In this document: positions 1 through 64,000 of the stretch, piece after piece | How the letters are laid out: every line of letters begins with the position of its first letter | Numbering within the stretch: position 1 is the stretch's first letter | NCBI GenBank assembly: GCA_001771135.1 | Contig: MESW01000003.1 | Location: 72,719-136,718 of the forward strand | Reading direction: 5' to 3' | Length of the DNA stretch: 64,000 nucleotides | Source of the DNA: a candidate division CPR3 bacterium GWF2_35_18 | GTDB taxonomy: Bacteria; Patescibacteriota; CPR3; GWF2-35-18 | Made by a program: the position numbers and the translations under genes | Notes under the pieces: model-generated | Databases searched by the model: none | Told to the model about the DNA's origin: nothing | What the model saw: only the letters and a program-made list of their open reading frames with translations

Positions 1-112
1 GCTTTTTAGCCGGGTTGACTAAGTTTGTAGGTGCAAATAATATTCTGTATTTGATACGAAATTCATACAATATAAACTCCGAATCAAATTCAGAATGATA
101 ATGAAATTTTAC

Positions 113-140
113 AAAAAAGACCGTCTATAGGTTAGACAGC
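113..140 (-). terminator. Putative rho-independent terminator downstream of the Nudix gene. On the minus strand it reads as a hairpin (GTCTA/TAGAC stem) followed by TCTTTTTTGT.
   Basis: Inverted repeat ccgtcta...tagacagc at 121-140 preceded on the plus strand by an A-run, which is a T-run on the minus strand. Confidence 0.4.
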
Positions 141-190
141 CTTTATAATAAATTTTAATTCTCTCTCAAAGAATACGGGGTTTATATTTT

Positions 191-832
191 CTAATAAATT
201 AAATTTTTCTCGCCTTTCAAAAATCTCTCAGTAAGTAGGGCAATTTTATAGTGATAATTATCCCAACCAATTGGAAATGAATCTCTATTGACCGTAATTT
301 TACTTTTATGACCAGTATTATCTAATATTTCAGTTGTAAATTTATAGGATTTTTGAACATGAACTTTTAATAAATCAGCTAAAGGAGATTCACAGATAGC
401 CTGAACTTCACTCTTCTGTAATTTGTATGAAACAAGCGGAGAGTTATCTATAATCATAAAGATATCGACGATGTTATGACGTATATTTTCATTAATATCT
501 GCACTAATGCTCATTTTTCGTCCCAGATATTTCAGTTCCTCAAATTTATATTCTTTACCTAGCTCTTCCTGAACTTCACGTAGTCCGTCAGAAATAGTTT
601 CTCCAGCGTTATAATGTCCGCCAGCAGAAACGTCCAGTTTTCCTGGAGCCCAGGCGCTTTTTTGACTTCGAATTTGATAAACAATTGCCGGAAATGGTTT
701 ATTTTTAATTACCCAAAGATTAAAAGTTCCCAACCAATCTTCATCTCTCCAGGCTTCATTTAGAGGTTTTTTGACCCCGGATTTTTGAAATGAAGGAGGT
801 TTTAAAATATCAACGTATTCGGTCATACACAA
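191..832 (-). CDS. Nudix hydrolase
   Basis: Nudix box G-x5-E-x7-REVQEELG is present (GGHYNAGETISDGLREVQEELG). Confidence 0.7.
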   Translation of the reverse strand: MCMTEYVDILKPPSFQKSGVKKPLNEAWRDEDWLGTFNLWVIKNKPFPAIVYQIRSQKSAWAPGKLDVSAGGHYNAGETISDGLREVQEELGKEYKFEELKYLGRKMSISADINENIRHNIVDIFMIIDNSPLVSYKLQKSEVQAICESPLADLLKVHVQKSYKFTTEILDNTGHKSKITVNRDSFPIGWDNYHYKIALLTERFLKGEKNLIY

Positions 833-843
833 ATGTAATAATT

Positions 844-2451
844 TTAAACTATTTCGTCTTTACGGTCTCTAACAAATGAAAACCATTCTTCAAAAAGATT
901 AATTATCGTCTTAAATGGCGCCTCAATGAATAAATCAAAAACATAGACTGGTAAATTGAGTTTAGCGAATTGACCGGAAAGTATTGATCCAGTACGAATT
1001 ATCGGAAAGGCAAAAATGTCTGTTAAGGTTGAAATTCCGTTCTGTGAGCTACGAATCAAATTAATATCTCTCACCTGTTGTCGTATCATATATCCGAAAA
1101 AACTCACCAAAGTGAGGAATAAAATAAATATCCCTCCACCAATAATATTGAAATTCATTTTAACTAAAAAGTAAACTATTGCTCCGAACGTAAAGACAAA
1201 CCCTATCGAATATAGCACACCAAAAATTAATCTTTTACTTTTACTTAATTTTTTTCTTTCTTTATAGTCTATAATCTCATCCGGAATAGAATCATAAATA
1301 ATACTTCGAATATAATCTTGAATTGCGATTGTATTTTTCTCTCCTGGAACTCGTATCGTCAAAGTAACCAAAAACATAATTGCTGGGGGAACAATTAGAT
1401 TAATTGCTAAAGTAAAATAATTAATTTCTTTTAGGACAATTTTTTCAAACGGAAATTCAATCAGTATCGCTAGTAACATTTTTGTTAAGAAAATATAGAT
1501 AATCGATCTTGTAGTTGCTACCGTCAATTTACTTCTAATTCGGCTATATTTTTCTTCAGTAATTTTTTTGATTAATTGGTTTAAAAAGGTTGTATTTTTT
1601 ACTTTTTGTCTTACATCAAAAGGATTTTTCTCCAAAGCATCTTGTAGAATTAAAAACGGAGAGATGTTATTACGACAATAATAAAAAAGCTTCTCGGTAA
1701 TTTTACTTGTAATAATTTCGTTTATTTTTCTTCTAACTAAGATTAGATCCCTGGCAATATTTTTATATTCTCTGTTACTTTTATCCCAACTTGGAAAATA
1801 CTTTTTGAAAAGATCAAATGATAGTAAAGCACGATCTGCCTTTAGTAAGGCTTTTCGTAATGCCACTCTAAAAATATAAATCTTTTCTTCCTCATTATAC
1901 TTATCGGTTTCAAAATTCACATGAGGAAATAAAGTTTTGTAAGTATAGTCAAACATTGCTTCTCTTTTTACTGCGGAAGAAAGATTTTCTTCAATTTCAC
2001 AAGAAGCCAGTGATAATAAAAATTCAAAATTACCCTTTGTTCCTTTGACCTCGAGCTTTAAATGGTTAAACTCTTTCCAAAGTTCAAGATAATTATCAAT
2101 TATGATCGAAACCTCTTTAATTTTGGATTCAGGAATCTTCTCATTTTCTAAATAGCGAGCCCAAATCAGCTCACGGATTAATCCTTCGGCGGTTTCTTCA
2201 CTAGTATTTTGAAGATAGATAAGACGTTTTAACATCCTTTCGATCGCGGCACGACGCAGTAGGTGTTGTTCGCGATATTCTACCGCGTTTCGAATCATTT
2301 CATAAAAAGATGCAGCAGCAGAAATCACAAAGTTTACTTTAATTGTTTCTGATCTTTTTTGAGTTTGTTTGACTTGAGTTTCGGATTCGTAAACGTTAAG
2401 TAATTTTTCAAATTTGGAATTCAAATCGTATTGTTCGGGAATTTCAGTCAT
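844..2451 (-). CDS. Hypothetical integral membrane protein (535 aa). It has an about 300-aa N-terminal soluble region and a C-terminal multi-TM region. No recognisable family.
   Basis: Long ORF with several hydrophobic helices in the C-terminal half. Translationally adjacent to the Nudix gene, separated by 11 bp. Confidence 0.45.
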   Translation of the reverse strand: MTEIPEQYDLNSKFEKLLNVYESETQVKQTQKRSETIKVNFVISAAASFYEMIRNAVEYREQHLLRRAAIERMLKRLIYLQNTSEETAEGLIRELIWARYLENEKIPESKIKEVSIIIDNYLELWKEFNHLKLEVKGTKGNFEFLLSLASCEIEENLSSAVKREAMFDYTYKTLFPHVNFETDKYNEEEKIYIFRVALRKALLKADRALLSFDLFKKYFPSWDKSNREYKNIARDLILVRRKINEIITSKITEKLFYYCRNNISPFLILQDALEKNPFDVRQKVKNTTFLNQLIKKITEEKYSRIRSKLTVATTRSIIYIFLTKMLLAILIEFPFEKIVLKEINYFTLAINLIVPPAIMFLVTLTIRVPGEKNTIAIQDYIRSIIYDSIPDEIIDYKERKKLSKSKRLIFGVLYSIGFVFTFGAIVYFLVKMNFNIIGGGIFILFLTLVSFFGYMIRQQVRDINLIRSSQNGISTLTDIFAFPIIRTGSILSGQFAKLNLPVYVFDLFIEAPFKTIINLFEEWFSFVRDRKDEIV

Positions 2452-2524
2452 AATAAATATATAAAAGGTATTTGGGCAGATTTACCTGTAAAAACAGGTA
2501 AAAAGAAAAAGATTCAGCCTTAGT

Positions 2525-4612
2525 CTATTCAATTTTGATCTTTACGTCAACTACTTTCGTAAAATCTTGACCAATAATTAAGGGATTCAAGTCTAATTCT
2601 GAAATCTGAGGAAAATCGATTACTAATTGTTGAATTTTTATTAGAATATCCTTGATAGCAGAAACATCGTAGCTTTTACCTCTTAACCCTTGTAATATTT
2701 TATTTATTTTAGTTTCAGTAATCATCTTGTCTATTGAGATTTTATCGGTGGGGATTATTCGAAATGCAACATCCTTATAAACTTCAGTATAGATTCCTCC
2801 TGATCCAAACATTAGTAGATGTCCGAAATTTGGGTCTTTTTTTACGCCAATAATAATTTCTAGTCCTTCTGGAAGCATTTCCTGGATTAAAACCCCTTCA
2901 ATATATTTTTCGAGAACATATTTTCTGGCCTTTTTAACCAAATCATCAAAGTTTTTAAGTAATTCTTTCTCATTCTTTACATTTAAAATAACTCCACTGT
3001 AATCAGTTTTATGAATCAGTTTTGATGAGGATAGCTTCATTACAACAGGATATTTTAGAAGTTCAAGGTAATTTTTGGCTGTTTGTTTATTTTTGGCAAC
3101 ATATACTTGTGCAGTCGGAACATCATATAAATTGAGAATTTTAAAAGCTTCCGCATCCTTTAAATATTCATTCTGCTTATGTCTAAAAATTTCCTCAACT
3201 TTCAGTTTGTGATGTATCGGAATAGCTGTAAATTGATAAAATTTATTTCTTCGAGCATTTTGAACCTTCCACTTCTCATATTTTATGAGTTTTGAAAGCG
3301 CTTTAATTGCCTCTGAAGGATATTTAAACTGAGCGACTTTGTTCTTTTGTAAGATATCAATACCTTTTTCAACGTTAACACCGCCAATAAAGGAAGTGAG
3401 AATTAGTTTTTTCTTCTGCTTGGCATATTTTACAATCACGTTAGCAGTTTTTTTGATCTCAGTCATAAACTGAGGAGTCAGAAGGACTAGAATTGTATCG
3501 ATATTCTTATCGTTAACTAGGTTATGTAACGCCCATTCATAACGATCCGAAAGAGCATCTCCAATTACATCTAAAGGATCTCTAATGTTGATAGTTGAAG
3601 GTAAATTTTCACCTAAATTCTTTATCGTTACTTGCGAAAATTTTGCCAATTGTAGCTGTTGTTTTATCAAACTTTCGGTTGCAATGACCGCTGGACCTCC
3701 AGCATTTGTGATAATAGCAATCCGATCACCAAAAGGCACGGGGAAGTTATTAAAAATCAACATCAGATTGAAGAATTCTTGGATCGAATCAACATGAATC
3801 AGTCCATTCTGTTCAAATCCAGTATTGATTATTTTCTGATCTTGAGCCAGTGAACCGGTGTGTGATGAAATTGCTTTTTTCCCTTCCGCAGTTTCACCTG
3901 GTTTTAGCACTATTATGGGTTTTTCATATCCTACTTCACGAGCTTTTTGTAAGAAATGCTTACCTGATCGAACATCTTCAAGATACGCAAAGATACTTTT
4001 TAGTTTTTTATCGGAAGCCCAAATATCAAGAAAATCAGATTCGTTAAGATCGAGTTTATTACCTAAACTTACAAAGTAAGAAAAACCCAAATTAACCTCT
4101 TCGGCCATATCGAGAATAGAAGTTGCAATGGCTCCAGACTGACTCATAAAAGCCACGTTACCTTTGTTAGGAAGGTTCGCAGCAAAGGTAGCATTTAGGT
4201 TTTGGAGAGTATTTATAAAACCCAAACAGTTTGGTCCTAAAATTCGGAATTTATATTCACCTTTTAATCTTAAGATATCGTTTTCCAGATCTAAACCCTT
4301 TTTCCCCTGTTCTCTGAATCCAGCGCTGATAATGACAATATTCCGGATACCTTTTTGTCCGCATTCTTCCATAATTTTAGCGACAAATGAGGCTGGAACA
4401 ACAATAACAGCCAAATCAATTTTATCTTCAACGGATAAGACAGAAGGATAGCAACGAAGATGAAATATTTTCTTTGCCTTTGGATTGATAGGGTACACGC
4501 GACCTTGAAACCCATAATCAATAATGTTTCGAACAATGGCCGAACCAAGCTTTTTTATATTTCTTGATGCACCAATGACTGCGATCGACTGGGGGCTTAG
4601 AAAATCATTCAT
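2525..4612 (-). CDS. ADP-forming acetyl-CoA synthetase (acetate--CoA ligase, ADP-forming), fused alpha and beta domains
   Basis: N-terminal CoA-binding motif (SIAVIGASRNIKKLGSAI), succinyl-CoA-synthetase-like flavodoxin domains and a C-terminal ATP-grasp region. About 700 aa, typical of fused Acd. Confidence 0.8.
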   Translation of the reverse strand: MNDFLSPQSIAVIGASRNIKKLGSAIVRNIIDYGFQGRVYPINPKAKKIFHLRCYPSVLSVEDKIDLAVIVVPASFVAKIMEECGQKGIRNIVIISAGFREQGKKGLDLENDILRLKGEYKFRILGPNCLGFINTLQNLNATFAANLPNKGNVAFMSQSGAIATSILDMAEEVNLGFSYFVSLGNKLDLNESDFLDIWASDKKLKSIFAYLEDVRSGKHFLQKAREVGYEKPIIVLKPGETAEGKKAISSHTGSLAQDQKIINTGFEQNGLIHVDSIQEFFNLMLIFNNFPVPFGDRIAIITNAGGPAVIATESLIKQQLQLAKFSQVTIKNLGENLPSTINIRDPLDVIGDALSDRYEWALHNLVNDKNIDTILVLLTPQFMTEIKKTANVIVKYAKQKKKLILTSFIGGVNVEKGIDILQKNKVAQFKYPSEAIKALSKLIKYEKWKVQNARRNKFYQFTAIPIHHKLKVEEIFRHKQNEYLKDAEAFKILNLYDVPTAQVYVAKNKQTAKNYLELLKYPVVMKLSSSKLIHKTDYSGVILNVKNEKELLKNFDDLVKKARKYVLEKYIEGVLIQEMLPEGLEIIIGVKKDPNFGHLLMFGSGGIYTEVYKDVAFRIIPTDKISIDKMITETKINKILQGLRGKSYDVSAIKDILIKIQQLVIDFPQISELDLNPLIIGQDFTKVVDVKIKIE

Positions 4613-4618
4613 ATATGT

Positions 4619-5902
4619 TTACTTATGAATAACTTGAGCGATTATTTCCTTAGTATTTACAACATTCAATTTATTGAATAATGTCGTAAATTTTTCTACC
4701 AACTTATTCCTGATCTCCGTTTGAATTTCCGGAGACAAATCCCAACAATCTTTTTTGAAAGGACCAATAGCCTTTTTTCTAGTTTTATACAGAAACTGTT
4801 CCTCAGTTTGACCATCTTTTTTCTCATCAGCACAGTTTGCTTTCACATATTCATGAACTTTATCTTTGAGTTCTTTGGGGAAAGCAGGATGATCATAAGT
4901 CATATTTTGAAATTCAGTTGCAAGATGGACTTCAAGAGTTCCTTTCTTGGGAAAATTATCAAAAGCTTCTTCTGGTAGTGTTGAAGCTCCATGTTGAACA
5001 GCACCACCTAGCCCATATGTTTGACACTCTTTAGACATTATTCCTAAAGTGTCAAAATCAATTTTTACTTTGGCTAGAGTGCCATCTGGTAAAACAACGC
5101 CACCATGGGTTGTTCCAGTTTGAACGCTCACCTTTGATAACCCCACGAAGTTTCCTTTTGCCTGTAATAAAGCTTGATAACCTTCCAAATAAGCTTGTAG
5201 CTCTTCGGGAGAGCTATTTTTACCTCCGACTTCACCTATTTCTCCACCAACTGATACCGTGGGACCCAAATTAAGCTCTTTTTCAAGATTACGAATGTAA
5301 ACTGTTAAATCAGCCGTTTGTTCGTAATTATTCTTTTGTTGTTCTGAAATCGTGGTTTTTGTAAGATCTACCAAAGTAGAGGCATCGATGTCAATATTAT
5401 AAAAATGCGCCTCCAAAGATTCTCGAATTAGATCTTTAATCGCTTGAGCCTCCTTCTGGGGTTCTACTAAAAATTTTTTGAGCTTGAATTGATAGTGATC
5501 GCCTTGAAGAAATATCGGACCGACAAAGTTTTCTTTAATCGCTGCCGCCAAAATTGAGGTCGTAAATTCTGCCGGACGTTGGTCTGTATAACCGATTTCA
5601 GATCTAGCAATTTCGAATATTAATGCTCCAACTTTCAAATTATTTGCAGCTTGAAAGATAGCACGTGCCATATTATAGCTCATCATCCGAACATTGATAG
5701 CCGGTACTGAGAAACCTTCAAATTGATGTTTTCCTCTCGCCATATAAAAATCATGAATAGAAGCAGGATAAATTCCCATGGATAATGCCGTCTCATAAAT
5801 CGACTTACGTGCATTTTCTTTTTCTGCATCTACTCCAAAAGTCGCGGTATAAATTAATGTATCAATATTTTCTGACATAGAAACTCCTTTTTTTCCTGTC
5901 AT
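4619..5902 (-). CDS. GatZ/KbaZ-family class II (tagatose/fructose) bisphosphate aldolase-like protein
   Basis: 427 aa. Motifs ALIFEIARSEIGYTDQRPAEF and FLQGDHYQF parallel GatZ [24 protein letters not shown] and ILGGDHLGP. An HGAS motif and a C-terminal TIM-barrel-like region are present. RBS AAGGAG upstream. Confidence 0.5.
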   Translation of the reverse strand: MTGKKGVSMSENIDTLIYTATFGVDAEKENARKSIYETALSMGIYPASIHDFYMARGKHQFEGFSVPAINVRMMSYNMARAIFQAANNLKVGALIFEIARSEIGYTDQRPAEFTTSILAAAIKENFVGPIFLQGDHYQFKLKKFLVEPQKEAQAIKDLIRESLEAHFYNIDIDASTLVDLTKTTISEQQKNNYEQTADLTVYIRNLEKELNLGPTVSVGGEIGEVGGKNSSPEELQAYLEGYQALLQAKGNFVGLSKVSVQTGTTHGGVVLPDGTLAKVKIDFDTLGIMSKECQTYGLGGAVQHGASTLPEEAFDNFPKKGTLEVHLATEFQNMTYDHPAFPKELKDKVHEYVKANCADEKKDGQTEEQFLYKTRKKAIGPFKKDCWDLSPEIQTEIRNKLVEKFTTLFNKLNVVNTKEIIAQVIHK

Positions 5903-5978
5903 TCCGGACTTGATCCGGAATCTATTATTTTAAATAATTATTACTGGATCCCGTATCAAGTATGGGATAACTTTAATG

Positions 5979-6872
5979 TCATTTTAATTTTTCGATTGCT
6001 TCAGAAACTAAATTTTTGGATCCAATATAAACTGGGGTACGATGATCCACTTTATTGGGAACTATTTCTAAAGTTCTTTTCACTCCATCTGAAGCTGCTC
6101 CACCCGCAGCCTCAGCGATAAAAGACATTGGTCCGACTTCAAAAAGAACTCTTAACTTACCTTCTGGTTTTTCGATTAACGCTGGATAGCTAAAGATTCC
6201 GCCATACGTTAAAATTTGGTGAAAATCTGGAACAAAAGAACCGCTGTAACGAAGCTTCAAACCTGCTTCTTCATATGATTTAATCAGCTGTTTATGTTTT
6301 TCCGTCCATTTTGTGTATAATCCACCCGGAGAATAGAGTTTCCCGTCTTCAGATAGTTTCATATCTTCTTTTACGAGGTCAAAAACACCTTCATCATTAA
6401 GAACAAATTGAGAAACTCCGGATTGATCAGCAAATACCATGAGAGTAAGTGGTCCAAGCAAAATATAAAAAGCAGATTTGATATTGGATAACCCACTCAT
6501 AATTTCCCCGTTTTCATAAATGGAAACAATAATCCCTACCGCAAGATTGGTTGGAATGAGAGAAGAACCATCTAAAGGATCAATTGTCACTCCAAAATGT
6601 CCCCGCGTACTTTCCATATGAATCACATCAGCTTCTTCTTCACTGCCGGCCTGTTTTACAAGACCAGATGATTTGAAAGCAGTAAGGAGTATTTCGTTAG
6701 CTCTTTTATCCAGTTTGATTTGTTCTTCGCCATAGAGATTATAAGTACCAGCTTTTTTGTCTCCACCTAAAAATTCCGTCTTTATAGGCTTTATTTGATC
6801 TACTATAACTTGAATCATGTCAATAAAATCTTTAGATTGATTATTACCTTGAAGATAGGAAGAAAGTGTCAT
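5979..6872 (-). CDS. fbp: Fructose-1,6-bisphosphatase class 1
   Basis: DPLDGSS metal-binding motif. GKLRVLFEVGPMSFIAEAAGGAASDG matches the FBPase class 1 signature. Confidence 0.75.
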   Translation of the reverse strand: MTLSSYLQGNNQSKDFIDMIQVIVDQIKPIKTEFLGGDKKAGTYNLYGEEQIKLDKRANEILLTAFKSSGLVKQAGSEEEADVIHMESTRGHFGVTIDPLDGSSLIPTNLAVGIIVSIYENGEIMSGLSNIKSAFYILLGPLTLMVFADQSGVSQFVLNDEGVFDLVKEDMKLSEDGKLYSPGGLYTKWTEKHKQLIKSYEEAGLKLRYSGSFVPDFHQILTYGGIFSYPALIEKPEGKLRVLFEVGPMSFIAEAAGGAASDGVKRTLEIVPNKVDHRTPVYIGSKNLVSEAIEKLK

Positions 6873-6977
6873 TGTTGACTCCTTGTGTAAATGCTTGATT
6901 GAAAATAATAAATACTATATATTTTATTGTAGAAGGTTTAAAAACTTTGTGCAATAGAAAAATGAAAGGAGTTATAT

Positions 6978-7238
6978 ATGGCAGGATTAAAACTAGGAGA
7001 AGCACCAACCAAAACAATTGCAGATGCCTTTTGGAACACTGAAACAACTGAAGAAAAATTTGATCCAGAAAAAAAAGCAGCCCAAGGATTATTAGGACTA
7101 CGTACAATTAATTGTAAAGGAAATCCCGAAAAATTAGCTGAATTTGATGAGATGGTTAATCAACAAAGGTCTCAAGGAAAATCGTTTACAGAAATTTATG
7201 AAGAAGTTGAAGCAGCAACATTCTCCGAATTAGTATAA
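6978..7238 (+). CDS. Small hypothetical protein (86 aa), hydrophilic
   Basis: Strong SD (GAAAGGAG) 6 nt upstream of the ATG. It is a lone plus-strand gene between minus-strand genes. The competing minus-strand ORF 6844-7107 lacks an RBS. Confidence 0.45.
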   Translation: MAGLKLGEAPTKTIADAFWNTETTEEKFDPEKKAAQGLLGLRTINCKGNPEKLAEFDEMVNQQRSQGKSFTEIYEEVEAATFSELV

Positions 7239-7270
7239 ATAGTACTAACTTTACATTTATTATTTAATAC

Positions 7271-8911
7271 TTATCTAATTAGTATTCTTCCCGTCATTTC
7301 CTGCGGTATTGGTAATCCCATCACTTTTAGAATCGTAGGAGCTACGTCTCCCAATATTCCTGGTTGTAATGTCTTCAAACCAGTGGGAACAGGACCAATG
7401 TAGATAAAAGGGACTGGAAAGTTGGAATGTTCTGTGTCGGGTTCATTCAGTTCACGATTAAACATCTCCTCGACATTCCCATGATCAGCTGTAACTATCA
7501 TCACTCCTCCCATGCCTTTTACAACTGGTGCTAATTTCCCCAAACAGATATCAATAGCTTCACAAGCTTTAATTCCGGCTGCAATTTTACCAGTATGACC
7601 TACCATATCAGGATTAGCAAAATTGATTACAATAAAATCATAAATATTTTGTTTAATCTTTTGTACCAAAACATCCGTTAATTCGAAACTCGACATTTCA
7701 GGTTTCAAATCATATGTAGGAATAGATGGAGAGGGAATAATAATACGGTCTTCACCTGGAAAGGGATCTTCACGTAAACCATTAAAATAATAGGTAACAA
7801 AACGTTCTTTTTCGGTCTCAGAGATGTGCAGCTGTCTTTTTTGATGATCAGAAAGAACTTCAGATATTGTCTGTTTAATTGAACGACGAGGAAAAGCAAT
7901 TGCCGAAACAGGTAAACCTTCTTCATATTGAGTCATCGTCACAAAAAAAAGATTTTGGATGAAGTTAGGTCTACTGAAAGTGGTAATTTTATGAATTTGG
8001 ACTCTTTTTTTCAAAGGAAGTTCTTCTTTAAAAATATCTTTTCGAACTTCCACGTATTCAAAATTAGGTAACACAAATGCTTTTGTTAGCTGTCTCGGGC
8101 GATCGACTCGATGATTGAAGAAAATTACCGCATCGTTATCGTGAATAAGACCAATGGGATTATTATTTTCGTCTACGATGTTTATCGGTTTAATAAATTC
8201 ATCAGTTATCCCTTGTTCGTAAGAGTGAATGAGCGCCTTTTGAGCATCTTTTTCTTTGATTCCGGTTCCTTGAGTTAAACAGTTATAACATACTTCTGTT
8301 CGATCCCAACGATTATCACGATCCATAGCATAGTAACGTCCAGTAATGGTCGCGATCTTTCCCACTCCAGTTTCTTTCATTCGATTTTCAACCTCAACAA
8401 CAAAGGTAATGCCTTCATGTGGAGGGTCATCACGACCATCAGTAAATACATGTAGGAAAACTCGTTTTACATCGTACTCTTTAGCTAACCATAACAAACT
8501 ATTAAGATGATCGGTAGAGGCATGTACAGCAGACGGTTGAATAATTCCGACCAAGTGAAGAGCTGAATCATTACGATTGACGTGTTCTACAGCTTTTACA
8601 AAAGCTTCATTACGGATGAAAGTACCGTCAATAATTGATTGGTTTATTCGTTGCAAATCTTGATAAACAACTCTTCCAGCACCAATATTTAAGTGTCCCA
8701 CTTGAGAACTTCCATCTTGAGCATCAGGTAGTCCTACGGATTTTCCCGAAGCTTGAAGATGTGTATGTGGGTTATTTAACCACAATTTATGATAGTTAGG
8801 CATTGAAGCCAAAAGAGTCGCATCACTTTCAAGATCTTTTTGGGGAGCAATACCAAATCCGTCTAATATCACAAGCACAACTGGTTTTGGAGCACTAACA
8901 GAATTATCCAT
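7271..8911 (-). CDS. gpmI: 2,3-bisphosphoglycerate-independent phosphoglycerate mutase
   Basis: N-terminal VVLVILDGFG, a metalloenzyme core and a C-terminal VTADHGN motif. About 546 aa. Confidence 0.9.
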   Translation of the reverse strand: MDNSVSAPKPVVLVILDGFGIAPQKDLESDATLLASMPNYHKLWLNNPHTHLQASGKSVGLPDAQDGSSQVGHLNIGAGRVVYQDLQRINQSIIDGTFIRNEAFVKAVEHVNRNDSALHLVGIIQPSAVHASTDHLNSLLWLAKEYDVKRVFLHVFTDGRDDPPHEGITFVVEVENRMKETGVGKIATITGRYYAMDRDNRWDRTEVCYNCLTQGTGIKEKDAQKALIHSYEQGITDEFIKPINIVDENNNPIGLIHDNDAVIFFNHRVDRPRQLTKAFVLPNFEYVEVRKDIFKEELPLKKRVQIHKITTFSRPNFIQNLFFVTMTQYEEGLPVSAIAFPRRSIKQTISEVLSDHQKRQLHISETEKERFVTYYFNGLREDPFPGEDRIIIPSPSIPTYDLKPEMSSFELTDVLVQKIKQNIYDFIVINFANPDMVGHTGKIAAGIKACEAIDICLGKLAPVVKGMGGVMIVTADHGNVEEMFNRELNEPDTEHSNFPVPFIYIGPVPTGLKTLQPGILGDVAPTILKVMGLPIPQEMTGRILIR

Positions 8912-8926
8912 AAAAGTATTTCCTTT

Positions 8927-10270
8927 TTAGATTTTCTCCAGAATTTTAAGTTCTTCTTCTATTTTCATAAGGCGATTATACTTAGAAACTCTTTCACCTT
9001 TACGGGGAGCTCCTGATTTGAAATATTCAGCTCCAACTGCCACAGAAAAATCTGCCAAAAAATCGTCATTTGTTTCACCAGAACGATGGGAAAAGACAAT
9101 TTTTAATTTTTGCTGTTGAGCAGTAATTACAACATTCAAAAGATCCAAAACTGAACCAATTTGATTGGGTTTTATAGAAATTGCGTTTGCCCAATGTTCT
9201 TTTCGATTTTGGTTAATTTTTTCCATATTACCATTAAAAAGATCATCTCCCACGACTCCTATAAAATTAGGAACTTTATGCTTGAATTCAACCCAATGTT
9301 TATAATCATCAGCAGAAAGAGGATCTTCGAAAAAGATAATAGGGAAATCTTTCGCAAATTTTAAAAGATATTCTACCATCTCTTCTGGTGTAAATTTCTT
9401 CTTTCCTTGAGAAACAGTATACAATCGATTTATATGGTCATAAATACCTGTAGCCGCAATATCTAAACCAAAATAGACTGAAGATTCCAGTCTAGTTTCC
9501 AGTTTGGAAATTGCTTGCATAATAATCTCTAAAGCCTTTGTATCACTATCAAGAGAAGGCATAAATCCACCTTCATTCGAAAGAGATGTATATTCATAAT
9601 CACTACCCATCAAGTCCTTTTGAATCTGATGATCAATTTCCGAAGCGTATCGTAATTTATCACAATAATTAGGAATACCTTTTAGTATTACCATAAAATC
9701 CTGAAAGTCTAATTTACTCTTTTGGGACTCACGACCATTTATCATATTAAAAATTGGCTCTGGAATAGCCATTTTTTTCATTGGTTCTATGTTTTGAACG
9801 GTTTCTAAATTGATAGTATCACCTTCAGATTTAAATAAATGATTATATTGCTTTTCATATAAATAATGCAGATATTCAAACAAAGATTGATTACGACTGG
9901 CAGCTCCAGCTTTAGCCACGGCCATAGACGTTGATAAGATGGTATTACTACCTAAATGAGCCTTATTCGGAGTCCCGTCTAGATCAGCAAGAAGCTCATC
10001 AATATCAAATTGATCTTGGGGATCTTTTTTATACAAACGTGGAGCAATGGTTTTGTTCACATTGGTAACCGCACGAGTCACTCCATAGCCATGATATCGA
10101 CTCATGTCTTTATCTCTAATTTCAACATTATCTTCAATACCGTAACTAGTCCCTGAAGCTGAAGAAGAATAAACCTTTACTCCATTCGACAAAGTTACTT
10201 CAACCTCAATTGTCGGTAAACCACGTGATTCTAAAATCTCTCGTCCTTTGACTTCTTGAATGTATAACAT
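8927..10270 (-). CDS. eno: Enolase (phosphopyruvate hydratase)
   Basis: Canonical start MLYIQEVKGREILESRGLPTIEVEV and a C-terminal enolase TIM barrel (SHRSGETND). The N-terminal Mg-site segment is divergent (SASGTSYGIED). Confidence 0.88.
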   Translation of the reverse strand: MLYIQEVKGREILESRGLPTIEVEVTLSNGVKVYSSSASGTSYGIEDNVEIRDKDMSRYHGYGVTRAVTNVNKTIAPRLYKKDPQDQFDIDELLADLDGTPNKAHLGSNTILSTSMAVAKAGAASRNQSLFEYLHYLYEKQYNHLFKSEGDTINLETVQNIEPMKKMAIPEPIFNMINGRESQKSKLDFQDFMVILKGIPNYCDKLRYASEIDHQIQKDLMGSDYEYTSLSNEGGFMPSLDSDTKALEIIMQAISKLETRLESSVYFGLDIAATGIYDHINRLYTVSQGKKKFTPEEMVEYLLKFAKDFPIIFFEDPLSADDYKHWVEFKHKVPNFIGVVGDDLFNGNMEKINQNRKEHWANAISIKPNQIGSVLDLLNVVITAQQQKLKIVFSHRSGETNDDFLADFSVAVGAEYFKSGAPRKGERVSKYNRLMKIEEELKILEKI

Positions 10271-10374
10271 ATAAAAAACCTCTAATTTATATTAATATTG
10301 TTTTCACTACCTTATTACTTTACAATATACTCAAACTTAATTCAAATATATTATTTATCTATGGAGAACTAGTT

Positions 10375-10752
10375 ATGTCAAAAGCAAGAAAAATATTAGT
10401 TATTGAAGACGATCAGTTTATCAGAGAGATGTATTGTCGCGAACTTCAAAAAGAAGGATATGAAACGGATTTTACTGATAATGCTGAAGATGGAACAAAA
10501 AAAATCAGGAAAAATAAATATGATCTTGTTTTAGTTGACATTATGCTTCCAGGTAAGAATGGATTAGATATGTTGAAAGATTTTAAAGAAAAAGATGGAA
10601 CTAAGGGTGCCAAATTTATTCTACTTACGAATATTGGACAGGATTCTGTTGTTAAACAAGGCCTTGATCTTGGAGCTAAAGGATATTTTATCAAATCTTC
10701 TCACACACCATCAGAAATAGTACAAGAAATCAATAATTTCTTTGAAGATTAA
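10375..10752 (+). CDS. Stand-alone response regulator receiver domain (CheY-like)
   Basis: KILVIEDD ... VLVDIMLPG ... K motifs of the REC domain. 125 aa with no output domain and no histidine kinase in the window. Confidence 0.8.
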   Translation: MSKARKILVIEDDQFIREMYCRELQKEGYETDFTDNAEDGTKKIRKNKYDLVLVDIMLPGKNGLDMLKDFKEKDGTKGAKFILLTNIGQDSVVKQGLDLGAKGYFIKSSHTPSEIVQEINNFFED

Positions 10753-10777
10753 ACTTTTTGAAAATTGATAGTAACAA

Positions 10778-10810
10778 AAATACCACGGCTAAAATCCGTG
10801 GTATTTTTTA
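10778..10810. terminator. Bidirectional rho-independent terminator between convergent genes
   Basis: Hairpin taccacgg-ctaaaat-ccgtggta flanked by an A-run on the 5' side and a T-run on the 3' side. Confidence 0.7.
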
Positions 10811-10830
10811 TATAGATCTAGATCTTAAGC

Positions 10831-13194
10831 TTATTTCAATCCCACTCTTTTTTTCTCTGCTTCGTAAACAACTTTTCTAGTTTTTTCAATCATATCTTGC
10901 TCTACAGAAACACTAGTTATTCCCCATTCAACGAGTTTTTCTGTTATTTCCGGATATACGGACGGAGCTTCTCCACAGATTGATGCCATAATTCCATGTT
11001 TGGCGGATTTTTTAACAGCTTGTTCGATCATCCACATTACGGCTGGATTTCTTTCATCAAATTCTTTGGCAACTTTTGCATTATCTCGATCCAGTCCCAA
11101 AGTTAACTGGGTGAGATCATTGGAACCTATAGAAATTCCGTCAATTCCAACCCCAATGAATTTTTCCAATATGATAACATTTGAAGGAATCTCTACCATT
11201 AAAATTAATTTGAAACTGGAAGTTCTATATAAACCAACTTCATTCATAATTTTCTTCGCTTCAATAAGCTCTTCAGGAGTTCGAACAAAGGGAATCATAA
11301 TCCAAAGATTCTTATGATAACGATGTACTCGTTTAATCGCTTCAAGTTCTAATTTAAAAACCTCAGGATCAGTGATATAACGATAACAACCTCGATAACC
11401 AATCATTGGATTATCTTCGTTATCAGGTTCGTATTTCTCTCCTCCTTTTAGATTTCGGTATTCATTTGTTTTAAAATCAGTAGCGCGATAAACAACGGGA
11501 CGAGGATCAAAAGCTTTAGCAAATCTCATAATTCCTTCGGTTAACTTGTCCACAAAATATTCTTGTTTTCCACTTCTAATCAAAGCTTTTGGATGAGTAC
11601 CTATATTTGCAATCATAAATTCTGCACGCAGTAGCCCAATACCATCAACCTTTCTCTCGGCCAATTTTTCAGCCATATCCGGTTCTCCAGAATTTACATA
11701 AACCTTAGTGGCGGTCCGAATTTCAGTATTAGTAACCGTTTCTTCCACTACCGTAAAATCTTTATCCATTAAAATTCCCTCATAAACCTTACCTTCAGTT
11801 CCATTAACAGTAACGCTTTCACCTGTTTTTAACATTTGAGTTGCTTGTTCAGTCCCAACGACACAAGGAACACCGAGTTCTCGAGAAACAATCGCTGCAT
11901 GACAAGTGCGACCACCACGATCAGTAACAATTCCTGCCGCACGTTTCATCGCCGGAACAAAATCTGGAGTAGTCATCTCGGTAACTAAAATATCCCCTTC
12001 TTTAATTTTATTTATATCTTTGGGGGAATGAATTACTTTAACAGAACCGCTACCAATTCCTGGACTTGCTCCGAGTCCTTCAAGCAATAACACTTTTTCA
12101 AGATTAAGAGTTTTTCGACCTTTTATTGGTTCTTGTGTAGTTTGCTTTTCAGTACTGCTTACAACATTTATTGCTGGATTTTCTTCTTTAATTTTTACAG
12201 TAGTTACTGGTCTTGTTTGAACAATATATAACTTTCCTTTTTCATATGCCCATTCACTATCCTGAGGCCAGTTATAATGTGATTCGATAGTTCTTACTAT
12301 TTTTGCAAGTTTAAGAATTTCGGCATCAGGAAGTTTTTGGGCTTTTTGATAAGCCGGAGAAATTGGAAGTTTGACATTAAATTCATCTGTTTCTTCACCT
12401 TTTACCTTTTTTATCTTTTGCTTTTTATCTCTTCTAATAAATTGCCAATCCTGTTTCACAATATGTTTACTAATAATTTGTAGATTTTCTTTATCAATGA
12501 GATATTGATCTGGAGTTAAAGATCCGGAAACAATTGCTTCTCCAAGTCCATAAACCGCTTCAATTACGATTTTAGTACGATCGTTGGTAATTGGATCCAA
12601 TGTAAAAGAAATTCCCGAGGTTTCTGATTGCACCATCTTTTGTACTGGAACCGCAATTCCGACTTTGAAATGATCGTAACCTTGTGAAACTCGATAGAAA
12701 ATTGCTCGTGCTTCAAATAAAGAAGCCCAACAACCGCTTACAGCAATGAGAACATCTTTATCACCCTTAATATTTAGAAAGGTTCTCTGTTGACCGGCAA
12801 AAGAAGCATCAGGAAGATCTTCGGCAGTGGCTGAGGAACGAACCGCCACATAGGGAGGAGTTCTTTCAATTTCTTTATAATATTTAATGATTAAATCGGA
12901 AATCTCCTGCGGAACTGGAGTTTTTTCAATCAAAGTTTTAATTTCCTCGGATACTGACTGAAGTTTTTTAGAATCATCAACGTTTAAGCCGGTTAGTTTT
13001 TGGCGGATTTTATCACGTAGATTGGTTTTATCTAAGAAATAAAAGTAAGCTTGAGCGGTCACTATAAATCCGTTGGGAACTGGAACACCAGCGTTTGTCA
13101 TTTCTCCCAAGTTTGCACCTTTTCCACCGACGATTCCGACATCACCTTTTCCGACTTCATTAAACCAGAGACAAAATTTGGGCAGTTTAGCCAT
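10831..13194 (-). CDS. ppsA: Phosphoenolpyruvate synthase (pyruvate, water dikinase)
   Basis: N-terminal ATP-grasp (GGKGANLGEM), a central phosphohistidine domain (GGRTCHAAIVSRELGVPCVVG) and a C-terminal PEP-utilising TIM barrel. 787 aa. Confidence 0.85.
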   Translation of the reverse strand: MAKLPKFCLWFNEVGKGDVGIVGGKGANLGEMTNAGVPVPNGFIVTAQAYFYFLDKTNLRDKIRQKLTGLNVDDSKKLQSVSEEIKTLIEKTPVPQEISDLIIKYYKEIERTPPYVAVRSSATAEDLPDASFAGQQRTFLNIKGDKDVLIAVSGCWASLFEARAIFYRVSQGYDHFKVGIAVPVQKMVQSETSGISFTLDPITNDRTKIVIEAVYGLGEAIVSGSLTPDQYLIDKENLQIISKHIVKQDWQFIRRDKKQKIKKVKGEETDEFNVKLPISPAYQKAQKLPDAEILKLAKIVRTIESHYNWPQDSEWAYEKGKLYIVQTRPVTTVKIKEENPAINVVSSTEKQTTQEPIKGRKTLNLEKVLLLEGLGASPGIGSGSVKVIHSPKDINKIKEGDILVTEMTTPDFVPAMKRAAGIVTDRGGRTCHAAIVSRELGVPCVVGTEQATQMLKTGESVTVNGTEGKVYEGILMDKDFTVVEETVTNTEIRTATKVYVNSGEPDMAEKLAERKVDGIGLLRAEFMIANIGTHPKALIRSGKQEYFVDKLTEGIMRFAKAFDPRPVVYRATDFKTNEYRNLKGGEKYEPDNEDNPMIGYRGCYRYITDPEVFKLELEAIKRVHRYHKNLWIMIPFVRTPEELIEAKKIMNEVGLYRTSSFKLILMVEIPSNVIILEKFIGVGIDGISIGSNDLTQLTLGLDRDNAKVAKEFDERNPAVMWMIEQAVKKSAKHGIMASICGEAPSVYPEITEKLVEWGITSVSVEQDMIEKTRKVVYEAEKKRVGLK

Positions 13195-13221
13195 AATCTA
13201 TTCCTTTCAATAATTAATAAG

Positions 13222-13247
13222 ATAATATGTTTTCATATTATCTTGAT
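13222..13247 (-). terminator. Weak hairpin downstream of the giant surface-protein gene
   Basis: 11-bp inverted repeat aagataatatg/catattatctt with a tttt loop. There is no clean T-run, so terminator function is uncertain. Confidence 0.25.
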
Positions 13248-13296
13248 TAAAAATAAATAACAAGCAGTTTAATACTATATGAAAAGTTATATTTAC

Positions 13297-16200
13297 TCAT
13301 CGACGTAATTTGGTAATAAATATTACCGTACTAATCAATCCAGTTAGTAAAAAAATAATTGTACCTCCTAAAAAACCAGTGTCTGGAAGTTGAAAGATAC
13401 TGCTCCGGACGAAGATACTAAAGTTAATGGTATCTTTATTACCAGCTTGATCAGTAGATATAATAGTGACTTCATGAAGTCCAAGAGGAATATTAATTTC
13501 AGGAGTATAACTCCAATTACCCGTATCATCAATTGTTGTATTTCCAATAATAGGTTCTGAATTGATGGTAATATTAACGATCGCTTCTTTTTCTCCTGTC
13601 CCTTCAAAAACTGGTTTACTGTTATTTAACTCCCACTGGGTTAAGTCTTTATTAAAGGTAACTCCTCCTAATTTAACTAAGTTGATAGTGGTTGTAGTAT
13701 CGAGAATGATACTGGCGCTGTAAATCAAAGATTCATTCCCCGCACCATCACGATATTTGATATAAATTGTCTTAATACCATCTCCTTCTGATAATGTCCA
13801 TACTTTTGTTTTAGAGTAAGACTCCCACTCTACTCCAATAAAATTAGGATTTTCAGAGATAATCATTTCCACAACTTCGGTTAAATCATCCGTTCCCGGA
13901 AGAATTAAGGTAATTGTTTTTTCGTTAGTATATTCGTTATTACTGGGACTCACAATTTCAATTGGTCCTTCAGGAGATTTAGTATCCAAAATAATAGTAT
14001 CACTATAGATAGTTGATTCATTACCGGCCACATCTTTGTACTTGGCATAAACTGTTTTTGTACCATTATTACTAGAGAGAGTAAACGTTTTAGAGGTGTC
14101 ATATGATTCCCAACTTGATCCAGTAAAAGATTCATTTTCAGAAAGAATCATCTGACTTATTCCGGAAGGATTATCGATAGCCGATAAAGTAAGAATAACT
14201 TCTCTACTATTAGTGTTTTCAGCTCCTTCATTGATAGTTATACTTCCTGTCGGTAAAGTATCGTCTACATTAAAATTTGTAGATTGATACAAGATTTCAG
14301 GTAAATACACTTCATTTTGATCAATGGAACGAACGGTTAATGTATGAGTTCCTTCACTTAAAGAACTCGGGGAAGTACAAGAATAATTTTCTGATATTTC
14401 ATCAAAGGCACCATCAGAAGCAGTACAATCAAACCATATACCCCCATCAATCTTTCCCTGGATATTTTTTAGAAAAACAGATTGACTATTTGATTCCGCA
14501 TACGTATTTTTTGTCCAAGAGACACCATCAGATGAAGTTGCGTAAGCCAATCTCCCATTTGTCCCATCATGCCCGGTATACCACATCTTATAGATTCCAT
14601 TTTCTTTTATTAAGCTTCCAAAGTAAACGCTTCCTTTATCAATTGAATATGTATTACTTTGAGATAAAACTGGATTATTATCAGATTTAGTCCAAATAGC
14701 TCCATCCGGAGAAGTCGTATAATGAATTTGATATCTTAATCCATCATATCCGGTATACCACATTTTATAGGTTTCATTATCTTTGATTACATAACCTGAA
14801 AAAGCATGAACATCATCTGTTTCTCCAGAAGATCCCAAGGGAATAACACAACCATCCCCAATAGTCCCACTACAGTTGTTCCCAGAATTTCGAGTCCAGG
14901 TTAAACCATCATTCGAAGTTGCATAACCAATTCTCACATTACTGCCATCATGCCCAGTATACCACATTTTATATATTGTCTCGTCCTTGATCACATAAGG
15001 ATAATAAGTATGAGCATCATCCCAGTTACCGTTAACTGCTTTTGTAAAAAGACATCCATCTCCTAATGTTCCCAAGCAATTATTCCCAGAATTTCTTGTC
15101 CAAGTTATACCATCTGTAGATGTTGCATAACCGATTCGCATCGTACTTCCATCATGTCCGCTATACCACATCTTATATGTTTCCCCCTCTTTTATGACAC
15201 TGATACCATAGAGATGAAGATCATCCCAATTACCATTTGCACTTAGGTCAAAAATGCAACCATCTCCAGTTGTACTACCACAATTATTCCCATCATATTT
15301 TGTCCAATTTATACCATCTGTAGATGTTGCGTAACCGATTCGCCAGTTAGTATTATTCGATCCGGAATACCACATCTTATAGGTTGTTCCATCTTTTATT
15401 ACTGAAGGAGCATATCCCGTATGGTAGTAATCCCAATCGTAAACAGTTCCATGTTCATAATCTGCTCTACCTAGATCTAATAAAGTAGTGGTTTTGTCAA
15501 TTACCTTATCTTGGATGGGATTATTTGCTTCTCCAGATAAAGAAACGGTAGCTGTATAATATGGAGAGATAGTGTCGAGAGAAATACTAGCTTCATCATT
15601 TCCAATCTCCCAGATATCTAATTTTCCCGTGCCTCCTCCATGTCCAAGGATAGCTAAGTCCTCATACTCATCATAATCAAAGTTACCGACAATCATAGCT
15701 CTACCATAAGATAAAGAGCGCGTTAAATAATGAGGAGCAGTTATAAAAAGATCTGCGTTTTCAATAGCTTCAACTTCTCCGGACATATTTATTAAATTAT
15801 TTCCATAGTAAATATATACTCCTCCTTTAAAATCTTTATTAGTATTAAAAGTATAATATCCGTAATAATAACCCCCAACAGCCAGATCTAAATTTCCATC
15901 GTTATTCCAGTCATTAACAACAACCGACACTCCAAACATATGATACGGAATATTAGAATACAAAATAATATCCGCGTCTTCAGGATGAAGAATAGTTTGA
16001 GATAAGTAATTCGATTTTCCTAAAAATATCATTACTCCTCCTCTATAAGATACTCCATATCCACTTAATCCTATGATGATATCTTGTAAATTATCATTAT
16101 CAATATCGGCAACAATAAAATTTTGATAGCCGCCTAAATACTGATATGATGTGCTTCCTTCAATAATTAAATCCGCTTCAGAAAAAAGTTTGTTAGCAGT

Positions 16201-18300
16201 AGTTAAAGGTCCCAAAAAGATTCCTACCGAGCCAATATAGTTTTGATCATAACGATAACTAGATATGATAAGATCATCAATATTATCACTGTTTATATCG
16301 GCACTGTAATGACCTTGACCAGTGTAATAATTGGCTGTATCGCCTTTAACAGTAAAATCTGCATCAGTCCCAGCGTTTAAGTTCAAATCCCAAGCATGTT
16401 CTCCACCAAAAAAAACATATGTTTTCCCAGCATCAGTCTTTCCATCATAATCATATTTATATGCTCCCAAGGCTAAATCCGGCCAATCATCATTATTAAA
16501 ATCACTAACGGCCATAAGATCTAATCCTCCAAAACGGGAACCAGCTTGTTCAGCATCAATTACAATAGCAGCATCACTATAACTATCAATAGTTTCAAAA
16601 AAATCAGCTCTTCCCCAAAATATGTATACTCTTCCAGTTAGACTGCTTGGAGAACCCACAGCATTTACAATCAAATCATCGTAATTATCTTGATTAAGAT
16701 CACTAATAAAAATGCTATATCCAAAACGATCGTTTACTTTCTCTCCTAGAATAAAACTAGTTCTTTCAGTAGGAATTTCTGAAGATGTGCCTTGGTAAAG
16801 ATGCACCTCTCCAGTACTTGAAATGGAATAGTCTTGCCCTACTGCAAGATCAATATACCCATCGTTATTAAGATCACCTTTTTGTAAGCTGTGACCTTGA
16901 CCTGCCCCAAAAGAAGCAGCTGGATCACCAATGATACTTTGCTGTAAAAAACCATCGCTGTTTTCAGGGTAGTAATAATCAATTCCATACCGACCTAGAT
17001 AAACATCATCGTTTAAAGAAGCCGTATTTTTAGTATCAACCACAATTGTGCCGCGATTATTAGTTGAGATATAAATTAAATGATTCGTGGTATCTAAAGT
17101 CCCAAATGTTCCATAATTACTACTAATTTCAATAGAGCTTGTAATACCATAGCTTCCTTGCAGTGTATCATCACTCGGATCAACTGTTCCTTGAGTATTA
17201 ATTACAGTCATAGAAGAAACTAGGTTGTAGTGAGTAATATAAAGTAAATTACCTTCAACATATACTGACTTTACTCCTCCTGCGCTTTGTAGGGCTGGAT
17301 TTGAAGATAACAATACACCAGTAGAACTATCGGTAGTATTCCAGACTCCCGTAGTCCGATAAGCAAAAGAGGTATTATCATTTAGATTAACAACCGATAA
17401 GACTCCATCAGATGAACTTCCTTGAGAAGGTAGATATAAAAGCTTATTACCACTATCAAGCCCGATCTTTTCAATATTATTATGAGCAAGATGAGGAGTT
17501 GTCGAAGTTGAATAATTCGTTACAACAGTATCATCAGCAGGAGTCTTGGTGCCTTGAGTATTAAAAACTCTCATCCCTCCTCCCCAAGTTCCGATATACA
17601 GATAATTGTTATCAGAGTCAAAATATACTTGAGCTTGATTATTATTATGAGGAATTGCTGGAGTTGAGGTTGTTGTATAAGTAATCAAAAGTGTATCATC
17701 AGAGATCGTTACTGTTCCTTGAGTATCAATTACTGAAACTCCTCCTCCATAAGTAGATATATATAATAATTTGTTTATCGTATCCAAATAACTAGCATAA
17801 ACATTGTTATTTCCGATTGCGACGGGAGTGGAAGTTGTAGAATAAGTAGCATTTATAGTGTCATCAGTTGCAACAACTGTCCCATTGTTATCGATCACAT
17901 CTAATCCTCCAGAGGTACCAATATATATTAAATTTCCTATTTTATCGATAAACTTTATTGAATTTGAGCTTAGAGCTGGAGTTGAAGTAGTATTATAATT
18001 AATTACTATTGAATCATCTTCTAAATTATTCGTATTGTGAGTATTTATCACGTAAACACCAACATCACCAGTACCAATGTAAACAAGATTATTGGTATTA
18101 TCAATATAAGTATAGTAGCTTGAATTTGAAGAGATATAAAAAGTATATGGAGTTGCCTGCGCTAAGCTATTTGTAAAATTATTAAAAAGATAGAACTTTT
18201 GAGTAAAAGAAATTGTAAAGATTATCAGAATTATGATTATTCTTTTAAATAAATATAAGATTTTAATTTTCAGAGGCATAAAATGTTCTCTAAACTTCAT
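13297..18300 (-). CDS. Giant LPXTG-anchored cell-surface protein (1667 aa). It carries an N-terminal signal/TM, Reg_prop-like propeller repeats, FG-GAP (integrin-alpha-like) repeats, five tandem GH43/GH130-like propeller blades (YKMWY...IGYATS.DG..WT), Ig-like domains, two Big_5-like domains and a C-terminal LPDTG sorting signal.
   Basis: The repeat motifs are read from the translation. The C-terminus QLPDTGFLGG, a hydrophobic stretch and KLRR form a sortase signal. Confidence 0.75.
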   Translation of the reverse strand: MKFREHFMPLKIKILYLFKRIIIILIIFTISFTQKFYLFNNFTNSLAQATPYTFYISSNSSYYTYIDNTNNLVYIGTGDVGVYVINTHNTNNLEDDSIVINYNTTSTPALSSNSIKFIDKIGNLIYIGTSGGLDVIDNNGTVVATDDTINATYSTTSTPVAIGNNNVYASYLDTINKLLYISTYGGGVSVIDTQGTVTISDDTLLITYTTTSTPAIPHNNNQAQVYFDSDNNYLYIGTWGGGMRVFNTQGTKTPADDTVVTNYSTSTTPHLAHNNIEKIGLDSGNKLLYLPSQGSSSDGVLSVVNLNDNTSFAYRTTGVWNTTDSSTGVLLSSNPALQSAGGVKSVYVEGNLLYITHYNLVSSMTVINTQGTVDPSDDTLQGSYGITSSIEISSNYGTFGTLDTTNHLIYISTNNRGTIVVDTKNTASLNDDVYLGRYGIDYYYPENSDGFLQQSIIGDPAASFGAGQGHSLQKGDLNNDGYIDLAVGQDYSISSTGEVHLYQGTSSEIPTERTSFILGEKVNDRFGYSIFISDLNQDNYDDLIVNAVGSPSSLTGRVYIFWGRADFFETIDSYSDAAIVIDAEQAGSRFGGLDLMAVSDFNNDDWPDLALGAYKYDYDGKTDAGKTYVFFGGEHAWDLNLNAGTDADFTVKGDTANYYTGQGHYSADINSDNIDDLIISSYRYDQNYIGSVGIFLGPLTTANKLFSEADLIIEGSTSYQYLGGYQNFIVADIDNDNLQDIIIGLSGYGVSYRGGVMIFLGKSNYLSQTILHPEDADIILYSNIPYHMFGVSVVVNDWNNDGNLDLAVGGYYYGYYTFNTNKDFKGGVYIYYGNNLINMSGEVEAIENADLFITAPHYLTRSLSYGRAMIVGNFDYDEYEDLAILGHGGGTGKLDIWEIGNDEASISLDTISPYYTATVSLSGEANNPIQDKVIDKTTTLLDLGRADYEHGTVYDWDYYHTGYAPSVIKDGTTYKMWYSGSNNTNWRIGYATSTDGINWTKYDGNNCGSTTGDGCIFDLSANGNWDDLHLYGISVIKEGETYKMWYSGHDGSTMRIGYATSTDGITWTRNSGNNCLGTLGDGCLFTKAVNGNWDDAHTYYPYVIKDETIYKMWYTGHDGSNVRIGYATSNDGLTWTRNSGNNCSGTIGDGCVIPLGSSGETDDVHAFSGYVIKDNETYKMWYTGYDGLRYQIHYTTSPDGAIWTKSDNNPVLSQSNTYSIDKGSVYFGSLIKENGIYKMWYTGHDGTNGRLAYATSSDGVSWTKNTYAESNSQSVFLKNIQGKIDGGIWFDCTASDGAFDEISENYSCTSPSSLSEGTHTLTVRSIDQNEVYLPEILYQSTNFNVDDTLPTGSITINEGAENTNSREVILTLSAIDNPSGISQMILSENESFTGSSWESYDTSKTFTLSSNNGTKTVYAKYKDVAGNESTIYSDTIILDTKSPEGPIEIVSPSNNEYTNEKTITLILPGTDDLTEVVEMIISENPNFIGVEWESYSKTKVWTLSEGDGIKTIYIKYRDGAGNESLIYSASIILDTTTTINLVKLGGVTFNKDLTQWELNNSKPVFEGTGEKEAIVNITINSEPIIGNTTIDDTGNWSYTPEINIPLGLHEVTIISTDQAGNKDTINFSIFVRSSIFQLPDTGFLGGTIIFLLTGLISTVIFITKLRR
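14450..15500 (-). repeat. Five tandem in-frame coding repeats (about 180-205 bp each) encoding near-identical propeller-blade units of the giant surface protein
   Basis: A recurrent DNA motif encoding YKMWY at about 14580, 14760, 14965, 15165 and 15370. The protein repeats are about 60-70% identical. Confidence 0.6.
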
Positions 18301-18426
18301 TCTTTAAAAAGTCAAAAGTCTTTTTTAGTTTCAGATTTTGTTAATATCAGATTGATTCGTTTTCAATGATATATAAAATCCTTCATCTTGTCGATATATA
18401 ATTATGATGTTAGGCTTCATTATAAA

Positions 18427-19014
18427 TTATTTTAATTGCACATCTGGTACTTTTTTATATTTAGGATTTTTTACTAAAACCGGTTTTCCTTCCTTTTCAA
18501 TAACATAGTAGGCAAATCCTTGCATCTTCTTCACTGCTTCGTAATCAGCATGTCCCGGCATCGAAGCTTCATTACCACCTTGAGAAACAGAATCTAAAAA
18601 CTCTACCGGAGAATTATCTGCAGTCACAAAATAGGTTTTACCTGTATTTACAAGAAGATGGGCGTATCCAGCCGGCATATAAATTTCATCACCAGCGTTG
18701 ACTTTAATAGCCTTAAAATCTTCAATCTCGTCATCAAGGGGTTGACCTTTCTTATCTAAAGCTCTTTTTTGAAGTAAAGCTATTCCTTCACCAAAAATAA
18801 TCCAATATGTTTCATCGAGATTCCCCACATGATAGTGCCCGTAGGTTTTGATATATTCATGATCAACTGTTCCTGTCTGCCATAGAGTAATATTTTTTCT
18901 TTCTTTACCACCCCGAATCATATAATAATGAATGTCCGGTCCTTTTGCTTCCGGATTCATCAAAACATCTTTCATTTTTTCATGAGTACGTGGTGCATAA
19001 TATTCTGGATCCAT
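18427..19014 (-). CDS. Cupin-type (archaeal-type) glucose-6-phosphate isomerase
   Basis: About 190 aa with cupin motifs TYGHYH...E.Y and PAGYAHLLVN matching the cPGI signature T.GH.H...E.Y / P....H...N. It sits within a glycolytic gene neighbourhood. Confidence 0.55.
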   Translation of the reverse strand: MDPEYYAPRTHEKMKDVLMNPEAKGPDIHYYMIRGGKERKNITLWQTGTVDHEYIKTYGHYHVGNLDETYWIIFGEGIALLQKRALDKKGQPLDDEIEDFKAIKVNAGDEIYMPAGYAHLLVNTGKTYFVTADNSPVEFLDSVSQGGNEASMPGHADYEAVKKMQGFAYYVIEKEGKPVLVKNPKYKKVPDVQLK

Positions 19015-19034
19015 AAAAAACTCCTTTTGTGTTT

Positions 19035-19841
19035 TTATAATTTCAATAAGCTAAGTAATTCGTTATGTATTTTACCGTTTGTCGCCAAAATTCCCTTTGA
19101 AGTGTCATTATTCTGAATCTGATCACCGTTTAAATCAGTCACAACTCCACCTGCCTCAGTCACAAAAAGAATACCGGCAATTACATCCCAGATCTTTTCT
19201 TTTCCATAAAGGTCTACAAAAGCATCGAAAGCCCCTCTAGCCGTGGCTCCCATTCCCAGCATCGAATCAGCGAGACATCGGACTCTGTAACTAGCCCAAT
19301 TTACTTTTTTGAATTGCTCCATTTTTCTTTCGTAATCGTTTTTCTCCAACTGACTATTGGGAAGTCCTACAAAAAGAAAAGATTTATAAATATCTTCGGT
19401 CTGAGAAACTGTATATCTATTTCCATTATAATAAAAACCACCTTTTTTAATGGCACTATAAAGCTGTTTTTCTACAGGACGATATGAAACTGCTAGAATT
19501 GATTTTCCTCTATATAATAAATTAATGGCCGTATTATAAATAGGAAGATCGCGAACATAGTACTTTGTTCCATCAAGTGGATCAAGGACCCATTGATAAT
19601 CAGAATCTTTGTCTATATGTCCTTTTTCTTCAGAGTAAATTGAGTGGTTTGGAAATTTTTTTTCAATTGCTTCTATGATAATTTTTTCTGCTCCCACATC
19701 AATATTGGTCAAAATATCCTGTCGATTTTTGTAATTAAGCACCGTAACCTTTTTTTGGTTATCAAGAAGGTATTCACCAACTTTCTGCGCCAGATTTTCA
19801 GTAAAACTGAGTGTTTTTTTCAGTTCCGAAGTCGTCATCAT
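19035..19841 (-). CDS. Inositol monophosphatase family phosphatase (IMPase/FBPase class IV-like)
   Basis: WVLDPLDGT motif and the C-terminal IMPase fold. 268 aa. Confidence 0.75.
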   Translation of the reverse strand: MMTTSELKKTLSFTENLAQKVGEYLLDNQKKVTVLNYKNRQDILTNIDVGAEKIIIEAIEKKFPNHSIYSEEKGHIDKDSDYQWVLDPLDGTKYYVRDLPIYNTAINLLYRGKSILAVSYRPVEKQLYSAIKKGGFYYNGNRYTVSQTEDIYKSFLFVGLPNSQLEKNDYERKMEQFKKVNWASYRVRCLADSMLGMGATARGAFDAFVDLYGKEKIWDVIAGILFVTEAGGVVTDLNGDQIQNNDTSKGILATNGKIHNELLSLLKL

Positions 19842-20365
19842 AAGTTTATAATTTCTCCTTGCAAATTATCAGTATCAAAAATTGCAATAGAAGAGTTTGA
19901 ACCATTAACCTTTTCTTCTGAGAATGTAATAAGGCTTCCCGGATTTATCCAAATAGTCTTTCCAACTTTTTTAAGATGAGAAACATGAGTATGTCCAGTA
20001 CAAAGAAGGTCATATTTTTGAGAATTTAACAAAGCTTCGGTAATTACTTTATCATGACCATGAAATACCGCTATTTTACAACTGTCACATTCTAAATCCC
20101 AGGTTAACCCATGCTTAGGATATTCAATATTAACACCATACTTTTCCGCTTTTCTTTTGATTCCAATTCTATCACCTTCATTATTCCCAAACACCGCTTT
20201 AATTGGAATATTCCAATTAATCTGCTTCAGTTTTAAAAAGTTAAATGAAGAAACTAGGTCACCACAAAAAATGACTATTTCGACCTTGTTTTCTTCAAAT
20301 ACTTTTTTAACTTCGATTAACTTTTCTACCTGATCATGAGAGTCAGAAAATATACCAATTTTCAT
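19838..20365 (-). CDS. Metallophosphoesterase (YfcE/MJ0936-like phosphodiesterase)
   Basis: Motifs GDLV, GNNEGD and GHTH. 175 aa. Confidence 0.7.
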   Translation of the reverse strand: MKIGIFSDSHDQVEKLIEVKKVFEENKVEIVIFCGDLVSSFNFLKLKQINWNIPIKAVFGNNEGDRIGIKRKAEKYGVNIEYPKHGLTWDLECDSCKIAVFHGHDKVITEALLNSQKYDLLCTGHTHVSHLKKVGKTIWINPGSLITFSEEKVNGSNSSIAIFDTDNLQGEIINL

Positions 20366-20373
20366 GTTTATTC

Positions 20374-21813
20374 CTAATCTAAAGCATCTTTATTAACACC
20401 AGAGCTGAAATCAACCTCTTTGTATTTCTTTAATATGGCTTTAATTTTTTTCTTAAGATCATTATACTTTTTCTGTGTTTTACCTTCGAATTTTACAGTT
20501 AGGTAAGGACCGTTTTGCGACGCTCTAATAATAACCATTTCATCTTTGGTATCTGCTCTAATTCCGTCAATATCAATGTACGAAGCCGTTTTTCCAAAGA
20601 GATTTTTGAATTCTTTGGTTATTTTAGTTTTGATAAAATCGAATTTAATTTCGTCGGCACAACCGAATTTGATCTCCGGAGAAGAGACGTATTTTGGCAT
20701 TTTTGCAACAGTTTCAGAAAGAGTTTGATTCGTGCGTGATAAATACTGTAATAAGCGTAAGGAGGCAAAAGCACCGTCATCATGACCATAAAAGTTATCG
20801 ACAAAAAACATATGACCGGATAGCTCTCCCCCAAAAGCGGCTTTTTCCTGTTTCAGTTTTGCCTTGATAAAAGAGTGTCCTGTCAACCACATCAGCGGAT
20901 TTCCCCCACTGCTTCTAATGACATCCGCAGTTTGTTTGGAACAAAGAGTGTTATAAACAATTGTTCCGCCAGGTTCATAATACAAAACATCTTGGGCAAA
21001 GATAGAAACGAGGTTATCATTCCAAATACTTTGACCTTTATCGTCAACTATTCCGACTCGATCACCGTCAGCATCATAGGTAAAACCCAAGTCAGCTTTT
21101 TCTTTTAAAACCCTTTTACTGAGTCGTTCCAAAACATCATTTTCAGTAGGATCTGGGGTTCCTAGAGGAAAATTACCATTCGGCTCACAATTTTGACGAA
21201 TTACAGAACAACCTGTATCTTCCAAAATTTGTGAAACAAATTCACCAGAATAAGTATTTGAGCCTTCGACAACTACTTTAAATTTTTTATCGATAGTAAC
21301 TCTTTTTAACAAATCGTTTTTGTAATCTTCGAAGATATCTTTTTTTACGAATTGCGCTTGACGATCATATTTTTTAAAGTTACCTTTTTCTACATAACTC
21401 CGCAGCTTTTTAATTTCCTCACTTTCCAGAGTGTCGGAAAAGCTACGTCCAAGCTTAAAGCCATTGTAATCTTTGGGGTTATGAGAAGCGGTAACCATAA
21501 TACAGGCTTTTGAAAGAAAGTGATATTGAGACCAATAAACAATCTGACTCAAACTTTTTCCGATTGAATAAACGTCAACTCCGTTTTTTAGTAATTCATC
21601 AATAACATACTTTTCAATCTCTTCACTACTATTTCTATTGTCACGTCCTACCACAACCTCTTTGATCTGTTTTTCAAAAAGCATAGTCACAAAACCCTTC
21701 ATAATAAGACGTACTGTTTTTTCATTCAGATCATCTGGAACAATACCGCGTAAATCATAGCCACGAAAAATATGAGGATTAACTTTGTTAATGTGAGGGT
21801 TAACTGTTTTCAT
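20374..21813 (-). CDS. Phosphoglucomutase/phosphomannomutase (alpha-D-phosphohexomutase family)
   Basis: Active-site TASHNP with a phosphoserine loop. Four-domain length of 479 aa. Confidence 0.8.
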   Translation of the reverse strand: MKTVNPHINKVNPHIFRGYDLRGIVPDDLNEKTVRLIMKGFVTMLFEKQIKEVVVGRDNRNSSEEIEKYVIDELLKNGVDVYSIGKSLSQIVYWSQYHFLSKACIMVTASHNPKDYNGFKLGRSFSDTLESEEIKKLRSYVEKGNFKKYDRQAQFVKKDIFEDYKNDLLKRVTIDKKFKVVVEGSNTYSGEFVSQILEDTGCSVIRQNCEPNGNFPLGTPDPTENDVLERLSKRVLKEKADLGFTYDADGDRVGIVDDKGQSIWNDNLVSIFAQDVLYYEPGGTIVYNTLCSKQTADVIRSSGGNPLMWLTGHSFIKAKLKQEKAAFGGELSGHMFFVDNFYGHDDGAFASLRLLQYLSRTNQTLSETVAKMPKYVSSPEIKFGCADEIKFDFIKTKITKEFKNLFGKTASYIDIDGIRADTKDEMVIIRASQNGPYLTVKFEGKTQKKYNDLKKKIKAILKKYKEVDFSSGVNKDALD

Positions 21814-21869
21814 AATATAAAAATAGAATCACTAGCTGAGTGTTTCTCCTATACTCCTATTATTAATAC

Positions 21870-22634
21870 TTAGGATTTTTTATTATCTAGAAATTTTGTA
21901 AAACTTTCAAAACCTCTTAGAACCTCCAATGGAACCGCAAAAACTATTGTATTGGATTGATCAGAAGAAATATCGTTTATAGAATTTAAAGTTCGCAGGT
22001 GTAAAGCGCCAGGAGTATTGGCCATTAAAGTAGCCGCCTTAGCCAAGTTTTCGGCGGCAATAACTTCTCCTTCAGAATTGATAATCGTCGCTCTTCGTTC
22101 TCGTTCAGCCTCAGCTTGTTTTGCCATAGTTCTCTTCATATTCTCGGGAAGCATTACGTCTTTTAGCGCCACGCTTTGTACGACAACACCCCACATCTCG
22201 GTTGTAGTATCAACAATTTGACGAATTTTCGCCGCCACATCATCACGTTTAGAAAGAAGCTCATCAAGAGTCACATCACCAATAACATCACGCATGGTGG
22301 TTTGTGCAAGCTGTGAAATCGCCCAACGGAAATTTTCAACTTCGAGAATCGCTTTTGAAGCATCATTAATTTTGTAATAAATAACTACCGAGATTCGAGT
22401 CGAAACATTATCTTTGGTGATTGCTTCCTGATCTGGTTCGGCGACCGCTTTGACACGCATATCAACAATCATAATCTTTTGAAAAACAGGGATTACAATT
22501 CTCCAACCCGGACCCAGTACATTAGAAAATTTTCCCATGGTAAATAGAACCGCTCTTTCATACTGATTGATCTGTTTCAGGGAAATAAGTATAAGGAAAA
22601 TTAAAGTAATGAATAAAGCTATGTAACCTGGCAT
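21870..22634 (-). CDS. SPFH/band-7 (stomatin/prohibitin-like) membrane protein
   Basis: N-terminal TM followed by an SPFH domain and a coiled-coil AKQAEAERERRA segment. Confidence 0.8.
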   Translation of the reverse strand: MPGYIALFITLIFLILISLKQINQYERAVLFTMGKFSNVLGPGWRIVIPVFQKIMIVDMRVKAVAEPDQEAITKDNVSTRISVVIYYKINDASKAILEVENFRWAISQLAQTTMRDVIGDVTLDELLSKRDDVAAKIRQIVDTTTEMWGVVVQSVALKDVMLPENMKRTMAKQAEAERERRATIINSEGEVIAAENLAKAATLMANTPGALHLRTLNSINDISSDQSNTIVFAVPLEVLRGFESFTKFLDNKKS

Positions 22635-22720
22635 AATATATCCTTTCTTAAAAATAATGTGTACTAATTATATACTCGAAATTATCTAAAACTCAAATTT
22701 TAGAATGCCTAGAAAAATTA

Positions 22721-22750
22721 TTGGAAAAAAGTCAAAAACTTGACTTTTTA
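22721..22750 (-). terminator. Putative hairpin terminator overlapping the trmD stop codon
   Basis: On the minus strand, aaaagtcaa/ttgactttt inverted repeat followed by a T-run. Confidence 0.35.
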
Positions 22751-23422
22751 AAGTAGGTCTTTTCTCTTTTTTTTAGTTACTTTTAACCGCTGTTCATTTT
22801 TCCATTTTTTTATTTCAGCATGGTTACCGGAGAGCAAAACCGAAGGAACTTTTAAACCACGAAATTCGGCCGGACGTGTATATTGAGGATATTCAAGAGA
22901 ATTATTAGAAAATGACTCATCTTCTGTGCCACCTTCTCCTTCTATAACTCCAGGAATTAACCTAACTATAGTATCAACAATAACTATCGCCGGAAGCTCT
23001 CCTCCAGTCAAAACATAGTCACCGATGGAAATCTCTTCATCGACTAAAGTATCAATAACTCTTTGGTCAACACCTTCATAGTGGCCGCAAAGAAGAATTA
23101 AATGTTGTTTTTTTGACAACTGCCTGGCTTTATTCTGTTTAAAGATTTTTCCTTGAGGAGAGAGATAAATAACATGTGAATCCGAATTTTTAGATTTTAA
23201 GTCTTCAATACATTCAAACAAGATTTCCGGTATCAAAAGCATCCCTGGCCCTCCCCCAAACGGTTTATCATCAACTGTTTGATGCCGATCAGTAGCCCAA
23301 TGACGTAAATTATTAATCTGAATATTAGTCAACCTTTTATCTTGAGCTCTTTTTATAATAGACTCCGAAAAAGGCCCCTCAAACATCTTGGGAAAAAGAG
23401 TAATAATATCTACTTTTAACAT
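22748..23422 (-). CDS. trmD: tRNA (guanine37-N1)-methyltransferase
   Basis: SPOUT knot motifs, including LLCGHYEGVDQRV and the C-terminal ...YTRP... segment. 224 aa. Confidence 0.9.
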   Translation of the reverse strand: MLKVDIITLFPKMFEGPFSESIIKRAQDKRLTNIQINNLRHWATDRHQTVDDKPFGGGPGMLLIPEILFECIEDLKSKNSDSHVIYLSPQGKIFKQNKARQLSKKQHLILLCGHYEGVDQRVIDTLVDEEISIGDYVLTGGELPAIVIVDTIVRLIPGVIEGEGGTEDESFSNNSLEYPQYTRPAEFRGLKVPSVLLSGNHAEIKKWKNEQRLKVTKKKRKDLL

Positions 23423-23427
23423 AGGAT

Positions 23428-23538
23428 TTATTGAATAAAAATAAATAACAGACTAAAAAAAAGTCCAGAAAGGCCAAATGCTAGAACTAGTAATAACCCG
23501 CATCCTGATTTGATATAATCTCTGACAAAATCTGACAT
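23428..23538 (-). CDS. Unannotated 36-aa hydrophobic peptide (MSDFVRDYIKSGCGLLLVLAFGLSGLFFSLLFIFIQ). Its stop lies 5 nt before the trmD ATG.
   Basis: SD GGAGA 8 nt upstream of the ATG. One predicted TM helix. It is below the ORF-track cutoff. Confidence 0.3.
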   Translation of the reverse strand: MSDFVRDYIKSGCGLLLVLAFGLSGLFFSLLFIFIQ

Positions 23539-23614
23539 ATTAAATCTCCAGCTATAATTATTTATCGGTATTCTACTACATTATAATCAATTCACACAAC
23601 TTTTATTGAAAATT

Positions 23615-23740
23615 TTAATCAAAAAGCCGAGCGTAATAATTTGCGAAGTAAGCACCGATTACTAAGATTATAATAGCGATGAATACTAGAATTGCTACAA
23701 TTATAACCACTTTACCGTTTTGAGATTTAATTAGATTCAT
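23615..23740 (-). CDS. Unannotated 41-aa single-TM peptide (MNLIKSQNGKVVIIVAILVFIAIIILVIGAYFANYYARLFD)
   Basis: ATG preceded by GGAAG. Strongly hydrophobic core. It starts 19 nt downstream of the MAT stop codon. Confidence 0.3.
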   Translation of the reverse strand: MNLIKSQNGKVVIIVAILVFIAIIILVIGAYFANYYARLFD

Positions 23741-23758
23741 TGAAATTATCTTCCGGTC

Positions 23759-24964
23759 TTACCAAACCATAAACTCACCACGCGCCAATTTGTCAGAAAA
23801 GTTGTAGATATCTTGAAGTTCTGATTCAATAATCTTATTAACCTGATCCCGTACATCAGCTACCTTATAACCATCTTTCATAATAAGTTGAGCCGAGGCA
23901 ATCATCGGATCTTCAATAGGATGTCCTATTTGGGAGCATAACCAAACATATACTTCTTTCAGTCCGGGGGTTCCAGCATAAATGTGCGCCGCAATGTGAT
24001 GAGATAAAAGATTGTATATCTTTCCCACATGTGCAACTGGATTTTTCCCTGCAGCTGCTTCAGTACTCATAGGACGATTCAAGGCAATAAGACCGTTGAC
24101 ACGATTACCTCTACCCACCTGTCCGCAGTCTCCGTTTTCTGCAGAAGTTCCAACTACGGTTAAGTACATTCCAGATTCACCTCGTGTTTGATCATCAAGA
24201 GTATTGATATCAATGGAAACTTTATTGATTCGGTGTTTCTTCTCAGCAACATAATCTAAAATCATCTCTTTGATACTCTCTTTTTGAGTAAAATATTGTT
24301 TTTGGCTTTCAATATATCGATCTATAAAAGCCATCGCAACCGTGATTTTAAGTTCATCGCCGCGACGAAATCCCATGATTTTAATATCTTCACCGATTGA
24401 GGGAAAGACATTCTTTGTTTCATCAAGGTTTAAAAAATGTTCGAGATCATAAACAATCTGTTCGGTTTCAGTTAAGGGAGCATATCCAACCGCAGCCGAG
24501 GTATCATTGGCACCGATTTTTTCTCTTTCAAAGTTGTCAACAAGATCGGCTGACCCAGGTTGAATCTCATTTTGGAAGATAAAATGTTTTTCCGGGTTAA
24601 TGTTTCGCAAATGATCCTTGAGCCATTTTCTTGCGGTTGTAATTGCGATATCATTAACAGGAATTTCAACATTCCCGTATTTATTCAACGCTCTATCTCC
24701 CAAAACTAACTTCATGGGGACAATAATTTTTCCACCACCAATCTTTGCCTTTGATTGACCTGCGACTAAAAGACTTTTGTCAATATTATGGTGTAGAATT
24801 TTCCCCACTCTTTTTTTATATTCACTACAAAGAGCTACGGAAATAGCATCTCCAATTCCATCACAAATAGAGTCAGGATGTCCCACTCCTTTTCTCTCTA
24901 CAAGTTCAGTTACTTGTTCTTCAACGGGAGTGTTTTTTATCTCTTCAACCGTAATATTAGGCAT
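23759..24964 (-). CDS. S-adenosylmethionine synthetase, archaeal type (MAT)
   Basis: 401 aa. N-terminal ERKGVGHPDSICDGIGDAIS and C-terminal GDCGQVGRGNRVNGLI blocks, as in archaeal-type MAT. The bacterial MetK GHPDKxCDQ and GAGDQG signatures are absent. Confidence 0.7.
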   Translation of the reverse strand: MPNITVEEIKNTPVEEQVTELVERKGVGHPDSICDGIGDAISVALCSEYKKRVGKILHHNIDKSLLVAGQSKAKIGGGKIIVPMKLVLGDRALNKYGNVEIPVNDIAITTARKWLKDHLRNINPEKHFIFQNEIQPGSADLVDNFEREKIGANDTSAAVGYAPLTETEQIVYDLEHFLNLDETKNVFPSIGEDIKIMGFRRGDELKITVAMAFIDRYIESQKQYFTQKESIKEMILDYVAEKKHRINKVSIDINTLDDQTRGESGMYLTVVGTSAENGDCGQVGRGNRVNGLIALNRPMSTEAAAGKNPVAHVGKIYNLLSHHIAAHIYAGTPGLKEVYVWLCSQIGHPIEDPMIASAQLIMKDGYKVADVRDQVNKIIESELQDIYNFSDKLARGEFMVW

Positions 24965-25078
24965 ATAAGCTCCTTGTAATAAATGAATATAATCTTTTAA
25001 AACAGCCTGAAATTATGGTAACATATATACTAAAGTTCTTCTAGTATTTAATTTAAAGTAATTAACGGAGATTAGTTT

Positions 25079-25999
25079 ATGTCTGATCAAATATATATTA
25101 CTGGTCATAAAAATCCAGATACAGATTCAATCTGCTCGGCGATAGCCTATGCGGAGTTAAAGCGTAGTTTAGGAATTAATGCCATTCCGATGCGTTGTGG
25201 TGAAACTAATGAAGAAACGAATTTTGCCTTGGAAAAGTTCGGATACCAATCTCCAGAATTAGTTGAAGATGTCAAAGAAAAAAGTATCGTTCTTATCGAT
25301 CATAATGAATCAAATCAATCCCCAAATGGCATTGAAGAGGCAGAAATAGTTGAAGTTCTAGATCATCATAAAATTAATTTTAATAACAGTAAACCACTTA
25401 TTTTTTTTAGTAAACCGGTAGGATGCACCGCAACCTTAGTCTATGAAAAATATCTTGAAGCTAAGGTCGCATTAACAAAAAACGTAGCTGGAATTTTACT
25501 CTCGGCAATTCTTTCGGACACTATCGTTTTCAAAGGTCCAACCACGACGGTTTCGGATGTTGAAATTGCAAAAACACTCGCCAAGATCGCTAATATCACT
25601 GACTTGGAAAAGTTCGGAATAGAACTTAAAAAACAAAAAGCTTCTCTCTTTGGCAAAAGCGCTACCGACCTTATTAACTCTGATCTAAAAGAATTTAATT
25701 TCAAAGATAAAAAAGTTGCTATCGGACAGATTGAGATTGTTGAAAATTCCGAATTTGAAAGCCGCAAAAAAGAGATTCTTACTGAACTCCAAAAAATAAA
25801 AGAAGCTAAAAATCTATCTTTAATTGCTTTTATGGCAACAAATATTATTGAAATGGGAACTACTCTTCTTTGTGTCGGAGAAACGGAAATTATTGAAAAA
25901 GCTTTTCACAAAAAAGTTGCCGAGAATTCTGTCTATCTCAAAAACGTAATGTCTCGAAAAAAAGATATTGTTCCACCACTAGAAAAAGCATTTTCATAA
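25079..25999 (+). CDS. ppaC: Manganese-dependent inorganic pyrophosphatase (family II, DHH-DHHA2)
   Basis: N-terminal ITGHKNPDTDSICSAIAYAELK and the DHN(DHH) motif. 306 aa. Confidence 0.85.
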   Translation: MSDQIYITGHKNPDTDSICSAIAYAELKRSLGINAIPMRCGETNEETNFALEKFGYQSPELVEDVKEKSIVLIDHNESNQSPNGIEEAEIVEVLDHHKINFNNSKPLIFFSKPVGCTATLVYEKYLEAKVALTKNVAGILLSAILSDTIVFKGPTTTVSDVEIAKTLAKIANITDLEKFGIELKKQKASLFGKSATDLINSDLKEFNFKDKKVAIGQIEIVENSEFESRKKEILTELQKIKEAKNLSLIAFMATNIIEMGTTLLCVGETEIIEKAFHKKVAENSVYLKNVMSRKKDIVPPLEKAFS

Positions 26000-26021
26000 A
26001 CATAAAGTGATCTTATTGGAA

Positions 26022-26059
26022 AGGGGAGGAGTGATATTTATCACTCCTCCCCTTTTTTG
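26022..26059 (+). terminator. Strong rho-independent terminator after ppaC
   Basis: 13-bp GC-rich stem aggggaggagtga/tcactcctcccct with loop tattta, followed by TTTTTT. Confidence 0.8.
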
Positions 26060-26080
26060 AATCCGTAATTTGAGAGGAAA

Positions 26081-27076
26081 CTATAGAGACTCTACAAATT
26101 GATTATCAGTATAGTCTATAAGAGTCTTTTTGTTATCAATCAGTTTAAACGATTCTAAAGTGTTTATCGTTTCCAAAAAAGTTTCTTCACTTATTTTTGG
26201 ACTGTTCCAAAACTCCAAACACTTTTGTAGAATCAAAAGTTGGGTATCTTTGACACTATCCTCAAGTTGTAATTCATTTGATGTAATTGCAAAAGCGCTC
26301 TGGTGATCATTCCAGGTTTTTTCAATTCCTTTCCACGTGGCTCTGACAAAAGCCTTCGCCACATCATTCTTATCTTTAATGACACTGTCGCTAGCAACAA
26401 TTCCAGCGGAAGCAAAATTCAGATAGTCCGAAAGTTCAATTACATTTACTTCATATCCCAATTTTTTAAGTTGAATTGGTTCATTCATGGAAAAAACCAC
26501 GACCGCATCTACCTTATTCTCAGTTAGAGATTGAACTTGGGTATAACCAACTGGAGATAAAGTAACTTCGTTCTCATTAATATTTTGATCTTGTAAAAAG
26601 GCTTGAAGGCCGATGTAAGAGCTACCATAGAAACCAGGCAAACCAATGTTTTTTCCTTTTAAATCACCAGGGTTAACAATTTCCTTATCTTTCAAAGAAA
26701 CTATGGCGATGGGAAATTTTGAATAATAGGTCATTATATATTTGACCGGAATATCCTTATCTTCTGCCAAAACTACTTCATCCCCATTGGCAATCACGAA
26801 ATCTAGTTCATTTTGCCCCAAAAGTTTCAGAAGATCCGTAGACATTGAGTAGTCAAACTCCACTTCTAAGCCTTCATCTTCGTAATATCCATTTTCGTCC
26901 GCAACATAGAACGGAGTAAATTGAATATTCGGAATATATCCCATACCAATTTTAACCTTTGTCAGATTACTATTTTGATCCTCTGCTGTTTTTTGGAAAA
27001 ACTTTTGATTCAGAAAAATGATCAATCCCGTTAAGATTAAAAGGATAAAGATTGAAGTAATTAATTTTACTTTCAT
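26081..27076 (-). CDS. ABC transporter substrate-binding protein, NMT1/THI5-like (SsuA/TauA/NitT family)
   Basis: N-terminal signal/TM anchor and the periplasmic binding fold of the nitrate/sulfonate/bicarbonate family. Confidence 0.7.
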   Translation of the reverse strand: MKVKLITSIFILLILTGLIIFLNQKFFQKTAEDQNSNLTKVKIGMGYIPNIQFTPFYVADENGYYEDEGLEVEFDYSMSTDLLKLLGQNELDFVIANGDEVVLAEDKDIPVKYIMTYYSKFPIAIVSLKDKEIVNPGDLKGKNIGLPGFYGSSYIGLQAFLQDQNINENEVTLSPVGYTQVQSLTENKVDAVVVFSMNEPIQLKKLGYEVNVIELSDYLNFASAGIVASDSVIKDKNDVAKAFVRATWKGIEKTWNDHQSAFAITSNELQLEDSVKDTQLLILQKCLEFWNSPKISEETFLETINTLESFKLIDNKKTLIDYTDNQFVESL

Positions 27077-27834
27077 ATTTTTTGACCTCTTTTAATAAAA
27101 AATGATTCTAAGCTGGAAGAGATAGTATATAAAATAATTCCCAATAAAGCGAGAATAAAAATAACAGCAAAAAGCTGTGGAGTATCAAATAAACCTAACG
27201 AGGAATTAATTAAAAATCCTAAACCTTTATCTGCTCCCATAAATTCACCGACAATAGCTCCGACGATCGCCAGAACCATTCCGATTTTCATACTCGAAAA
27301 TATATACGGTAATGAGTGTGGGATTTCTAGTCTAAGTAAATTATCTAGAAATGAGGAATTAAGGGTACACATCAACTCTTTTTTGGTTTCTTCAATATTA
27401 CTTATGGCTGTGATGGTATTCACCATAACCGGGAAAAAAACGATAATCGAGCAGATCACGATCTTAGAGGTAATACCTGAACCAAACCAGATAATAAAGA
27501 TTGGGGCCAAAGCTACAATAGGTATTGATTGAAAAGCCACAATGTAAGGAGTAATTGTCAGATGCAAAATTCTTTTTTTGGCAAAAATATATCCGAAGAA
27601 CATCGCCAAAATTGATCCAAATAAAAATCCCGCAAAAATCTCAGTCAAAGTAATCTGAAGATGTGGATAGATTTTTCCACTCTGTATAAGATATACTAGC
27701 TTCTGCGACACAAGAGAAGGAGCAGGTAAAATATAAGTCGGATAGTGAAAAATCCAAATAACACCTTTCCATAAAAAATAAACAACAATCAGGGCAATTA
27801 CGATCTGGAAGAATTTAATTAGATAACGATTCAT
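27073..27834 (-). CDS. ABC transporter permease (NitT/TauT family)
   Basis: Six TM segments with the EAA-like loop of binding-protein-dependent permeases. Its start overlaps the stop of the upstream gene. Confidence 0.75.
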   Translation of the reverse strand: MNRYLIKFFQIVIALIVVYFLWKGVIWIFHYPTYILPAPSLVSQKLVYLIQSGKIYPHLQITLTEIFAGFLFGSILAMFFGYIFAKKRILHLTITPYIVAFQSIPIVALAPIFIIWFGSGITSKIVICSIIVFFPVMVNTITAISNIEETKKELMCTLNSSFLDNLLRLEIPHSLPYIFSSMKIGMVLAIVGAIVGEFMGADKGLGFLINSSLGLFDTPQLFAVIFILALLGIILYTISSSLESFFIKRGQKI

Positions 27835-27861
27835 AAATAAACATTTTGATGGGAATAACTA

Positions 27862-28257
27862 TTAAAACTTTACGAAAAACATTTTTGCTTTTTTAATGTC
27901 GTCTTCAATTTGCCAAATCAGCTCTTGCTCGGAATGAAACCTATGCATCTCTCGGATTTTTTTCCAAAAAGAAACCGTGATCAGCTTTCCATAGATACTT
28001 TCTGAAAAATCAAAGAAATAGATATCAATGCGTGGTCTATTATCAAAAAAGGTTAATGGAGCACCAATATTAGCAACACCTTTATATTCTTTCCCTTCCA
28101 AAACAATCGTTACAATATAAACTCCATCGGAAGCAAATACATTACCTTTGGGATAATCAATATTTGCTGTTGGAAAGCCTAATTTCCGTCCGCGACTAAT
28201 ACCTTTGATCACTTTGTTCGATAAAACAAATAGTGGTTTATCTTTAATATCTTTCAT
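27862..28257 (-). CDS. Monofunctional riboflavin kinase (RibF C-terminal-domain type)
   Basis: GRKLGFPTANI motif. 131 aa with no FAD-synthetase domain. Confidence 0.75.
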   Translation of the reverse strand: MKDIKDKPLFVLSNKVIKGISRGRKLGFPTANIDYPKGNVFASDGVYIVTIVLEGKEYKGVANIGAPLTFFDNRPRIDIYFFDFSESIYGKLITVSFWKKIREMHRFHSEQELIWQIEDDIKKAKMFFVKF

Positions 28258-28342
28258 ATTTCAAATTATACTTTAATTTATTAATATTGAAAACTCAAAA
28301 ATATATTTTATAATAATTTTTATAAAAAAAATGTAAGACTGC

Positions 28343-29203
28343 TTACTTTATCAAAGACGCTTTTAGGATATTCTGTAAAAGCATCGCTACCGTCATTGGC
28401 CCAACGCCACCCGGAACCGGTGTGATCAAACTGGCTTTGGATTTAACTTTTTCAAAATCAGTATCACCAACAATATGATAACCCTTTTTACTCTGATCCG
28501 TAACTCGGTTTAAAGCAACGTCAATAACGACGGCTCCTTTTTTAACCATCTCGGCGGTTACAAGAGCTTCCTGTCCAGCCGCACAAACTAGAATATCCGC
28601 ATTTTGCGTGTGAAATTTTAGATCTTTTGTCTGTGAATGGCAGATTGTCACAGTAGCTCCTTTTTGCAGTAGAAGATAAGAAAGTGGTTTACCGATAATA
28701 TTACTTCTTCCAATTACAACCACGTTCTTGCCATTCACATCTACTTCATACTCCTCGAGGAGTCGCATCACTCCCGCTGGGGTACAAGGAATCATTGTTT
28801 CCAGAGAGGCTTTTTTAGCCATGGAAAAGAGTAAACCTCTGTTTATGGGATTAAATCCGTCAACATCCTTCCAAGGATCAATTGCTTCTTGGATTTTGAT
28901 AAGATCTAACGATACCGAAATTGGTAATTGCACCAGAATTCCCTGTACCTTTCTATCAGCATTTAACTTTTGAATTAAAGAAATTACTTCATTAATTTCC
29001 ACACTGCTAACAAATTCATGCAGAAAAAACTGAATTCCGACTTCTTTGCAGGCAATTTCTTTCTGTTCGATATACAGCTTTGATTCCCAATTATCTCCAA
29101 TCAGGATTACAGCCAATCCTGGCTGAAAACCAAGACCTGCTATTTTTGATTTTACGTCACCTCGGATTTTTTTAGCTACAGCTCTTCCATCAATAATACT
29201 CAC
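28343..29203 (-). CDS. folD: Bifunctional methylenetetrahydrofolate dehydrogenase/cyclohydrolase
   Basis: N-terminal IIDGRAVAKKIR, a substrate-binding domain and a Rossmann VVVIGRSNIIGKP motif. Confidence 0.9.
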   Translation of the reverse strand: MSIIDGRAVAKKIRGDVKSKIAGLGFQPGLAVILIGDNWESKLYIEQKEIACKEVGIQFFLHEFVSSVEINEVISLIQKLNADRKVQGILVQLPISVSLDLIKIQEAIDPWKDVDGFNPINRGLLFSMAKKASLETMIPCTPAGVMRLLEEYEVDVNGKNVVVIGRSNIIGKPLSYLLLQKGATVTICHSQTKDLKFHTQNADILVCAAGQEALVTAEMVKKGAVVIDVALNRVTDQSKKGYHIVGDTDFEKVKSKASLITPVPGGVGPMTVAMLLQNILKASLIK

Positions 29204-29254
29204 CTAATTATCTCCTTTAACATAATTATTTTTGCAATTCAAAGCGTGCTTTAC

Positions 29255-30490
29255 TTAGATTCCCTTCAATTTCATTGCATCAGCTACCTTCTGAACAGCC
29301 AAAGAGTATACACCCATACGCATATCAATATTATATTTTCTGGCAGCAGTCAATCCTTCTTTAAAAGCATTTACCATAATCGGCTTTAATTTATTAAAAA
29401 CCTCTTCCTTCGTCCAATAATAACCCATTCGATTTTGGACCCATTCAAAATAGGAAACAGTTACGCCACCGGAATTGGAAAGCACATCAGGGACAAATAG
29501 GACTTTTTTATCATGCAGAATCACATCTGCTTCCGGAGTAATCGGACCGTTTGCCATCTCGATAATCAGTTTCGTCTTTATTTTTGGCGCATTATCTTTG
29601 GTAATTACACTTTCTAGTGCTGCAGGAACTAAAATCGTTACTGGTAATTCAAGGAGCTCATCATTGGTAATGTTTTTCGCACCTTTGAAATCTTGAATTT
29701 TACCGGTTTCTTTTTTATATTTTTTCACTGTTTCCACATCAAACCCCTTTTCTGAATAAATACCACCCCTAGAATCAGAAAGAGCGACTATTTTGAATCC
29801 GGCTTTTTGTGCTAAAAGTGCAAAGTAGTATCCGACATTTCCGAATCCTTGAACAGCAATCTTGGTCGCACTTGGTTTTAATTTGAATTCTTTTGCCAAA
29901 GCTTCTAGGACATAGACTCCACCTTGACCGGTAGCTTCAGTTCTTCCTTGTGATCCACCTATTTCCAAAGGTTTTGCAGTAATCACCGCTAGATCGAGCT
30001 TTCCAGTCAGTTTTGCGTATTCGTCTACCATCCAAGCCATAATTTGGGAAGTCGTATTCACATCAGGAGCCGGAACATCTACATCAGAACCGATAAATTG
30101 CCAGATCGCGCGAATATAACCACGGGAAAGTCGTTCAAGTTCACCAATTGAAAGCTCTTTAGGATTCACAATAATTCCCCCTTTTCCACCACCGTAGGGA
30201 ATTCCGGCCACACTACATTTCCAAGTCATCCAAGCTGAAAGCGCTTTGACTTCAGACAAGGAAACATTTTGGTGATAACGAATTCCACCTTTATAAGGAC
30301 CGCGAGCGTTGTTATATTGACTACGAAATCCTGTAAAAACCTTGATCTTTCCATTATCCATTTTCACGGGTATAGCAACAGTTAAAACTCTATCTGGTTC
30401 TGATAATCTCTCTTTGATATCAGGATCAAGATTGATAATCTTGGCAATTTTGTCAATCTGCTTCATTGCATTTTGATACGGATCGGACAT
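29255..30490 (-). CDS. gdhA: Glutamate dehydrogenase (Glu/Leu/Phe/Val DH family)
   Basis: GGGKGG active-site block and a Rossmann GFGNVG motif. 411 aa. Confidence 0.85.
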   Translation of the reverse strand: MSDPYQNAMKQIDKIAKIINLDPDIKERLSEPDRVLTVAIPVKMDNGKIKVFTGFRSQYNNARGPYKGGIRYHQNVSLSEVKALSAWMTWKCSVAGIPYGGGKGGIIVNPKELSIGELERLSRGYIRAIWQFIGSDVDVPAPDVNTTSQIMAWMVDEYAKLTGKLDLAVITAKPLEIGGSQGRTEATGQGGVYVLEALAKEFKLKPSATKIAVQGFGNVGYYFALLAQKAGFKIVALSDSRGGIYSEKGFDVETVKKYKKETGKIQDFKGAKNITNDELLELPVTILVPAALESVITKDNAPKIKTKLIIEMANGPITPEADVILHDKKVLFVPDVLSNSGGVTVSYFEWVQNRMGYYWTKEEVFNKLKPIMVNAFKEGLTAARKYNIDMRMGVYSLAVQKVADAMKLKGI

Positions 30491-30526
30491 AGTTAAAAAC
30501 CTCCAATAATATTATTAATAATTAAA

Positions 30527-31873
30527 TTATTTCCTAATTCCAGGCACGGGAAAATTCCGAGTCATCTTTTTAACCTTTTCTCCCATACCTATTAAAAATT
30601 TATCATTCTTCATTTTCGCCTTAAAATCAGCGATAAACTTTTGGCGATTTTCCTTTTCCTGGGGCAACTTATAATCTTTTATATAGTTAATAATTTCGGT
30701 AATCCATTTGGCAATCTGTTTCATCTCCTTTTCTTTCATTCCACGAGAGGTAAGAGCTGGAGTTCCTAGACGTAAACCAGAAGGATAATAAGGTGAAGCC
30801 GGATCCGCGGGAATGGTATTTTTATTGGCTGTCATATGAGCAATATCCAGAGCAAATTCGAGCTGCGCGCCCAGACCTCCGTACTGTGAAAGATCAAGAA
30901 GAATAAGGTGATTATCCGTACCGTCAGAGATCATCTTAACACCGGCTTTTTTGAATTCTGAGGCCATAGCTTTGGAGTTTTTTACAATCTGAGCGGCATA
31001 TTTTTTGAATTCCGGTTTTGCAGCTTCATTTAGAGCTACAGCAATTCCACCGGTAATATGATTATGTGGTCCACCTTGAGATCCAGGGAAAATTGCTTTA
31101 TCGATTTTTTGGGGAAGATCCTGATCTTTTTTGATTCCCTTTTTGGTCACCATAATCATGCCACCACGTGGACCACGCAAAGTTTTGTGAGTCGTTGTAG
31201 TCACTACATGAACATAGTCAACTGGACTTTTGTGAACTCCACCGACAATAAGACCAGCCACATGAGCGATGTCAGCCGACAGATAAGCCCCAATCGAATC
31301 GGCAATCTCGGCAAACTTTTCGAACTCTATTTCCCGAGGATAAGCGGTAGCACCACACCAGATCAATTTTGGTTTATATTCTTTGGCAATCTTCCAAAGT
31401 TCGTCAAAATCTACTCGGCCGTCAGGTTTTAAATGATAAGGATAGCTTTTGAAAAATTTCGCGGTCGCACTCACTTTCCAACCGTGAGTGAGATGTCCAC
31501 CATCCAAAAGATTCATACCGGAAATTGGGTCACCCGGTTCAAGAAGAGCCAAGTAAACTGCAAAGTTAGCTGGAGAACCAGAGTATGGTTGGACATTAAC
31601 ATGTTCTACTTTAAAAAGCTTTTTTGCCCGATCAATTGCTAGCTGCTCAATATCATCAATATTGGTGTTTCCACCATAATAACGTTTGTGAGGAAAACCT
31701 TCCGAATACTTATTAGTCAGAATTGAACCCATAACCGAAAGAACCGCCTCAGAAACATAATTTTCTGAAGGAATGAGCTCCAAACCCTCCATCTGTCTTT
31801 TCTTTTCATTTTGGATATATTTATATAATTCAGGATCTTGTTTTTGTAGAATTTTTGATTGTAAAATATTCAT
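30527..31873 (-). CDS. glyA: Serine hydroxymethyltransferase
   Basis: ELIPSENYVS and the PLP-lysine region TTTTHKTLRGPRGG. Confidence 0.9.
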   Translation of the reverse strand: MNILQSKILQKQDPELYKYIQNEKKRQMEGLELIPSENYVSEAVLSVMGSILTNKYSEGFPHKRYYGGNTNIDDIEQLAIDRAKKLFKVEHVNVQPYSGSPANFAVYLALLEPGDPISGMNLLDGGHLTHGWKVSATAKFFKSYPYHLKPDGRVDFDELWKIAKEYKPKLIWCGATAYPREIEFEKFAEIADSIGAYLSADIAHVAGLIVGGVHKSPVDYVHVVTTTTHKTLRGPRGGMIMVTKKGIKKDQDLPQKIDKAIFPGSQGGPHNHITGGIAVALNEAAKPEFKKYAAQIVKNSKAMASEFKKAGVKMISDGTDNHLILLDLSQYGGLGAQLEFALDIAHMTANKNTIPADPASPYYPSGLRLGTPALTSRGMKEKEMKQIAKWITEIINYIKDYKLPQEKENRQKFIADFKAKMKNDKFLIGMGEKVKKMTRNFPVPGIRK

Positions 31874-31925
31874 TAAATAACTCCTTTAAAAAATCTAAAA
31901 CCTTATTCGACTTATATTAACTTTA

Positions 31926-32501
31926 CTACACCATTTTGATAATCCCTCTTTCGCTAATAATATAATCTAAACGTTCATCATGCTCTTCATAAGGAATTTT
32001 TGGGAGTATTTGGAAATAATACCCCAATCCGATTTTCATTGCACGGGTTTTTTGTAATAACTTGTCATAATAACCTCCACCATGTCCCAAGCGAACACAA
32101 TTTTTATCAAAAGCCACCCCAGGGACAATAAAAAGATCGATCTTTTCAATATCAACTTCAAGCATCCCTTTTTTTGGCTCTTCAATTCCGTATTTTCCGA
32201 TCTCCAAATCAATCCATTTATTAATTTTGTATAACTTCAAACTCCCTTTATGAATTTTTGGAACGACAATTTCTCTCTCGTTCAAAAATAACTCTTTGAT
32301 AATTATCTCTTTGGTATCAACCTCTTCTTTAGTGGAAATATAGAAGCAGATCATTTTTGATTTTTGGAAAAGATCTAAACTATACAGATGTTTCTGAATT
32401 CGTTCATGCGCTCTCTGCTTTTTGAAGCTGTTAAATCTCACTCGTTTCATCTGAATGTCTTTACGTAAATTTTCCTTTTCTTGTTGAATTTTGTTAATCA
32501 T
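31926..32501 (-). CDS. 5-formyltetrahydrofolate cyclo-ligase
   Basis: GHGGGYYDK motif of the MTHFS family. 191 aa. Confidence 0.8.
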   Translation of the reverse strand: MINKIQQEKENLRKDIQMKRVRFNSFKKQRAHERIQKHLYSLDLFQKSKMICFYISTKEEVDTKEIIIKELFLNEREIVVPKIHKGSLKLYKINKWIDLEIGKYGIEEPKKGMLEVDIEKIDLFIVPGVAFDKNCVRLGHGGGYYDKLLQKTRAMKIGLGYYFQILPKIPYEEHDERLDYIISERGIIKMV

Positions 32502-33748
32502 CTAATATCCCATTTTAAACCTAAAACTTCCCGAATTTCTCCCACTAGATATAACGAACCGGTCACTAGAATGTGATTATCAATAATTCTCTGCATCGCG
32601 TGAAAAGTGTCCATGGCGTTTTTGGTGGTGGTTACTTTTATATTGGAATCAATTTTATTAATATATGAAATTATCTCTTTACTTTTCCGAGCTAATTTTA
32701 CTCCAGTATCAGTCACCTTTTCAAACTCAGTGACGATAAACTCTGAAGCAATCGGTAATAACAAATCGAGTATCTTACGATAATCTTTATCTTTTTTGAT
32801 TGAAATAACAATAGGAAATTTTTGATTTGGAAAAATCTTTTTTAATGAACTCACCAGGGCTTTCATTTTCATAGGGTTATGGGCTCCGTCAATTATAAAA
32901 GTCTTGTCGCGAATATTCACGCTCTCCAGTCTTCCGGGAAAATGGAGTTTTAATAAAGCTTTTCTTATCGTATCATCTGAGACATTAAAACTAGATAAAC
33001 TCTTTATGGCAGTGATTGCCAAAACGGTATTTGTAATCTGAAAATCACCCTGCAAGCTCAGTTTCAGGTTTTTAATCTGAGTATTTTTGAAAAAGTAATC
33101 AAAGGAATTTTGATGTTTTTTGACTTTGAAATCTTTTCCTAATACAAGAAGATCAGCGTTTAATTCTTTCGCTTTATCCATGATAACTCTTTTAATATTT
33201 TTTTGTGTTACGCCGGTTACAGCAATTTTAGATGGTTTAATGATTCCGGCTTTTTCGGTCGCGATCTTTACCAGCGAATTGCCTAGCCAATCCATATGAT
33301 CCCATCCGATATTAGTGACAATCGACACCTCGGGTTTTATGACATTCGTAGCGTCCAGATTTCCACCCAAGCCTACTTCGATCACGGCAATATCCACCTT
33401 ATTTTCATAGAAATACATGAAGCTTAAAGCGATCAGGATTTCAAAATAGGAAGGATAACCCCATTTGCCCTCGATTTTTACTCTTTCAATTACTGGTTTT
33501 AAACGATTAACATAATAAATAAACTGATCATCGGAAATTGGAGTACGATTAAGCAGAATTCGCTCGGTAATCTTTTGCAAGTGCGGGGAGATCGTTAACC
33601 CTACCTTATAACCAACCGCTTCTAGAATACTAGCGGTAATAAATGAGGTCGAACCCTTTCCGGCTGTTCCACCGACATGAATATATTTAAGTTTTTGATG
33701 CGGATTATTGAGTAGAGATAAGAAAAAGCTGATACGTTCAAGACGCAA
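32498..33748 (-). CDS. folC: Folylpolyglutamate synthase / dihydrofolate synthase
   Basis: Mur-ligase P-loop VGGTAGKGST with Mur ligase middle and C-terminal domains. Confidence 0.8.
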   Translation of the reverse strand: MRLERISFFLSLLNNPHQKLKYIHVGGTAGKGSTSFITASILEAVGYKVGLTISPHLQKITERILLNRTPISDDQFIYYVNRLKPVIERVKIEGKWGYPSYFEILIALSFMYFYENKVDIAVIEVGLGGNLDATNVIKPEVSIVTNIGWDHMDWLGNSLVKIATEKAGIIKPSKIAVTGVTQKNIKRVIMDKAKELNADLLVLGKDFKVKKHQNSFDYFFKNTQIKNLKLSLQGDFQITNTVLAITAIKSLSSFNVSDDTIRKALLKLHFPGRLESVNIRDKTFIIDGAHNPMKMKALVSSLKKIFPNQKFPIVISIKKDKDYRKILDLLLPIASEFIVTEFEKVTDTGVKLARKSKEIISYINKIDSNIKVTTTKNAMDTFHAMQRIIDNHILVTGSLYLVGEIREVLGLKWDIR

Positions 33749-33913
33749 ATACTGATAGTTTTCACGCGGAAAGATAAAGGATTGAATATATTTTTCGACT
33801 TGTTGAAAGTTGTTGAACGGTCATTCTCCAAAATTATTATCAATTAAATTATTCTACTCTTTAATTTAATATTTGTAAATGACTCTAAAAAATATAATTA
33901 CAAAACTTATTTA

Positions 33914-34096
33914 TTACCATCCTGCTGGTTTTTCTGGTTCCATCAGTCTATTTGCTTCGGCTTCACCATTTACTTCCTCACCTCGAACTTTATCACCTCC
34001 AGCTTTTGTTGAAGCTGGTAATATAACTGGTATCAAAGCAATAACGACTACAACAGTAATCAGAAAAGATAGTATAATTTTCGTTTTTGTTTTCAT
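33914..34096 (-). CDS. Small (60 aa) membrane-anchored or secreted protein
   Basis: SD AAAGGAG 6 nt upstream of the ATG. It has an N-terminal hydrophobic helix followed by a Gly/Glu-rich tail. The competing plus-strand ORF lacks an RBS. Confidence 0.4.
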   Translation of the reverse strand: MKTKTKIILSFLITVVVVIALIPVILPASTKAGGDKVRGEEVNGEAEANRLMEPEKPAGW

Positions 34097-34170
34097 CTTT
34101 ATCTCCTTTAAAAAATTAAATTCTATATATTAAAACTAAATATTAAATCAATTATTACAGTAATTTAGAA

Positions 34171-35463
34171 TTATTTTTTGATCACCAGTAGTTTATCGAT
34201 TCGATTTCCATCCATATCCACAATTTCTAGAGAAACACTTTCATCTTCATAACGATTACCGGTCTTTGGAATTTCATTCTGTTTATTCATGATTTTATTG
34301 AAAACATACCCGCCGATAGTGTTAAAATCCCCTGAGTATTCACCAGGAATGTGTTTGATGTGCAGCTGTTCTTTGAATTCATCGATAGATAAAAGCCCGT
34401 CCACAAGGAAAGAACCGTCTTTCCTTCGCACTACCTCTTGTTCCTCAAGCTCATCAATTGAAGGAACAGATCCGACAATGGCTTCAAGAATATCAGTTAA
34501 AGAAATTAGCCCTTCTACACTGCCAAATTCATCCAGGACCAGCGCGGTATGAATTCCGGATTTTTTATAGAGATCAATCACATCCAAAGCCTTCATATTT
34601 TCCGATACCAATAAAGGCTCATGCAAAATTTTTTCTAGTTCAATCTTTTCATTCACTAAATAACCAGTCAAAACGTCCTCGGCGCGAATGACTCCTTTAA
34701 CTTTATCAATCGAGCCACGACAAACCGGGTAATAGGCTAAAGGGTTCTTGATAATTTTGTCACGGATTATTTTTTCCGAATTATTTATATCAATCCAGAT
34801 AATTTCGCTACGCGGAGTCATCAAACCTTTAACTTTTTTATCACCTACTTTGAAAGTCCTCTCCACAATATCTTTTTCGGTGGGATTGAAAACGCCTGTT
34901 TTGGTGCCTTCGGAAATGAGGATCTTTATTTCATCTTCACTGATAAGCTGATTCTGATCTTTTTTGAGCTGAAATATCTGCAGAATAAGATCAGTGGACG
35001 AACTTAAAAAAGTCGCAATTGGAGAAAAAATTCTAATGATAAAATGCAGCGGAAGAGCCACAAAACGAGCAATTTGATCCGGAAAGTTGAGGGCTAATCT
35101 TTTAGGAACTAGTTCTCCCAAAACAATCGTAAAATAGGTAATGATAATCACTACAATCCATAAGGCGATAGTGCTACTGTATGGAGTTAAAAATGAAATT
35201 CGTGCTAACGATACCGCTAGGGAATCGGTGATTTCCGCACCTCCCAATACTCCGGTCAGAATTCCGATTAAAGTGATGCTGATCTGGATTGAGGAGAGAA
35301 ATTGGTTAGGAGATTTGGCCATATCTAGAACCAGCTGCGCGCTACGATCACCATCTTTGGCTCGATGCTGTAGTTTGGTGCGTCTAGCAGAAATGATCGC
35401 AATCTCTGCCATTGAAAACATGCCATTTAAAAGAATCAGGATAAAAAGTATAAAAATATTCAT
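34171..35463 (-). CDS. CNNM/TlyC-family transporter (DUF21 TM domain, CBS pair and CorC_HlyC domain)
   Basis: N-terminal four-TM DUF21, tandem CBS domains and a C-terminal CorC/HlyC transporter-associated domain. Confidence 0.8.
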   Translation of the reverse strand: MNIFILFILILLNGMFSMAEIAIISARRTKLQHRAKDGDRSAQLVLDMAKSPNQFLSSIQISITLIGILTGVLGGAEITDSLAVSLARISFLTPYSSTIALWIVVIIITYFTIVLGELVPKRLALNFPDQIARFVALPLHFIIRIFSPIATFLSSSTDLILQIFQLKKDQNQLISEDEIKILISEGTKTGVFNPTEKDIVERTFKVGDKKVKGLMTPRSEIIWIDINNSEKIIRDKIIKNPLAYYPVCRGSIDKVKGVIRAEDVLTGYLVNEKIELEKILHEPLLVSENMKALDVIDLYKKSGIHTALVLDEFGSVEGLISLTDILEAIVGSVPSIDELEEQEVVRRKDGSFLVDGLLSIDEFKEQLHIKHIPGEYSGDFNTIGGYVFNKIMNKQNEIPKTGNRYEDESVSLEIVDMDGNRIDKLLVIKK

Positions 35464-35537
35464 TATGTTTGATTATATACTCAACCTCCTTAAGTTTGCA
35501 AAAATGTTGTTAAGTATACACAAGATGATTTCAAAAG

Positions 35538-35566
35538 TAAAAAAGCCGAGGCAACTGCCTACGGCT
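35538..35566 (-). terminator. Rho-independent terminator downstream of tRNA-Glu
   Basis: On the minus strand, agccgtaggca-gt-tgcctcggct hairpin followed by TTTTTT. Confidence 0.6.
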
Positions 35567-35581
35567 ATTTTAAAAAACATT

Positions 35582-35660
35582 TGGTGACCCCGGAGGGATT
35601 CGAACCCTCGATTTTTGGGATGAAAACCCAGTGTCCTAGGCCGCTAGACGACGGGGCCAC
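35582..35660 (-). tRNA. tRNA-Glu (anticodon UUC), CCA encoded
   Basis: Manual fold. Acceptor stem GTGGCCC/GGGTCAC, T-arm GAGGG-TTCGAAT-CCCTC, anticodon loop TT-TTC-AT with U33 and A37, and a 3' CACCA end. Confidence 0.8.
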
Positions 35661-35729
35661 AAACTATTAACTAAGGACAAACGGAATTATACACGGAAAT
35701 AACTCTTATTTGCAAGACCATGTATCATT

Positions 35730-35763
35730 TTTAAACTAGCGCTTCTTTGAAAACTTCATCGAC
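35730..35763 (-). repeat. Degenerate 34-bp copy (28/34 identical) of the lon 3' terminus (encodes VDEVFKEALV*) lying immediately downstream of the GNAT gene. Its partner copy is 36217-36250.
   Basis: Direct comparison of tttaaactagcgcttctttgaaaacttcatcgac with tttacactaacgcttccttgagaacctcatcaac. Confidence 0.6.
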
Positions 35764-36210
35764 TTATTTAATCTTATATAGAACAACTCGTGGTTGATTG
35801 GGGCCATAATGATCCTTGCTAAACCCAGAAACAACAAATCCCAAGTTTTTGTACATCTTCAAAGCAATCGTATTCTTCGGATGTGTGACGATTTTGATTT
35901 TCTTTTTGTCCTTTAAGCTATCCAACATCATCTTCACTCCTGTAGTTCCATAACCATGTTTTTGATATTCGGGTAAGATTGCAATTCCGACTATTTCCGA
36001 TTCTTCATTATCAATATCTACCCACGAGTAAAATCCGATAATCGTTTTATTGAGATAAATAAACCCGGTATCTCCTGATTGTGTAAGACAAGTTTCGAAC
36101 TCTTTTTCCGTGAAGCTATTGTCAAAATCACGATTAAAACATTTCTTGTCTAATTCAACCAGTTTTGAAATGTCTTTTCTAGTGGCTCTTTTATAAGTTA
36201 ACTTGTCCAT
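35764..36210 (-). CDS. GNAT-family N-acetyltransferase
   Basis: Acetyl-CoA binding motif region GIAILPEYQKHGYGT. 148 aa. It starts 8 nt after the lon stop. Confidence 0.8.
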   Translation of the reverse strand: MDKLTYKRATRKDISKLVELDKKCFNRDFDNSFTEKEFETCLTQSGDTGFIYLNKTIIGFYSWVDIDNEESEIVGIAILPEYQKHGYGTTGVKMMLDSLKDKKKIKIVTHPKNTIALKMYKNLGFVVSGFSKDHYGPNQPRVVLYKIK

Positions 36211-36218
36211 TATTAGTT

Positions 36219-38549
36219 TTACACTAACGCTTCCTTGAGAACCTCATCAACCCGCTTCACAAAAACGAATTTGAGCTGTTTGCGGACTTCGGCTGGAACG
36301 TCTTTCTCCAGGTCTTTCTGATTATCCGCCGGCATAATGATTTTCTTTAAACCCGCACGATGAGCAGCCAGAACTTTTTCTTTCACTCCGCCGATTTCGA
36401 GCACCTTCCCACGTAGCGTAATTTCTCCAGTCATGCCGATATCTTTACGAACTTTTTTCCCGGTATATAGAGAAACGAGACTGGTTGTCATCGTTACCCC
36501 GGCTGAAGGACCGTCTTTGGGAATCGCGCCCTCCGGAACATGAATATGGAGATCATTAACTTTGAAGAGTTTAGGATCGATCTTTAGCTCTTTACTCTTT
36601 GATTTGACGTAAGAAAGAGCGGCTTGTGCGGATTCTTTCATCACATCACCCAGCTGTCCGGTAATAATAAGCCCACCTTTTCCCGGATAATAGGTCGATT
36701 CGATCGCCAGGATATCTCCACCGGCTTCAGTCCAGGCAAGTCCGGTAGCGACACCGGTTTCATCTGCTTCTTCTTTGAGCCAGGCGGAAAACTTCCGTGG
36801 ACCCAAGATCTCTTCGATTTGTTTTTCATTAACCGTAGGGCTAATTTTTTTGTTTTCTGCAATCTTCCGCGCCAATTTTCTAAGAATTGAAGATAGTTCT
36901 CTCTCAAAGTTACGCACCCCAGCTTCGCGGGTATAATTACGAATGATTCTACGTAGAGCTTTTTCCTCAATCTTGATCTTGCGTTTATTGAGTCCATGCG
37001 ACTTTAATAGTCGAGGTAAAAGATATTTTTTGGCAATATGATACTTTTCTTCCTCTGTGTAACCCGAATAACGAATCACTTCCATTCGGTCTCGCAGAGC
37101 TGGAGGAATCGTATCTAGGATATTTGCCGTTGTTATAAACATCACGTCTGAGAGATCAAATGGCACTTCTAGATAATGATCAGAAAAAGCATGATTCTGT
37201 TCAGGATCAAGAGCTTCCAGTAATGCGGAAGAGGGATCGCCACGATAATCATTACCAACCTTGTCGATTTCATCAAGCATAAAGACCGGATTGCTGCTTT
37301 TGACCTGTTGAATGCTTTGAATAATTCTTCCTGGCAAAGCGCCGACATATGTCCTTCTGTGACCGCGGATTTCAGCCTCATCTTTGATTCCACCCAAAGA
37401 CATCTTCACAAATTTGCGATTAAGGGCTTTGGCAATTGATTTTCCGATTGAAGTTTTCCCAGTACCCGGAGGACCGACAAAACAAAGAATCGAACCGCGC
37501 ATTTTTCCCACCAGTTTATTTACAGCTAAATATTCTAGAATTCTTTCTTTCACCCTTTCTAATCCATAATGATCTTCATCCAGAATCGCTTCAGCTTTTT
37601 TCAAATCAATCTGATCTTTGGTCTTTTTGCTCCAAGGCAGATCAACAATAGTTTCCAAATAAGCGCGTAAATAGGAAGACTCTGGATTCATTGAAGACAT
37701 CTTTTCAAAACGATTTAGGTCTTTGACAACCTTTTCCTTGGCTTCTTCAGGCATTTTCAAAGCACTGATTTTTTTGCGCAGAGTTTCAACCTCGTTTTCA
37801 TCTTCCTCGTCTCCCAGCTCTTTTTGAATGGTTTTCATCTGTTCGCGCAAAATCACCTCTTTTTGCATCTTGGAAAGCTCTTGATGCGCTTTACTTTCTA
37901 GTTTCTTGCCCAAACGCAACACTGAAAGCTCTTTACCCAAAATGTCGTTAATGATATCTAGCTTCACTTTGGTTTCGACCTGTTCCAAGATTTTCTGTTT
38001 ATCAATGAGCTTGAGATCAAGGCTTCCCGCAATTAGATCCGCCAAAGAATGAGTATCGTCAACAGAAAGGATATTAATCAAAGCTTCCATGGGCACGGAT
38101 TTTCCTAAAGTAACGGCTTTTTTGAACTGCGAAAGTACCGCGGCTTTGAGCGCTTCAATTTCCTGCGAATACTGGATTACTTCTTCAACATTTTCAACTT
38201 CAACTTTATAAAATGGTTTAGTTTGGGTGAATTTGTGAATTTTGACACGTTTAAGACCTTCGACAAGAATTCGGGTTTCTTTAGTTTCATTGAAAACCTG
38301 TCGGACGACGGCTAGAGTTCCCACCTGGTAAATCTGTTTATTGGTCGGATTTTCGACACTGGCATCCTGTTGAGCGGAAAAGACAATATATCCACCATGC
38401 TTTTGGGCTTCAGTCAAAGCGTTCACGGAGTAATTCCTTCCCAAAGTTAAGGGAAAAAGCACTTTCGGAAAGATAATCACATTCCGTAAAGGTATCAACG
38501 GATATTCGTTAAAATTTTTCTTTTTGAGGGAAGATAATATATCAGTCAT
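36219..38549 (-). CDS. lon: ATP-dependent protease Lon (LonA)
   Basis: LON N-domain, AAA+ Walker [10 protein letters not shown] and S16 protease [14 protein letters not shown]. 776 aa. Confidence 0.92.
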
Positions 38550-38658
38550 AGTATTTATTATAAATTAAATCTAGGCAAAAAGTAACGGTTTTACTGTATC
38601 AGAGGAAAATAATATTGTCAATCGTATATTGAGACTGCTAATAGGGAATAATTTAATT

Positions 38659-39303
38659 CTAACCTAGTATATCGGCAAAATTAAGAATAAAATAATCCGG
38701 ATTTAAGGCTTTTAAGTCTTCTTTACTATAAAATCGGTGATTTATTTCTGGATAAAAGATTGCCGTTTTGATATAGGCCGCTTTCCCCGCCTTCACATCG
38801 CTACCGGAATCCCCTATTATAATTGTTTCCGAGTTTGTAGCTCCCAAACGACTCATCGCTTTTTCAACTACCTCAGGATGTGGTTTATAATTTACGACAT
38901 CTTCGGCGGATAAAACTATAGGGAAAAACTTTTCCAAGCCGAGTTTTTTCAAAGGATCTACAACCTGAATCCGCATCGAAGAAGAAACAATAGCCATTTT
39001 CTTTCCGGATTCAAATAGTTTGTTTAAAACCGGCTTCACACCTTCATGCAGCTTCACTTCTAGACGCCTATCGATTACTCTTTTTGATATCTTATTGATA
39101 AAACCGATATTATCTTTTACTCCCAGGTTAAGCGGACCCTTTTCCCAATTTCCCCAAGATTTACTCATCACATCAGCTTCAGTCACTGTGACTCCATACT
39201 CGTGATAAAAATGAAGATAAGCTTCCATCCAGATAGAAAGAGTGTCTGCCAGGCATCCATCCCAATCAAAAAGGACATATTGATATTTATGCTGTATTTT
39301 CAT
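38659..39303 (-). CDS. HAD-family hydrolase (subfamily IA phosphatase-like)
   Basis: Motif I VLFDWDGCL and motif IV GDSGSD. Confidence 0.75.
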   Translation of the reverse strand: MKIQHKYQYVLFDWDGCLADTLSIWMEAYLHFYHEYGVTVTEADVMSKSWGNWEKGPLNLGVKDNIGFINKISKRVIDRRLEVKLHEGVKPVLNKLFESGKKMAIVSSSMRIQVVDPLKKLGLEKFFPIVLSAEDVVNYKPHPEVVEKAMSRLGATNSETIIIGDSGSDVKAGKAAYIKTAIFYPEINHRFYSKEDLKALNPDYFILNFADILG

Positions 39304-39311
39304 GGGAAGAA

Positions 39312-41969
39312 TTATATAGCTGATTTCTTTTTCCGTAAAGAATAGAAAATAGCTATCGGAATAATTAAAATAATAACCGTTGAACCTCCGTAAATCATTA
39401 AAGTGGAAATTGTGACTCCGGTTTCGGGTAGCTCTGCTGGAGCGTTAATGGTTAAAGAAAATTGTAAAGTATCGGTATTCCCAGCAATATCTTCTGAATC
39501 AATAGTTACAGTGTGTGCTCCAACTGGAATATTAATGTCTGGTGTAAATGTCCAACTGCCATCATCTCCGACGATTGTTTGCCCAGTAATGGGATCTGAA
39601 TTGATCGTCACCGTCACCGTAGAATCAGCTTCTCCTGTACCTATAAATACCGGTTTCATGTTGTTGGTATTCCAATCGGTCAGATCGTCATTAAATTCAC
39701 CATTATCGATTGATTCAAGAGAAATTGTAGTTGTTGTATCGAGAAACAAAGTAACCGTATAAATCTCACTTTCATTAGATGCGGCATCACGGTATTTCAC
39801 ATAGATAACTTTGATTCCATCACCATTGGAAAGATCCCAAGTCATGTTTTCCGCATATGTGACCCAGATTCCGTCTGAGAAGTTCGGATCTTCAGAAATC
39901 ATAACTTCTACTACCCCTGCCAGAGAATCGAATCCTTCCAAAACAAGATTTACGGTTTCTTCGTTCGAATAGGTAGTTCCTTCATATTCTACCCCACTAT
40001 CAGTAGTACTTTCACCAGTGGGAGTAGAGGTATCCAGGATAATACTATCCGAAATAGAAGCTGATTCGTTATCCAAGCTATCTCTAAACTTCACATACAC
40101 TGTCTTCGTTCCTTCTGTCGTAGAAAGGGTAAACACTTTTGTGGTATTGTAAGTCTCCCATGTCTCTCCGGTGAAACTAGAGCTTTCGGATAAGATCATT
40201 TCTGAGACTCCACTCACAAGGTCTGTTGCTGACAAGGTCAATGTTACACTGGTTGTATTTGTATAAGCAGCATCACCATTAATAACAATGCTTCCACCAC
40301 TGGGTCCTGACAGATCTACTGTAAATGTCTCTTCAGATTCACTTCCAGAACCGGTTGTATTTCCAACGTCATCACTACCTCTAACGTAAACCGTATGTTC
40401 ACCTTCATTAAGGGCTGTTGCTGGAGTACAACCGAAGGTTTCACTAACTTCGTCAAAAACCCCATCATCGGCGACACAATTACTCCAACTTCCAGAAGTA
40501 ATATCAACTTGAAACTGTACACTAGAAAGTGGATGTGAATCGGTGACAGTTCCCGTAATACTGGGAGTCTCATCTCCAGTTGGATCTGGCGTAACTGTAT
40601 CCAAAGCTATTACCGGGTCAGTAGTATCAGTAACTAAACGTGCGAATTTCAAATGACCAGTATTATCATCTTCGTAAGTAATAATGTAATCACCATAATT
40701 ATCGATTGTAAGATATGGATTATATACATAAGAAGTGGCATCAATTATTTCTGAAGTCCAGGTAGCCCCTTCATCTTCAGATTTATGTAGAATTAGTCCT
40801 GCATCATAACCTTCATCTACTAGTAAATAATTGTTATTATTATCAATAGCTAATGAATAAAATGTTGATAATTCTTCTGACAATTCAGTATCAACCCAGG
40901 TTTGTCCGTTATCATTTGATTTTTTTATCAGTCCATTTGGATACAAATAGGCATGTTGACTTTTCACAAAAGCTACAAAATCATTATTCTTATCTATCTG
41001 AAAATTTGCTTCTGTAGCAGAGTATTCATTTTCATATGAGAAATTCTCTGTCCAAGTCAATCCTTGATCATTTGAATAAATGAAATTAACAGAATATGTT
41101 GGGATTTGCAATTGCCCTCCAGTATAACTAGAAATATAAACATAATAATTATTATTATTATCATAATAAATGGAAGCACTTTCTAAAGATCTATTCAATT
41201 GGCTACCATCAACTTCAAGATAGTAGGTATCCCATGTTTGTCCTTGATCACTTGAAATTGCATATTTTACATCTCTGTAATATGTTGTAAGTCCTAAAGG
41301 AGTTCTTGATAACGGATTTGGAGAAATAAATATTAAACCTCCAGATGAATAATAATAATTGTAGAAAACTATATAATTACCTTCTTTATCAATACTTAAG
41401 CTTGAGCTACCACCACAAGAGCCTGATTCTAAACCCTCATATATATCAACTTGTGTTTTATTCCAAGTTACTCCTGCATCTACAGAACGTGCAAACTGTA
41501 AAGAATTATCTTCATCTGCATAAGTCAAAAGGTAATCACCATTGTCGTCAATTATAAAACCCAAAGGTCCCCAGTCATTATAGGTAGAATCATCGATCTC
41601 GGTTATCGTCCAAGTATGACCATAATCTAGTGATTTAGCCATATTTAAAGCTGTGGTATCGTAATTCGAATAAATTACAATATAGTTGTTATTAGCATCT
41701 GTCACAATTTTATTTGTATAACCCACCCAATCATCTGAATCATCGATAGTCGTTAACTCCCAAGTTGGAGCCGCCTGAACTTCAGAAACTATAGGAAAAT
41801 AAAAAAAAGTGTTAAATGAGAGTATAAAGATCAAAGTTAAGGTTATAATAATCCGGAATAGTTTATTATTTAATCTCAATAATTTATTAAACATATATTT
41901 TTTATCCTCAATATATATAAGTAATTTTGTATTATCTACATTATAGGGATTAACTGGAAACTTTGGCAA
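39312..41969 (-). CDS. Giant LPXTG-anchored surface protein (885 aa). N-terminal signal, BNR/Asp-box propeller (six S-x-D-x-G-x-T-W repeats), Ig-like domain, two Big_5-like domains, Ig-like domain and an LPETG sorting signal. It is a paralog of the C-terminal module of the 13297-18300 protein.
   Basis: Asp-box repeats SLDYGHTW, SVDAGVTW, SSDQGQTW, SNDQGLTW, SNDNGQTW and SEDEGATW. C-terminus ELPETG, hydrophobic stretch and RKKK. About 50% identity to the other giant protein over the last ~300 aa. Confidence 0.75.
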   Translation of the reverse strand: MPKFPVNPYNVDNTKLLIYIEDKKYMFNKLLRLNNKLFRIIITLTLIFILSFNTFFYFPIVSEVQAAPTWELTTIDDSDDWVGYTNKIVTDANNNYIVIYSNYDTTALNMAKSLDYGHTWTITEIDDSTYNDWGPLGFIIDDNGDYLLTYADEDNSLQFARSVDAGVTWNKTQVDIYEGLESGSCGGSSSLSIDKEGNYIVFYNYYYSSGGLIFISPNPLSRTPLGLTTYYRDVKYAISSDQGQTWDTYYLEVDGSQLNRSLESASIYYDNNNNYYVYISSYTGGQLQIPTYSVNFIYSNDQGLTWTENFSYENEYSATEANFQIDKNNDFVAFVKSQHAYLYPNGLIKKSNDNGQTWVDTELSEELSTFYSLAIDNNNNYLLVDEGYDAGLILHKSEDEGATWTSEIIDATSYVYNPYLTIDNYGDYIITYEDDNTGHLKFARLVTDTTDPVIALDTVTPDPTGDETPSITGTVTDSHPLSSVQFQVDITSGSWSNCVADDGVFDEVSETFGCTPATALNEGEHTVYVRGSDDVGNTTGSGSESEETFTVDLSGPSGGSIVINGDAAYTNTTSVTLTLSATDLVSGVSEMILSESSSFTGETWETYNTTKVFTLSTTEGTKTVYVKFRDSLDNESASISDSIILDTSTPTGESTTDSGVEYEGTTYSNEETVNLVLEGFDSLAGVVEVMISEDPNFSDGIWVTYAENMTWDLSNGDGIKVIYVKYRDAASNESEIYTVTLFLDTTTTISLESIDNGEFNDDLTDWNTNNMKPVFIGTGEADSTVTVTINSDPITGQTIVGDDGSWTFTPDINIPVGAHTVTIDSEDIAGNTDTLQFSLTINAPAELPETGVTISTLMIYGGSTVIILIIPIAIFYSLRKKKSAI

Positions 41970-41976
41970 GAAGTAT

Positions 41977-42396
41977 TTAAACTGTAAGCTTATGTTTACG
42001 ACGTTTGGCGATTTTCAGATCGATTAATGAGCGACGGAAAGCCGCTTTGGCATTGATATGAATCTCACCCTTGGGCTTCTCCTTGAGAATCTCTTCGGCT
42101 CGTTTCTGCGCCTCCAAAACTTTCTGCTCATCAATTTCCTGCGCATGAACAGCTTTATCGGCAAGAACGAGTACTTTTTGAGAAGAAACTTCCAAAAATC
42201 CACCCCCGATAGAGTAATACTCTTCATGATTTTGAGTATGAATGATGAGTTCTCCTGGCTCAAGGATTGTAAATAATGGAACATGTTTGGGAAGAATAGT
42301 AAGCTGTCCACTCCTAGTGTTTACAGTAATTCTTTCCGCAACATCTTTATATTTTGTCCCTTCGGGAGAGATGATTTCTAAAGGAAAAGTGTCCAT
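41977..42396 (-). CDS. atpC: F-type ATP synthase epsilon subunit
   Basis: Beta-sandwich N-terminus (EIISPEG...) and a C-terminal helical hairpin. Last gene of the atp operon. Confidence 0.85.
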   Translation of the reverse strand: MDTFPLEIISPEGTKYKDVAERITVNTRSGQLTILPKHVPLFTILEPGELIIHTQNHEEYYSIGGGFLEVSSQKVLVLADKAVHAQEIDEQKVLEAQKRAEEILKEKPKGEIHINAKAAFRRSLIDLKIAKRRKHKLTV

Positions 42397-42411
42397 AATT
42401 AGAATCTCATA

Positions 42412-43815
<1,404 letters not shown>

Positions 43816-43820
43816 TTAAT

Positions 43821-44759
43821 CTATCCTTCTAGCCCCAACTTGGCTGTAGTTATATCAAGAAGTTCATTAGTAATTCCAGCTTGTCGGGCTTTATTATATT
43901 CAAGAGTTAATCCTTCAATAAGGTCTCCGGCATTATCAGTAGCATTTTTCATTGCTACCATTCGCGCCGAATACTCGGAAGCTTCAGCTTCATAAATGGC
44001 ATCCCGAAGTTGAATTTCCAAATAAGAATTCAGTAAAGCATCTAAAAGTGTTTTTATTGAAGGTTCAATGACAAAATCTTCTTCTTCTCTTTTTTCCGCT
44101 TTAAAAACTTCTGGTGAAATCTCTTTTTTTTCGGCTCCGGTTGCAGTTTTATATTTTAAGACTTTGGTCTCATCCAGTAGCTCTTGCAAACTAATTGGAA
44201 GCAGTCTTTTCATCACTGGCTTCTGGATCAAAGCATTTTTAAAATCACTGTATGCAATCCAAACCTCATCATATTCTTGTAAAATAAACTTTTCTTCAAC
44301 CAGACGAATAACCGCACTCACATTTTCGATAAAACTATTTCCCTTGGAAAAGTCAGCGATATATTGATCTTTTAAATAAACCACAAATGGCTGTCCTTTT
44401 TTCCCAATCGTCACAAAATCATTTTCAATCCCTGGTTCATTCTTCTCCCAATTTTCTACAAAACGAAAAAGGTTAGTATTCAAAGCCCCACAAAGTCCTT
44501 TATTAGTCGAAATCAAAATAATTAAACGGCGATTTTTTTTCTCTCTGATATCAATAAGAAGTGGATGCAAGGTAGAATCACCTCTTTGGGCCAAATCTCC
44601 AGCCATATGGAAAATAATATTAGCATATACTTTTCCGGCCAAAGCTTTATCTTGAGCCTTTTTCATCTTACTCGCGGCGACCATCTGCATCGCACGAGTA
44701 ATTTTCTTAATGTTCTTCGCAGATTTAATACGTCTTCTAATCTCTTTTTCAGTAGCCAT
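43821..44759 (-). CDS. atpG: F-type ATP synthase gamma subunit
   Basis: N-terminal MATEKEIRRRIKSAKNIKKITRAMQMVAASKM and a C-terminal helix. Confidence 0.9.
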   Translation of the reverse strand: MATEKEIRRRIKSAKNIKKITRAMQMVAASKMKKAQDKALAGKVYANIIFHMAGDLAQRGDSTLHPLLIDIREKKNRRLIILISTNKGLCGALNTNLFRFVENWEKNEPGIENDFVTIGKKGQPFVVYLKDQYIADFSKGNSFIENVSAVIRLVEEKFILQEYDEVWIAYSDFKNALIQKPVMKRLLPISLQELLDETKVLKYKTATGAEKKEISPEVFKAEKREEEDFVIEPSIKTLLDALLNSYLEIQLRDAIYEAEASEYSARMVAMKNATDNAGDLIEGLTLEYNKARQAGITNELLDITTAKLGLEG

Positions 44760-44781
44760 AGAATTTATCTCTAACTAATTA

Positions 44782-46305
44782 TTAAACGGAAACAGTTTTC
44801 AATGACAAATCGCTATTTTCTTCTTTAAACTTCTTAGTAGCCTTTTCAAGTCCGCTTACCACACTATCACTAAGCTCTTTTTCTTCGATAATCTGTTTTA
44901 AAACTTTAGCATAGTTATTTTTTAAATAATAAACATATTTTTCTTCAAATTCGGTAATCTTTTCAACGGGAATATCATCAACATACCCATTTACAGCTGC
45001 CCAAATAATCGCAATCTGACTCTCCACGGGAACCGGTGCATATTGCGGTTGTTTCAAAATTTCGGTAACCCGAGATCCACGATCAAGCTGCGATTGAGTT
45101 GTTTTATCAAGATCTGATCCAAATTGGGCAAAAGCAGCTAGCTCTCGATATTGCGCCAAATCTAGTCTTAACTTTCCAGAAACCTTTTTCATTGCTTTAA
45201 TTTGCGCTGCCCCACCAACACGAGAAACTGAGATACCTACATTAAGTGCTGGTCGAATTCCAGAGTAAAAGAGATCTGATTCCAAAAATATCTGTCCATC
45301 AGTAATAGAAATAACATTAGTAGGAATATAGGCAGAAACATCTCCGGCCTGCGTTTCAATAATTGGAAGTGCTGTCAATGACCCACCGCCGAACTTTTCG
45401 TCCAAACGGCAAGCACGTTCCAAAAGTCTCGAGTGTAAGAAGAAAACATCTCCAGGATAAGCTTCACGACCGGAAGGACGACGAAGTAGTAAGGAGATCT
45501 GACGGTAAGCCCAAGCATGCTTGGTAAGATCATCGTAGATAACTAAAACATCTTTTCCAGACTCCATAAAATATTCACCCAAAGCACAACCAGCATAAGG
45601 AGCTAAATATTGAAGTGTCGTTGGATCCGAAGCATTTGCAGCCACAACAATCGTGTACTGCATGGCTCCATGTTCTTCAAGCTTATTAATTACCTGAGCT
45701 AACTTTGAAGCCTTCTGACCAATCGAAACATAAATACAAATAACATTTTCATTTTTTTGATTAATAATAGTATCGATCGCAATTGCCGATTTTCCAGTTC
45801 CGCGATCACCGATAATAAGTTCGCGTTGACCACGACCGATAGGAATAATAGCATCAATTGCTTTGATTCCGGTTTGCAAAGGAGTAGAAACAGATTTTCG
45901 GGTAATTACTCCGGGAGCGATTTTTTCAATTGGTTGATAAGCATCAATTTTGAAATCACCTTTATTATCAAGGAGCTTCCCGAGAGGAGTCATTACACGA
46001 CCTATTACTTCTTTGGAAACAGGAATCGAAAGTAATTTCCCGGTAGTTTTTACAACATCACCCTCTTTTAAATCTTCATATTTACCCAAAACGACTACGC
46101 CAACTTCATCTTTTTCGAGATTCAAAACTAATCCTTTTTCTCCATTGGGAAGATCTATAAGCTCATTGTACATGGCTTTTGAAAGACCAGAGATCTTTAA
46201 TACTCCATCTCCAACTTCTTTTATGGTTCCTAGATTCTCAACGGATCCTTCGAATTTAAACTTCTCAATTTTTTGTTTTAAATTTAGATCAAACCCTTTA
46301 GACAT
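44782..46305 (-). CDS. atpA: F-type ATP synthase alpha subunit
   Basis: Walker A GDRGTGKS. 507 aa. Confidence 0.95.
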
Positions 46306-46308
46306 AAT

Positions 46309-46524
46309 TTAATCCTCTAAATATTTTTCCATCTCCTTAAGCTTGGTTTTTAAGCTTAAATTGATGATTTTATCTTCATGTTTAATTATGAGTCCACCCA
46401 AGATCTTTTTGTCTTCGGTATATGAGATATTAAGATCCTTACCCAAAATACGTTTTAATTCGGACTCAACGTTTTCGCGCTGTTTATCATCTAACTTAAT
46501 TGTAGAAACTACTTCAGTTTTCAT
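46309..46524 (-). CDS. atpH: Truncated F-type ATP synthase delta (OSCP) subunit. Only the C-terminal domain is present (71 aa).
   Basis: EVVSTIKLDDKQ...LGKDL...ILGGLIIKHEDKIIN matches the delta C-terminal consensus (EVTSA.PLS...LG.KV...IGG..I..GD.VID). Position in the operon is conserved. The about 100-aa N-terminal helical domain is absent. Confidence 0.6.
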   Translation of the reverse strand: MKTEVVSTIKLDDKQRENVESELKRILGKDLNISYTEDKKILGGLIIKHEDKIINLSLKTKLKEMEKYLED

Positions 46525-46541
46525 ATTAATTAATGATTAAA

Positions 46542-47042
46542 TTAATGTAGAGAAACTTTTTCGAGATCTTTAATAGCTTGGTTCAAAAGACTCTTTTGTT
46601 TATTTTCATCAAACGATTCCTGCATCACCTTTTCGGCAATCAGAACAGCCATCTCGGCTGATTGTCTTTTAATCTCTTTAAACATCTCCTTCTTATCTGC
46701 TTCAATCTCTGATTCCAACTTCTTTCTGACTATCTCCAATTCCTTTTGACCTTTTTTAAGTAATTCTTCTTTTTCTTTTTGAGCTTGTATCTTCGATTGA
46801 GTAATTATTTTATCGGCCTGTTTTTTGGCTTCACTGATAGTATTTTTCTCAGATTCTGTAGCTTCAAGAAATTTTTTGCCTGCCTCATTATTTAATTCTT
46901 CTGTTTCTTCGGCTTTTTTCTTTCTCTCATCAAGTACTTTTAAAATTGGTTTAAAAAGAAACTTTTTAAGTAACAAAAGGAGTATAACAAAGTTGACTAT
47001 CTGAGCAATAATCAAGATTGGCTGAATCCCTAATTTTTCCAT
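46542..47042 (-). CDS. atpF: F-type ATP synthase subunit b
   Basis: Single N-terminal TM followed by a long charged coiled coil. Operon position. Confidence 0.8.
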   Translation of the reverse strand: MEKLGIQPILIIAQIVNFVILLLLLKKFLFKPILKVLDERKKKAEETEELNNEAGKKFLEATESEKNTISEAKKQADKIITQSKIQAQKEKEELLKKGQKELEIVRKKLESEIEADKKEMFKEIKRQSAEMAVLIAEKVMQESFDENKQKSLLNQAIKDLEKVSLH

Positions 47043-47069
47043 GGTAATACCTTCTTTTTAATTAATCCT

Positions 47070-47291
<222 letters not shown>

Positions 47292-47407
47292 TTATCCTCC
47301 TTATGAATCAATTAAAACACTAAAACATTTAAACATGAAAACCAGTTTTCGCAATTTAAAATCTCACTTCAACATCTTTTGTTCTCTTGTTTTTATGTTT
47401 TAATATT

Positions 47408-48256
47408 TTAATGCTCTGAAATCGTCGCCATGCTTATAAAAACGAGTGACAACATCATAAATACCAGTGCTTGAATAAATCCGACAAATATTTCCAAACC
47501 AATAAATGGTAAAGGTGCGATAAAAGGAATCAAATAAGCAATCACAGTGAGTAAAACCTCTCCTGCAAAGATATTTCCAAACAACCGGAAAGCAAAAGAG
47601 ATAATTCGGGAAAACTCAGAAAGTAATTCCAAGATACCAATAAAACCATTGATCGGATTTCTAAAATTGAAGAATTTTTTTAAATATTTTAAGCCTAAAG
47701 TCTTAAATCCATAGAATTGAATCATAAATACCGAAATTAAAGCTAAAGCTAAAGTGGTATTCAGATCGGCGGTAGGACCTCGAAAAAGTGGCTTAAAGAT
47801 TTCCGACTCCGAATCGTGAGACTCTGCTGTTTCTGTAACCAAAATGTCTGATTCCGAATCACTGGCTTCAGTATTACTATGAGTTTCCGCATAAACCGAA
47901 TTTGTTTCCTCTAAAACTACCGCTTCCTCTTTGGTCTCGTAAAATCCGATTGATCCCACTCCGGGAATAAGTCCCGACCAGTTAGCAAAAATAATAAAAA
48001 TAAAAAAGGTCGCCAGAAGAGGAAAGATCTTGCGACCAAATTCTTTACCCGCTACATCTTCGGTAAGACCAAGTAACGCTCCAATCATAATTTCCATCAT
48101 CGACTGAAGTCGAGAAGGAATCTTGCTGACATTTTTATTCACAACAACCGCAAGTAAGATAAGTAACAACGTCACAATAATAGTAGTAAGAAGAGAGTTT
48201 GTAATTGGAAATGAACCTATTTTAAAAAGTGTTTCAGCGGCAACAGATACGTGCAT
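47408..48256 (-). CDS. atpB: F-type ATP synthase subunit a, with a Ser/Asp/Glu-rich loop insertion
   Basis: Conserved C-terminal helices, including the essential Arg in RLFGNIFAGE. The ETHSNTEASDSESD... insertion is unusual. Confidence 0.85.
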   Translation of the reverse strand: MHVSVAAETLFKIGSFPITNSLLTTIIVTLLLILLAVVVNKNVSKIPSRLQSMMEIMIGALLGLTEDVAGKEFGRKIFPLLATFFIFIIFANWSGLIPGVGSIGFYETKEEAVVLEETNSVYAETHSNTEASDSESDILVTETAESHDSESEIFKPLFRGPTADLNTTLALALISVFMIQFYGFKTLGLKYLKKFFNFRNPINGFIGILELLSEFSRIISFAFRLFGNIFAGEVLLTVIAYLIPFIAPLPFIGLEIFVGFIQALVFMMLSLVFISMATISEH

Positions 48257-48273
48257 AATAATAAATTTTTAAA

Positions 48274-48537
48274 TTATGTTTTTTTACTTTTATTAATAAA
48301 CTGTTTGACTTGAAAAATCCCTGCTCCAAAACCTAGAATCATTCCAACAGTTAAAGAAATTACCGTAGCTATCGGCTTTGTACCAAATTTATTGTCCAGT
48401 GTCAATCCTAAAAAGATACCCAAGAGGGCTGGAACCAAAATTACAAAACCAAAATTGAACACAAAAGAAAGCCCAAACATGACTTCTCTAGTACTACTAA
48501 CCGGTATTTTTTTGTTCGCGATATTTTTATCAGTCAT
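48274..48537 (-). CDS. atpZ: AtpZ/AtpI-like small membrane protein preceding atpB
   Basis: 87 aa with two TM helices, at the position of atpI/atpZ in atp operons. Confidence 0.55.
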   Translation of the reverse strand: MTDKNIANKKIPVSSTREVMFGLSFVFNFGFVILVPALLGIFLGLTLDNKFGTKPIATVISLTVGMILGFGAGIFQVKQFINKSKKT

Positions 48538-48539
48538 TT

Positions 48540-49320
48540 AAAACAAAAAACCTCAAATCGTGACTTAATCTTGACATGAATTATCTAATGATGATTCATA
48601 GGTTTGGGTATTAAATATTTAAAACCCAAAAATAAAAGATTAGCCTAAGATTGAGGTCACATTTCAATATATCATATAGTAGAAATAAATTTCAAGGAGT
48701 TTTTGGAAAAGAAATTCCTGAGGGAACAAAAAATAAAGCATTTTTTGCTCCCTCATCACCGTAAATAGGGTGAACGAACATAAACTACCCCCTCCAGTTC
48801 TTGAAAGTTTTTGCAATGAATTTAAATCCTTGCTCTCGCCACAGATAGCAAAAAGCTCGGATAGCTGAAGATCTCTGGATACGCCGAAAACGTGTCCTTT
48901 GATTATGAAACCCATTAGAATGGTTTTGCACTCTTTGATTCGTCACAGACTCTCCTTTATTGAAACACAAACATGTATAATTGGGTTATTCATTTATCTA
49001 GCTATGGCTAGAAACAATACTTGAGAAGGAAATTACACATCTGCCTTGAGGTACGTTCCGAATGTAGAATCGCTTCTATCTCAACATCTTCCAGAAATTC
49101 CGAACAACCTAAAAGGACCATCCTAACTACTGAATGCACTTCCCAAAATCTATATTGTCGAATTTGAGGTCGATCGCTTACTTTCCGTCCTTTCTTCCGA
49201 TACATCTGAAACTCCTTTCTTGTTTTTTTGTGGGGGGTTATTTGAAATAATTTTTGAGAGCAAGATAATGGATAACTATGAGTTAATTTGGGTATAACAC
49301 AACAAACCCGAATATTCAAG
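48540..49320 (-). other. Anomalous segment of about 780 bp with noticeably higher GC than its surroundings and no intact gene. Three short minus-strand ORFs lie in successively shifted frames. It also holds a 15-bp imperfect hairpin (48719-48755) and a 65-aa ORF with a perfect SD (ATG 49206-49204). It may be a gene remnant or a structured RNA.
   Basis: The ORF track shows fragments 49008-49358, 48785-48970 and 48664-48915 in frames 2, 1 and 0. The composition shift is visible by eye. Confidence 0.3.
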
Positions 49321-50356
49321 AAATTATGATGTCTAAATCGTAACCGCAAAATGAACATTTTCCAGCTGGATTAAAATTGGGACTGGAAACGTTCCAGCCA
49401 CTCCTTTTAATAACCATTTTCTGACAGTTGGGACAAACTGTATCTGAAATGGAAAAATTACTGCTTGGAGCCCAAACAAACACAAAATTCAGACCGGCAG
49501 TTTTTCCAATTTGAGATGCTTTTCCCAAAATAGCTTTAGAAGTCGTAGCAATTTCCCGAAATTCAGCATCTGGAGCAAGCTCGGGACTATATTGGGATAA
49601 ATGCCAGGGAGTATTTGAACCCAAATTATCACGTATCCATTTTGACATCTTTTTCAATTCCGATACCGAATCATTAATTCCGGGAATAATTAATGTGGTA
49701 ATTTCGACCTTCATTCTCCATTTTTCCTGAGCTCTTTTAGTAAGTTCAATAATTTTTTGAAAATCAACTTCATTACCTTGTTTTTTGTAACTCAAGTTGG
49801 AAAATCCTTTAAAATCAACCGCATAACCACGCATATACGGACCGATATAATCAAGAGACTCTTCAGTTAGATAACCATTTGTCACAAACACGGTATACAA
49901 ATTTTCCTTTTTCGCTAATTTTGCCGCTTCGTGTACAAACTCAATCCAAATAGTCGGTTCGTTATAAGTAAAAGCGACACCGGAAACATTTAGTTTTTTA
50001 ACTTCGTTAATAAATTCCTTTGGAGTAATGGTAATTTCATCCTCAAGATGTGAAAAATCGTACTCGTATGAAGTAAAGTAATTCAGGCACTGTTTGCAAC
50101 GGAAGTTACAACCCATTGAACCTATTGAAGCCACCATTGTCCCAGGGAAGAAATGATACATCGGCTTTTTTTCAATCGGATCAATCTGAATTCCACCGGT
50201 TATTTTTCCATAAATTAAACTGTACAGCTTACCATTTTCGTTTAATCTTGTTTGGCAAAACCCTTTCTTCCCTTTTGCAATCACACATTCGTAACCGCAG
50301 GTATGGCATTTCACAACATTCTTTTTGAGTTTTGTATATAAAGCTGCTTCTTTCAT
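49316..50356 (-). CDS. Radical SAM enzyme, PflA/AmrS-like (AmmeMemoRadiSam-system type)
   Basis: CNFRCKQC (Cx3Cx2C) 4Fe-4S motif. An N-terminal CHTCGYEC and a C-terminal CPNCQ...CSFCG Cys cluster. 346 aa. Confidence 0.65.
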   Translation of the reverse strand: MKEAALYTKLKKNVVKCHTCGYECVIAKGKKGFCQTRLNENGKLYSLIYGKITGGIQIDPIEKKPMYHFFPGTMVASIGSMGCNFRCKQCLNYFTSYEYDFSHLEDEITITPKEFINEVKKLNVSGVAFTYNEPTIWIEFVHEAAKLAKKENLYTVFVTNGYLTEESLDYIGPYMRGYAVDFKGFSNLSYKKQGNEVDFQKIIELTKRAQEKWRMKVEITTLIIPGINDSVSELKKMSKWIRDNLGSNTPWHLSQYSPELAPDAEFREIATTSKAILGKASQIGKTAGLNFVFVWAPSSNFSISDTVCPNCQKMVIKRSGWNVSSPNFNPAGKCSFCGYDLDIIIS

Positions 50357-51438
50357 ATAATTTTAAAACTCAAACCGGGATTACGTTCCAGCTCCTTTAA
50401 TTCATTTTTCCAAAATTCATCTCGTTTTGCCTTATAATAAGAAGCAATCCCAATCATAGCAGCATTATCAGTATTTAATTTTTGTAGATAAGGAAAATAA
50501 ACCGGCAAATTATAAGATTTAGCGATTTTACGAATATTTTTGCGTAACGTAAGATTCGACGTTACTCCGCCACCGCAAAATACTGAATTTGGTTTTGTTT
50601 CAACAATTGCTTTTTGAAGTTTGATAACAAGAGAATCCACGACAGCTTTTTGAAAAGATGCGCATAAATCATAGACAATTTCTTTGTTTAGAAAATCTTT
50701 ATGAGTCTTCTTCTTTAAATCACGTATTAAATACAGTGCAGCAGTTTTTAGCCCGGAAAAGCTGTAATTCAAATCACGAGATTTTTCCATTGGCCTTGGT
50801 AAAATATACTTATTTTTATCTCCTTTTTTGGCAAATTCCTCGACAATCTCTCCACCGGGATAACCTAAATCAAGCATATTAGCAAATTTATCAAAAGCCT
50901 CTCCAGCGGCATCATCAACTGTTTGTCCAATCTTTTGATAATTCCCAATTTTTTTAATCAAAATCAGTTCTGTATGTCCACCTGAAACCAGTAACCCCAA
51001 AGCCGGAAATGTGTTCTTTTGTATCTCATTTCCTTTTCCTTTAGAATTTTTGAGCAGTGGTGAAAGTAAATGTCCTTCCATATGATTAATGGCAATTAAA
51101 GGCTTTTTGTATTTTTGTGCTAATTCTTTGGCTTTATCAAGACCGATTTCCAATGCCATTGCCAAACCCGGACCACAAGTAACCCCAATTGCGTCAATGT
51201 TCTCCAATTTCATCTGAGCTCTTTTAATCGCTTCCGATATTGCTTGGTCAATATTTTCTTTATGCGCACGCTTGGCTATGGTGGGAACAACTCCTCCCCA
51301 TTTTCGATGTAGATCCACTTGAGAAGAAATTACATTGGAAAAGATCTTATCATCAACCGTAACGGCAACCGAAGTTTCATCACAAGAGGTATCTATGGCT
51401 AAAACTTTATAGTTTTTATGAATTTTTGTGTTACTCAT
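50353..51438 (-). CDS. tsaD: tRNA N6-adenosine threonylcarbamoyltransferase
   Basis: Kae1/TsaD/Gcp family. LAIDTSCDETSVA, the metal-binding HMEGH and GVTCGPG motifs. Confidence 0.9.
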   Translation of the reverse strand: MSNTKIHKNYKVLAIDTSCDETSVAVTVDDKIFSNVISSQVDLHRKWGGVVPTIAKRAHKENIDQAISEAIKRAQMKLENIDAIGVTCGPGLAMALEIGLDKAKELAQKYKKPLIAINHMEGHLLSPLLKNSKGKGNEIQKNTFPALGLLVSGGHTELILIKKIGNYQKIGQTVDDAAGEAFDKFANMLDLGYPGGEIVEEFAKKGDKNKYILPRPMEKSRDLNYSFSGLKTAALYLIRDLKKKTHKDFLNKEIVYDLCASFQKAVVDSLVIKLQKAIVETKPNSVFCGGGVTSNLTLRKNIRKIAKSYNLPVYFPYLQKLNTDNAAMIGIASYYKAKRDEFWKNELKELERNPGLSFKII

Positions 51439-51497
51439 AATTAAAGCTATTGTACAACATTACCAATAATACTACTAACAAAAGATCAATTTCTTTC

Positions 51498-51533
51498 TTG
51501 ACATTCGGGTTTTGTTTGGGTAATATTATTACC
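51498..51533 (+). promoter_or_regulatory. Sigma70-like promoter (TTGACA, 17 nt, TAATAT) with an overlapping 15-bp perfect palindrome GGTAATATTATTACC as candidate operator
   Basis: TTGACA at 51498-51503, TAATAT at 51521-51526, palindrome at 51519-51533. The gene ATG is at 51563. Confidence 0.5.
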
Positions 51534-51562
51534 ATAATCTAACTCTTAATGAAAGGTAGATC

Positions 51563-51961
51563 ATGAAAGAAACGCTTCAAACGATTAAAGTTTTATACGT
51601 AGAGTCAGAAAATGGAATTGCCGGATCCCATGAGGCTTTCGATAGATTAGAAAAACCTCTTCCGACTTTAAGGGGCCGTAAATTTTATGGTACTTATGAT
51701 TCTGAAAATGGGATCTATCGCGCCTGTGTAAAATTAGAGATTGAAACTGATAAACCTAAAGAGTGGGGTTTAAAAATCACCAACATTCCTGGTGGTAAGT
51801 ATGTCAAAGATAAAATAAAAAATTGGGTAGGAAAAGAAAACCTGATCGGAGAAGTTTTTACGAAACTTTCTAAAAGCCATAGAACAGATGAAGGAAGACC
51901 CAGCATTGAGTTTTATCGCAGTCAAAGAGAGTTAATCCTCTATCTTCCAGTTATGGATTAA
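51563..51961 (+). CDS. GyrI-like / effector-binding-domain small protein (tentative)
   Basis: 132 aa. The alpha/beta pattern and length are compatible with GyrI-like ligand-binding domains. No strong motif. Confidence 0.3.
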   Translation: MKETLQTIKVLYVESENGIAGSHEAFDRLEKPLPTLRGRKFYGTYDSENGIYRACVKLEIETDKPKEWGLKITNIPGGKYVKDKIKNWVGKENLIGEVFTKLSKSHRTDEGRPSIEFYRSQRELILYLPVMD

Positions 51962-53058
51962 CTGATTCCGAAGATGACTTTCCTAGATTGAAGGCTTAAA
52001 TGCTCAAGTTTAATATTAATTATTTTTATATTGTCCTGACGACTCAAATTGTTAATTAAATCGGATACCTTTTCACTCCATTCAATTGCTATAAGATTTT
52101 TCGGTTGAAAATATTTTTTGGATAAATAATCTCTGAGATCTTCATTTTTTGTCAAACGCCAGGTATCGATATGAATCAAAGTACTATTTTTACCATGATA
52201 TTCACGCACAATATTAAAAGTAGGAGAAACTATTTCTTCTTTTATTTCCATGGCTTTACCCATTCCTTTTGTAAATTGAGTTTTACCTGCTCCTAGTTCT
52301 CCCTGTAGAGAAACCACTACACAATAATTTTTTAACAATTTCTTTATCTCATTTTTATACAAATCTGAAGCGATTCTCTGGGTTACCTTTTTACTATCAG
52401 ATATTTCTTCCTGAATTAATTGGTTTAACTTTGATTTCAAAGCAATTTGTCCCTGTCTTAAAATTTTATAATCATTGATTGTAGTTTCAATGACAGTCGA
52501 AGGCGGGTTTTGGGGAAGTTTTCCGGCATCTAAAAATAGATCAATAATTTGAGCTTGCTTATCTGAAATATTATTAATGACATCGTTAAATGAATATGGG
52601 GTTTTTTTTGATGCTGAATTTGCGGAGGTTGCTGTAATTGGTTTTCCAAATTTTTTAATTAATGAAAGTGTTGATTCATAATTTGGAATTCGAACACCCA
52701 ATGTTCCATTTTCAGCTTCTAATCTTTGATCCACAATATGTTTCGATTCTGAAATAACGGTTAAAGGTCCAGGCAAAAAGTTCTGATATAGATTTAAAGC
52801 TTTTTCGTTTAAAATAACATATTGCTCGGCCATTTTTTGGTTCAAAACGGCAATTGAAACTGCTTTTCCTTCAGGACGTTTTTTATAAATTAATAATTTC
52901 TCTACTGCTTTAAAATTCGTAGCATCAACTCCCACACCATAACATGTTTCAGTAGGATAAATAATAAGACCTCCCTGATTTAAAATGTCGACTGCTTGTT
53001 TTTTCCAATTATAATTTTTTTGAATATTTATTATTTTCATACAATTTAATTCTAACAA
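51958..53058 (-). CDS. TsaC/YrdC-TsaE fusion protein (L-threonylcarbamoyladenylate synthase domain plus TsaE P-loop ATPase domain). The likely true start is the ATG at 53040; the track start at 53058 is TTG.
   Basis: N-terminal YPTETCYGVG (YrdC/Sua5 family) and C-terminal GELGAGKTQFTKG (TsaE/YjeE Walker A). Adjacent to tsaD. Confidence 0.75.
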   Translation of the reverse strand: MLELNCMKIINIQKNYNWKKQAVDILNQGGLIIYPTETCYGVGVDATNFKAVEKLLIYKKRPEGKAVSIAVLNQKMAEQYVILNEKALNLYQNFLPGPLTVISESKHIVDQRLEAENGTLGVRIPNYESTLSLIKKFGKPITATSANSASKKTPYSFNDVINNISDKQAQIIDLFLDAGKLPQNPPSTVIETTINDYKILRQGQIALKSKLNQLIQEEISDSKKVTQRIASDLYKNEIKKLLKNYCVVVSLQGELGAGKTQFTKGMGKAMEIKEEIVSPTFNIVREYHGKNSTLIHIDTWRLTKNEDLRDYLSKKYFQPKNLIAIEWSEKVSDLINNLSRQDNIKIINIKLEHLSLQSRKVIFGIS

Positions 53059-53078
53059 AAAAAGACCCTTTATGGGTC
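53055..53078 (-). terminator. Rho-independent terminator (minus strand) immediately 3' of the hammerhead-like element and about 15 nt upstream of the tsaC-tsaE ATG
   Basis: Hairpin GACCC-ATAAA-GGGTC followed by TTTTTTTG on the minus strand. Confidence 0.6.
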
Positions 53079-53088
53079 ATTAATATTA

Positions 53089-53147
53089 CCTCTGTTTCGG
53101 CCTGATCTTCCCAAGCCTCATCAGGTGCTATCTTCGCACTACAGAAG
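53089..53147 (-). ncRNA. Candidate type III hammerhead ribozyme (stem III open; stems I and II closed)
   Basis: Minus strand 5'-CUUCUGUA|GUGC-GAAGAUA-GCAC-CUGAUGA-GGC-UUGGGAAGAUCAG-GCC-GAA-ACAGAGG-3'. Core nucleotides C3-A9 (CUGAUGA), G12A13A14, A15.1-U16.1 and H17=A (GUA cleavage site) are all present. Stem III is 7 bp (CUUCUGU/ACAGAGG) and stem I is GUGC/GCAC. Confidence 0.55.
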
Positions 53148-53273
53148 TAAACATTATAAGTTACTACATTTAGAAATAATTGTCAAGAGATTTTCAGATT
53201 AAAGAATATCATGTTTTATAATATTTAAACAGATTTTTAGAATTATAGACGGTTTTTTGAAAAAATTGAATAT

Positions 53274-53282
53274 TGGTATAAT
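53274..53282 (+). promoter_or_regulatory. Extended -10 promoter element TGGTATAAT on the plus strand in the typA/tsaCE intergenic region. No obvious downstream plus-strand gene.
   Basis: Perfect TGnTATAAT match. Confidence 0.3.
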
Positions 53283-53584
53283 ATAGGACAATTGTCGGAC
53301 ATTTACCGCCTTTAATATGACTAATAATATCTTTTTAACTTATGTCTCAACCTCTAAAAAATGAATAAAATATTTTCACCAAACTCACAACGTTAGAGTT
53401 ATATCTCCGCAAACGACCGCATGGTTGTTTGTAGTACGGGAGAATACCCATACAACTATCTATATCAAATCTTTTTTTATGAATGGTGGTATCTCAAGAA
53501 AAAAGTTAACAATGCAAGGCCTGGTTTAAACGTAACAAACACTACTACCGTGTCCTTGCCTTTCTCTCTGTTTTTAGAGATATT

Positions 53585-55435
53585 TTAACTATTGTAATGG
53601 GATCTTTTACGCATCACATGATCCAAAATGCGTTTACGAATGCGAACATTTTTGGGGGTTACTTCAAGTAGTTCATCATCAACGATAAAATCAAGGGCTT
53701 GTTCCAAACTTAAGGATGTTGCTGGGCTTAAAATTCTTTTTACACCTTCACCTTTAGAACGATTGTTAGTTAATTTCTTTTCCTTGCAAACATTAATTTC
53801 AATATCATCCGGTCTAGGATTAATGCCTACTACCATTCCACTATAAACCTGCTCCCCTGCTCCAACAAAAAGAGTTCCCCGATCTTGAGCGTTAACAAGT
53901 CCGTAGATAATTGTTTCTCCGGATTCATAGGATACCAATGCTCCAGATCGAAGTTGAGGCAATGTCTCTCCTCTTTTTTCATATCCAATTAAATACGAGT
54001 TCAAAGTGATTGTTCCCTTTGTAGCTGTCATTAATATATTTTGTAATCCAATCATGTTTTGGCTGGAAATTTTATATACTAAATTAAACATTTCATTACG
54101 ATCTGGTTTCATGGAAAGCAGAGAACCCTTTCTTTTTCCAAATTCTTCAGTCACTGCGCCCACATATTCTTTATCTATTAGAACTGTCACTTCTTCATAA
54201 GGTTCACAGATCTCTCCCTCAATCTTCTTGAAAACCACCTGCGGTCTTGAAACCTCTAACTCATAACCTTCTCGACGCATAGTTTCTATGAGTATTGCAA
54301 GGTGTAACTCTCCACGTCCACTTACTATAAAACCATTTCCATGTTCCTCTTCTTCAATCTTCAATCCCACATTAATCTGTTTTTCATGTAAAAGACGTTC
54401 GCGAATCTGACGGGAAGTTGTAAACTGTCCTTCACGACCAGCAAAAGGACTAGTATTGGGACCAATTGTAACTTTAATTGTTGGCTCAGTTACTTCAATT
54501 GCCGGTAAAGGATCGGGGTGCTCGGCATCGGTAACTGTTTGTCCTATTTCAAGCACGTTAATTCCCGCCAAAGCAATAATATCTCCACTTTTTGCTTCTT
54601 CAACTTCTTGGCGAACTAAACCATTACTAGTATAGACTTTGGTGATATAAAAATTACCCAGATTCCCATTTTTATTAACAACAGCCACTTTCATTCCCTT
54701 TTTCATAATTCCCTGATGAATTTTTCCTATACAAAGTCTCCCTACAAAATTATCATAATCAAGGGTAGAAATCATCATCTGAAAAGGCTTATCTTCGTTA
54801 ACTGCACTGTTAGGAATTTCTTTCAAAATTGTTTCAAAAAGAGGATGCAAATCTCCCTGTGTTTCAGCACTATAATTATCCGGATTTTTAAGGAAAACCT
54901 TACCATCGCGACCTACTCCATATAAAACAGTAAAGTCTAATGATGCTTCATCGGAAGATAATTCCAAAAAGAGATTTTCCACTTCACGCAAGACCTCTTC
55001 CGCTCGAGCATCTTTTTTATCTATCTTATTAATTACAAGAATAATTTTGAGTTTAGCTTCAAGAGCTTTTTTTAAGACAAAACGGGTTTGAGGTAATGGC
55101 CCTTCAACAGCATCAACAAGAAGGAGTGCTCCACTGGCCATATTTAAAACTCGTTCCACTTCAGAACCAAAATCAGCATGCCCAGGCGTGTCAATTATGT
55201 TTATTTTATTTGATTCGTAAAAAACCGCCGTATTTTTAGCCAGAATCGTAATTCCTTTTTCACGTTCTAAATCGTTGGAATCCATGATCAAAGTTTCCTG
55301 CATCTCTTTCTGATTATCTCGGAAAGTATGGGTCTGCTTGAGCATCGCATCAACAAGTGTGGTTTTTCCATGATCAACGTGAGCGATTATCGCAACATTG
55401 TAAATATTCATATATTCTACTTTCTTTAAATACAT
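53585..55435 (-). CDS. typA: Translational GTPase TypA/BipA. The probable true start is the internal MNIYNVAIIAHVDHGKTT.
   Basis: G1 AHVDHGKTT, G3 DTPGH and G4 NKID motifs. EF-G-like domain organisation. 616 aa. Confidence 0.9.
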   Translation of the reverse strand: MYLKKVEYMNIYNVAIIAHVDHGKTTLVDAMLKQTHTFRDNQKEMQETLIMDSNDLEREKGITILAKNTAVFYESNKINIIDTPGHADFGSEVERVLNMASGALLLVDAVEGPLPQTRFVLKKALEAKLKIILVINKIDKKDARAEEVLREVENLFLELSSDEASLDFTVLYGVGRDGKVFLKNPDNYSAETQGDLHPLFETILKEIPNSAVNEDKPFQMMISTLDYDNFVGRLCIGKIHQGIMKKGMKVAVVNKNGNLGNFYITKVYTSNGLVRQEVEEAKSGDIIALAGINVLEIGQTVTDAEHPDPLPAIEVTEPTIKVTIGPNTSPFAGREGQFTTSRQIRERLLHEKQINVGLKIEEEEHGNGFIVSGRGELHLAILIETMRREGYELEVSRPQVVFKKIEGEICEPYEEVTVLIDKEYVGAVTEEFGKRKGSLLSMKPDRNEMFNLVYKISSQNMIGLQNILMTATKGTITLNSYLIGYEKRGETLPQLRSGALVSYESGETIIYGLVNAQDRGTLFVGAGEQVYSGMVVGINPRPDDIEINVCKEKKLTNNRSKGEGVKRILSPATSLSLEQALDFIVDDELLEVTPKNVRIRKRILDHVMRKRSHYNS

Positions 55436-55444
55436 TCTATCACT

Positions 55445-55479
55445 AAAAGAAAAAACTCAGCCCTTTTTTATGCTGAGTT
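55445..55479 (-). terminator. Rho-independent terminator downstream of tRNA-Lys
   Basis: On the minus strand, AACTCAGC-ataaaaaagg-GCTGAGTT followed by TTTTCTTTT. Confidence 0.5.
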
Positions 55480-55621
55480 TATATACTCAACTTCTTTAGA
55501 TTTATAAAGAATGTAATTAAGTATTACCCATATAAACAAAGTTTGTTATTTACTTCGTTCATAATAGCAGCATAATAAGTTGCAAACCGCGGTTATATGG
55601 GTATAATGAACGAGGTTTCTA

Positions 55622-55694
55622 TGAGCCGCCTGGGACTCGAACCCAGAACTTACAGCTTAAAAGGCTGTCACTCTACCGATTGAGTTAGCGGCCC
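55622..55694 (-). tRNA. tRNA-Lys (anticodon UUU), CCA not encoded
   Basis: Manual fold. Acceptor GGGCCGC/GCGGCTC, anticodon stem ACAGC/GCTGT with loop CT-TTT-AA, T-arm CTGGG-TTCGAGT-CCCAG. Confidence 0.8.
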
Positions 55695-55751
55695 AAAATG
55701 TCAATTGTTGCTAACTCCGCGGACTTTAGTCCTAAATGAGTTAGCGGCCCA
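55681..55751 (-). repeat. 15-bp perfect direct repeat TGAGTTAGCGGCCCA (55681-55695 and 55737-55751). One copy is the 5' end of tRNA-Lys. The spacer carries an inverted copy (GCTAACTC) and a nested palindrome GGACTAAAGTCC.
   Basis: Read directly from the sequence. On the minus strand it reads TGGGCCGCTAACTCA-TTTAGGACTAAAGTCC-GCGGAGTTAGC-AACAATTGACATTTT-GGGCCGCTAACTCA(tRNA). Confidence 0.5.
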
Positions 55752-55891
55752 TACACCTAAACATTACAATTCAAACCATAACAAGCCAAATTTCAACATA
55801 GCAGATTTTACAAGGTTTAAACATTTACGTCAACTAAAACTTCAAAATCATTAATTTTGTATCTCTGCACTTTTAAGATATAATTTACCCT

Positions 55892-56539
55892 ATGAGAAAA
55901 TCAAATATCAAACATATCTGCTTTGATTTAGGAGGAACTCTCGTTCGTGAAAACCCGGAATTTGTCAAAGTACATAATGAACTACGATATAAAACATATG
56001 CTAAAGTAATTAATAAACCAATAACAGATAAGTTAAAGATAGAATATGAAGAATTATATAAAAAATATGGCACAAACTCTGCTATCTTTAGCTCTTTAGA
56101 TTTACCTTCTGACTATTGGCAAAACCATTTCAATACTTTAGATCGTGACAAAGTTTATTACTATGATCCCGATATTTATAAAACGGTAGTAGCATTACAA
56201 CATTTTTTTTCTCTCTCAATTTTTACAACTATAAAAACAGAAGCCGCCTACAAAACATTAGAAATTGGAAAGTTAGATTCAAAATACTTTCAATTTATTA
56301 TTTCCGGAGATGACGTCAAACATCGTAAACCGTCATTGGAAGGATATTATAAAGTGATTGAAAAAACTCATCTAAAATCAGAGGAAATTCTCTATGTCGG
56401 AGACCGAGTAAACGCAGATATTATCCCCGCAAAGAAAACCGGAATGAAAACTTGTCTGGTATGGAAAAAATCAGTAGAAGCAGATTATTGTATTGAAAAA
56501 TTTTCCGAACTTCTCAAAATAATTAACAATCCCCTATAA
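55892..56539 (+). CDS. HAD-family hydrolase (IA)
   Basis: Motif I ICFDLGGTL and motif IV VGDRVNADI. Confidence 0.7.
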   Translation: MRKSNIKHICFDLGGTLVRENPEFVKVHNELRYKTYAKVINKPITDKLKIEYEELYKKYGTNSAIFSSLDLPSDYWQNHFNTLDRDKVYYYDPDIYKTVVALQHFFSLSIFTTIKTEAAYKTLEIGKLDSKYFQFIISGDDVKHRKPSLEGYYKVIEKTHLKSEEILYVGDRVNADIIPAKKTGMKTCLVWKKSVEADYCIEKFSELLKIINNPL

Positions 56540-56899
56540 CCACACATCAGTTAGATGCTTCAGCTCTTTGATTTGAAACTCTTTGTTTATAATAATAGAA
56601 ACCACATCAACCTGAACGTCTTCAAATTTACTTTTTAATTTTTGTTGATAACAATTTCCAGTTGCAATAATTTTTTCTAGCTTTCTCTCATCAACAGCCT
56701 CTTCTGGAAGTCCAAAATCATCCGATCTCCTAGCTTTGACCTCTACAAACACTAAAGTTTTCTTATGCTCAGCAATAATATCAATCTCTCCATACTGACT
56801 TTTATATTGACGTTCCAGAATCTTATAACCTTTTTTCTTCAGATAGTTACTGGCAATCTCTTCACCAAGATCACCCAGCTTTTGACGTTGATCAGACAT
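56534..56899 (-). CDS. YraN/UPF0102-family PD-(D/E)xK endonuclease
   Basis: GEIDIIA...LVFVEVKAR motif pattern. 121 aa. Confidence 0.75.
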   Translation of the reverse strand: MSDQRQKLGDLGEEIASNYLKKKGYKILERQYKSQYGEIDIIAEHKKTLVFVEVKARRSDDFGLPEEAVDERKLEKIIATGNCYQQKLKSKFEDVQVDVVSIIINKEFQIKELKHLTDVWL

Positions 56900-57578
56900 A
56901 GTTTTTCAAAAAACTCCTTCGATGTAATCTACACAAACCATATTTTAAAATATTTTCTAGATGCTTTTTCGTACCATAACCAACATGTGTATCAAATCCG
57001 TATACGGGAAACTCTTCATGATATTTCAGCATTAAGCGATCTCGATAAACTTTAGCTAAAATCGAAGCGGCAGCAATTGAATATGATTTTTGATCTCCCT
57101 TAATAATTGATTTTTGTGAGTTTTTATTGAATCTCGAAATCTTCTCTCTACCATCAACCAGCACAAAATTTGGTTTTACTTTTAATTTTTTAATCGCTTC
57201 TCGCATAGCTTTATGGGTAGCATTTACTATTCCCAAGCTATCAACTTCATCCGCTTCAACAAGACCAACACCGTAACTATAAACCAAAGATTGGATTTGA
57301 GGAAAAAGCTCTTCTCTTTTTTTTCGGGTTAACATTTTTGAGTCGCAAATAGTAACCTCAAACTGAATATCAGAACGAAAAACAACAGCTCCGGCCACAA
57401 CTGGACCAGCTAAAGGACCACGGCCCACTTCATCTACTCCGCAAATAAGTTTATATCCTTGTTCCCACAGTTTTTTTTCTTCGCTCCAGGTTGGAATTAC
57501 AATCATATGGTAATTGTAAATCAAAAAGAGGTTAAAAAAAAGGGCGGGAAGATTTATTAAATCTTCCCGCCCTTTCAT
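56892..57578 (-). CDS. rnhB: Ribonuclease HII
   Basis: ICGVDEVGRGPLAGPVVAGAV N-terminal motif. Confidence 0.9.
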   Translation of the reverse strand: MKGREDLINLPALFFNLFLIYNYHMIVIPTWSEEKKLWEQGYKLICGVDEVGRGPLAGPVVAGAVVFRSDIQFEVTICDSKMLTRKKREELFPQIQSLVYSYGVGLVEADEVDSLGIVNATHKAMREAIKKLKVKPNFVLVDGREKISRFNKNSQKSIIKGDQKSYSIAAASILAKVYRDRLMLKYHEEFPVYGFDTHVGYGTKKHLENILKYGLCRLHRRSFLKNYV

Positions 57579-57592
57579 TATTGTACAATAAA

Positions 57593-58141
57593 TTATTTAC
57601 TTTTTACGGTTACCGCAGCTTTCCCGATTCGATCTCTTAAATAATATAATTTAGCTCTTCTCGATTTGCTTTGTTCGACTATATCAATTTTAGTAATGTT
57701 TGGAGATTGTATTGGCCAAATTCTTTCCACTCCAACTCCACCTGCACCGATTTTTCGGACCATAAAAGTCTTACTCACTCCACGTCCTTTTTTACTAATG
57801 ATAATTCCCTGAAAACCTTGAATTCTTTCTTTATCGCCCTCTTTAACGACAGTGTAAACTTTTACCGTATCTCCAGGTCGCATCTCTTCTTTTATTTTTG
57901 CTAACTTTTCCTTAGCACTTTTTTTGTTTGCTTCTTCTCTAATTTTTTTCTCTTCTTCAGGAGAAATATCCTTTTCTACAGGTGCTTCAACTGCAACTTC
58001 TTCAGTAGGAGCCTCTTTTTCTATAGTTACATTTTCAGCTTTTTGACCATCTTTTTCATTTTTTTCTATTTCAAGAGGCTGAACCTGAATCTGATTATGC
58101 TCCGCACCTTTTTCATTTTTTTCTTTTTGATCGTCTGACAT
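57593..58141 (-). CDS. rplS: 50S ribosomal protein L19 with an about 70-aa acidic/Lys-rich N-terminal extension
   Basis: The C-terminal about 110 aa (PGDTVKVYTVVKEG...RIQGFQGIIISKKGRG...) match bL19. The N-terminal MSDDQKEKNEKGAE...EEKKIREE is low-complexity. Confidence 0.8.
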   Translation of the reverse strand: MSDDQKEKNEKGAEHNQIQVQPLEIEKNEKDGQKAENVTIEKEAPTEEVAVEAPVEKDISPEEEKKIREEANKKSAKEKLAKIKEEMRPGDTVKVYTVVKEGDKERIQGFQGIIISKKGRGVSKTFMVRKIGAGGVGVERIWPIQSPNITKIDIVEQSKSRRAKLYYLRDRIGKAAVTVKSK

Positions 58142-58221
58142 AATTTACTCCTTCACGTTTTCTAAACTAATGGATTTTAACATAAGGATTGCTTATTAAA
58201 CAAGTGGTGATTGAAAAACTC

Positions 58222-59157
58222 TTAATCTTTTTGGTCTTTATCCAAATATTCACTGATCTTATTTGCAATTATAGAAGCAACCGAAAACACTCTCATCTTT
58301 GGAGATTTAAACTGCTCTAATATTGGAATCGTATTTGTTATGAAAAGACTATCTATCTCACTATCTGCTAATTTTTGATAAGTTTCCGGAATTGGAAAAA
58401 GGTGAGTAATACAATCAGTATACGAAAGTGCTCCAAAGTTTTTAAGTAATTGCGCGGCTTTGATTCTGGTTGTTCCAGTTGAAGCAAAATCGTCAAAAGA
58501 AACAATGTGTTTTCCCTTGAATTCTCCAGTTAAGTGATGAAAAGTAACCTCGCCAGTTTTCCGATCACGACTTTTATCAAATTTAATAAGCGGTAATTTT
58601 AATTCCGAAGCAAATTGAATAGCTCTTTCTTCCGCACCTTTATCCAAACAGGCAACGACCATACCTTGCAGATTTTGTTTTTGAAAATATTCAATAAAAA
58701 GTGACATGGCACTTAAATTATTAATGGGAATATTAAAAGTTTTGATGACCTCCTCCGAATGAATATCAAAAGCCCAAAGTTCATCAATTCCCGCAGACTC
58801 AATCAATTTTGCTACCAAAGCAATTGATAACGGCTCTCCTTTTCTAAAAATCTTATCTTGAGGAGAATAACAAAGCCAAGGAGTCACAGCCACTATTTTT
58901 TTCACTCCAATTCTTTTTAACGCATCTGCGATTAAACACAACTCCATCAGGTTATCGTTTACTGGTTTTGATAGGGTTTGAAGAACAAAAACAACATTTT
59001 TATCTTTTACATCTGTATCCTGAACATAAACTCTGATCTCTGAATTGGCGAAACGGGTTAGTTCAACCTGCACATGAAAGATATGCAGGAGTTTTTCGAT
59101 TTCAGTATTTAGAACTGAATGAGAATTTCCGGTTACCAATGAAAAATTGTGTTGCAT
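58222..59157 (-). CDS. prs: Ribose-phosphate pyrophosphokinase
   Basis: N-terminal Prs domain and the PRPP-binding loop FDDFASTGTT. Confidence 0.85.
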   Translation of the reverse strand: MQHNFSLVTGNSHSVLNTEIEKLLHIFHVQVELTRFANSEIRVYVQDTDVKDKNVVFVLQTLSKPVNDNLMELCLIADALKRIGVKKIVAVTPWLCYSPQDKIFRKGEPLSIALVAKLIESAGIDELWAFDIHSEEVIKTFNIPINNLSAMSLFIEYFQKQNLQGMVVACLDKGAEERAIQFASELKLPLIKFDKSRDRKTGEVTFHHLTGEFKGKHIVSFDDFASTGTTRIKAAQLLKNFGALSYTDCITHLFPIPETYQKLADSEIDSLFITNTIPILEQFKSPKMRVFSVASIIANKISEYLDKDQKD

Positions 59158-59163
59158 CTTTAT

Positions 59164-59895
59164 TTAATCCTCAAGTAATTTTCTCAAATAACCGCAATAT
59201 TCAAAAAACTCGGGGTTTAACCTGAGATCTTGGTTCTTTAATTTTGAAATTTTGATATCTACAATCTCTTTAATTTTACCGTTTAGAGACATTACTACTA
59301 CTTTTTCAGAAAGAAAAACTGCCTCGAAAATACTATGGGTAATAAAAACAATTGTCTGTTTCTGTTTTTTCCAGATCGAAAGTAATTCTTCACCTAGTTT
59401 TTCCTTAGTAATCTCATCCAAATTTGCAAATGGTTCATCCATCAAAAGTAATTCTGGGCCCATAACAAGTCCACGCGCTAAAGCTGTTTTTTGCTGCATC
59501 CCACCAGAAACATTTTCCGGATAAAAGTCTTTAAACTTTAACAAACCAACTTTATTTAAAACTGCGTCTACCTTTTTACTATCTTTTCTTTTTTTAATTT
59601 CTAGAGGTAAATTAACATTTTGCCAAATGGTTCGCCATGGAAACAAATTTGGCTCCTGAAAGATATAACCATAATTACTTAACTCTCGATACTCTCTTGG
59701 CGTTTTCCCATCAATTAGAACTTCTCCTGAATAATCGTTGATAAGATCGGCAATAATTTTTAGCAAAGTCGTCTTTCCACAACCTGAAGGGCCGATTATC
59801 GAAATAAACTCACCTTTATTAATGTATAAATTCACATTCAGTAAAGCTTGGTGTTTTGAAGGATGAGTATATGAAAGATTCGTAATTCTAATCAT
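59164..59895 (-). CDS. ABC transporter ATP-binding protein (NitT/TauT family-like). No adjacent permease.
   Basis: Walker A GPSGCGKTT, signature LSGGMQQK and Walker B LLLMDEP. Confidence 0.8.
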   Translation of the reverse strand: MIRITNLSYTHPSKHQALLNVNLYINKGEFISIIGPSGCGKTTLLKIIADLINDYSGEVLIDGKTPREYRELSNYGYIFQEPNLFPWRTIWQNVNLPLEIKKRKDSKKVDAVLNKVGLLKFKDFYPENVSGGMQQKTALARGLVMGPELLLMDEPFANLDEITKEKLGEELLSIWKKQKQTIVFITHSIFEAVFLSEKVVVMSLNGKIKEIVDIKISKLKNQDLRLNPEFFEYCGYLRKLLED

Positions 59896-59923
59896 TTTTC
59901 TATTCCTTAGCAGCCTGATCCTA

Positions 59924-60313
59924 TTATCTTCTAAATCTCGAAAAAGACATCACTTTACTCGTATCTTTATTATCAGAAGCATTACTACTTTGGATTTTAG
60001 AATTATTCCTCTGAGACTCAATTGCTTCTTTTAATTTGAGAGCTTGTCTGGTATCCATCTCAGGTATTTCAAAAATCTGTCTTTTAGCTGTCGAAATCGT
60101 CACATTTCGAGACATCGGATCGAAGGTTCGATCATCAACTGAAACTCTAATATCAGTAACGTCTTTATAATCAACTTGGCTTCGCAATGACTGATAAGCA
60201 AATTTCTGGTCTACTTGAATTTTATTATCTCGAATACTCACAGAGTGAGTTTGTGGCTTGTTAGTATATTGTGCCAAAGGTCGAATTGAAATTCTTCCGG
60301 GTAGTTTTACCAT
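59924..60313 (-). CDS. Hypothetical protein (129 aa), possibly PH/GRAM-like
   Basis: ORF with a reasonable start. No recognisable motif. Confidence 0.4.
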   Translation of the reverse strand: MVKLPGRISIRPLAQYTNKPQTHSVSIRDNKIQVDQKFAYQSLRSQVDYKDVTDIRVSVDDRTFDPMSRNVTISTAKRQIFEIPEMDTRQALKLKEAIESQRNNSKIQSSNASDNKDTSKVMSFSRFRR

Positions 60314-60435
60314 GATTTAATATTTCTCATTCACAAAATCGTCACCTTTTAATAAATCTTAGATGACTCTTTGGTTTGATATCTCCTATGATAAATTTAA
60401 GTCTAGTGTAACAGATTTGGAGACTGAAAAAAAGT

Positions 60436-63400
60436 TTATGAAGTTAAAATTTTCTGAATCTCATCTTGAAGCTCAGAGCATTTTTCTACTCGCATTGGAA
60501 GTTTCATTTTACGTGTCCTTTTAATATCTGGAATAATAAGCAAAACTTCTACAATTCCCGGATAGGCATTCAAAATCTGATACAACTGCACTAGTTTCTC
60601 TCGCTTAAAACCGTTTGGAATTTCAATTTCCATAACATCTTCAGTGCTATTTTTTGATGAATTTACTTTATCTGAAATTTTTTGATTTAACTTCGCGGTA
60701 TCTTTTGAACCATTATTCTTGAATCCATTTTTACGCTGACCGTTTTTCAAAAAACCATTTTCATCTAAAGTTTCTGTACTAACTGTTTCTGCTTCTGATA
60801 GTAGTTTTGCACTATCAGCCAAAACTTTGATCGCGCCATCTTTGTTATCAATTTTCCCTTTCACCGCAATAATCTGATCTTCTTTCCAAACCTCTTTATT
60901 CTCCGAAAAAACTTTTGGAAAAACAATCACTTCCAGATTTCCAGTTTCATCTTCAAACTTTACAAAAGCCATTTCACTGTTGTTTTTACGCGTAAAGATT
61001 TTACGAACACTCGTAATCATTCCTGCCAAAATGACCTGTCGTCCGACATGTTCATTTGGATCAAGCTCTCCAACTTGATGGGTCCTTTTGATAATAAGTT
61101 CGTTCATGACCGTTTTAAGTGGATGGTCAGAAAGATAAATTCCCATCAATTCCTTCTCCCAAGAGAGTATTTGCTTACGATCAAATTCCTCAATTTCGGG
61201 AAGAGTAATTGTGTTCCCGACATCTTCCTCTTCTCCAAAAAGACCAACCATTCCTTTTTCTTCATCTTTTTTCTTGGTATGAGATATACTGATAATCTGT
61301 TCTACCACCTTAAGTTGTGCCGCTCGAGAACCAAAATCATCACAAGCACCGCTTTTAATCAAACTTTCCAAGACTCTTTTATTTATAACTCCTAAATCAA
61401 TTTTGGTACAAAAATCATTTAGTGATTGGTAAGTCTTTTCCTGACGGTTCTCAATAATTGATTCTATCGCTCCTGTTCCGACGTTTTTAATTCCGGATAG
61501 TCCAAAGCGTATTGATTTTCCATCAATGGAAAATCTTTTATAAGAATAATTTACGTTAGGAGGAAAAACATCAATTCCCATGCGACGACACTCATTAATA
61601 ATTAATGCTAATTTGTCTTTATTGTGGGCTTCAGCCGAAAGCAAAGCGGTCATAAATTCAATGGGATAATGCACCTTCATATAGGCAGTTTGATAAGCAA
61701 TCATGGCATAACAAACTGAGTGAGCCTTTCCAAAACCATAACCGGCAAAACGTTCCATCATATCAAAAATCTCTTCAGCCGTTTTACTATTGTAGCCTTT
61801 CTGGCTTGCTCCTTTGACAAATTTAACGCGTTCTTTTTTCATAAGCTCTTTCTTCTTCTTTCCCATCGCTTTTCGTAATTTGTCTGCTTCTCCTAAGGAA
61901 TAACCGCCCATCTTCGCCGCGATTAACATGACCTGCTCCTGATACAAAGGAATTCCGTAAGACTCTTCCAAGATATCCTTCAAATCTGGATGAGGATAAT
62001 GAATAAGTGAAGGATCATGTTTTGAGGAAACAAATTGCGGAATAAGCTCCATCGGCCCAGGACGATAAAGAGCTACTAAGGCTGCGATATCCATGAAGCG
62101 ATTTGGTCTTAAATCTTTGGCCACCCGACGCATCCCCGAACTTTCCATTTGGAAAATCCCCATAGTTTCTCCAGAGGCGATAAGATCAAAAACTTTTTGA
62201 TCATCAAGAGCAATTTTAAGTAAATCTATCTCTTTATTTTGATTATATTTAACAAGTTCAACACTACGACTTAAAGTGGTTAAATTGCGTAAACCCAAAA
62301 GATCAAATTTCAGAAGTCCGATCGCTTCTTCAGAAACATTCAAATCAAGACAGTACATATCGTATTGAGTAATAATTCGTTCACCCTTGCTCTCTCGAGT
62401 CAAAGGAACGTAGTTGGTTATTTCTTTATCGGACACTACCAAAGCTGCCGCGTGAGTGGAAGCATGACGAGAAACTCCTTCAACCTTTTTTGCCAACCGA
62501 ATAAGCCTGGCAATTTCTGGCTCATGTGAAACTTCTTTAAGTTCAGCCACCTGTCCCAATGCCTCCTCAATTGAATTCCCTTGGGGAATAAGTTTCGCAA
62601 TTTTGTCCGGAGTAGAATAAGGCATGCCCAAAGCTCTTCCCACATCGCGAATCGCCGCTCTGGCTTCCATCTTTCCAAAGGTGATTACCTGTGCCGCGTG
62701 GTCATTACCATATTTTTCTGTAATGTAAGCAATAATTTCATCGCGACGAACATCTTCAAAGTCAAGATCAATATCCGGAGGAGAAGGGCGTTCCGGATTC
62801 AAAAATCTTTCAAACGGAATGTTATAATCAAGAGGATTAATGTCGGTTATTTTCATAGAGTATGAAACCAAACTACCAGCAGCAGAACCACGTCCTGGAC
62901 CAACTGATATTTTTTGATTTTTACCCCAAGTGACAAAATCAGAAACGATTAAAAAATAGGCGCTATAACCTTTAGAATCAATAACTTCAAGTTCATAATC
63001 CATTCTTTTTTTCATCACCTCGTTAATATTCCCGGCTCTTTCTTTCAAACCCGCATAACTTCTTTCACGAAGTAAGCTTTTATATGTTTCTCCTTTTGAG
63101 AGAGGAAATACTGGCATAATCATCTTTCCGATTGGAATTTGGAGTTTACATTGCTCCGCAATCCTAACAGTATTCCTTAGAGCTTCCGGATGATCATGAA
63201 AAAGCAAATTCATTTCAGTAGGACTACGGAAGTAATAATCAGGAGTATCGATCATGGAAAGGTGGCGATCTTTATCAAGGATAGTTTTTTGTGTTTGAAT
63301 ACACAAAAGAATCTCCTGAGCTTCAGCGTCTTCTGGATTCAAATAGTGAATATCGTTAGTGGCAACAAGAGGGAGATCGAGTTTTTTACTTAAATCAATA

Positions 63401-63969
63401 ATCCTTTTATTTGCAATATCCTGTTTTTCAAAACGGTGCTTTTGAATTTCCAAATAGAAATGATCTTTTCCAAAAAGTTCAGCATAAAACTTGGCTTTTT
63501 TTTCTGCTTCTTCATATTGTTCTTGCATTAAAGGCTTCATTACAACACCATTTAAACAAGCAGATAGCGCAATTAGTCCTTCATGATATTTTGTAAGTAA
63601 CTCCATATCAATTCTCGGTCTATAATAAAATCCGTCCAGATGAGCTTTGGTAACAAGTTTCAATAGATTCTGATAACCCGTCTCGTTTTTGGCAAGTAAA
63701 ACAATATGTGAGGGATAACGGTCAAGATTGGGATCTTTATCAATATGGTTTCGCGGGGCAATATACATTTCGCAACCAATAATTGGATTTACTTTATTTT
63801 TCCTGGCTTCTACATAGAAAGGAATTACTCCGTACATCGATCCGTGATCTGTAATTGCCAAACTGTCCATACCATACTCAACCGCTTTTCCCACAAATTG
63901 CGGAATTTTACAAAGTCCATCCAATAATGAATATTCAGTATGATTGTGAAGATGAATAAAATCAGCCAT
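60436..63969 (-). CDS. dnaE: DNA polymerase III alpha subunit
   Basis: N-terminal PHP domain (HLHNHTEYSLLDG) with polymerase palm/fingers and an OB fold. 1177 aa. Confidence 0.92.
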   Translation of the reverse strand: MADFIHLHNHTEYSLLDGLCKIPQFVGKAVEYGMDSLAITDHGSMYGVIPFYVEARKNKVNPIIGCEMYIAPRNHIDKDPNLDRYPSHIVLLAKNETGYQNLLKLVTKAHLDGFYYRPRIDMELLTKYHEGLIALSACLNGVVMKPLMQEQYEEAEKKAKFYAELFGKDHFYLEIQKHRFEKQDIANKRIIDLSKKLDLPLVATNDIHYLNPEDAEAQEILLCIQTQKTILDKDRHLSMIDTPDYYFRSPTEMNLLFHDHPEALRNTVRIAEQCKLQIPIGKMIMPVFPLSKGETYKSLLRERSYAGLKERAGNINEVMKKRMDYELEVIDSKGYSAYFLIVSDFVTWGKNQKISVGPGRGSAAGSLVSYSMKITDINPLDYNIPFERFLNPERPSPPDIDLDFEDVRRDEIIAYITEKYGNDHAAQVITFGKMEARAAIRDVGRALGMPYSTPDKIAKLIPQGNSIEEALGQVAELKEVSHEPEIARLIRLAKKVEGVSRHASTHAAALVVSDKEITNYVPLTRESKGERIITQYDMYCLDLNVSEEAIGLLKFDLLGLRNLTTLSRSVELVKYNQNKEIDLLKIALDDQKVFDLIASGETMGIFQMESSGMRRVAKDLRPNRFMDIAALVALYRPGPMELIPQFVSSKHDPSLIHYPHPDLKDILEESYGIPLYQEQVMLIAAKMGGYSLGEADKLRKAMGKKKKELMKKERVKFVKGASQKGYNSKTAEEIFDMMERFAGYGFGKAHSVCYAMIAYQTAYMKVHYPIEFMTALLSAEAHNKDKLALIINECRRMGIDVFPPNVNYSYKRFSIDGKSIRFGLSGIKNVGTGAIESIIENRQEKTYQSLNDFCTKIDLGVINKRVLESLIKSGACDDFGSRAAQLKVVEQIISISHTKKKDEEKGMVGLFGEEEDVGNTITLPEIEEFDRKQILSWEKELMGIYLSDHPLKTVMNELIIKRTHQVGELDPNEHVGRQVILAGMITSVRKIFTRKNNSEMAFVKFEDETGNLEVIVFPKVFSENKEVWKEDQIIAVKGKIDNKDGAIKVLADSAKLLSEAETVSTETLDENGFLKNGQRKNGFKNNGSKDTAKLNQKISDKVNSSKNSTEDVMEIEIPNGFKREKLVQLYQILNAYPGIVEVLLIIPDIKRTRKMKLPMRVEKCSELQDEIQKILTS

Positions 63970-64000
63970 AAGTATAAAACCTAAAATTTGGAATAATTAT

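What the first reader, a model, noticed from the sequence alone, without database searches (positions are those of the whole stretch)
13297..18300. 1667-aa sortase-anchored surface protein built from three different beta-propeller modules plus Ig/Big_5 domains
In N-to-C order it has: a signal/TM anchor; about 7 Reg_prop-like repeats (LLYIGT.GGG..VIDT.GT...DD); about 7 FG-GAP/integrin-alpha-like repeats (DLNNDGYIDLAVG, DFNNDDWPDLALG, DWNNDGNLDLAVG); five near-identical blades of about 65 aa with the YKMWY.G...RIGYATS.DG..WT signature typical of GH43/GH130-like five-bladed propellers; Ig-like domains; two Big_5-like domains ending in AGNES; and LPDTG plus a hydrophobic stretch plus KLRR. This architecture is consistent with an adhesin or glycan-binding and processing protein on the cell surface. 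That role would matter if this organism depends on attachment to a host or partner cell.
Basis: partly seen in the sequence, partly recalled or inferred. Interest (0 to 1): 0.7.

Follow-up and report, generated by a model that had tools for sequence, protein, structure and literature searches.

The report
Three-propeller LPXTG surface protein of CPR3
This is a real 1667-residue cell-surface protein of an ultrasmall groundwater bacterium (candidate division CPR3), carrying three different beta-propeller domains on an Ig-like stalk with a cell-wall sorting signal; it is most likely a sugar-binding adhesin, an unusual domain combination of an already recognised kind.

Summary
The ORF (13297..18300, minus strand, 1667 aa) is real and matches 100% a deposited hypothetical protein of candidate division CPR3 bacterium GWF2_35_18.
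- **Export signal:** an N-terminal signal sequence.
- **Module A:** a 7-bladed propeller, a divergent homologue of Reg_prop sensor propellers. Pfam's own model misses it, but profile and fold evidence support the link.
- **Module B:** a 7-bladed FG-GAP (integrin-alpha-like) propeller with seven Ca-loop motifs.
- **Stalk:** four Ig-like domains.
- **Anchor:** LPDTG, a hydrophobic stretch and KLRR.

Three corrections are needed. The blades are 38-68% identical, not near-identical. The "AGNES" domains are Big_13/OmpL47-like, not Big_5. Module C belongs to a large five-fold symmetric family in which the GH130 catalytic Asp is not conserved, so binding is more likely than glycan processing.

No sortase gene lies in the roughly 84 kb I could examine; the rest of the genome could not be checked. 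A second LPETG protein in the window passes TIGR01167, and sortases are reported in more than half of CPR genomes.

Verdict: an adhesin-like surface protein, a new member of a known kind, of modest interest.

The parts
18157..18300 (-). N-terminal export signal (aa 1-48): basic n-region, hydrophobic IIIILIIFTISF, possible cleavage after SLAQA. Alternative start at Met8 (18279).
   Evidence: Read from the sequence. NCBI calls Met8 as the start. P0003 has an equivalent ...NMTLAA|PPY at the same place. Cleavage is inferred, not tested.
16966..18156 (-). Module A (aa 49-445): seven-bladed beta-propeller built from about 54-aa repeats (LLYIxTxGGGVSVIDTQGTxxxxDDTxxxxYxTTSTP). A divergent relative of Reg_prop sensor propellers.
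   Evidence: AF2 pLDDT 89.9, pTM 0.89, 7x4 strands. Foldseek top hits are BT4663, BT3049 and BT4673. Pfam Reg_prop is sub-threshold here, but 8 of 18 relatives hit it. The profile reaches true Reg_prop sensors.
15601..16965 (-). Module B (aa 446-900): seven-bladed FG-GAP / integrin-alpha-like propeller with a Ca2+-loop motif D-x-[DN]-x-D-x-x-x-D in every blade.
   Evidence: Pfam FG-GAP 83.4 bits (cutoff 22.1), 6 stretches, and FG-GAP_3 48 bits. Integrin alpha chains in PDB at E 1.5e-9. Seven loop motifs.
15436..15600 (-). Linker (aa 901-955) between modules B and C. No family assigned.
   Evidence: No Pfam hit. 28-36% identity to P0002 and P0003.
14506..15435 (-). Module C (aa 956-1265): five-bladed beta-propeller of the GH130/GH43/GH137/GH117 fold, with pseudo-symmetric 59-68-aa blades. 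Blades 1-3 carry a conserved Cys-x7-Cys loop. The GH130 catalytic Asp is absent.
14266..14505 (-). First Ig-like domain (aa 1266-1345), with Cys1292/Cys1308.
   Evidence: Weak Big_13 match, E 0.031. 37-53% identity to P0002 and P0003. Assignment is tentative.
13696..14265 (-). Two tandem 'AGNES' beta-sandwich domains (aa 1346-1440 and 1441-1535), 48% identical to each other.
   Evidence: NCBIfam OmpL47-type NF047446 at 37.6 bits (cutoff 40). Pfam DUF7743 E 3.4e-4 and Big_13 E 0.003-0.016. No Big_5 hit. Shared with many giant Ig-repeat proteins.
13405..13695 (-). Big_13 bacterial Ig-like domain (aa 1536-1632).
   Evidence: Pfam Big_13 48.9 bits (cutoff 27), E 1e-12.
13297..13404 (-). C-terminal sorting signal (aa 1633-1667 plus stop): LPDTG (13375-13389), hydrophobic FLGGTIIFLLTGLISTVIFIT, and KLRR.
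   Evidence: Read from the sequence. PF00746 gives 13.7 bits, below the cutoff of 20, and there is no TIGR01167 hit. LPDTG is conserved in the 51%-identical relative P0002.

Best explanation
The gene encodes a Sec-exported surface protein of a CPR3 (Patescibacteria) bacterium, held at the cell envelope by its C-terminus. Anchoring is most likely by sortase cleavage at LPDT|G and linkage to peptidoglycan.

Four Ig-like beta-sandwich domains form a stalk that projects a three-propeller head. From the stalk outward the head consists of:
1. a pseudo-symmetric five-bladed propeller of glycoside-hydrolase ancestry that has lost the canonical GH130 acid;
2. a Ca2+-loop-bearing integrin-alpha-like FG-GAP propeller;
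3. at the distal tip, a Reg_prop-type propeller of the kind Bacteroides sensors use to recognise oligosaccharides.

The head most likely acts as a multivalent glycan or ligand-binding adhesin. It would attach the cell to a partner cell surface or to a polysaccharide matrix.

Shown: the ORF, the domain folds and homologies, the sorting motif, and the absence of the GH130 catalytic Asp. Inferred: signal-peptide cleavage, sortase processing, Ca2+ binding, disulfides, ligand class and biological role.
For: - **Architecture:**
- **Module A is homologous to glycan-sensor propellers:**
- **Module C favours binding over catalysis:** its family is five-fold symmetric with no blade-specific conserved acid, and the GH130 proton-donor position is unconserved (catalytic residue identity from PMC7660257 and PMC4264767). 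The same five-blade module sits at the N-terminus of an RHS/YD-shell protein, P0028, a context where such modules typically target rather than digest.
- **Adhesin-like topology:** the ligand-binding head is N-terminal, followed by an Ig stalk and a C-terminal LPXTG.
- **LPXTG sorting is used here:** LPDTG is conserved in P0002. A second protein in the window (BNR propeller + Big_13 x2 + LPETG) passes TIGR01167. A class A PBP lies nearby, so peptidoglycan is made.
- **The head is the conserved unit:** it is kept in P0003 at 35-45% identity while the anchor is swapped for a plain TM helix. The distal module A is the least conserved module.
- **Literature:** a sortase family is found in more than half of CPR genomes (PMC6744442). 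Most CPR carry multiple surface proteins with lectin, beta-propeller and sortase motifs (PMC5220378).
- **Native gene:** uniform GC (0.35), so no sign of recent transfer. The identical protein is found on 12 contigs from different samples.
Against: - No ligand, expression or localisation data exist.
- No sortase gene was found in the window or in 10 kb beyond each end.
- The sorting signal scores below the curated thresholds.
- The distance from the hydrophobic core to the putative AQA cleavage site is long, so the N-terminus could remain as a membrane anchor.
- Genomic neighbours are glycolysis and gluconeogenesis genes and give no functional hint.
Confidence: 0.6

Rival explanations
1. Surface-displayed carbohydrate-active enzyme. 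Module C is a working glycosidase or phosphorylase that uses non-canonical catalytic residues. Modules A and B act as substrate-targeting domains, so the protein harvests sugars at the cell surface for a glycolysis-dependent cell.
For: - Pfam GH130 is formally above its gathering score (44.7-52.2 bits against 26).
- The family profile hits GH130 and GH117 enzymes at E 1e-17 to 1e-20.
- Family members carry T9SS tails and cohesin or dockerin domains typical of secreted CAZymes.
- A conserved Asp in each blade faces the channel entrance.
- The gene sits among sugar-metabolism genes.
Against: - The GH130 proton-donor Asp position is unconserved in all five blades of 70 family members, and is A, G, Y, S or F here.
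- Conservation is strictly five-fold symmetric, unlike the asymmetric active sites of GH43, GH32 and GH130.
- NCBIfam equivalog scores are 33-41 bits against cutoffs of 450-550.
- The Pfam match is three or four partial stretches to one part of the model, not a full-length alignment.
- GH130 phosphorylases are reported as lacking signal peptides, i.e. intracellular (PMC7660257).
Confidence: 0.2
2. Same ectodomain, but not sortase-processed. The C-terminal hydrophobic segment plus KLRR simply acts as a membrane anchor, and the LPDTG is not used.
For: - No sortase in about 84 kb examined.
- The signal is below PF00746 and TIGR01167 thresholds.
- The homologue P0003 carries the same head on a plain TM anchor without LPXTG.
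- Sortase is only patchily detected outside Microgenomates (PMC6744442).
Against: - LPDTG is exactly conserved in P0002 at 51% overall identity.
- A second protein in the window with LPETG passes TIGR01167.
- The signal has the canonical three-part layout.
- More than half of CPR genomes have a sortase.
Confidence: 0.15
3. Structural or sensory envelope protein. The propellers would organise the envelope or S-layer, or sense extracellular glycans as Reg_prop domains do in hybrid two-component systems, rather than mediate attachment.
For: - Module A is homologous to sensor propellers.
- A stand-alone response regulator gene lies two genes downstream, separated by the pyruvate phosphate dikinase gene, on the opposite strand (10375..10752).
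Against: - No Y_Y_Y domain, transmembrane signalling segment, kinase or other output domain, all of which accompany Reg_prop in the true sensors.
- No SLH or other S-layer domain.
- The only cytoplasmic portion would be KLRR.
Confidence: 0.05

Closest known systems
Periplasmic Reg_prop propellers of Bacteroides hybrid two-component sensors (BT4663, BT3049, BT4673; Pfam PF07494)
   Same: Seven-bladed propeller. These are the best Foldseek PDB matches (E 2e-9, 16% identity). The module A profile retrieves genuine Reg_prop+Y_Y_Y sensors.
   Different: There is one propeller rather than two, no Y_Y_Y domain and no kinase or output domain. Pfam Reg_prop is below threshold here (13.4 against 20.4 bits). 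It forms a distinct 54-aa repeat subfamily found in large Patescibacteria surface proteins, with 117 cluster representatives at E<=1e-30.
Integrin alpha-subunit beta-propeller / bacterial FG-GAP (PF01839, PF13517) proteins
   Same: Seven FG-GAP blades with Dx[DN]xDxxxD Ca2+-loop motifs. Integrin alpha-V, alpha-4 and alpha-IIb match at E of about 1e-9.
   Different: All seven blades carry the loop motif, whereas to my knowledge integrins have it in three or four. There is no beta-subunit partner and no thigh or calf domains. It is embedded between two other propellers.
GH130 mannoside phosphorylases and hydrolases (e.g. Teth514_1788/1789, BT3780) and the related five-bladed families GH137 (BT_0996), GH43 and GH117
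   Different: The proton-donor Asp of the EDPR motif is not conserved. The blades are five-fold pseudo-symmetric. It is extracellular and fused into an adhesin-like protein. It belongs to a large uncharacterised family labelled 'predicted GH43/DUF377' or Glyco_hydro_43_rel.
LPXTG sortase-anchored surface proteins of monoderm bacteria, and CPR surface proteins with beta-propeller and sortase motifs (Castelle et al. 2017, PMC5220378)
   Same: N-terminal signal, distal binding region, Ig-like stalk, and LPXTG followed by a hydrophobic stretch and a basic tail.
   Different: The binding region consists of three unrelated propellers rather than the Ig-type domains typical of MSCRAMM adhesins (my knowledge). 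The sorting signal is sub-threshold on curated models. The cognate sortase has not been located.

Membership tests
Sortase substrate (LPXTG cell-wall anchor; PF00746 / TIGR01167) | C-terminal LPXTG pentapeptide, then a hydrophobic segment and a positively charged tail | tested here: met
   LPDTG at aa 1638-1642, 21 hydrophobic residues, KLRR. The motif is conserved in P0002.
Sortase substrate (LPXTG cell-wall anchor; PF00746 / TIGR01167) | Score above the curated HMM cutoff | tested here: not met
   PF00746 gives 13.7 bits against 20, and TIGR01167 gives no hit. The neighbouring LPETG protein passes TIGR01167 (20.2 against 15.9).
Sortase substrate (LPXTG cell-wall anchor; PF00746 / TIGR01167) | N-terminal Sec signal | tested here: inconclusive
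   A basic n-region and a hydrophobic core are present by inspection, but the c-region before AQA is long. No predictor was available.
Sortase substrate (LPXTG cell-wall anchor; PF00746 / TIGR01167) | A sortase (PF04203) encoded in the same genome | not testable with these tools
   None in the 64-kb window or 10 kb beyond each end. Sortases occur in more than half of CPR genomes.
FG-GAP / integrin-alpha-like propeller (PF01839) | Pfam score above gathering threshold, with repeats | tested here: met
   83.4 bits against 22.1, 6 stretches. Integrin alpha PDB hits.
FG-GAP / integrin-alpha-like propeller (PF01839) | Seven blades with Ca2+-binding Dx[DN]xDxxxD loops | tested here: met
   Seven motifs at 58-76-aa spacing. 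Actual Ca2+ binding was not tested.
Reg_prop two-component regulator propeller (PF07494) | Pfam score above gathering threshold | tested here: not met
   13.4 bits against 20.4, one stretch.
Reg_prop two-component regulator propeller (PF07494) | Homology detectable by profile, and a seven-bladed fold most like HTCS sensor domains | tested here: met
   The profile reaches seven of seven tested Reg_prop+Y_Y_Y proteins (library-wide E about 1e-19 to 1e-24). Foldseek top hits are BT4663, BT3049 and BT4673.
Reg_prop two-component regulator propeller (PF07494) | Accompanying Y_Y_Y domain and a cytoplasmic signalling output | tested here: not met
   No Y_Y_Y, HisKA, HATPase or GGDEF domain in the protein.
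GH130 (PF04041) | Five-bladed beta-propeller fold | tested here: met
GH130 (PF04041) | Full-length match to the family model or an equivalog | tested here: not met
   Pfam is above its cutoff, but only as 3-4 partial stretches to profile positions of about 104-206 of 320. NCBIfam equivalogs score 33-41 bits against 450-550.
GH130 (PF04041) | Catalytic proton-donor Asp (EDPR; D104 UhgbMP / Asp131 BfMGP / Asp92 Teth514_1788) | tested here: not met
   It aligns to the column before the conserved Pro of each blade. That column is variable in the family (top residue at most 21%) and is A964, G1032, Y1100, S1168 and F1227 here.
GH130 (PF04041) | Phosphate-binding Arg/His pair (phosphorylases) or a second carboxylate base (hydrolases) | not tested
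   The blade-register ambiguity of the repeat alignment prevents reliable mapping.
GH43 (PF04616) | Pfam match and the Asp/Asp/Glu catalytic triad | tested here: not met
   No PF04616 hit at E<=1. There is only a faint precomputed PF22847 Glyco_hydro_43_rel hit. No blade-specific conserved acids.
Big_5 (PF13205) | Pfam match in the AGNES domains | tested here: not met
   No hit at E<=10. Instead there are weak Big_13, DUF7743 and OmpL47-type matches.
Big_13 (PF19077) | Pfam score above gathering threshold | tested here: met
   aa 1536-1632 score 48.9 bits against 27. The other three Ig-like domains are sub-threshold.

The most novel reading that the evidence does not exclude
The five-fold symmetric, GH130/GH43-derived propeller family (thousands of secreted proteins, currently auto-annotated as 'predicted GH43/DUF377 glycosyl hydrolase') may be a non-catalytic, multivalent lectin family. 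In CPR3 it has been fused with an integrin-like propeller and a sensor-type propeller into a three-propeller host-recognition head, which would determine which partner cell this ultrasmall bacterium attaches to.
Probability: 0.25. Interest if true: 0.55.

Novelty: new member of a known kind. Interest (0 to 1): 0.3.

Why it matters
How cultivated Patescibacteria, which live attached to host cells, recognise and bind those hosts is largely unknown beyond type IV pili. Large surface proteins with propeller and lectin-like domains are the obvious candidates. This protein is a well-defined, confidently foldable example with three separable putative binding modules, so it could be expressed and tested for ligands.

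Two by-products are useful for annotation:
- **Module A:** a Patescibacteria-enriched Reg_prop-like repeat that current Pfam models miss.
- **Module C:** evidence that a very large 'GH43/DUF377-like' family lacks the GH130 catalytic Asp and may be mis-annotated as hydrolases.

None of this overturns current views. CPR surface proteins with propellers and sortase motifs have been noted since at least 2017.

Tried and rejected
- **Sortase search:** a TLxTC-type motif scan of all ORFs in the window and in the fetched flanks found nothing. Precomputed Pfam on all called genes from -10 kb to +10 kb around the window also found nothing. I found no way to read the remaining roughly 420 kb of the contig.
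- **Reference genomes:** The search for related loci in GTDB representative genomes with the whole protein returned only two unrelated Planctomycetota FG-GAP loci. No orthologues or synteny could be studied there.
- **P0003 context:** its contig is 10.9 kb, not syntenic, and has no sortase.
- **Stalk against PDB:** a sequence search with aa 1268-1637 gave nothing significant.
- **AFDB:** the afdb50 fold library was not available.
- **Big_5, GH43 (PF04616) and Reg_prop as strict Pfam memberships:** rejected on score.
- **S-layer protein:** rejected, since there is no SLH or S-layer domain.
- **Recent horizontal acquisition:** not supported. GC is 0.35-0.36, the same as the surrounding sequence.
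- **Opposite-strand ORF 14340..14690 (116 aa):** lies wholly inside the gene, is low-complexity, and is regarded as spurious.
- **Expression signals:** the promoter scan was no better than shuffles (34 against 27.4 +/- 4.9) and no terminator was found. A TCGACA-17-TATCAT site at 18394-18366 in the upstream intergenic region is only a candidate.
Full report
**Observation.** The window holds an ATG-to-stop ORF of 1667 aa at 13297..18300 on the minus strand. It is 100% identical to 'hypothetical protein A2X44_00475' of candidate division CPR3 bacterium GWF2_35_18. NCBI starts that protein at Met8 to give 1660 aa, and its longest contig is 500,978 bp. The identical protein was recovered on 12 contigs from different samples. 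GC content across the gene (0.35-0.36) equals that of the window. The repeats are also visible at DNA level: TRF reports a 204-nt period x2.5 copies at 74% identity at 14848-15347.

**Anatomy, N to C.**

- **aa 1-48, export signal.** A basic n-region and the hydrophobic core IIIILIIFTISF are followed by SLAQA|TP. Cleavage is inferred only.

- **aa 49-445, module A.** This consists of seven repeats of about 54 aa that are 21-55% identical to each other.
  - Pfam gives only a sub-threshold Reg_prop hit (13.4 against 20.4 bits).
  - The AF2 model built on 18 homologous segments is confident (pLDDT 89.9, pTM 0.89) and shows seven four-stranded blades.
  - Its best Foldseek matches in PDB are the periplasmic propellers of the Bacteroides hybrid two-component sensors BT4663, BT3049 and BT4673 (E 2e-9 to 5e-8, 15-17% identity), ahead of generic WD40 and YncE propellers.
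  - Among 18 relatives, 8 hit Reg_prop and 6 hit LVIVD weakly.
  - A profile search of 1.84 billion representatives found 117 proteins at E<=1e-30, 579 at E<=1e-10 and 3470 at E<=1e-3. All seven hits I checked from the weakest entries of the 150-hit listing (E about 1e-19 to 1e-24) were genuine Reg_prop + Y_Y_Y + kinase, GGDEF or SpoIIE sensors.
  - Module A is therefore a divergent homologue of Reg_prop, used here without any signalling output.

- **aa 446-900, module B.** FG-GAP scores 83.4 bits in 6 stretches and FG-GAP_3 scores 48 bits. Integrin alpha chains in PDB match at about 1e-9. Seven Dx[DN]xDxxxD loop motifs are present, one per blade.

- **aa 956-1265, module C.** This has five blades anchored on YKMWY, spaced 68, 68, 68 and 59 aa apart and 38-68% identical.
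  - AF2 gives pLDDT 91 and pTM 0.91.

- **aa 1266-1632, stalk.** There are four Ig-like domains. Only the last passes Big_13 (48.9 bits). The two 'AGNES' domains are 48% identical to each other and give weak Big_13, DUF7743 and OmpL47-type matches, with no Big_5 hit.

- **aa 1633-1667, sorting signal.** LPDTG is followed by a hydrophobic segment and KLRR.

- **Cysteines.** The protein has eight, all in short-range pairs: 1007/1015, 1075/1083, 1143/1151 and 1292/1308. The three blade pairs are conserved in both relatives that share the architecture. This fits an oxidised extracellular protein. CPR genomes are enriched in MdbA-like oxidoreductases (PMC6744442).

**Is module C an enzyme?** It belongs to a very large family: 5525 hits at E<=1e-3 among the 8000 candidates scored. 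Most are stand-alone secreted proteins of 330-450 aa from Lentisphaerae, Ignavibacteria, Calditrichaeota and Chloroflexi. Many carry T9SS tails or cohesin and dockerin domains, and they are auto-annotated as 'predicted GH43/DUF377 family glycosyl hydrolase'.

The family consensus is the same motif five times: NPVLxxGxxGxWDxxxVxxPxVIxDGxxYKMWYxGxDGxxxRIGYATSxDGxxWTKY. A profile of 70 members hits GH130 and GH117 structures at E 1e-17 to 3e-20, so homology to these enzymes is real.

In those alignments the 'EDPR' Asp of GH130 falls on the column just before the conserved Pro of the blade motif. That Asp is the catalytic proton donor: D104 in UhgbMP, Asp131 in BfMGP, and Asp92 and Asp98 in Teth514_1788 and Teth514_1789 (PMC7660257 and PMC4264767). 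The corresponding column is variable in all five blades, with the top residue at 21% or less. In this protein it is A964, G1032, Y1100, S1168 and F1227.

No blade-specific conserved acid exists, and every conserved column recurs in each blade. This symmetric pattern is what a structural repeat or a multivalent binding module would show. It is not what the asymmetric active sites of GH43, GH32 and GH130 show. I therefore read module C as GH-derived but probably non-catalytic. This remains an inference. A conserved Asp ('WD', 78-95% conserved) at the mouth of the channel in each blade could still serve catalysis or metal or sugar binding.

**Relatives and context.** Only two other proteins among 5.8 billion clusters share the multi-module architecture.
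- **P0002** (51% identity) has modules B and C plus the stalk, and also ends in LPDTG.
- **P0003** (38% identity) has all three propellers but a different C-terminus, with a plain TM anchor and an acidic linker.

The three-propeller head is thus the conserved unit and the anchor is interchangeable. Module A, the distal tip, is the least conserved module (35% against 43-45%). The same five-blade module also heads an RHS/YD-shell protein, P0028.

The neighbouring genes are all housekeeping sugar metabolism: FBP aldolase, FBPase, iPGM, enolase and PPDK on one side, and cupin-type GPI, IMPase and PGM on the other. They are co-directional, as is almost the whole window, and give no functional clue.

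A second putative sortase substrate lies at 39312..41969. It has a BNR/sialidase-like propeller, Big_13 x2 and LPETG, and its signal passes TIGR01167.

**Sortase.** No sortase was found in the window or in 10 kb beyond either end, either by motif scan or by precomputed Pfam. The remainder of the genome could not be read with these tools. Indirect support for sortase anchoring comes from three points:
- conservation of LPDTG in P0002;
- the model-validated LPETG neighbour;
- a class A PBP about 7 kb beyond the window start.

The literature adds that a sortase family occurs in more than half of CPR genomes, near-ubiquitous in Microgenomates and patchy elsewhere (PMC6744442). The target's own signal is sub-threshold on PF00746 and absent on TIGR01167, so sortase processing is likely but not shown.

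**Interpretation.** The topology is that of a monoderm adhesin: a distal binding head, an Ig stalk and a C-terminal wall anchor. All three head modules come from families whose characterised members bind carbohydrates or extracellular ligands. The best-supported function is a Ca2+-dependent, multivalent glycan or ligand-binding adhesin (confidence about 0.6). The rivals are:
- a surface-displayed CAZyme (0.2);
- the same ectodomain held by a TM anchor without sortase (0.15);
- a structural or sensory role (0.05).

**Novelty and score.** Castelle et al. 2017 already state that most CPR bacteria carry multiple surface proteins with lectin, beta-propeller and sortase motifs, so the kind is known. 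This particular three-propeller combination is rare, with two or three examples found, and is uncharacterised. Two of its modules belong to families that current models annotate poorly. I rate it a new member of a known kind, interest 0.3.

Noticed in passing
window 39312..41969 (-): Second LPXTG-type surface protein (885 aa): a BNR_2/sialidase-like propeller, two Big_13 domains, and LPETG followed by a hydrophobic stretch and a basic tail. Its signal passes TIGR01167 (20.2 against 15.9 bits). It lies directly downstream of the F1Fo ATP synthase operon.
   Followed up: partly
window 16966..18156 (-) and proteins P0004-P0026, P0153-P0260: The 54-aa repeat of module A (LLYVSTxGGGLSVIDTxGTxxPxDDTLVxTYxTxSTPAI) defines a propeller subfamily found in large, mostly Patescibacteria, surface proteins. 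Several arrays often occur per protein. In this protein no Pfam model reaches its threshold on it. There are 117 cluster representatives at E<=1e-30 and 579 at E<=1e-10.
   Followed up: yes
window 14506..15435 (-) and proteins P0033-P0152: A very large family of five-fold symmetric propellers related to GH130 and GH43 is auto-annotated as 'predicted GH43/DUF377 glycosyl hydrolase', yet the column corresponding to the GH130 catalytic Asp is unconserved in every blade. This may be systematic mis-annotation of a binding module.
   Followed up: partly
P0028 (1910 aa, N-terminally truncated on its contig): The same five-blade module sits at the N-terminus of an RHS-repeat / YD-shell protein, which suggests it is used as a targeting domain of a polymorphic-toxin-like protein.
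   Followed up: no
window 18427..19014, 23759..24964, 2525..4612 (all -): Several enzyme types I recognise as mostly archaeal (my knowledge, not tested here) are present: a cupin-type glucose-6-phosphate isomerase (PF06560), an AdoMet synthase of the PF01941 type, and an ADP-forming acetyl-CoA-synthetase-like protein (CoA_binding + Succ_CoA_lig + ATP-grasp_5).
   Followed up: no
window 1..64000: Nearly all genes are on the minus strand and GC skew is negative in every 2-kb bin (cumulative -3.8). The whole window therefore appears to lie on one replichore with strong gene-strand bias.
   Followed up: no
L001 (GCA_000991025.1, LBQV01000012.1): In this assembly of the same organism the contig ends about 1.4 kb into the 3' end of the giant gene, probably because its internal repeats broke the assembly.
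   Followed up: no
window 191..832 and 844..2451 (-), and L001 11626..13968: A run of four or five consecutive genes (535, 211-213, 351 and 134 aa) has no Pfam hit on record.
   Followed up: no
window 14340..14690 (+): A 116-aa ORF lies antisense within the giant gene. It is low-complexity (His, Tyr and Gln rich) and is most likely spurious.
   Followed up: no

Follow-up and report, generated by a model that had tools for sequence, protein, structure and literature searches.

An acetyltransferase gene between two copies of a lon 3' end beside tRNA-Glu in a CPR3 bacterium: a probable footprint of gene insertion

Homology-facilitated illegitimate recombination during natural transformation has been described in Acinetobacter and in Streptococcus pneumoniae. 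The icd gene of Escherichia coli K-12 takes its 3' terminal codons from the e14 prophage, at whose other end a displaced 3' pseudogene, icdC, remains; the icd and icdC copies differ mainly by synonymous or conservative changes (PMC6379469; PMC13626634). We analysed a stretch of 64,000 nt (the window) from the uncultivated candidate division CPR3 bacterium GWF2_35_18 (GCA_001771135.1, contig MESW01000003.1), in which a GNAT N-acetyltransferase gene lies between lon and tRNA-Glu. As for e14 and icd, a direct repeat of the target gene's 3' end, here that of lon, lies at both borders of the insert, and the target gene is intact; lon contains a complete Lon_C domain.

All features of the lon-GNAT-remnant-tRNA-Glu locus are carried on the minus strand. 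The lon gene (36219-38549; ORF list and Pfam) encodes an intact ATP-dependent protease La of 776 aa in which LON_substr_bdg, AAA, Lon_lid and Lon_C are all found by Pfam, and because the Lon_C match spans residues 573-776, the tail of the protein is part of the folded protease domain. The lon stop codon lies at 36219-36221 and the GNAT ATG follows 8 nt later, exactly as the original prediction had placed them, with the GNAT gene (447 nt, 148 aa; Pfam) occupying 35764-36210. There is no promoter-like or terminator-like site between lon and GNAT, leaving GNAT without a promoter or terminator of its own. Further downstream, a sigma-70-like promoter for tRNA-Glu (TTGCAA-18-TATAAT, 35686-35715) is predicted in what would be the ancestral lon-tRNA spacer by a consensus match only, at 10 of 12 positions, and TATAAT-like boxes are also present in the lon-tRNA-Glu spacers of relatives. 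The tRNA-Glu gene (anticodon UUC, 35582-35658; ARAGORN; Rfam RF00005, 59 bits), a conserved neighbour downstream of lon, is followed on its 3' side by an intrinsic terminator hairpin with a U-run (35538-35572) predicted by RNA folding (-17.2 kcal/mol, z-score -4.9 against shuffles), at which the lon-GNAT-tRNA transcription unit probably ends. The same stretch from the lon end to the tRNA occurs in 10 independent assemblies (Logan, ENA, JGI and NCBI), nine at 100% and L086 at 99.6%, which rules out an assembly artefact. Population variants were likewise rejected, as every contig with identical GNAT, lon and CNNM proteins has one and the same arrangement; the apparent variants L086 and L084 are scaffolds with runs of N within lon.

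The remnant at 35731-35763 reads GTCGATGAAGTTTTCAAAGAAGCGCTAGTTTAA, which translates to VDEVFKEALV*, and it starts at the first base past the GNAT TAA, in frame with GNAT. Its functional counterpart, the last 10 codons and stop of the actual lon gene (36219-36251), reads GTTGATGAGGTTCTCAAGGAAGCGTTAGTGTAA, encoding 10 residues followed by the stop. These copies are identical at 27/33 nt, or at 28/34 (82%) over the 34 nt considered in the original prediction, whose claim of a lon-end copy directly after the GNAT stop is thereby confirmed. Without gaps, the repeat reaches 41 nt at 33/41 identity (80%), pairing the displaced lon 3' end and its 8-nt spacer (35723-35763) with the lon end and the 8-nt spacer AACTAATA that precedes the GNAT ATG (36211-36251); past the stop codons, 6/8 spacer positions match. 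The longest run identical in both copies is 6 nt (GAAGCG). On both strands of the 64-kb window the remnant is the only site at least 70% identical to the lon end, the runner-up reaching 21/33, and the best match in 200 first-order Markov random sequences of 64 kb never rises above 23/33. Neither copy shows evidence of RNA structure (folding z-scores of +0.6 and -0.3 against shuffles), and in an Rfam scan the tRNA is the sole match, with no other RNA element.

How the two copies differ bears on where the present lon end came from. Five of the six differences are synonymous and the sixth changes L to F, with the stop codon kept and no indels. Such an outcome has a probability of P = 0.003-0.01 under six random substitutions, and if the copies had begun identical with only the lon copy constrained, at least five synonymous differences out of six would be expected with P ~0.03 (a hand estimate with a synonymous fraction of 23/99). 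With six differences only, the statistics behind this synonymous bias are thin. The F at the variant position is found in the real lon tail of L094 (...LSEVFKQALK). Because five of the six differences are synonymous, the copies appear to have accumulated their differences in separate lineages, each while serving as a functional lon end, and the new lon end would therefore have come with the GNAT gene. It had been proposed that the insert either carried or regenerated a new lon end, and the synonymous bias favours carriage over regeneration.

We compared the locus with those of relatives, the check suggested at the outset, and the outcome is as predicted. The closest lon relatives belong to WWE3, at 65-66% protein identity, and in these tRNA-Glu(UUC) directly follows lon on the same strand after 106 nt (L178-L181) or 66 nt (L182 and L183) with no GNAT between. 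Four Microgenomates-type loci (L005, L006, L038 and L126) have tRNA-Glu(CUC) 29-75 nt after lon, again with no GNAT. The remnant stop is 72 nt from tRNA-Glu and the spacers of relatives span 29-106 nt; because of this match, the remnant occupies the position expected of the ancestral lon end, supporting the idea that the ancestral terminus adjoined tRNA-Glu at this position. The unoccupied site is thus present in WWE3 and Microgenomates-type relatives, though these are distant, with lon at most 66% identical. Genome and metagenome contig scans together with a lon protein search yielded no lon homologue between 66% and 100% identity, and neither a lon-GNAT donor arrangement nor a closer relative with an empty site. 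The genome and metagenome scans gave 160 lon loci, and in none of them is a GNAT relative near lon except in L093, which is the same genome. Region-by-region identity against 120 homologues reveals no mosaic break in lon, and WWE3 is among the closest relatives in most of the regions compared, including the last 76 residues. In L007, no lon-end copy accompanies the GIY-YIG ORF, and a search of the rest of the window for direct repeats (28 nt or longer, within 4 kb of each other) yields only those inside large repetitive ORFs and weak pairs.

The tRNA gene had also been suggested as an integration hot spot. The adjacency holds, but the tRNA gene was not itself the target: the junction lies 105 nt upstream of it, within lon, and tRNA-Glu has no partial duplicate, its 28-nt 3' part occurring once in the 64-kb window with up to 3 mismatches allowed. 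As a separate observation, WWE3 strains with identical lon differ in the genes just 3' of the same tRNA-Glu, in a hot-spot-like manner.

The product of the inserted gene belongs to the GNAT superfamily, matching Pfam Acetyltransf_1 with E 1.4e-14 and 54.8 bits (cut-off 20.7). It resembles RimI, yet its 51.1 bits fall below the TIGR01575 cut-off of 86.4 for RimI equivalogs, and a comparison with solved structures ranks generic N-terminal acetyltransferases highest (E ~1e-8). Two homologues at 62% identity are equal in length, and the ends of GNAT homologues fall within one residue of the stop of this GNAT. GNAT does not keep to a place behind lon: one of the 62% homologues has groES and DUF1801 as neighbours and the other a 2-hydroxyacid dehydrogenase, and lon-like sequences flank neither of them. 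A compositional check, proposed as a way to detect foreign origin, gives no foreign signal: GC (0.342), GC3 (0.356) and codon usage (z -0.67) do not set GNAT apart from the window or the genome, which points to an old event or to a donor of similar composition. Among the window's 50 ORFs it is lon that departs most from the norm. Viral contigs contain no match to GNAT or to the degenerate repeat pattern, and PADLOC returns no hit for GNAT. At the homologue locus L091, the groES 3' end matches a site downstream of GNAT at 16/18 over 18 nt, both reading ILE*; we take this match as chance because the similarity stops there and the geometry does not fit. No similar footprint is seen at L092, another GNAT homologue locus.

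We searched for mobility genes that could have moved the insert. Pfam identifies no integrase, transposase or any other recombinase in five ORFs (lon, GNAT, a CNNM transporter, a Mur-ligase-type protein and an unassigned 60-aa ORF), there is no recombinase among the called neighbours (a HAD hydrolase, 5-FTHF cyclo-ligase and SHMT), and the interval between the repeats holds GNAT alone. Since no mobility gene is present, recombination by host machinery fits the locus. No inverted repeats are found at the ends of the insert. A transposon or insertion sequence was rejected on the lack of a transposase and of terminal inverted repeats and on a repeat of 41 nt at 80% identity, and a tRNA-targeted genomic island on the lack of an integrase and of a tRNA-Glu 3' duplicate at the far border. 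An integron cassette was rejected as well, since the repeats fold no better than shuffled sequences and no integron integrase is found among the neighbours.

We therefore consider it highly probable that the locus records an insertion with a displaced ancestral lon end. For the full account, in which it is the footprint of a GNAT insertion with a carried-in lon end rather than a working element, we give a probability of roughly 0.6. According to this account, tRNA-Glu lay about 70 nt behind lon in the ancestor, transcribed from its own promoter within that spacer and sharing with lon a terminator further downstream. Some 488 nt of DNA would then have entered lon 33 nt upstream of the original stop: a new lon ending of 10 codons plus stop, 8 nt of spacer and the GNAT ORF with no promoter. 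Because the incoming DNA would have provided the last 10 codons, lon stays intact, while the original last 10 codons would have been pushed beyond GNAT to survive untranslated beside the tRNA-Glu promoter. The replacement ending presumably derives from a different, already diverged lon gene, the donor being most likely a related member of the Patescibacteria with GNAT after lon, and GNAT would now be expressed by read-through from lon.

As to how the segment arrived, our preferred mechanism is that donor DNA was anchored on the left by lon homology and that its right end was joined illegitimately at lon codon -10; we put forward such homology-facilitated illegitimate recombination only tentatively. 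The right junction falls exactly at the GNAT stop and in frame with the remnant, which counts against illegitimate joining, under which it would be a coincidence, and would better fit a defined recombination site. A bolder proposal is that the 488-nt unit, made up of the GNAT ORF and a 41-nt mimic of the lon end, is a minimal, integrase-less single-gene cassette that targets the lon 3' end in Patescibacteria via a defined short site. Such targeting would account for the exact agreement of both junctions with ORF boundaries, and ultra-small bacteria would, if this is true, possess a gene-cassette insertion system of a new kind, though we regard the proposal as a long shot. In a weaker form of it, the locus could be one of the rare natural traces of illegitimate recombination, anchored by homology and driven by transformation, in a CPR organism.

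Other histories can be drawn for the same arrangement. Its geometry is that of icd and icdC flanking e14 (PMC6379469; PMC13626634), and an element with a lon-end mimic in its attachment site may have integrated as e14 and phage 21 do into icd, restoring the gene and displacing the host end as attR, before its integrase and everything but GNAT were deleted. A repeat that takes in the gene end together with some spacer is in keeping with this history, and an element-borne mimic would also account for the synonymous differences. However, no integrase or other element gene lies between or beside the repeats, and the GNAT ORF takes up the entire interval but for 8 nt on its left, with 0 nt to spare on its right, so two deletions would each need to have ended precisely at an ORF boundary. 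Moreover, the 6-nt maximum of identity leaves no clear core, although later divergence could have eroded one, and the GNAT and repeat sequences are unmatched in viral contigs. Taken together, we find integration through attachment sites unlikely. The resident lon end could instead have been duplicated during insertion, for example through a template switch or a staggered break that left a long target-site duplication, giving copies that were identical at first and diverged later within this genome. That direct repeats immediately flank a single inserted ORF agrees with such a duplication, the 6/8 match past the stop is easily explained by a single-locus origin, and the native-like composition of GNAT allows the event to be old. 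What makes it distinctly improbable is the pattern of change, since neutral drift should change the ~25 non-synonymous sites about as often as the synonymous ones, whereas the copies show one amino-acid change against five synonymous ones, an intact stop and no indels (the P ~0.03 given above). Known transposition duplications, furthermore, measure 2-14 bp, against the far longer repeat here, and neither terminal inverted repeats nor a transposase are present.

The remnant may also have been kept for a function, either as upstream context of the tRNA-Glu promoter or as a C-terminal extension of GNAT reached by UAA read-through. Its end lies 15 nt upstream of the promoter-like -35 hexamer, it follows the GNAT stop directly and in frame, and its peptide is better preserved than random decay predicts. 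Selection on promoter DNA, on the other hand, would not favour synonymous positions, it is hard to see what a GNAT would gain from 10 residues of the folded Lon_C domain, and GNAT homologues terminate at nearly the same residue as this GNAT. Programmed read-through of UAA at high efficiency is not known from bacteria, which argues against an extension of GNAT. Given also that there is no conserved RNA structure and that the arrangement is present in no relative among those scanned, retention for function seems very improbable. Finally, only the shortness of the repeat speaks for a chance resemblance to the lon end. A match of 27/33, against a maximum of 23/33 in the 200 random 64-kb sequences, is the sole such match in the window, and it has the lon orientation, occupies the expected ancestral position and encodes a Lon-type tail, making the likelihood of coincidence practically negligible.

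As a footprint of gene acquisition, the insertion with a carried-in lon end is clean yet of a known and ordinary kind, and the locus reveals no new molecular system. Its value is as a well-resolved case of how a gene can be added to a streamlined CPR genome while the essential gene next to it stays undamaged, since a substitute gene ending comes in with the new DNA. Because the suggested donor is a related organism with a diverged lon, the locus also suggests that DNA exchange within Patescibacteria has occurred. Short displaced gene ends of this type can serve as markers to locate and roughly date acquisitions in genomes that lack close relatives.

Set beside the systems already described, the locus shares features with several. 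Like an integron cassette, the insert is one promoterless ORF behind an expressed gene, and it could be pictured as a circle of 488 nt in which the ORF is joined to a short recombination site; unlike such a cassette, it has no attC-like hairpin and no integron integrase among its neighbours, and the site is a lon coding end rather than attI. As with tRNA genomic islands, the locus adjoins a tRNA gene, and the genes 3' of tRNA-Glu vary in WWE3, whereas the junction here is in lon, upstream of the tRNA and its promoter, with no partial tRNA-Glu repeat and no integrase. The resemblance to icd and icdC, as formed by e14 and phage 21, lies in the insertion within the 3' end of a protein gene, the restoration of that gene by a replacement end and the persistence of the old end as a short pseudogene. 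e14, though, is about 15 kb long with its own integrase and a duplicated icd piece of 163 bp, while the insert here is a single 447-nt ORF without a recombinase, flanked by a repeat of 33-41 nt with an identical core of at most 6 nt. Homology-facilitated illegitimate recombination offers a likeness of another kind, as it relies on homology at one end only, a part that lon would play here, joins the other end illegitimately, needs no element enzymes and can leave recipient sequence beside the foreign segment.

An insertion of ~488 nt, located 33 nt ahead of the stop of the ancestral lon gene, has placed a replacement lon end upstream of its cargo and left the displaced ancestral end downstream of it. 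The lon gene (ATP-dependent protease La; 36219-38549, minus strand) encodes a 776-aa product whose Pfam domains are LON_substr_bdg, AAA, Lon_lid and Lon_C, the last of them matching up to the final residue. The GNAT acetyltransferase ORF (148 aa; 35764-36210, minus strand) starts 8 nt past the lon stop and matches Pfam Acetyltransf_1 at 54.8 bits (cut-off 20.7). Directly adjoining its TAA is the first base of the displaced lon end, hereafter the remnant (33 nt; 35731-35763, minus strand), which reads VDEVFKEALV*. A further 72 nt on lies tRNA-Glu(UUC) (35582-35658, minus strand), preceded by a promoter-like TTGCAA-18-TATAAT site (35715-35686, minus strand) and followed by a strong terminator hairpin (35538-35572, minus strand; -17.2 kcal/mol, z -4.9). 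Since no promoter-like or terminator-like site was found between lon, GNAT and the remnant, GNAT most likely rides on lon transcription. The hexamers and spacing of the site ahead of tRNA-Glu recur identically at 35472-35501, before the CNNM transporter gene. Between that gene and a Mur-ligase-type (FolC-like) gene sits a 60-aa ORF (33914-34096) that every assembly calls consistently; it has a hydrophobic segment at its N-terminus, and Pfam gives it no match.

The original prediction of a duplicated lon 3' end directly after GNAT proved real. The remnant and the lon end are identical at 27/33 positions, far above the maximum of 23/33 reached in 200 random 64-kb sequences, and the second-best match to the lon end on either strand of the window is 21/33. 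The ungapped repeat spans 41 nt (33/41 identical), including 8 nt past each stop. The whole stretch from the lon end to the tRNA is present in 10 independent assemblies, at 100% identity in nine and at 99.6% in one (contig L086), which rules out an assembly artefact as the source of the repeat; population variation across the stretch is almost nil in these assemblies. The source is candidate division CPR3 bacterium GWF2_35_18 or another member of that species. Two public scaffolds of this genome carry N-runs inside lon (L086:2167-2230; L084:2892-2969 and 3633-3655), accompanied in L086 by unrelated filler; as a consequence these entries, GCA_001771165.1 among them, call lon wrongly or lack it. 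One protein record, P0002, is a 129-aa variant of the window GNAT, short of ~19 residues (KIKIVTHPKNTIALKMYKN) and with one substitution: a deletion allele present in the population, or else a product of misassembly.

The predicted insertion of GNAT is borne out by synteny, as lon is followed by tRNA-Glu without GNAT in relatives and GNAT homologues lie in non-lon contexts. No lon with identity between 66% and 100% was found in the collections searched. tRNA-Glu(UUC) follows lon after 106 nt in four WWE3 loci (L178-L181; 65% lon identity) and after 66 nt in L182 and L183 (66%), which have the same ATP-synthase-lon-tRNA-Glu synteny, while tRNA-Glu(CUC) follows after 48, 75, 63 and 29 nt in the Microgenomates-type loci L005, L006, L038 and L126, respectively. 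In every one of these loci lon and the tRNA are neighbours with no intervening gene, and the spacers contain TATAAT-like boxes, as does that of the window. Because lon directly precedes tRNA-Glu in relatives, the remnant sits exactly at the expected site of the ancestral lon end, 72 nt from tRNA-Glu. A GNAT relative near lon was seen in 0/160 lon loci from genome and metagenome scans, apart from L093, which is the same genome.

Two other observations concern these spacers and their surroundings. In contig L007 (2534-3091), lon and tRNA-Glu(CUC) are 483 nt apart, and the interval is occupied by an ORF for an 86-aa GIY-YIG nuclease (Pfam E 1e-14) extending into the start of the tRNA. The same spacer may thus have received a different small insert; a scaffold N-run within the interval makes the adjacency uncertain, and a search of it for a lon-end copy found none. 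In the WWE3 loci (~5520-8337), lon and tRNA-Glu(UUC) are identical and the genes directly 3' of the tRNA differ: a 360-aa unknown protein, an HTH protein, a DUF3800 protein and HsdM in L178; NYN, DUF3800 and HsdM in L179 and L180; NYN and an HsdR-like helicase in L181. Gene content that varies between strains in this way, on the 3' side of tRNA-Glu, is a typical feature of integration hot spots.

The GNAT protein is a small acetyltransferase of generic type; it is closest to RimI and N-terminal protein acetyltransferases, with scores under the family cut-offs. The only relatives found, at 62% identity, lie on L091 (between groES and a DUF1801 gene) and L092 (adjoining a 2-hydroxyacid dehydrogenase), and neither has lon-like flanks. 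On L091, the groES 3' end shares an 18-nt match (1081-1098 vs 1995-2012; 16/18) with sequence shortly after the GNAT homologue, both reading ILE* on the minus strand with the differences TTG/CTG and TAA/TGA; the similarity goes no further, so it is probably chance. The proposed composition check on GNAT was uninformative (GC 0.342, GC3 0.356, codon-usage z -0.67). Among the 50 window ORFs, synonymous codon usage is most atypical in lon (z -2.4) and the CNNM/CorC transporter (34171-35463, z -2.3); GC3 is high in both (0.39 and 0.37; mean 0.28) and raised in most ORFs at ~30.5-42.4 kb. Possible causes are the level of expression, heterogeneity between regions and an old transfer. Large window ORFs also contain diverged tandem repeats at 14506-15441 and 17165-18018, with periods of 204 nt and 165 nt and 60-77% identity; the proteins are presumably surface proteins with repeated domains.

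The two lon ends differ at six positions (GTT/GTC, GAG/GAA, CTC/TTC, AAG/AAA, TTA/CTA, GTG/GTT) with no indels; 5/6 differences are synonymous, the remaining one is L to F, and the remnant keeps its stop codon. Synonymous changes make up 23% (23/99) of the possible single substitutions in this stretch. After six random substitutions, at most one amino-acid change with an intact stop has P = 0.003-0.01, a range reflecting the assumed transition bias; for copies initially identical with only the lon-attached one constrained, at least 5/6 synonymous has P ~0.03, a hand estimate from the 23/99 fraction. The motif xxEVLKxAL is widespread at Lon C-termini, and one genuine lon tail, that of L094 (LSEVFKQALK), has Phe at the differing position. 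On the simplest reading of the sequences, most divergence would have arisen while each copy still served as a functional lon end in a lineage of its own, so that one copy would have come from another lon gene and the replacement end would be xenologous.

tRNA genes had been pointed out as classic integration hot spots; here the junction is inside lon and the tRNA-Glu 3' part has no second copy in the window, which excludes a tRNA-targeted island. A transposon was rejected, with no transposase, no terminal inverted repeats and a repeat too long and too diverged, as was an integron cassette, with an unfolded repeat (z +0.6 and -0.3) and no integrase nearby. A phage-borne gene, a defence gene and a known RNA were likewise discarded (no viral matches, no PADLOC hit, Rfam hits to tRNA only). 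The insert falls outside the integrative-element, tRNA-island, transposon and integron families, as for each of them defining features were sought and found absent.

Homology-facilitated illegitimate recombination combines a homologous anchor on one side with an illegitimate junction on the other and needs no element genes. Here, lon homology would have served the donor DNA as its left anchor, the right-hand join at lon codon -10 would have been illegitimate, and a related donor would account for the synonymous divergence and the native-like GNAT composition. No recombination break was detected within lon. The observed geometry would also result from att-type integration of the kind seen for e14 or phage 21 at icd, with all but GNAT later lost. 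However, no recombinase or other element gene is left at the locus, and this route requires two deletions ending exactly at the GNAT ORF boundaries; for these reasons we prefer recombination anchored in lon, although the right junction lies exactly at the GNAT stop, a coincidence under that reading also. A site-specific single-gene cassette targeting the lon end seems very improbable.

The type of footprint, a displaced gene end beside a gene-restoring insertion, is already known. In e14 and phage 21 at icd, the 3' codons of the gene come from the element, and a displaced icdC fragment lies at the other border (PMC6379469; PMC13626634). The lon locus resembles these in its replacement gene end and displaced fragment but lacks a recombinase, and it is unusual only in its minimal form (one promoterless ORF, a 33-41-nt repeat, no recombinase) and its CPR origin.

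Follow-up and report, generated by a model that had tools for sequence, protein, structure and literature searches.

The sialidases of family GH33 are six-bladed propellers that carry an (F/Y)RIP motif and an arginine triad for the carboxylate of sialic acid, and their catalysis relies on a nucleophilic Tyr that is paired with a Glu, together with an Asp that serves as acid/base on the top face. The Photorhabdus lectins PHL and PLL are non-catalytic, multivalent sugar binders that are soluble and associated with toxins. The GH74 xyloglucanases consist of tandem seven-bladed propellers, the two forming a cleft, the uncharacterised YP_299179.1 family is a seven-bladed Asp-box propeller, and the Vps10/sortilin domain is an Asp-box propeller with ten blades that serves as a receptor. 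To our knowledge, host attachment and recognition in CPR/Patescibacteria are still largely unknown, and the binding modules that these bacteria display on their surface are candidates for host recognition. The Asp-box is a structural rather than a ligand-binding motif, and the propellers that contain it, not all of which are enzymes, are built from 6, 7 or 10 blades (PMC2716378). The relevant sections of two studies report large, sorted CPR surface proteins with beta-propeller, PKD or FN3 domains, from genomes that encode sortases (PMC3812714, PMC7143001). For example, the proteins presented in that part of Kantor et al. 2013 (PMC3812714), with signal peptides, LPXTG motifs and propeller domains, are of the same kind as the surface protein analyzed here; the section gives domain classes only, and a regular-repeat seven-bladed propeller with a Cys-pair Ig domain is not described in it. 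Sorted propeller surface proteins are thus already reported for CPR, and the protein that we describe adds one member.

Within the window, i.e., the whole 64-kb stretch of DNA that we analyzed, the gene for this surface protein is located on the minus strand, from an ATG start to a TAA stop (39312..41894), and encodes 860 aa (KKP70191.1), a length that does not fit the "giant protein" of the first-pass annotation. The minus-strand ORF around it (39312..41969) is open throughout and gives 885 aa when read from a TTG at 41969. Gene calls on 13 public contigs give an identical product of 860 aa, with ATG 41894 as the start in all public calls, and our cluster look-up returned the product names hypothetical and "Ig-like protein domain-containing surface protein" from candidate division CPR3 bacterium GW2011_GWF2_35_18. 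A shorter form recorded for this locus, 828 aa long and listed with "no Pfam" (L006), was this protein again, ending in Ns.

The N-terminal head (40629..41771, minus strand; aa 42-422 of the 860-aa protein) contains six exact S-x-D-x-G-x-T-W motifs, as initially noted, at aa 113, 162, 239, 299, 351 and 397 of the 885-aa ORF and thus 46-77 aa apart, where the chance expectation for S.D.G..W in this ORF is 0.009. That these Asp-boxes belong to a BNR propeller is agreed upon by the Pfam family BNR_2 (PF13088; 40.6 bits against a gathering score of 31.4), by a profile search against solved structures and by an AlphaFold model, and the repeats of the head align in register with those of seven-repeat relatives. 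A single-sequence AlphaFold prediction of the head was too poor to use (pLDDT 52.6), and we relied instead on a model built with the family alignment A1 (pLDDT 84, pTM 0.85), which has 28 strands and hence seven blades of four strands each, with an insertion in blade 3 (aa 147-160 of the modelled head) at pLDDT below 50. An N-terminal "APTW" appears to close the ring together with the last blade. We therefore predict, with good confidence in the model, that the head is a seven-bladed Asp-box propeller.

A word-indexed homologue search with the head alone returned no matches; with an exhaustive HMMER search, relatives numbering 553 representatives were found at E<=1e-3, which shows that the head is no orphan. 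These relatives form a large, uncharacterised family built on a regular repeat of ~49 aa, in which the blades within individual proteins are near-repeats of each other (mean pairwise identity 0.34-0.62), and several of them share the layout propeller, Ig domain with Cys pair, stalk and LxxTG anchor. Of 17 relatives looked up in clusters, one carried a taxon name, Candidatus Dojkabacteria. Automatic annotation labels relatives "sialidase family protein" or "exo-alpha-sialidase".

Such labels raise the alternative that the head is an active glycoside hydrolase, either a divergent sialidase or a GH74-like Asp-box enzyme, that the stalk displays to harvest sugars. The BNR_2 match above the gathering score favors this reading, as does the search with the A1 profile against the PDB, which recovered GH33 sialidases (E 5e-18) and GH74 xyloglucanases (E 1.6e-13), together with sortilin (E 1.6e-4). 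The best Foldseek E-values for the head are still to sialidases, and a GH130-like region is present on a paralogue in the window. The GH33 sialidases of Porphyromonas gingivalis (PG_0352, 8gn6) and Micromonospora viridifaciens (1eur) indeed share with the head the Asp-box repeats, the four-stranded blades and the BNR_2 match; however, they are six-bladed whereas the head is seven-bladed, their identity to it is 14-16%, and they superpose poorly on it (TM 0.52-0.57, rmsd 7-8 A or more). The sequence matches to enzymes rest on Asp-box segments, which are structural (PMC2716378); for example, phmmer with the head against PDB sequences gave only matches of Asp-box length, at E >= 0.018. The likeness to GH33 enzymes is thus carried by a structural motif.

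We also examined the residues of the head and of the family alignment. We found no R[IVL]P motif in the head, and the invariant columns of alignment A1 are the S, G and W of the Asp-box and one Leu only, with no Arg, Glu or His among the invariant or nearly invariant columns of that alignment. The nearly invariant Tyr columns (Y85 and Y367) fall within a repeated ISYYD strand motif. The head has five Arg residues in total, two of which occupy the FA[KR] position that comes ahead of an Asp-box in the repeat (R161 before an Asp-box, and R444 in the last blade, which has no Asp-box), while two others lie in blade 3, in and around the poorly modelled insertion. Near-repeat blades such as those of the relatives are, moreover, atypical of an asymmetric active site. 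On this evidence we consider an enzymatic head very improbable, and the earlier description of it as "sialidase-like" misleads, since the propeller has seven blades, an RIP motif is absent and the family conserves neither Arg nor Glu nor His.

The best geometric match to the head was instead to the Photorhabdus lectins PHL and PLL2-5 (5mxg, 6rfz, 8q83), which also have seven pseudo-symmetric blades, with Foldseek values of TMq 0.64-0.67, TMt 0.70-0.75 and rmsd 4-5 A. These lectins were recovered by the fold search only, and not by sequence or profile searches against the PDB; their identity to the head is 10-13%, and they are toxin-associated and soluble, whereas the protein that carries the head has a wall-anchor signal. 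The head is thus like the PHL/PLL lectins in shape and is not a member of that family. We found no specific tie of the head to GH74, the YP_299179.1 family or sortilin beyond the superfamily. Taken together, the missing conservation in the family alignment and the geometry of the predicted fold suggest that the propeller is most likely a non-catalytic binding module.

Downstream of the head the protein continues as four Ig-like domains, all on the minus strand. The first (d1; 40314..40628) is a borderline Big_13 domain (27.6 bits against 27) with a Cys pair, C498/C514 in the numbering of the 885-aa ORF; at least 14 relatives have a domain 44-56% identical to it immediately after their propeller, and the Cys pair, which is kept in 15 of 15 aligned segments, probably forms a disulfide. 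The second (d2; 40029..40313) is a widespread, unnamed Ig-like domain with the motifs ILSE..SFTG..WE.Y and GTKTVYVK, and the third (d3; 39735..40028), which matches no Pfam family above threshold, is its tandem duplicate (38% identity over 79 aa, E 2e-13). The fourth (d4; 39444..39734) is a bacterial Ig-like domain of the Big_13 family (PF19077; 59.5 bits against a gathering score of 27). The two middle domains had been labelled Big_5; our HMM search did not list Big_5 (PF13205) for either of them even at E up to 10, and the order obtained is Big_13, unassigned, unassigned, Big_13. Below threshold, the best Pfam matches of the two middle domains are DUF7743 (E 0.021, for d2) and Big_13 (E 0.036), and the NCBIfam OmpL47-type domain reaches 38.9 on d2 against a cut-off of 40.

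Our analysis confirms that this C-terminal part is paralogous to that of a second protein in the window, of 1667 aa (13297..18300; close to KKP70169.1), whose stalk and anchor module (13300..14472, minus strand) contains a partial d1 with the Cys pair, d2, d3, Big_13 and LPDTG, and lacks the N-terminal half of d1. Pairwise alignment by BLASTP gave E 2e-101, and tblastn of the module against the paralogue gave 48% identity over 406 aa (E 1e-104). The estimate in the first-pass annotation of about 50% identity over the last ~300 aa was accurate for identity (48-54%) and too short for length, since the shared part spans ~400 aa; in a separate alignment (A2), the 290 aa that precede the anchor are 54% identical, and d2 and d4 are 61% and 55% identical to their copies in the paralogue. 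The Cys pair is conserved between the two proteins, with CVADDGVFDEVSETFGC and CTASDGAFDEISENYSC aligned by BLASTP. The two copies of the module are 56% identical in DNA, with a longest identical run of 11 nt, which indicates an old duplication; on the same values, we rejected a recent gene conversion that involved the two stalks. The heads differ, in line with the initial proposal of different heads on one common module: on its Ig-like stalk and LPXTG anchor, the paralogue carries a repeat region at the N-terminus, FG-GAP repeats and a GH130-like propeller in which the motifs are short (S-x-D-G-x-x-W). The window holds only these two copies of the stalk module, and further metagenomic proteins, including one encoded by a different CPR3 genome, share the d2-d3-Big_13-LPXTG arrangement.

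Both ends of the protein carry features of a secreted and anchored product. The signal peptide (aa 1-41 of the 860-aa protein; 41772..41894, minus strand) has, by inspection, a basic n-region, MFNKLLRLNNKLFR, and a hydrophobic core, and from the A-x-A-like rule we infer cleavage at VQA|AP. The LPXTG motif claimed at the outset is present at the C-terminus, where a motif scan identified a cell-wall sorting signal (39315..39443, minus strand) made up of LPETG, 27 hydrophobic residues (VTISTLMIYGGSTVIILIIPIAIFYSL) and RKKKSAI. This canonical tripartite tail, the LPDTG of the paralogue, the LPETG, LPNTG and LPDTG ends of the module relatives and the sortases encoded by other CPR genomes, according to the relevant sections of two studies (PMC3812714, PMC7143001), argue against a C-terminus that acts as a transmembrane anchor only, with LPETG left unprocessed by sortase and the product a type I membrane protein. 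That alternative, which we regard as unlikely, draws on the lack of a sortase TLxTC motif within the 64-kb window, on tail scores just under threshold for both TIGR01167 (15.2 against a cut-off of 15.9) and Pfam Gram_pos_anchor (PF00746; 13.9 against 20), and on relatives that end in a non-canonical LxxTGE (LARTGE, LGGTGE, LAGTGE and LADTGE).

The anchor also bears on whether the protein is a purely structural part of the envelope, i.e., an S-layer-associated component or a spacer with no specific ligand, whose propeller serves self-assembly or lattice contacts. Conservation in the propeller is purely structural, a fragment in the cluster of the paralogue is automatically labelled "S-layer domain protein", and many bacterial and archaeal extracellular proteins contain domains of the d2/d3 type in long tandem arrays, all of which would fit such a role. 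Against it, an LPXTG tail implies individual tethering and not a lattice, and our Pfam and NCBIfam searches found no SLH or other S-layer anchoring domain. In addition, one assembled population has a 28-bp deletion that splits the gene, which suggests that its loss is possible. We judge this structural role to be improbable.

The explanation that we favor, and think probably correct, is that the 860-aa protein is a secreted, sortase- or membrane-tethered, non-catalytic binding protein of a tiny groundwater CPR bacterium, similar to an adhesin or a lectin. The signal peptide would direct export by the Sec pathway, and the LPETG, hydrophobic and RKKK tail would retain the product in the membrane; should the genome encode a sortase, the sorting signal would be cleaved and the protein linked to peptidoglycan. 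The four Ig-like domains, which are present as domain content, would act as a stalk of ~400 aa that holds the seven-bladed propeller away from the wall, where it would most likely bind a glycan or a protein on a host cell, or a matrix polymer, in a lectin- or adhesin-like manner with no catalysis. A broader and more tentative proposal, possible and in our view still doubtful, is that the propeller and Cys-pair Ig unit defines an uncharacterised family of lectin-like adhesins, tethered to the wall and built on an Asp-box propeller with seven-fold pseudo-symmetry. Ultra-small episymbionts would use these adhesins to recognise glycans of the host-cell surface; the members would end in LPXTG or LxxTGE sorting signals, and an interchangeable Ig stalk would display different heads. 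Our impression is that this unit may be enriched in CPR bacteria. Both the propeller-Ig unit, which is conserved, and the stalk and anchor module that the two paralogues share provide a handle for cataloguing CPR surface proteins.

The practical value of these results is mainly corrective, in that "BNR/Asp-box" does not equal "sialidase", an error that the automatic annotation of the relatives also makes. A second correction concerns the gene start and, with it, the presumed link with the ATP synthase operon, both of which are artefacts of ORF extension. The TTG at 41969, which has no Shine-Dalgarno sequence, was rejected as a start codon, as it is a mechanical ORF start and coincides with the TTGCCA -35 hexamer of a promoter-like site, TTGCCA-18-TATAAT (41940..41969, minus strand), that matches 11 of 12 sigma-70-like consensus positions and is, by consensus match only, the best-scoring such site across 38500-42500. 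A Shine-Dalgarno-like GAGGA (41905..41909, minus strand) can be read in the sequence 10 nt upstream of ATG 41894. Since the true start is this ATG, the distance to atpC is 82 bp and not the 7 bp reported at first, and the argument for co-transcription with the ATP synthase operon, which was based on the 7-bp gap, fails; these sequence elements suggest that the surface-protein gene, which lies downstream of atpC, is served by a promoter and a ribosome-binding site of its own. Our sequence scan found no terminator-like site, so transcriptional read-through from atpC may occur. Conserved synteny with the atp genes was also considered and rejected, as neither of two relatives checked adjoins them. 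We observed no compositional sign of horizontal transfer, with a GC content of 28-43% in the overlapping 600-nt windows and a mean of 35% for the whole 64-kb stretch. On the other side of the surface-protein gene, a HAD hydrolase gene begins 8 bp past the stop codon, and these two genes are probably co-transcribed.

The surface-protein gene occupies 39312..41894 on the minus strand and encodes 860 aa. The mechanical ORF (39312..41969, minus strand, 885 codons) begins at a TTG that has no ribosome-binding site and falls in the first hexamer of TTGCCA-18-TATAAT, which at 11/12 consensus matches is the top-scoring sigma-70-like site in 38500-42500. The ATG at 41894, 25 codons downstream, has GAGGA upstream at 10-nt spacing and opens a signal peptide (MFNKLLRLNNKLFR, then a hydrophobic core, then VQA|AP), which would direct export via the Sec pathway. 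Its 860-aa product is identical to the public gene call on 13 contigs, and is KKP70191.1 of candidate division CPR3 bacterium GW2011_GWF2_35_18, labelled [quoted passage not shown] and in GenBank since deposition of the Rifle groundwater genomes. Kantor et al. 2013 (PMC3812714) had already described large proteins of CPR bacteria that combine signal peptides and sortase motifs with domains of beta-propeller, PKD or FN3 type.

Our analysis supports the BNR propeller proposed by the first-pass annotation for the N-terminal head. All six S-x-D-x-G-x-T-W Asp-boxes are exact (residues 113, 162, 239, 299, 351 and 397, 885-aa numbering) and far beyond chance, with about 0.009 matches to S.D.G..W expected given the protein's composition, and the Pfam BNR_2 score of 40.6 bits exceeds the gathering score (31.4). 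A word-indexed homologue search with the head gave zero matches; exhaustive searching of 1.84 billion representatives with HMMER identified 553 relatives at E <= 1e-3, the closest at 37% identity (E 2e-52), and cluster look-ups gave a taxon name for only one of them, Candidatus Dojkabacteria. These relatives consist of a strikingly regular repeat of ~49 aa, usually in seven copies, with a consensus of roughly TW...vD..G.vG.y.Si.vD..nNYlISYyD..n..LKFAKS.DgG.tW. The head has seven repeats in register with theirs (55, 49, 77, 60, 52, 46 and 43 aa), the last of which lacks an Asp-box and appears to be completed by the N-terminal "APTW". Mean pairwise blade identity is 0.32 in the head versus 0.34-0.62 in most relatives sampled, i.e., its blades have diverged more from each other. 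As single-sequence AlphaFold prediction was unusable, we took the model built with a 14-sequence alignment (pLDDT 84, pTM 0.85), in which 28 strands form seven four-stranded blades. In one metagenome assembly (ANAN16 scaffold_3750; L005:5393-5563; window 40655-40682) the gene lacks 28 bp of the last blade, with CATT microhomology on either side of the deletion, and is broken into two ORFs of 405 aa (propeller) and 446 aa (stalk). Natural loss of function or an error of assembly may lie behind this.

The head had also been called sialidase-like, a description that our results do not bear out. Two defining features of GH33 are six blades and a RIP motif with an Arg triad; the head has seven blades, a search of it for R[IVL]P found no match, and it contains only five Arg. 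R161 occupies the FA[KR] position directly ahead of an Asp-box; R444 is its counterpart in the last blade, which lacks an Asp-box; R222 and R232 belong to blade 3, where they fall within and near an insertion that is poorly modelled. We therefore assign the head to the superfamily of Asp-box propellers, outside GH33; the "sialidase family protein" labels on relatives are automatic annotation. Against the PDB, the family profile matched GH33 sialidases (E 5e-18), GH74 xyloglucanases (E 1.6e-13) and sortilin (E 1.6e-4), with the alignments displayed for the top matches anchored on Asp-box segments; judged by sequence, these matches span the whole Asp-box superfamily and not one family. Such matches would suit an active glycosidase, which we consider improbable: the only invariant columns of the family alignment are the Asp-box Ser, Gly and Trp and one Leu, and Arg, Glu and His are absent from all invariant or nearly invariant columns. 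Foldseek ranked six-bladed sialidases on top by E-value, but their superposition was poor (TM 0.52-0.57, rmsd 7-8 A or more), whereas the seven-bladed Photorhabdus PHL/PLL lectins fitted better (TM 0.64-0.67 query, 0.70-0.75 target, rmsd 4-5 A), at only 10-13% sequence identity. The propeller would thus serve as a non-catalytic binding module, for which glycan specificity is a tentative suggestion.

Behind the head, the stalk comprises four Ig-like domains that would serve as a spacer (885-aa numbering throughout): d1 (residues 448-552; borderline Big_13 at 27.6 bits, gathering score 27), d2 (553-647) and d3 (648-745), both without a Pfam family (best DUF7743, E 0.021, and Big_13, E 0.036, respectively), and d4 (746-842; Big_13, 59.5 bits). 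The Big_5 identity assigned earlier to d2 and d3 is contradicted by the lack of any Big_5 HMM match even at E up to 10; the nearest family is an NCBIfam OmpL47-type domain (38.9 bits, cut-off 40), and the two are tandem duplicates (38% identity, E 2e-13). With its conserved Cys pair (W..C..DG.FDe..E.F.C), d1 lies straight after the propeller in 14 or more relatives (44-56% identity), and the propeller and d1 therefore constitute, by sequence, a conserved unit; this seven-bladed, regular-repeat propeller with its Cys-pair Ig unit may be new. Many extracellular proteins from both bacteria and archaea contain the d2/d3 domain, frequently as long arrays. These would also suit a purely structural envelope component, which we regard as distinctly unlikely. 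P0325, a match to the stalk profile A2 labelled "phage tail protein, partial [Desulfotomaculum sp.]", shares the stalk domain (53% identity, 61% of the query covered), which suggests that phage tail or fibre proteins also make use of this Ig-like domain.

The LPXTG anchor noted earlier is present as a canonical LPETG, followed by 27 hydrophobic residues and RKKKSAI. This signal would retain the protein and, with a sortase present, link it covalently to peptidoglycan. Both LPXTG HMMs score slightly under threshold and no sortase was found within the 64-kb window, which would fit a plain membrane anchor without sortase processing; other CPR genomes are known to encode sortases and proteins predicted to be sorted (PMC3812714, PMC7143001), and we hold this alternative, which concerns the anchoring step only and is compatible with the others, to be somewhat unlikely. 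Surface tethering itself is very likely, and its combination with non-catalytic binding is the reading that we favour as probable. The tails of relatives P0001, P0008, P0009, P0010 and P0013 carry LARTGE, LAETGE, LGGTGE, LAGTGE and LADTGE in place of LPXTG, ahead of a hydrophobic segment and basic residues; CPR-like organisms may use LxxTGE as an alternative sorting signal, and these variants may also be new.

The 1667-aa paralogue (13297..18300, minus strand) shares the C-terminal module, as proposed, far beyond chance: BLASTP gave E 2e-101 and aligned the two Cys-pair strings to each other, tblastn with the stalk gave 48% identity over 406 aa, and the last 290 aa before the anchor are 54% identical. 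Of d1, the paralogue retains just the half with the Cys pair. Further metagenomic proteins, one from another CPR3 genome, also carry the d2-d3-Big_13-LPXTG module and end in LPETG, LPNTG or LPDTG; together with the wide occurrence of d2/d3, this supports, in outline, a common stalk with different heads. That both heads are sugar-directed stands less well: the paralogue carries FG-GAP repeats and a GH130-like propeller, of which only the latter is plausibly so. The stalk DNAs are 56% identical with a longest identical run of 11 nt, which marks this as an old duplication and not a mobile cassette. The paralogue, labelled "Laminin G, sub domain 2" in GenBank, has an N-terminal ~450 aa with its own repeats, then the FG-GAP repeats (70 bits), then the GH130-like region with at least five YATS.DG..WT motifs, i.e., short S-x-D-G-x-x-W Asp-box variants; its single stalk probably bears more than one propeller.

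With the start at ATG 41894, 82 bp separate the gene from the stop codon of atpC, not the 7 bp first reported, and this interval contains the promoter-like site. We found no terminator-like hairpin, and read-through from atpC may therefore occur. The gene neighbourhoods of two relatives are unrelated to the atp locus, so the adjacency looks incidental. A HAD-family hydrolase gene (38659..39303), beginning 8 bp past the surface-protein stop codon (window 39303-39314), is the more likely co-transcribed partner; a promoter-like TTTACG-17-TATAAT (10/12) falls within the last codons of the surface-protein gene. Of the 53 window ORFs with a length of 120 aa or more, 46 lie on the minus strand and seven on the plus strand, and several of these seven overlap genes of the minus strand; with orientation so strongly one-directional, adjacency is a weak argument for operon membership in the window. 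In the ATP synthase operon (window 46305-47042; L003:6338-7071), the OSCP/delta product is only 71 aa and no Pfam family matches the 166-aa gene ahead of it (presumably subunit b), a b/delta arrangement that looks unusual.

Follow-up and report, generated by a model that had tools for sequence, protein, structure and literature searches.

A conserved type III hammerhead ribozyme upstream of tsaC-tsaE in CPR3 bacteria, predicted to form its own transcription unit

The window (the whole stretch of CPR3 DNA analysed here, 64 kb long) carries on its minus strand typA/BipA (53585-55435, supported by Pfam) and a tsaC-tsaE fusion gene (Sua5/YrdC plus TsaE; 51958..53040; Pfam PF01300 and PF02367). The start codon of tsaCE was placed at ATG 53040-53038 because homologous proteins begin MKIINIQ or MERINIK; the gene has no Shine-Dalgarno sequence, which fits the leaderless pattern common in the window. 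Between the two genes, and in the same direction as both, lies a complete type III hammerhead motif (53152-53084, minus strand) with CUGAUGA, GAA, the A15.1-U16.1 pair and a GUA cleavage site. It is separated from typA by a poorly conserved spacer of about 430 nt, in which no conserved small ORF was found.

Read 5' to 3' on the minus strand, the motif opens with the 5' strand of stem III (53152-53141, GUUUACUUCUGU), which ends in U16.1 and is partnered by the 3' strand at 53095-53084, which starts with A15.1. The predicted cleavage site (53140..53139) falls between A17 (53140) and G1.1 (53139), so that the cut would precede G53139. Then follow the stem I hairpin (53139-53125, GUGC-GAAGAUA-GCAC, 4 bp), present in the minimum-energy fold; the catalytic core strand C3-A9 (53124-53118, CUGAUGA), which aligns to the core of Rfam RF00008; the stem II hairpin (53117-53099, GGCUUGG-GAAGA-UCAGGCC), with 7 bp, two G-U pairs included, and G10.1-C11.1; and the core residues G12, A13 and A14 (53098-53096). 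Stem III has 10 contiguous pairs in the window, A15.1-U16.1 counted, and 10-12 bp overall; the duplex has a ΔG of -8 to -17 kcal/mol at 37 °C. In type III topology stems I and II are closed by loops and stem III is open, and exactly this arrangement was returned by the minimum-energy folds of the window and its homologue L046. The initial annotation had described a hammerhead core at this locus with stems of 4 (I), 3 (II) and 7 bp (III). The core is confirmed in position and strand, with all invariant residues in the right register, and the length of stem I holds, whereas stems II and III had been drawn too short (7 and 10 bp found).

Aligned over its full length (model positions 1-54), the Rfam model Hammerhead_3 (RF00008) scored the window at 29.0 bits, with E = 8.3e-4 for 1.2 kb against 4227 families, or about 0.04 when scaled to the whole window. 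The gathering score of the family is 48.5 bits, a curation cut-off tuned to seed sequences and not a biochemical criterion; neither the window nor L046 (29.1 bits) reaches it, and the motif therefore goes unreported in a default Rfam scan. The covariance-model check proposed in the initial annotation thus came out below threshold (29 versus 48.5 bits) and alone would not pass the call; it is carried by the comparative data. The minimum-energy fold is the hammerhead three-way junction (z = -3.2 for the core and -4.2 with flanks), and none of 200 shuffles folded as well. A purpose-built hammerhead descriptor matched exactly once in the window, compared with 0.2 loose matches per dinucleotide-shuffled 64-kb window; with stems of at least 4, 5 and 7 bp, none of 200 shuffled windows gave a hammerhead motif so long-stemmed. 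The motif is single-copy, no second copy having been found in the window. SRP RNA, 6S RNA and other known small RNAs, suggested at first by GGGAAG and GNRA-like loops, were rejected as identities, since nothing but Hammerhead_3 rose above noise in a permissive Rfam scan of 52500-53700. A competing helix inside the motif, CCUGAU/AUCAGG, was also discarded, being favoured in no fold and inconsistently conserved.

Six distinct members were compared, namely the window and five homologues from its closest relatives (L046, L005, L006/L007, L008 and L009); L002-L004 and L060-L063 are strain variants (99.97-100% identical) and were uninformative. The TsaCE proteins of the six members are only 53-60% identical to each other. 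All of the five nearest TsaCE clusters carry the motif; the following four, also examined, lack it. CUGA-N-GA, GAA and A15.1-U16.1 are invariant in all six members, and so is the neighbouring C15.2-G16.2 pair. The sole variable position within the CUGAUGA strand is N7, which is U or C, while H17 reads A, A, C, A, C and U and is never G; the site triplets are GUA in the window and GUA, GUC, GUA, GUC and GUU in the homologues.

The stems, by comparison, have turned over. A MAFFT alignment of the full RNAs misplaced stems III and I because of loop insertions and was replaced by a loop-trimmed and a covariance-model-guided alignment, the latter still misplacing the core of L005. Compensatory, two-sided changes were found at nine base pairs, six of the 12 in stem III and three of the 7 in stem II, and in stem III covariation extends out to its first nucleotide, G53152. 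Paired cells made up 91.9% in the covariance-model-guided alignment, as opposed to 28-47% when partner columns were slid, and the observed covariation score was reached by none of 500 shuffles; the trimmed alignment agrees. The initial annotation had called for a search for covariation in relatives and had named disrupted cores in homologues as evidence against a ribozyme. Two-sided changes in stems II and III and catalytic nucleotides kept in all five homologues answer both points in favour of the hammerhead.

Stem I forms in every member, as GUGY/GCAC in all six, and varies only from C-G to U-G, without compensatory change, so that covariation speaks neither for nor against it. The loop II motif UGGGAAG is kept in five of the six. 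Both stem I and loop II tolerate insertions of 10-30 nt in the motif family, and the stem I loop reaches 16-34 nt in relatives. In L005, whose RNA is 179 nt long, an insertion of 60 nt that forms two hairpins sits precisely between A9 and G10.1, and the motif is otherwise conserved; by its position, this insertion should disturb the core. Natural hammerheads need a tertiary contact between loops for stabilisation and for fast cleavage at physiological Mg2+. No loop I-loop II pairing consistent across members was found: Watson-Crick pairing is possible in L008 (UCACC/GGUGA) and L009 (8 bp), and the best pairing in the window and L046 is 3 bp, the same as in shuffles, non-canonical contacts being beyond the reach of sequence.

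Upstream of the motif, the -35 box TTGACA of a promoter that we call P1 (53181..53186, minus strand) is perfect in all six members, its first base always lying exactly 34 nt upstream of where stem III begins. It is followed after 17 nt by a TAnnnT hexamer in every member (TAACTT three times, TATAAA, TACTAT and TAATAT), which in the window is the putative -10 box TAACTT (53158..53163, minus strand). This box overlaps the TATAAT hexamer (53158-53153, minus strand) that the initial annotation had proposed as the motif's own -10 box. A better TATAAT-like hexamer drifts in position between loci. TAACTT, read from the sequence, matches the -10 consensus at only three of six positions, and the P1 -10 hexamer was not called by a simple promoter scanner; the working -10 box is nevertheless more likely to be TAACTT (53163-53158) than TATAAT. 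A promoter of the motif's own is thus supported by the TTGACA fixed in all six members, but the hexamer first assigned to it is not favoured. With TAACTT, 17 nt after TTGACA, as the -10 box, the predicted transcription start is placed at G53152 (minus strand), the first nucleotide of stem III, and every one of the six members has a G 6 nt past its -10 hexamer.

Downstream, a terminator scanner called an intrinsic terminator (53057..53078, minus strand; GACCC-AUAAA-GGGUC followed by U7), as had been proposed from the GACCC/GGGTC repeat, and an equivalent hairpin with U6-7 is located 5-20 nt after stem III in all six members. Whether or not the 13-nt leader is included, each of the six RNAs has the terminator hairpin in its minimum-energy fold. 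No alternative antiterminator fold linking ribozyme to terminator was found when all six RNAs were folded, and the Rfam scan gave no riboswitch or leader match above noise. With no helix competing with the terminator and no Rfam riboswitch match, a transcription-attenuation riboswitch or leader was rejected. Between the window and L046 the block from promoter to terminator is 87% identical, compared with 75% for typA and 69% for tsaCE; outside this block the spacer can hardly be aligned.

The unit always lies directly 5' of tsaCE (NUDIX-tsaCE in L006) and is co-directional with it. The upstream gene is typA in the window and L046, an opposite-strand tRNA in L005, a short ORF in L006, a divergent radical-SAM gene in L008 and a HARE-HTH gene in L009. 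On the tsaCE side lies a putative extended -10 box, P2 (TGtTAGAAT, 53049..53057, minus strand), which may serve a leaderless tsaC-tsaE mRNA. Its TGn extension is formed by the last T of the terminator U-run and a G, and the box sits 8 nt before the ATG, as at many genes of the window that lack a Shine-Dalgarno sequence; counterparts are TGTTAGAAT, TGTTAATAT and TGTTATAAT in L005, L046 and L006, respectively. The ORF starts 17 nt past the U-run in the window and 30-45 nt past it in L008 and L009.

A metagenome pattern scan gave 32 loci, of which only L046 belongs to this family; the others are unrelated type III hammerheads sharing GUG/GCAC, or chance matches. A search of genome contigs with the TsaCE protein yielded a single, unrelated Bacteroidota locus. 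No similar element was found in phage or plasmid collections, and all nine matches of a core-pattern search of viral contigs are coding-sequence coincidences without stem II. In the literature we found no report of hammerheads in CPR/Patescibacteria.

The TTGACA at a fixed 34 nt, the terminator, the constant downstream (NUDIX-)tsaCE and the variable upstream gene together argue for an autonomous unit holding only the hammerhead. We consider it probable that the locus encodes a type III hammerhead as a minimal unit, transcribed autonomously from its own promoter to its own terminator, a statement about identity and architecture and not about role. The discrete small self-cleaving transcript first suggested in the initial annotation is supported by conservation in six members, covariation and the fixed spacing of promoter and ribozyme, cleavage being predicted. 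As a second possibility, the same annotation had suggested that a typA-tsaCE co-transcript is processed at the motif, which would separate the two messages. Although typA, motif and tsaCE are indeed co-directional in the window and L046, this proposal finds no support, because the upstream gene differs from typA in four of the six lineages (L005, L006, L008 and L009), lying on the opposite strand in L008, while the downstream (NUDIX-)tsaCE is constant. The poorly conserved stretch after typA, the perfect TTGACA at its constant distance, which points to a dedicated start, and the terminator between ribozyme and tsaCE likewise speak against it, and we regard a processing site as very unlikely. 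A reading that merits somewhat more weight, though still rather unlikely, takes the motif as a 5'-UTR ribozyme of the tsaC-tsaE mRNA, in which the terminator would be leaky or serve as attenuator, the operon would be transcribed from P1, and trimming of the leader would leave a 5'-OH mRNA, much as in a natural version of the synthetic RiboJ insulator or in the product of the glmS ribozyme. The order of promoter, type III hammerhead, hairpin and ORF agrees with such an arrangement, as do the distances from U-run to ORF and the position of the unit before the first gene of the operon even where that gene is NUDIX. Yet the hairpin with U6-7 is a canonical intrinsic terminator in all six members, has no rival fold and is followed by an extended -10 box, and tsaCE without a Shine-Dalgarno sequence fits a leaderless pattern that a long hammerhead leader would defeat.

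The RNA might also be hammerhead-shaped but no longer self-cleaving, retained as a structured leader or small RNA with some other use, such as protein binding or promoter-proximal regulation. The YrdC fold of TsaC has been reported to bind double-stranded RNA, and TsaC is thus a candidate partner. The L005 insertion inside the catalytic core, with the rest conserved, would suit a non-cleaving RNA, as would conservation of GUGY/GCAC in stem I and UGGGAAG in loop II beyond catalytic need, a long stem III that would hold cleavage products together, the sub-threshold Rfam score and a loop-loop tertiary pairing not found consistently. Against this, all catalytic nucleotides are invariant although the stems were turned over by compensatory change, and the only variable core positions, N7 and an H17 that is never G, are exactly those that the mechanism leaves free; a purely structural three-way junction would not keep such a pattern, and we judge loss of cleavage unlikely. 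Chance, or descent from a mobile element, prophage or viroid-like replicon, is extremely improbable and effectively already refuted by synteny and covariation, even though bacterial hammerheads often lie near integrases or prophages (PMC3088659) and the loose descriptor yields 0.2 chance matches per 64 kb: the element is syntenic and conserved with covariation in six lineages, it is single-copy among housekeeping genes, and it has no similarity in phage or plasmid collections, the viral-contig matches lacking stem II.

Several known systems resemble parts of the CPR3 hammerhead unit. The synthetic insulator RiboJ, in which a type III hammerhead derived from sTRSV and a hairpin stand between promoter and RBS, shares the order of promoter, short leader, type III hammerhead, hairpin and gene, with cleavage removing the promoter-derived 5' leader. 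RiboJ is engineered, however, and its hairpin is not a terminator, whereas in the CPR3 unit U6-7 and, beyond it, a separate putative promoter come after the hairpin. The glmS ribozyme is a self-cleaving 5'-UTR element of Gram-positive bacteria; RNase J1 degrades its 5'-OH product. Like the CPR3 unit, it is a bacterial chromosomal self-cleaving RNA 5' of a housekeeping gene that exchanges a 5'-triphosphate for a 5'-OH; its fold is unrelated, it uses a metabolite cofactor, and it lies inside an mRNA leader without a terminator before the ORF, while no ligand pocket or switch is evident in the CPR3 unit. Hundreds of bacterial hammerheads are known, most of them in prophages and with roles unproven, and clustered prophage examples were proposed to cut polycistronic RNAs (PMC3088659). 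Compared with RF00008, including the bacterial and prophage examples of Perreault et al. 2011 (PMC3088659), the CPR3 unit has the same core (C3-A9, G12-A14, A15.1-U16.1, NUH and G10.1-C11.1) and the same topology, with stem III open and stems I and II closed. It differs in being single-copy and chromosomal, outside a prophage, repeat or viroid context, in having a dedicated promoter at constant spacing and a dedicated terminator, in an unusually long stem III (10-12 bp), and in the 10-30-nt insertions in stem I and loop II and, in one member, the 60-nt A9/G10.1 insertion. The HHphage variant of haloviruses HF1/HF2 is a hammerhead that precedes the start codon of a helicase gene by 13 nt (PMC3088659). 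Its place immediately 5' of a protein-coding gene is alike, suggesting a gene-proximal role; HHphage is viral, associated with archaeal hosts and dependent on high salt, has core insertions, and has no dedicated promoter or terminator described.

For the autonomous unit we propose the following course of events. A sigma-70-type promoter (TTGACA, 17 nt, TAACTT) would drive transcription from G53152, the first base of stem III, and the hammerhead would fold in the nascent RNA, where the 2'-OH of A53140 would attack the adjacent phosphate. Cleavage would release a leader of 13 nt, with a 5'-triphosphate at one end and a 2',3'-cyclic phosphate at the other, and leave an RNA of about 83 nt with a 5'-OH, beginning inside stem I and ending at the terminator around 53057. 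The predicted RNA is ribozyme plus terminator and nothing else. Owing to the long stem III (10-12 bp), the 13-nt leader may stay annealed or be re-ligated.

A biological role acting in cis on the promoter region of the t6A tRNA-modification operon is the one we find most likely, though only as a tentative proposal that draws on the conserved position. As the terminator U-run runs directly into P2, transcription from P1 would end on top of P2, which would itself yield a leaderless tsaC-tsaE mRNA. Through self-cleavage, both the short P1 RNA and any transcript reading through would acquire a 5'-OH in place of the 5'-triphosphate, and this end chemistry would govern what becomes of them. We also entertain, as a speculative and fairly improbable extension, that a dedicated gene yields the hammerhead as its whole product and regulates the universal t6A operon in CPR3. 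P1 transcription would then end on the leaderless tsaC-tsaE promoter with the outcome decided by ribozyme cleavage, the effector being either the 5'-OH body or the 13-nt triphosphate RNA with its cyclic-phosphate end, and an upstream palindromic operator or TsaC binding might modulate the outcome. Its corollary would be that L005 is an active hammerhead in five-way-junction form, tolerating 60 nt between A9 and G10.1; we know of no natural hammerhead with an insertion at this place.

Judged by its sequence, the CPR3 element is a new family within a well-known ribozyme class, found in a small clade of ultrasmall bacteria. It implies that genuine hammerheads of candidate phyla go undetected at the Rfam threshold, and L005, as a natural core-insertion variant, is worth biochemical testing. 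P1, hammerhead, terminator, P2 and start codon fit into a compact construct of about 130 bp, which would allow a direct test of the effect of self-cleavage on neighbouring expression. The family stands apart from other bacterial hammerheads as a single-copy ribozyme unit, sharply bounded by promoter and terminator in a streamlined CPR genome of about 1 Mb, that has been retained beside the same housekeeping operon across deep divergence.

The intergenic region between typA/BipA and the Sua5(YrdC)-TsaE fusion gene (tsaC-tsaE), both assigned by Pfam matches, carries on the minus strand, from 53152 to 53084, what by its sequence is a complete type III hammerhead consensus: GUUUACUUCUGU-A/GUGC-GAAGAUA-GCAC-CUGAUGA-GGCUUGG-GAAGA-UCAGGCC-GAA-ACAGAGGUAAUA. 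Stem III is open and comprises 10 contiguous pairs including A15.1-U16.1, the GUA triplet places the predicted cut (slash) between A53140 and G53139, and stem I is a 4-bp hairpin; CUGAUGA forms one core strand and GAA the remainder of the core. The full core reported in the initial annotation was borne out; stem II, which opens with G10.1-C11.1, is longer than the 3 bp given there, at 7 bp including two G-U pairs. A terminator scanner agreed with the GACCC/GGGTC hairpin and T-run noted after the motif, calling a GACCC/GGGUC hairpin with seven U's at 53078-53057 (minus strand). Farther downstream of tsaC-tsaE lies tsaD.

In a permissive Rfam scan of 1.2 kb against all 4227 families, Hammerhead_3 was the sole meaningful match, at full length (29.0 bits, E = 8.3e-4). 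This score, which answers the covariance-model check proposed initially, falls short of the curated threshold of 48.5 bits, so that a standard Rfam scan of the window returns only two tRNAs (55622-55694 and 35585-35658, both minus strand), its only matches above the gathering threshold. The homologous element from locus L046 scored 29.1 bits when scanned alone, and four homologue contigs scanned jointly gave no match owing to filters. The RNAfold minimum-energy structure is exactly the hammerhead junction; the z-score is -3.2 for the core alone and -4.2 when flanks are included. Our own descriptor, requiring the core and three stems, each 3 bp or longer, matched once in the real window versus 0.2 times per dinucleotide-shuffled window; when the minimum stem lengths were raised to 4, 5 and 7 bp it matched in 0 of 200 shuffles. 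The motif fits the hammerhead family on all testable sequence and structure criteria except the curated bit-score cut-off, and we consider its identity as a hammerhead quite likely.

Homologues were sought in the contigs of the nearest TsaCE protein clusters and by one metagenome pattern scan. The window's TsaCE is 100% identical to JGI sequences and clusters at >90% identity with ‘candidate division CPR3 bacterium’ proteins, and contig MESZ01000048.1 differs from the window by 1 mismatch in 3541 bases. The element turned up in five more distinct copies (L046, L005, L006 = L007, L008 and L009), in lineages whose TsaCE proteins share only 53-60% identity. The element was present in all five closest TsaCE clusters and was not found, within the DNA fetched, in the next four examined, which include Levybacteria-type relatives at 51-54% identity. 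A covariance model search gave a single copy in the window, and nothing similar appeared in phage and plasmid collections. The metagenome scan also caught unrelated type III hammerheads, with matches on both strands in L042, L031, L034, L047 and L030/L052 (the second, opposite-strand match being the weaker one in several contigs) and two identical tandem copies 1.1 kb apart in L049 (662-728 and 1766-1832), as is typical for elements of the viroid-like or retrozyme-like kind.

Across the six family members, CUGA-N-GA, GAA, A15.1-U16.1 and G10.1-C11.1 are invariant. N7 is U or C, and H17 is A, A, C, A, C and U, never G; the variable core sites are precisely those that the hammerhead mechanism leaves free. 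A covariance model built from a loop-trimmed alignment guided the alignment of all six sequences, in which 91.9% of the designated cells were paired, versus 28-47% when partner columns were slid. Both partners had changed in nine pairs (stem III, six; stem II, three), and the observed covariation score was reached by 0 of 500 column shuffles; the five-sequence trimmed alignment was concordant. The stem co-variation in relatives that the initial annotation had named as a check was therefore found for stems II and III. Covariation is uninformative for stem I (GUGY/GCAC), since no compensatory change occurs there in the six members. Between the window and L046, the block from promoter to terminator is 87% identical, versus 75% for typA and 69% for tsaCE, and the rest of the spacer is hardly alignable. 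Members differ in size because loop I (7 to 34 nt) and, in L006, loop II (25 nt) have taken up insertions; consistent loop-loop pairing was sought across the family and not found. In L005, 60 nt forming two hairpins (1455-1515) are inserted precisely at the A9/G10.1 boundary, the rest of the core being intact; the junction is thereby predicted to become five-way.

The initial annotation had alternatively proposed a processing site separating the typA and tsaCE messages. L046 does share the window's order typA-hammerhead-tsaCE; as upstream neighbour of the other copies, L005 has an opposite-strand tRNA with a UPF0102 gene before it, L008 a divergent radical-SAM gene, L009 a HARE-HTH gene and L006 a short ORF without assigned identity. 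Downstream, tsaC-tsaE follows in every case, as NUDIX-tsaC-tsaE in L006. A variable upstream and constant downstream gene led us to reject the processing idea and tie the unit to the t6A operon. The tRNA at 55622-55694 lies upstream of typA, and the L005 tRNA, in equivalent position and orientation, stands directly upstream of the hammerhead unit, typA being absent. A convergent 132-aa ORF (51563-51961, plus strand, no Pfam match) overlaps the stop of tsaC-tsaE (51958-53040, minus strand) by 4 nt; relatives also have a convergent partner, sometimes a HIT/DcpS_C protein. The typA-to-hammerhead spacer (53187-53584) is unusually long for a compact genome at ~400 nt and somewhat GC-richer at 53350-53500; it has no Rfam match, and none of its ORFs is conserved in L046. 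The 9-bp palindrome TGTC-N-GACA (53293-53301, plus strand) occurs once in the 64 kb, 107 nt 5′ of the hammerhead promoter, and recurs 40 nt upstream in L046 (963-971), where a longer block around it is conserved with the window, and 23 nt upstream in L005 (1329-1337). Its form suggests an operator, possibly part of a divergent plus-strand promoter with TTGAAA at 53257.

In all six loci, a perfect TTGACA begins exactly 34 nt 5′ of the first base of stem III, followed 17 nt on by a TAnnnT hexamer (TAACTT in three, TATAAA, TACTAT and TAATAT), and the G five nt past this hexamer is the outermost stem III base. The better-looking TATAAT proposed in the initial annotation drifts in position between loci and is therefore less likely the working -10. 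Stem III covariation extends to positions 7-10 from the junction, which argues that these bases belong to the RNA. From this and the fixed promoter spacing we place the predicted start at G53152, which gives a leader of 13 nt (12 nt in L008). A hairpin with U6-7 lies 5-20 nt 3′ of stem III in every locus; the predicted transcript thus consists of the hammerhead and its terminator, and nothing more.

At four of six loci, the terminator U-run passes straight into TGTTAGAAT, TGTTAATAT or TGTTATAAT, which are putative extended -10 boxes. The window's candidate lies 8 nt 5′ of the ATG of tsaCE, a gene that lacks a Shine-Dalgarno sequence; as many other such window genes show a TATAAT-like box 7-10 nt 5′ of the ATG, tsaCE is probably transcribed from a promoter of its own, P2, as a leaderless mRNA. 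About half of the window's ORFs have no Shine-Dalgarno sequence and several carry such a box (e.g. starts at 28257, 35463, 38549, 39303, 51438 (tsaD) and 55892), which suggests that leaderless mRNAs are frequent in this CPR3 genome. Folds of RNAs with and without the leader revealed no antiterminator alternative. Our working model is accordingly a separate short self-cleaving transcript that would start at the putative promoter P1 (TTGACA) and end on top of P2. Self-cleavage would exchange its 5′-triphosphate end for a 5′-OH. The severed leader may stay bound, given a stability of -8 to -17 kcal/mol for the stem III duplex. The transcript could affect tsaCE by occluding P2, feeding P2, controlling RNA turnover or trimming read-through; we rate action in cis as somewhat less likely than not.

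Hundreds of bacterial hammerheads were described by Perreault et al., many close to integrases or prophages and sometimes flanking genes, with functions unproven; a halovirus variant lies 13 nt upstream of a start codon (PMC3088659). We found no paper connecting hammerheads with CPR/Patescibacteria. Judged by sequence comparison, the element is a new clade-restricted family within a known ribozyme class, not a new kind of element, and its standalone gene layout in CPR3 is unusually clean.
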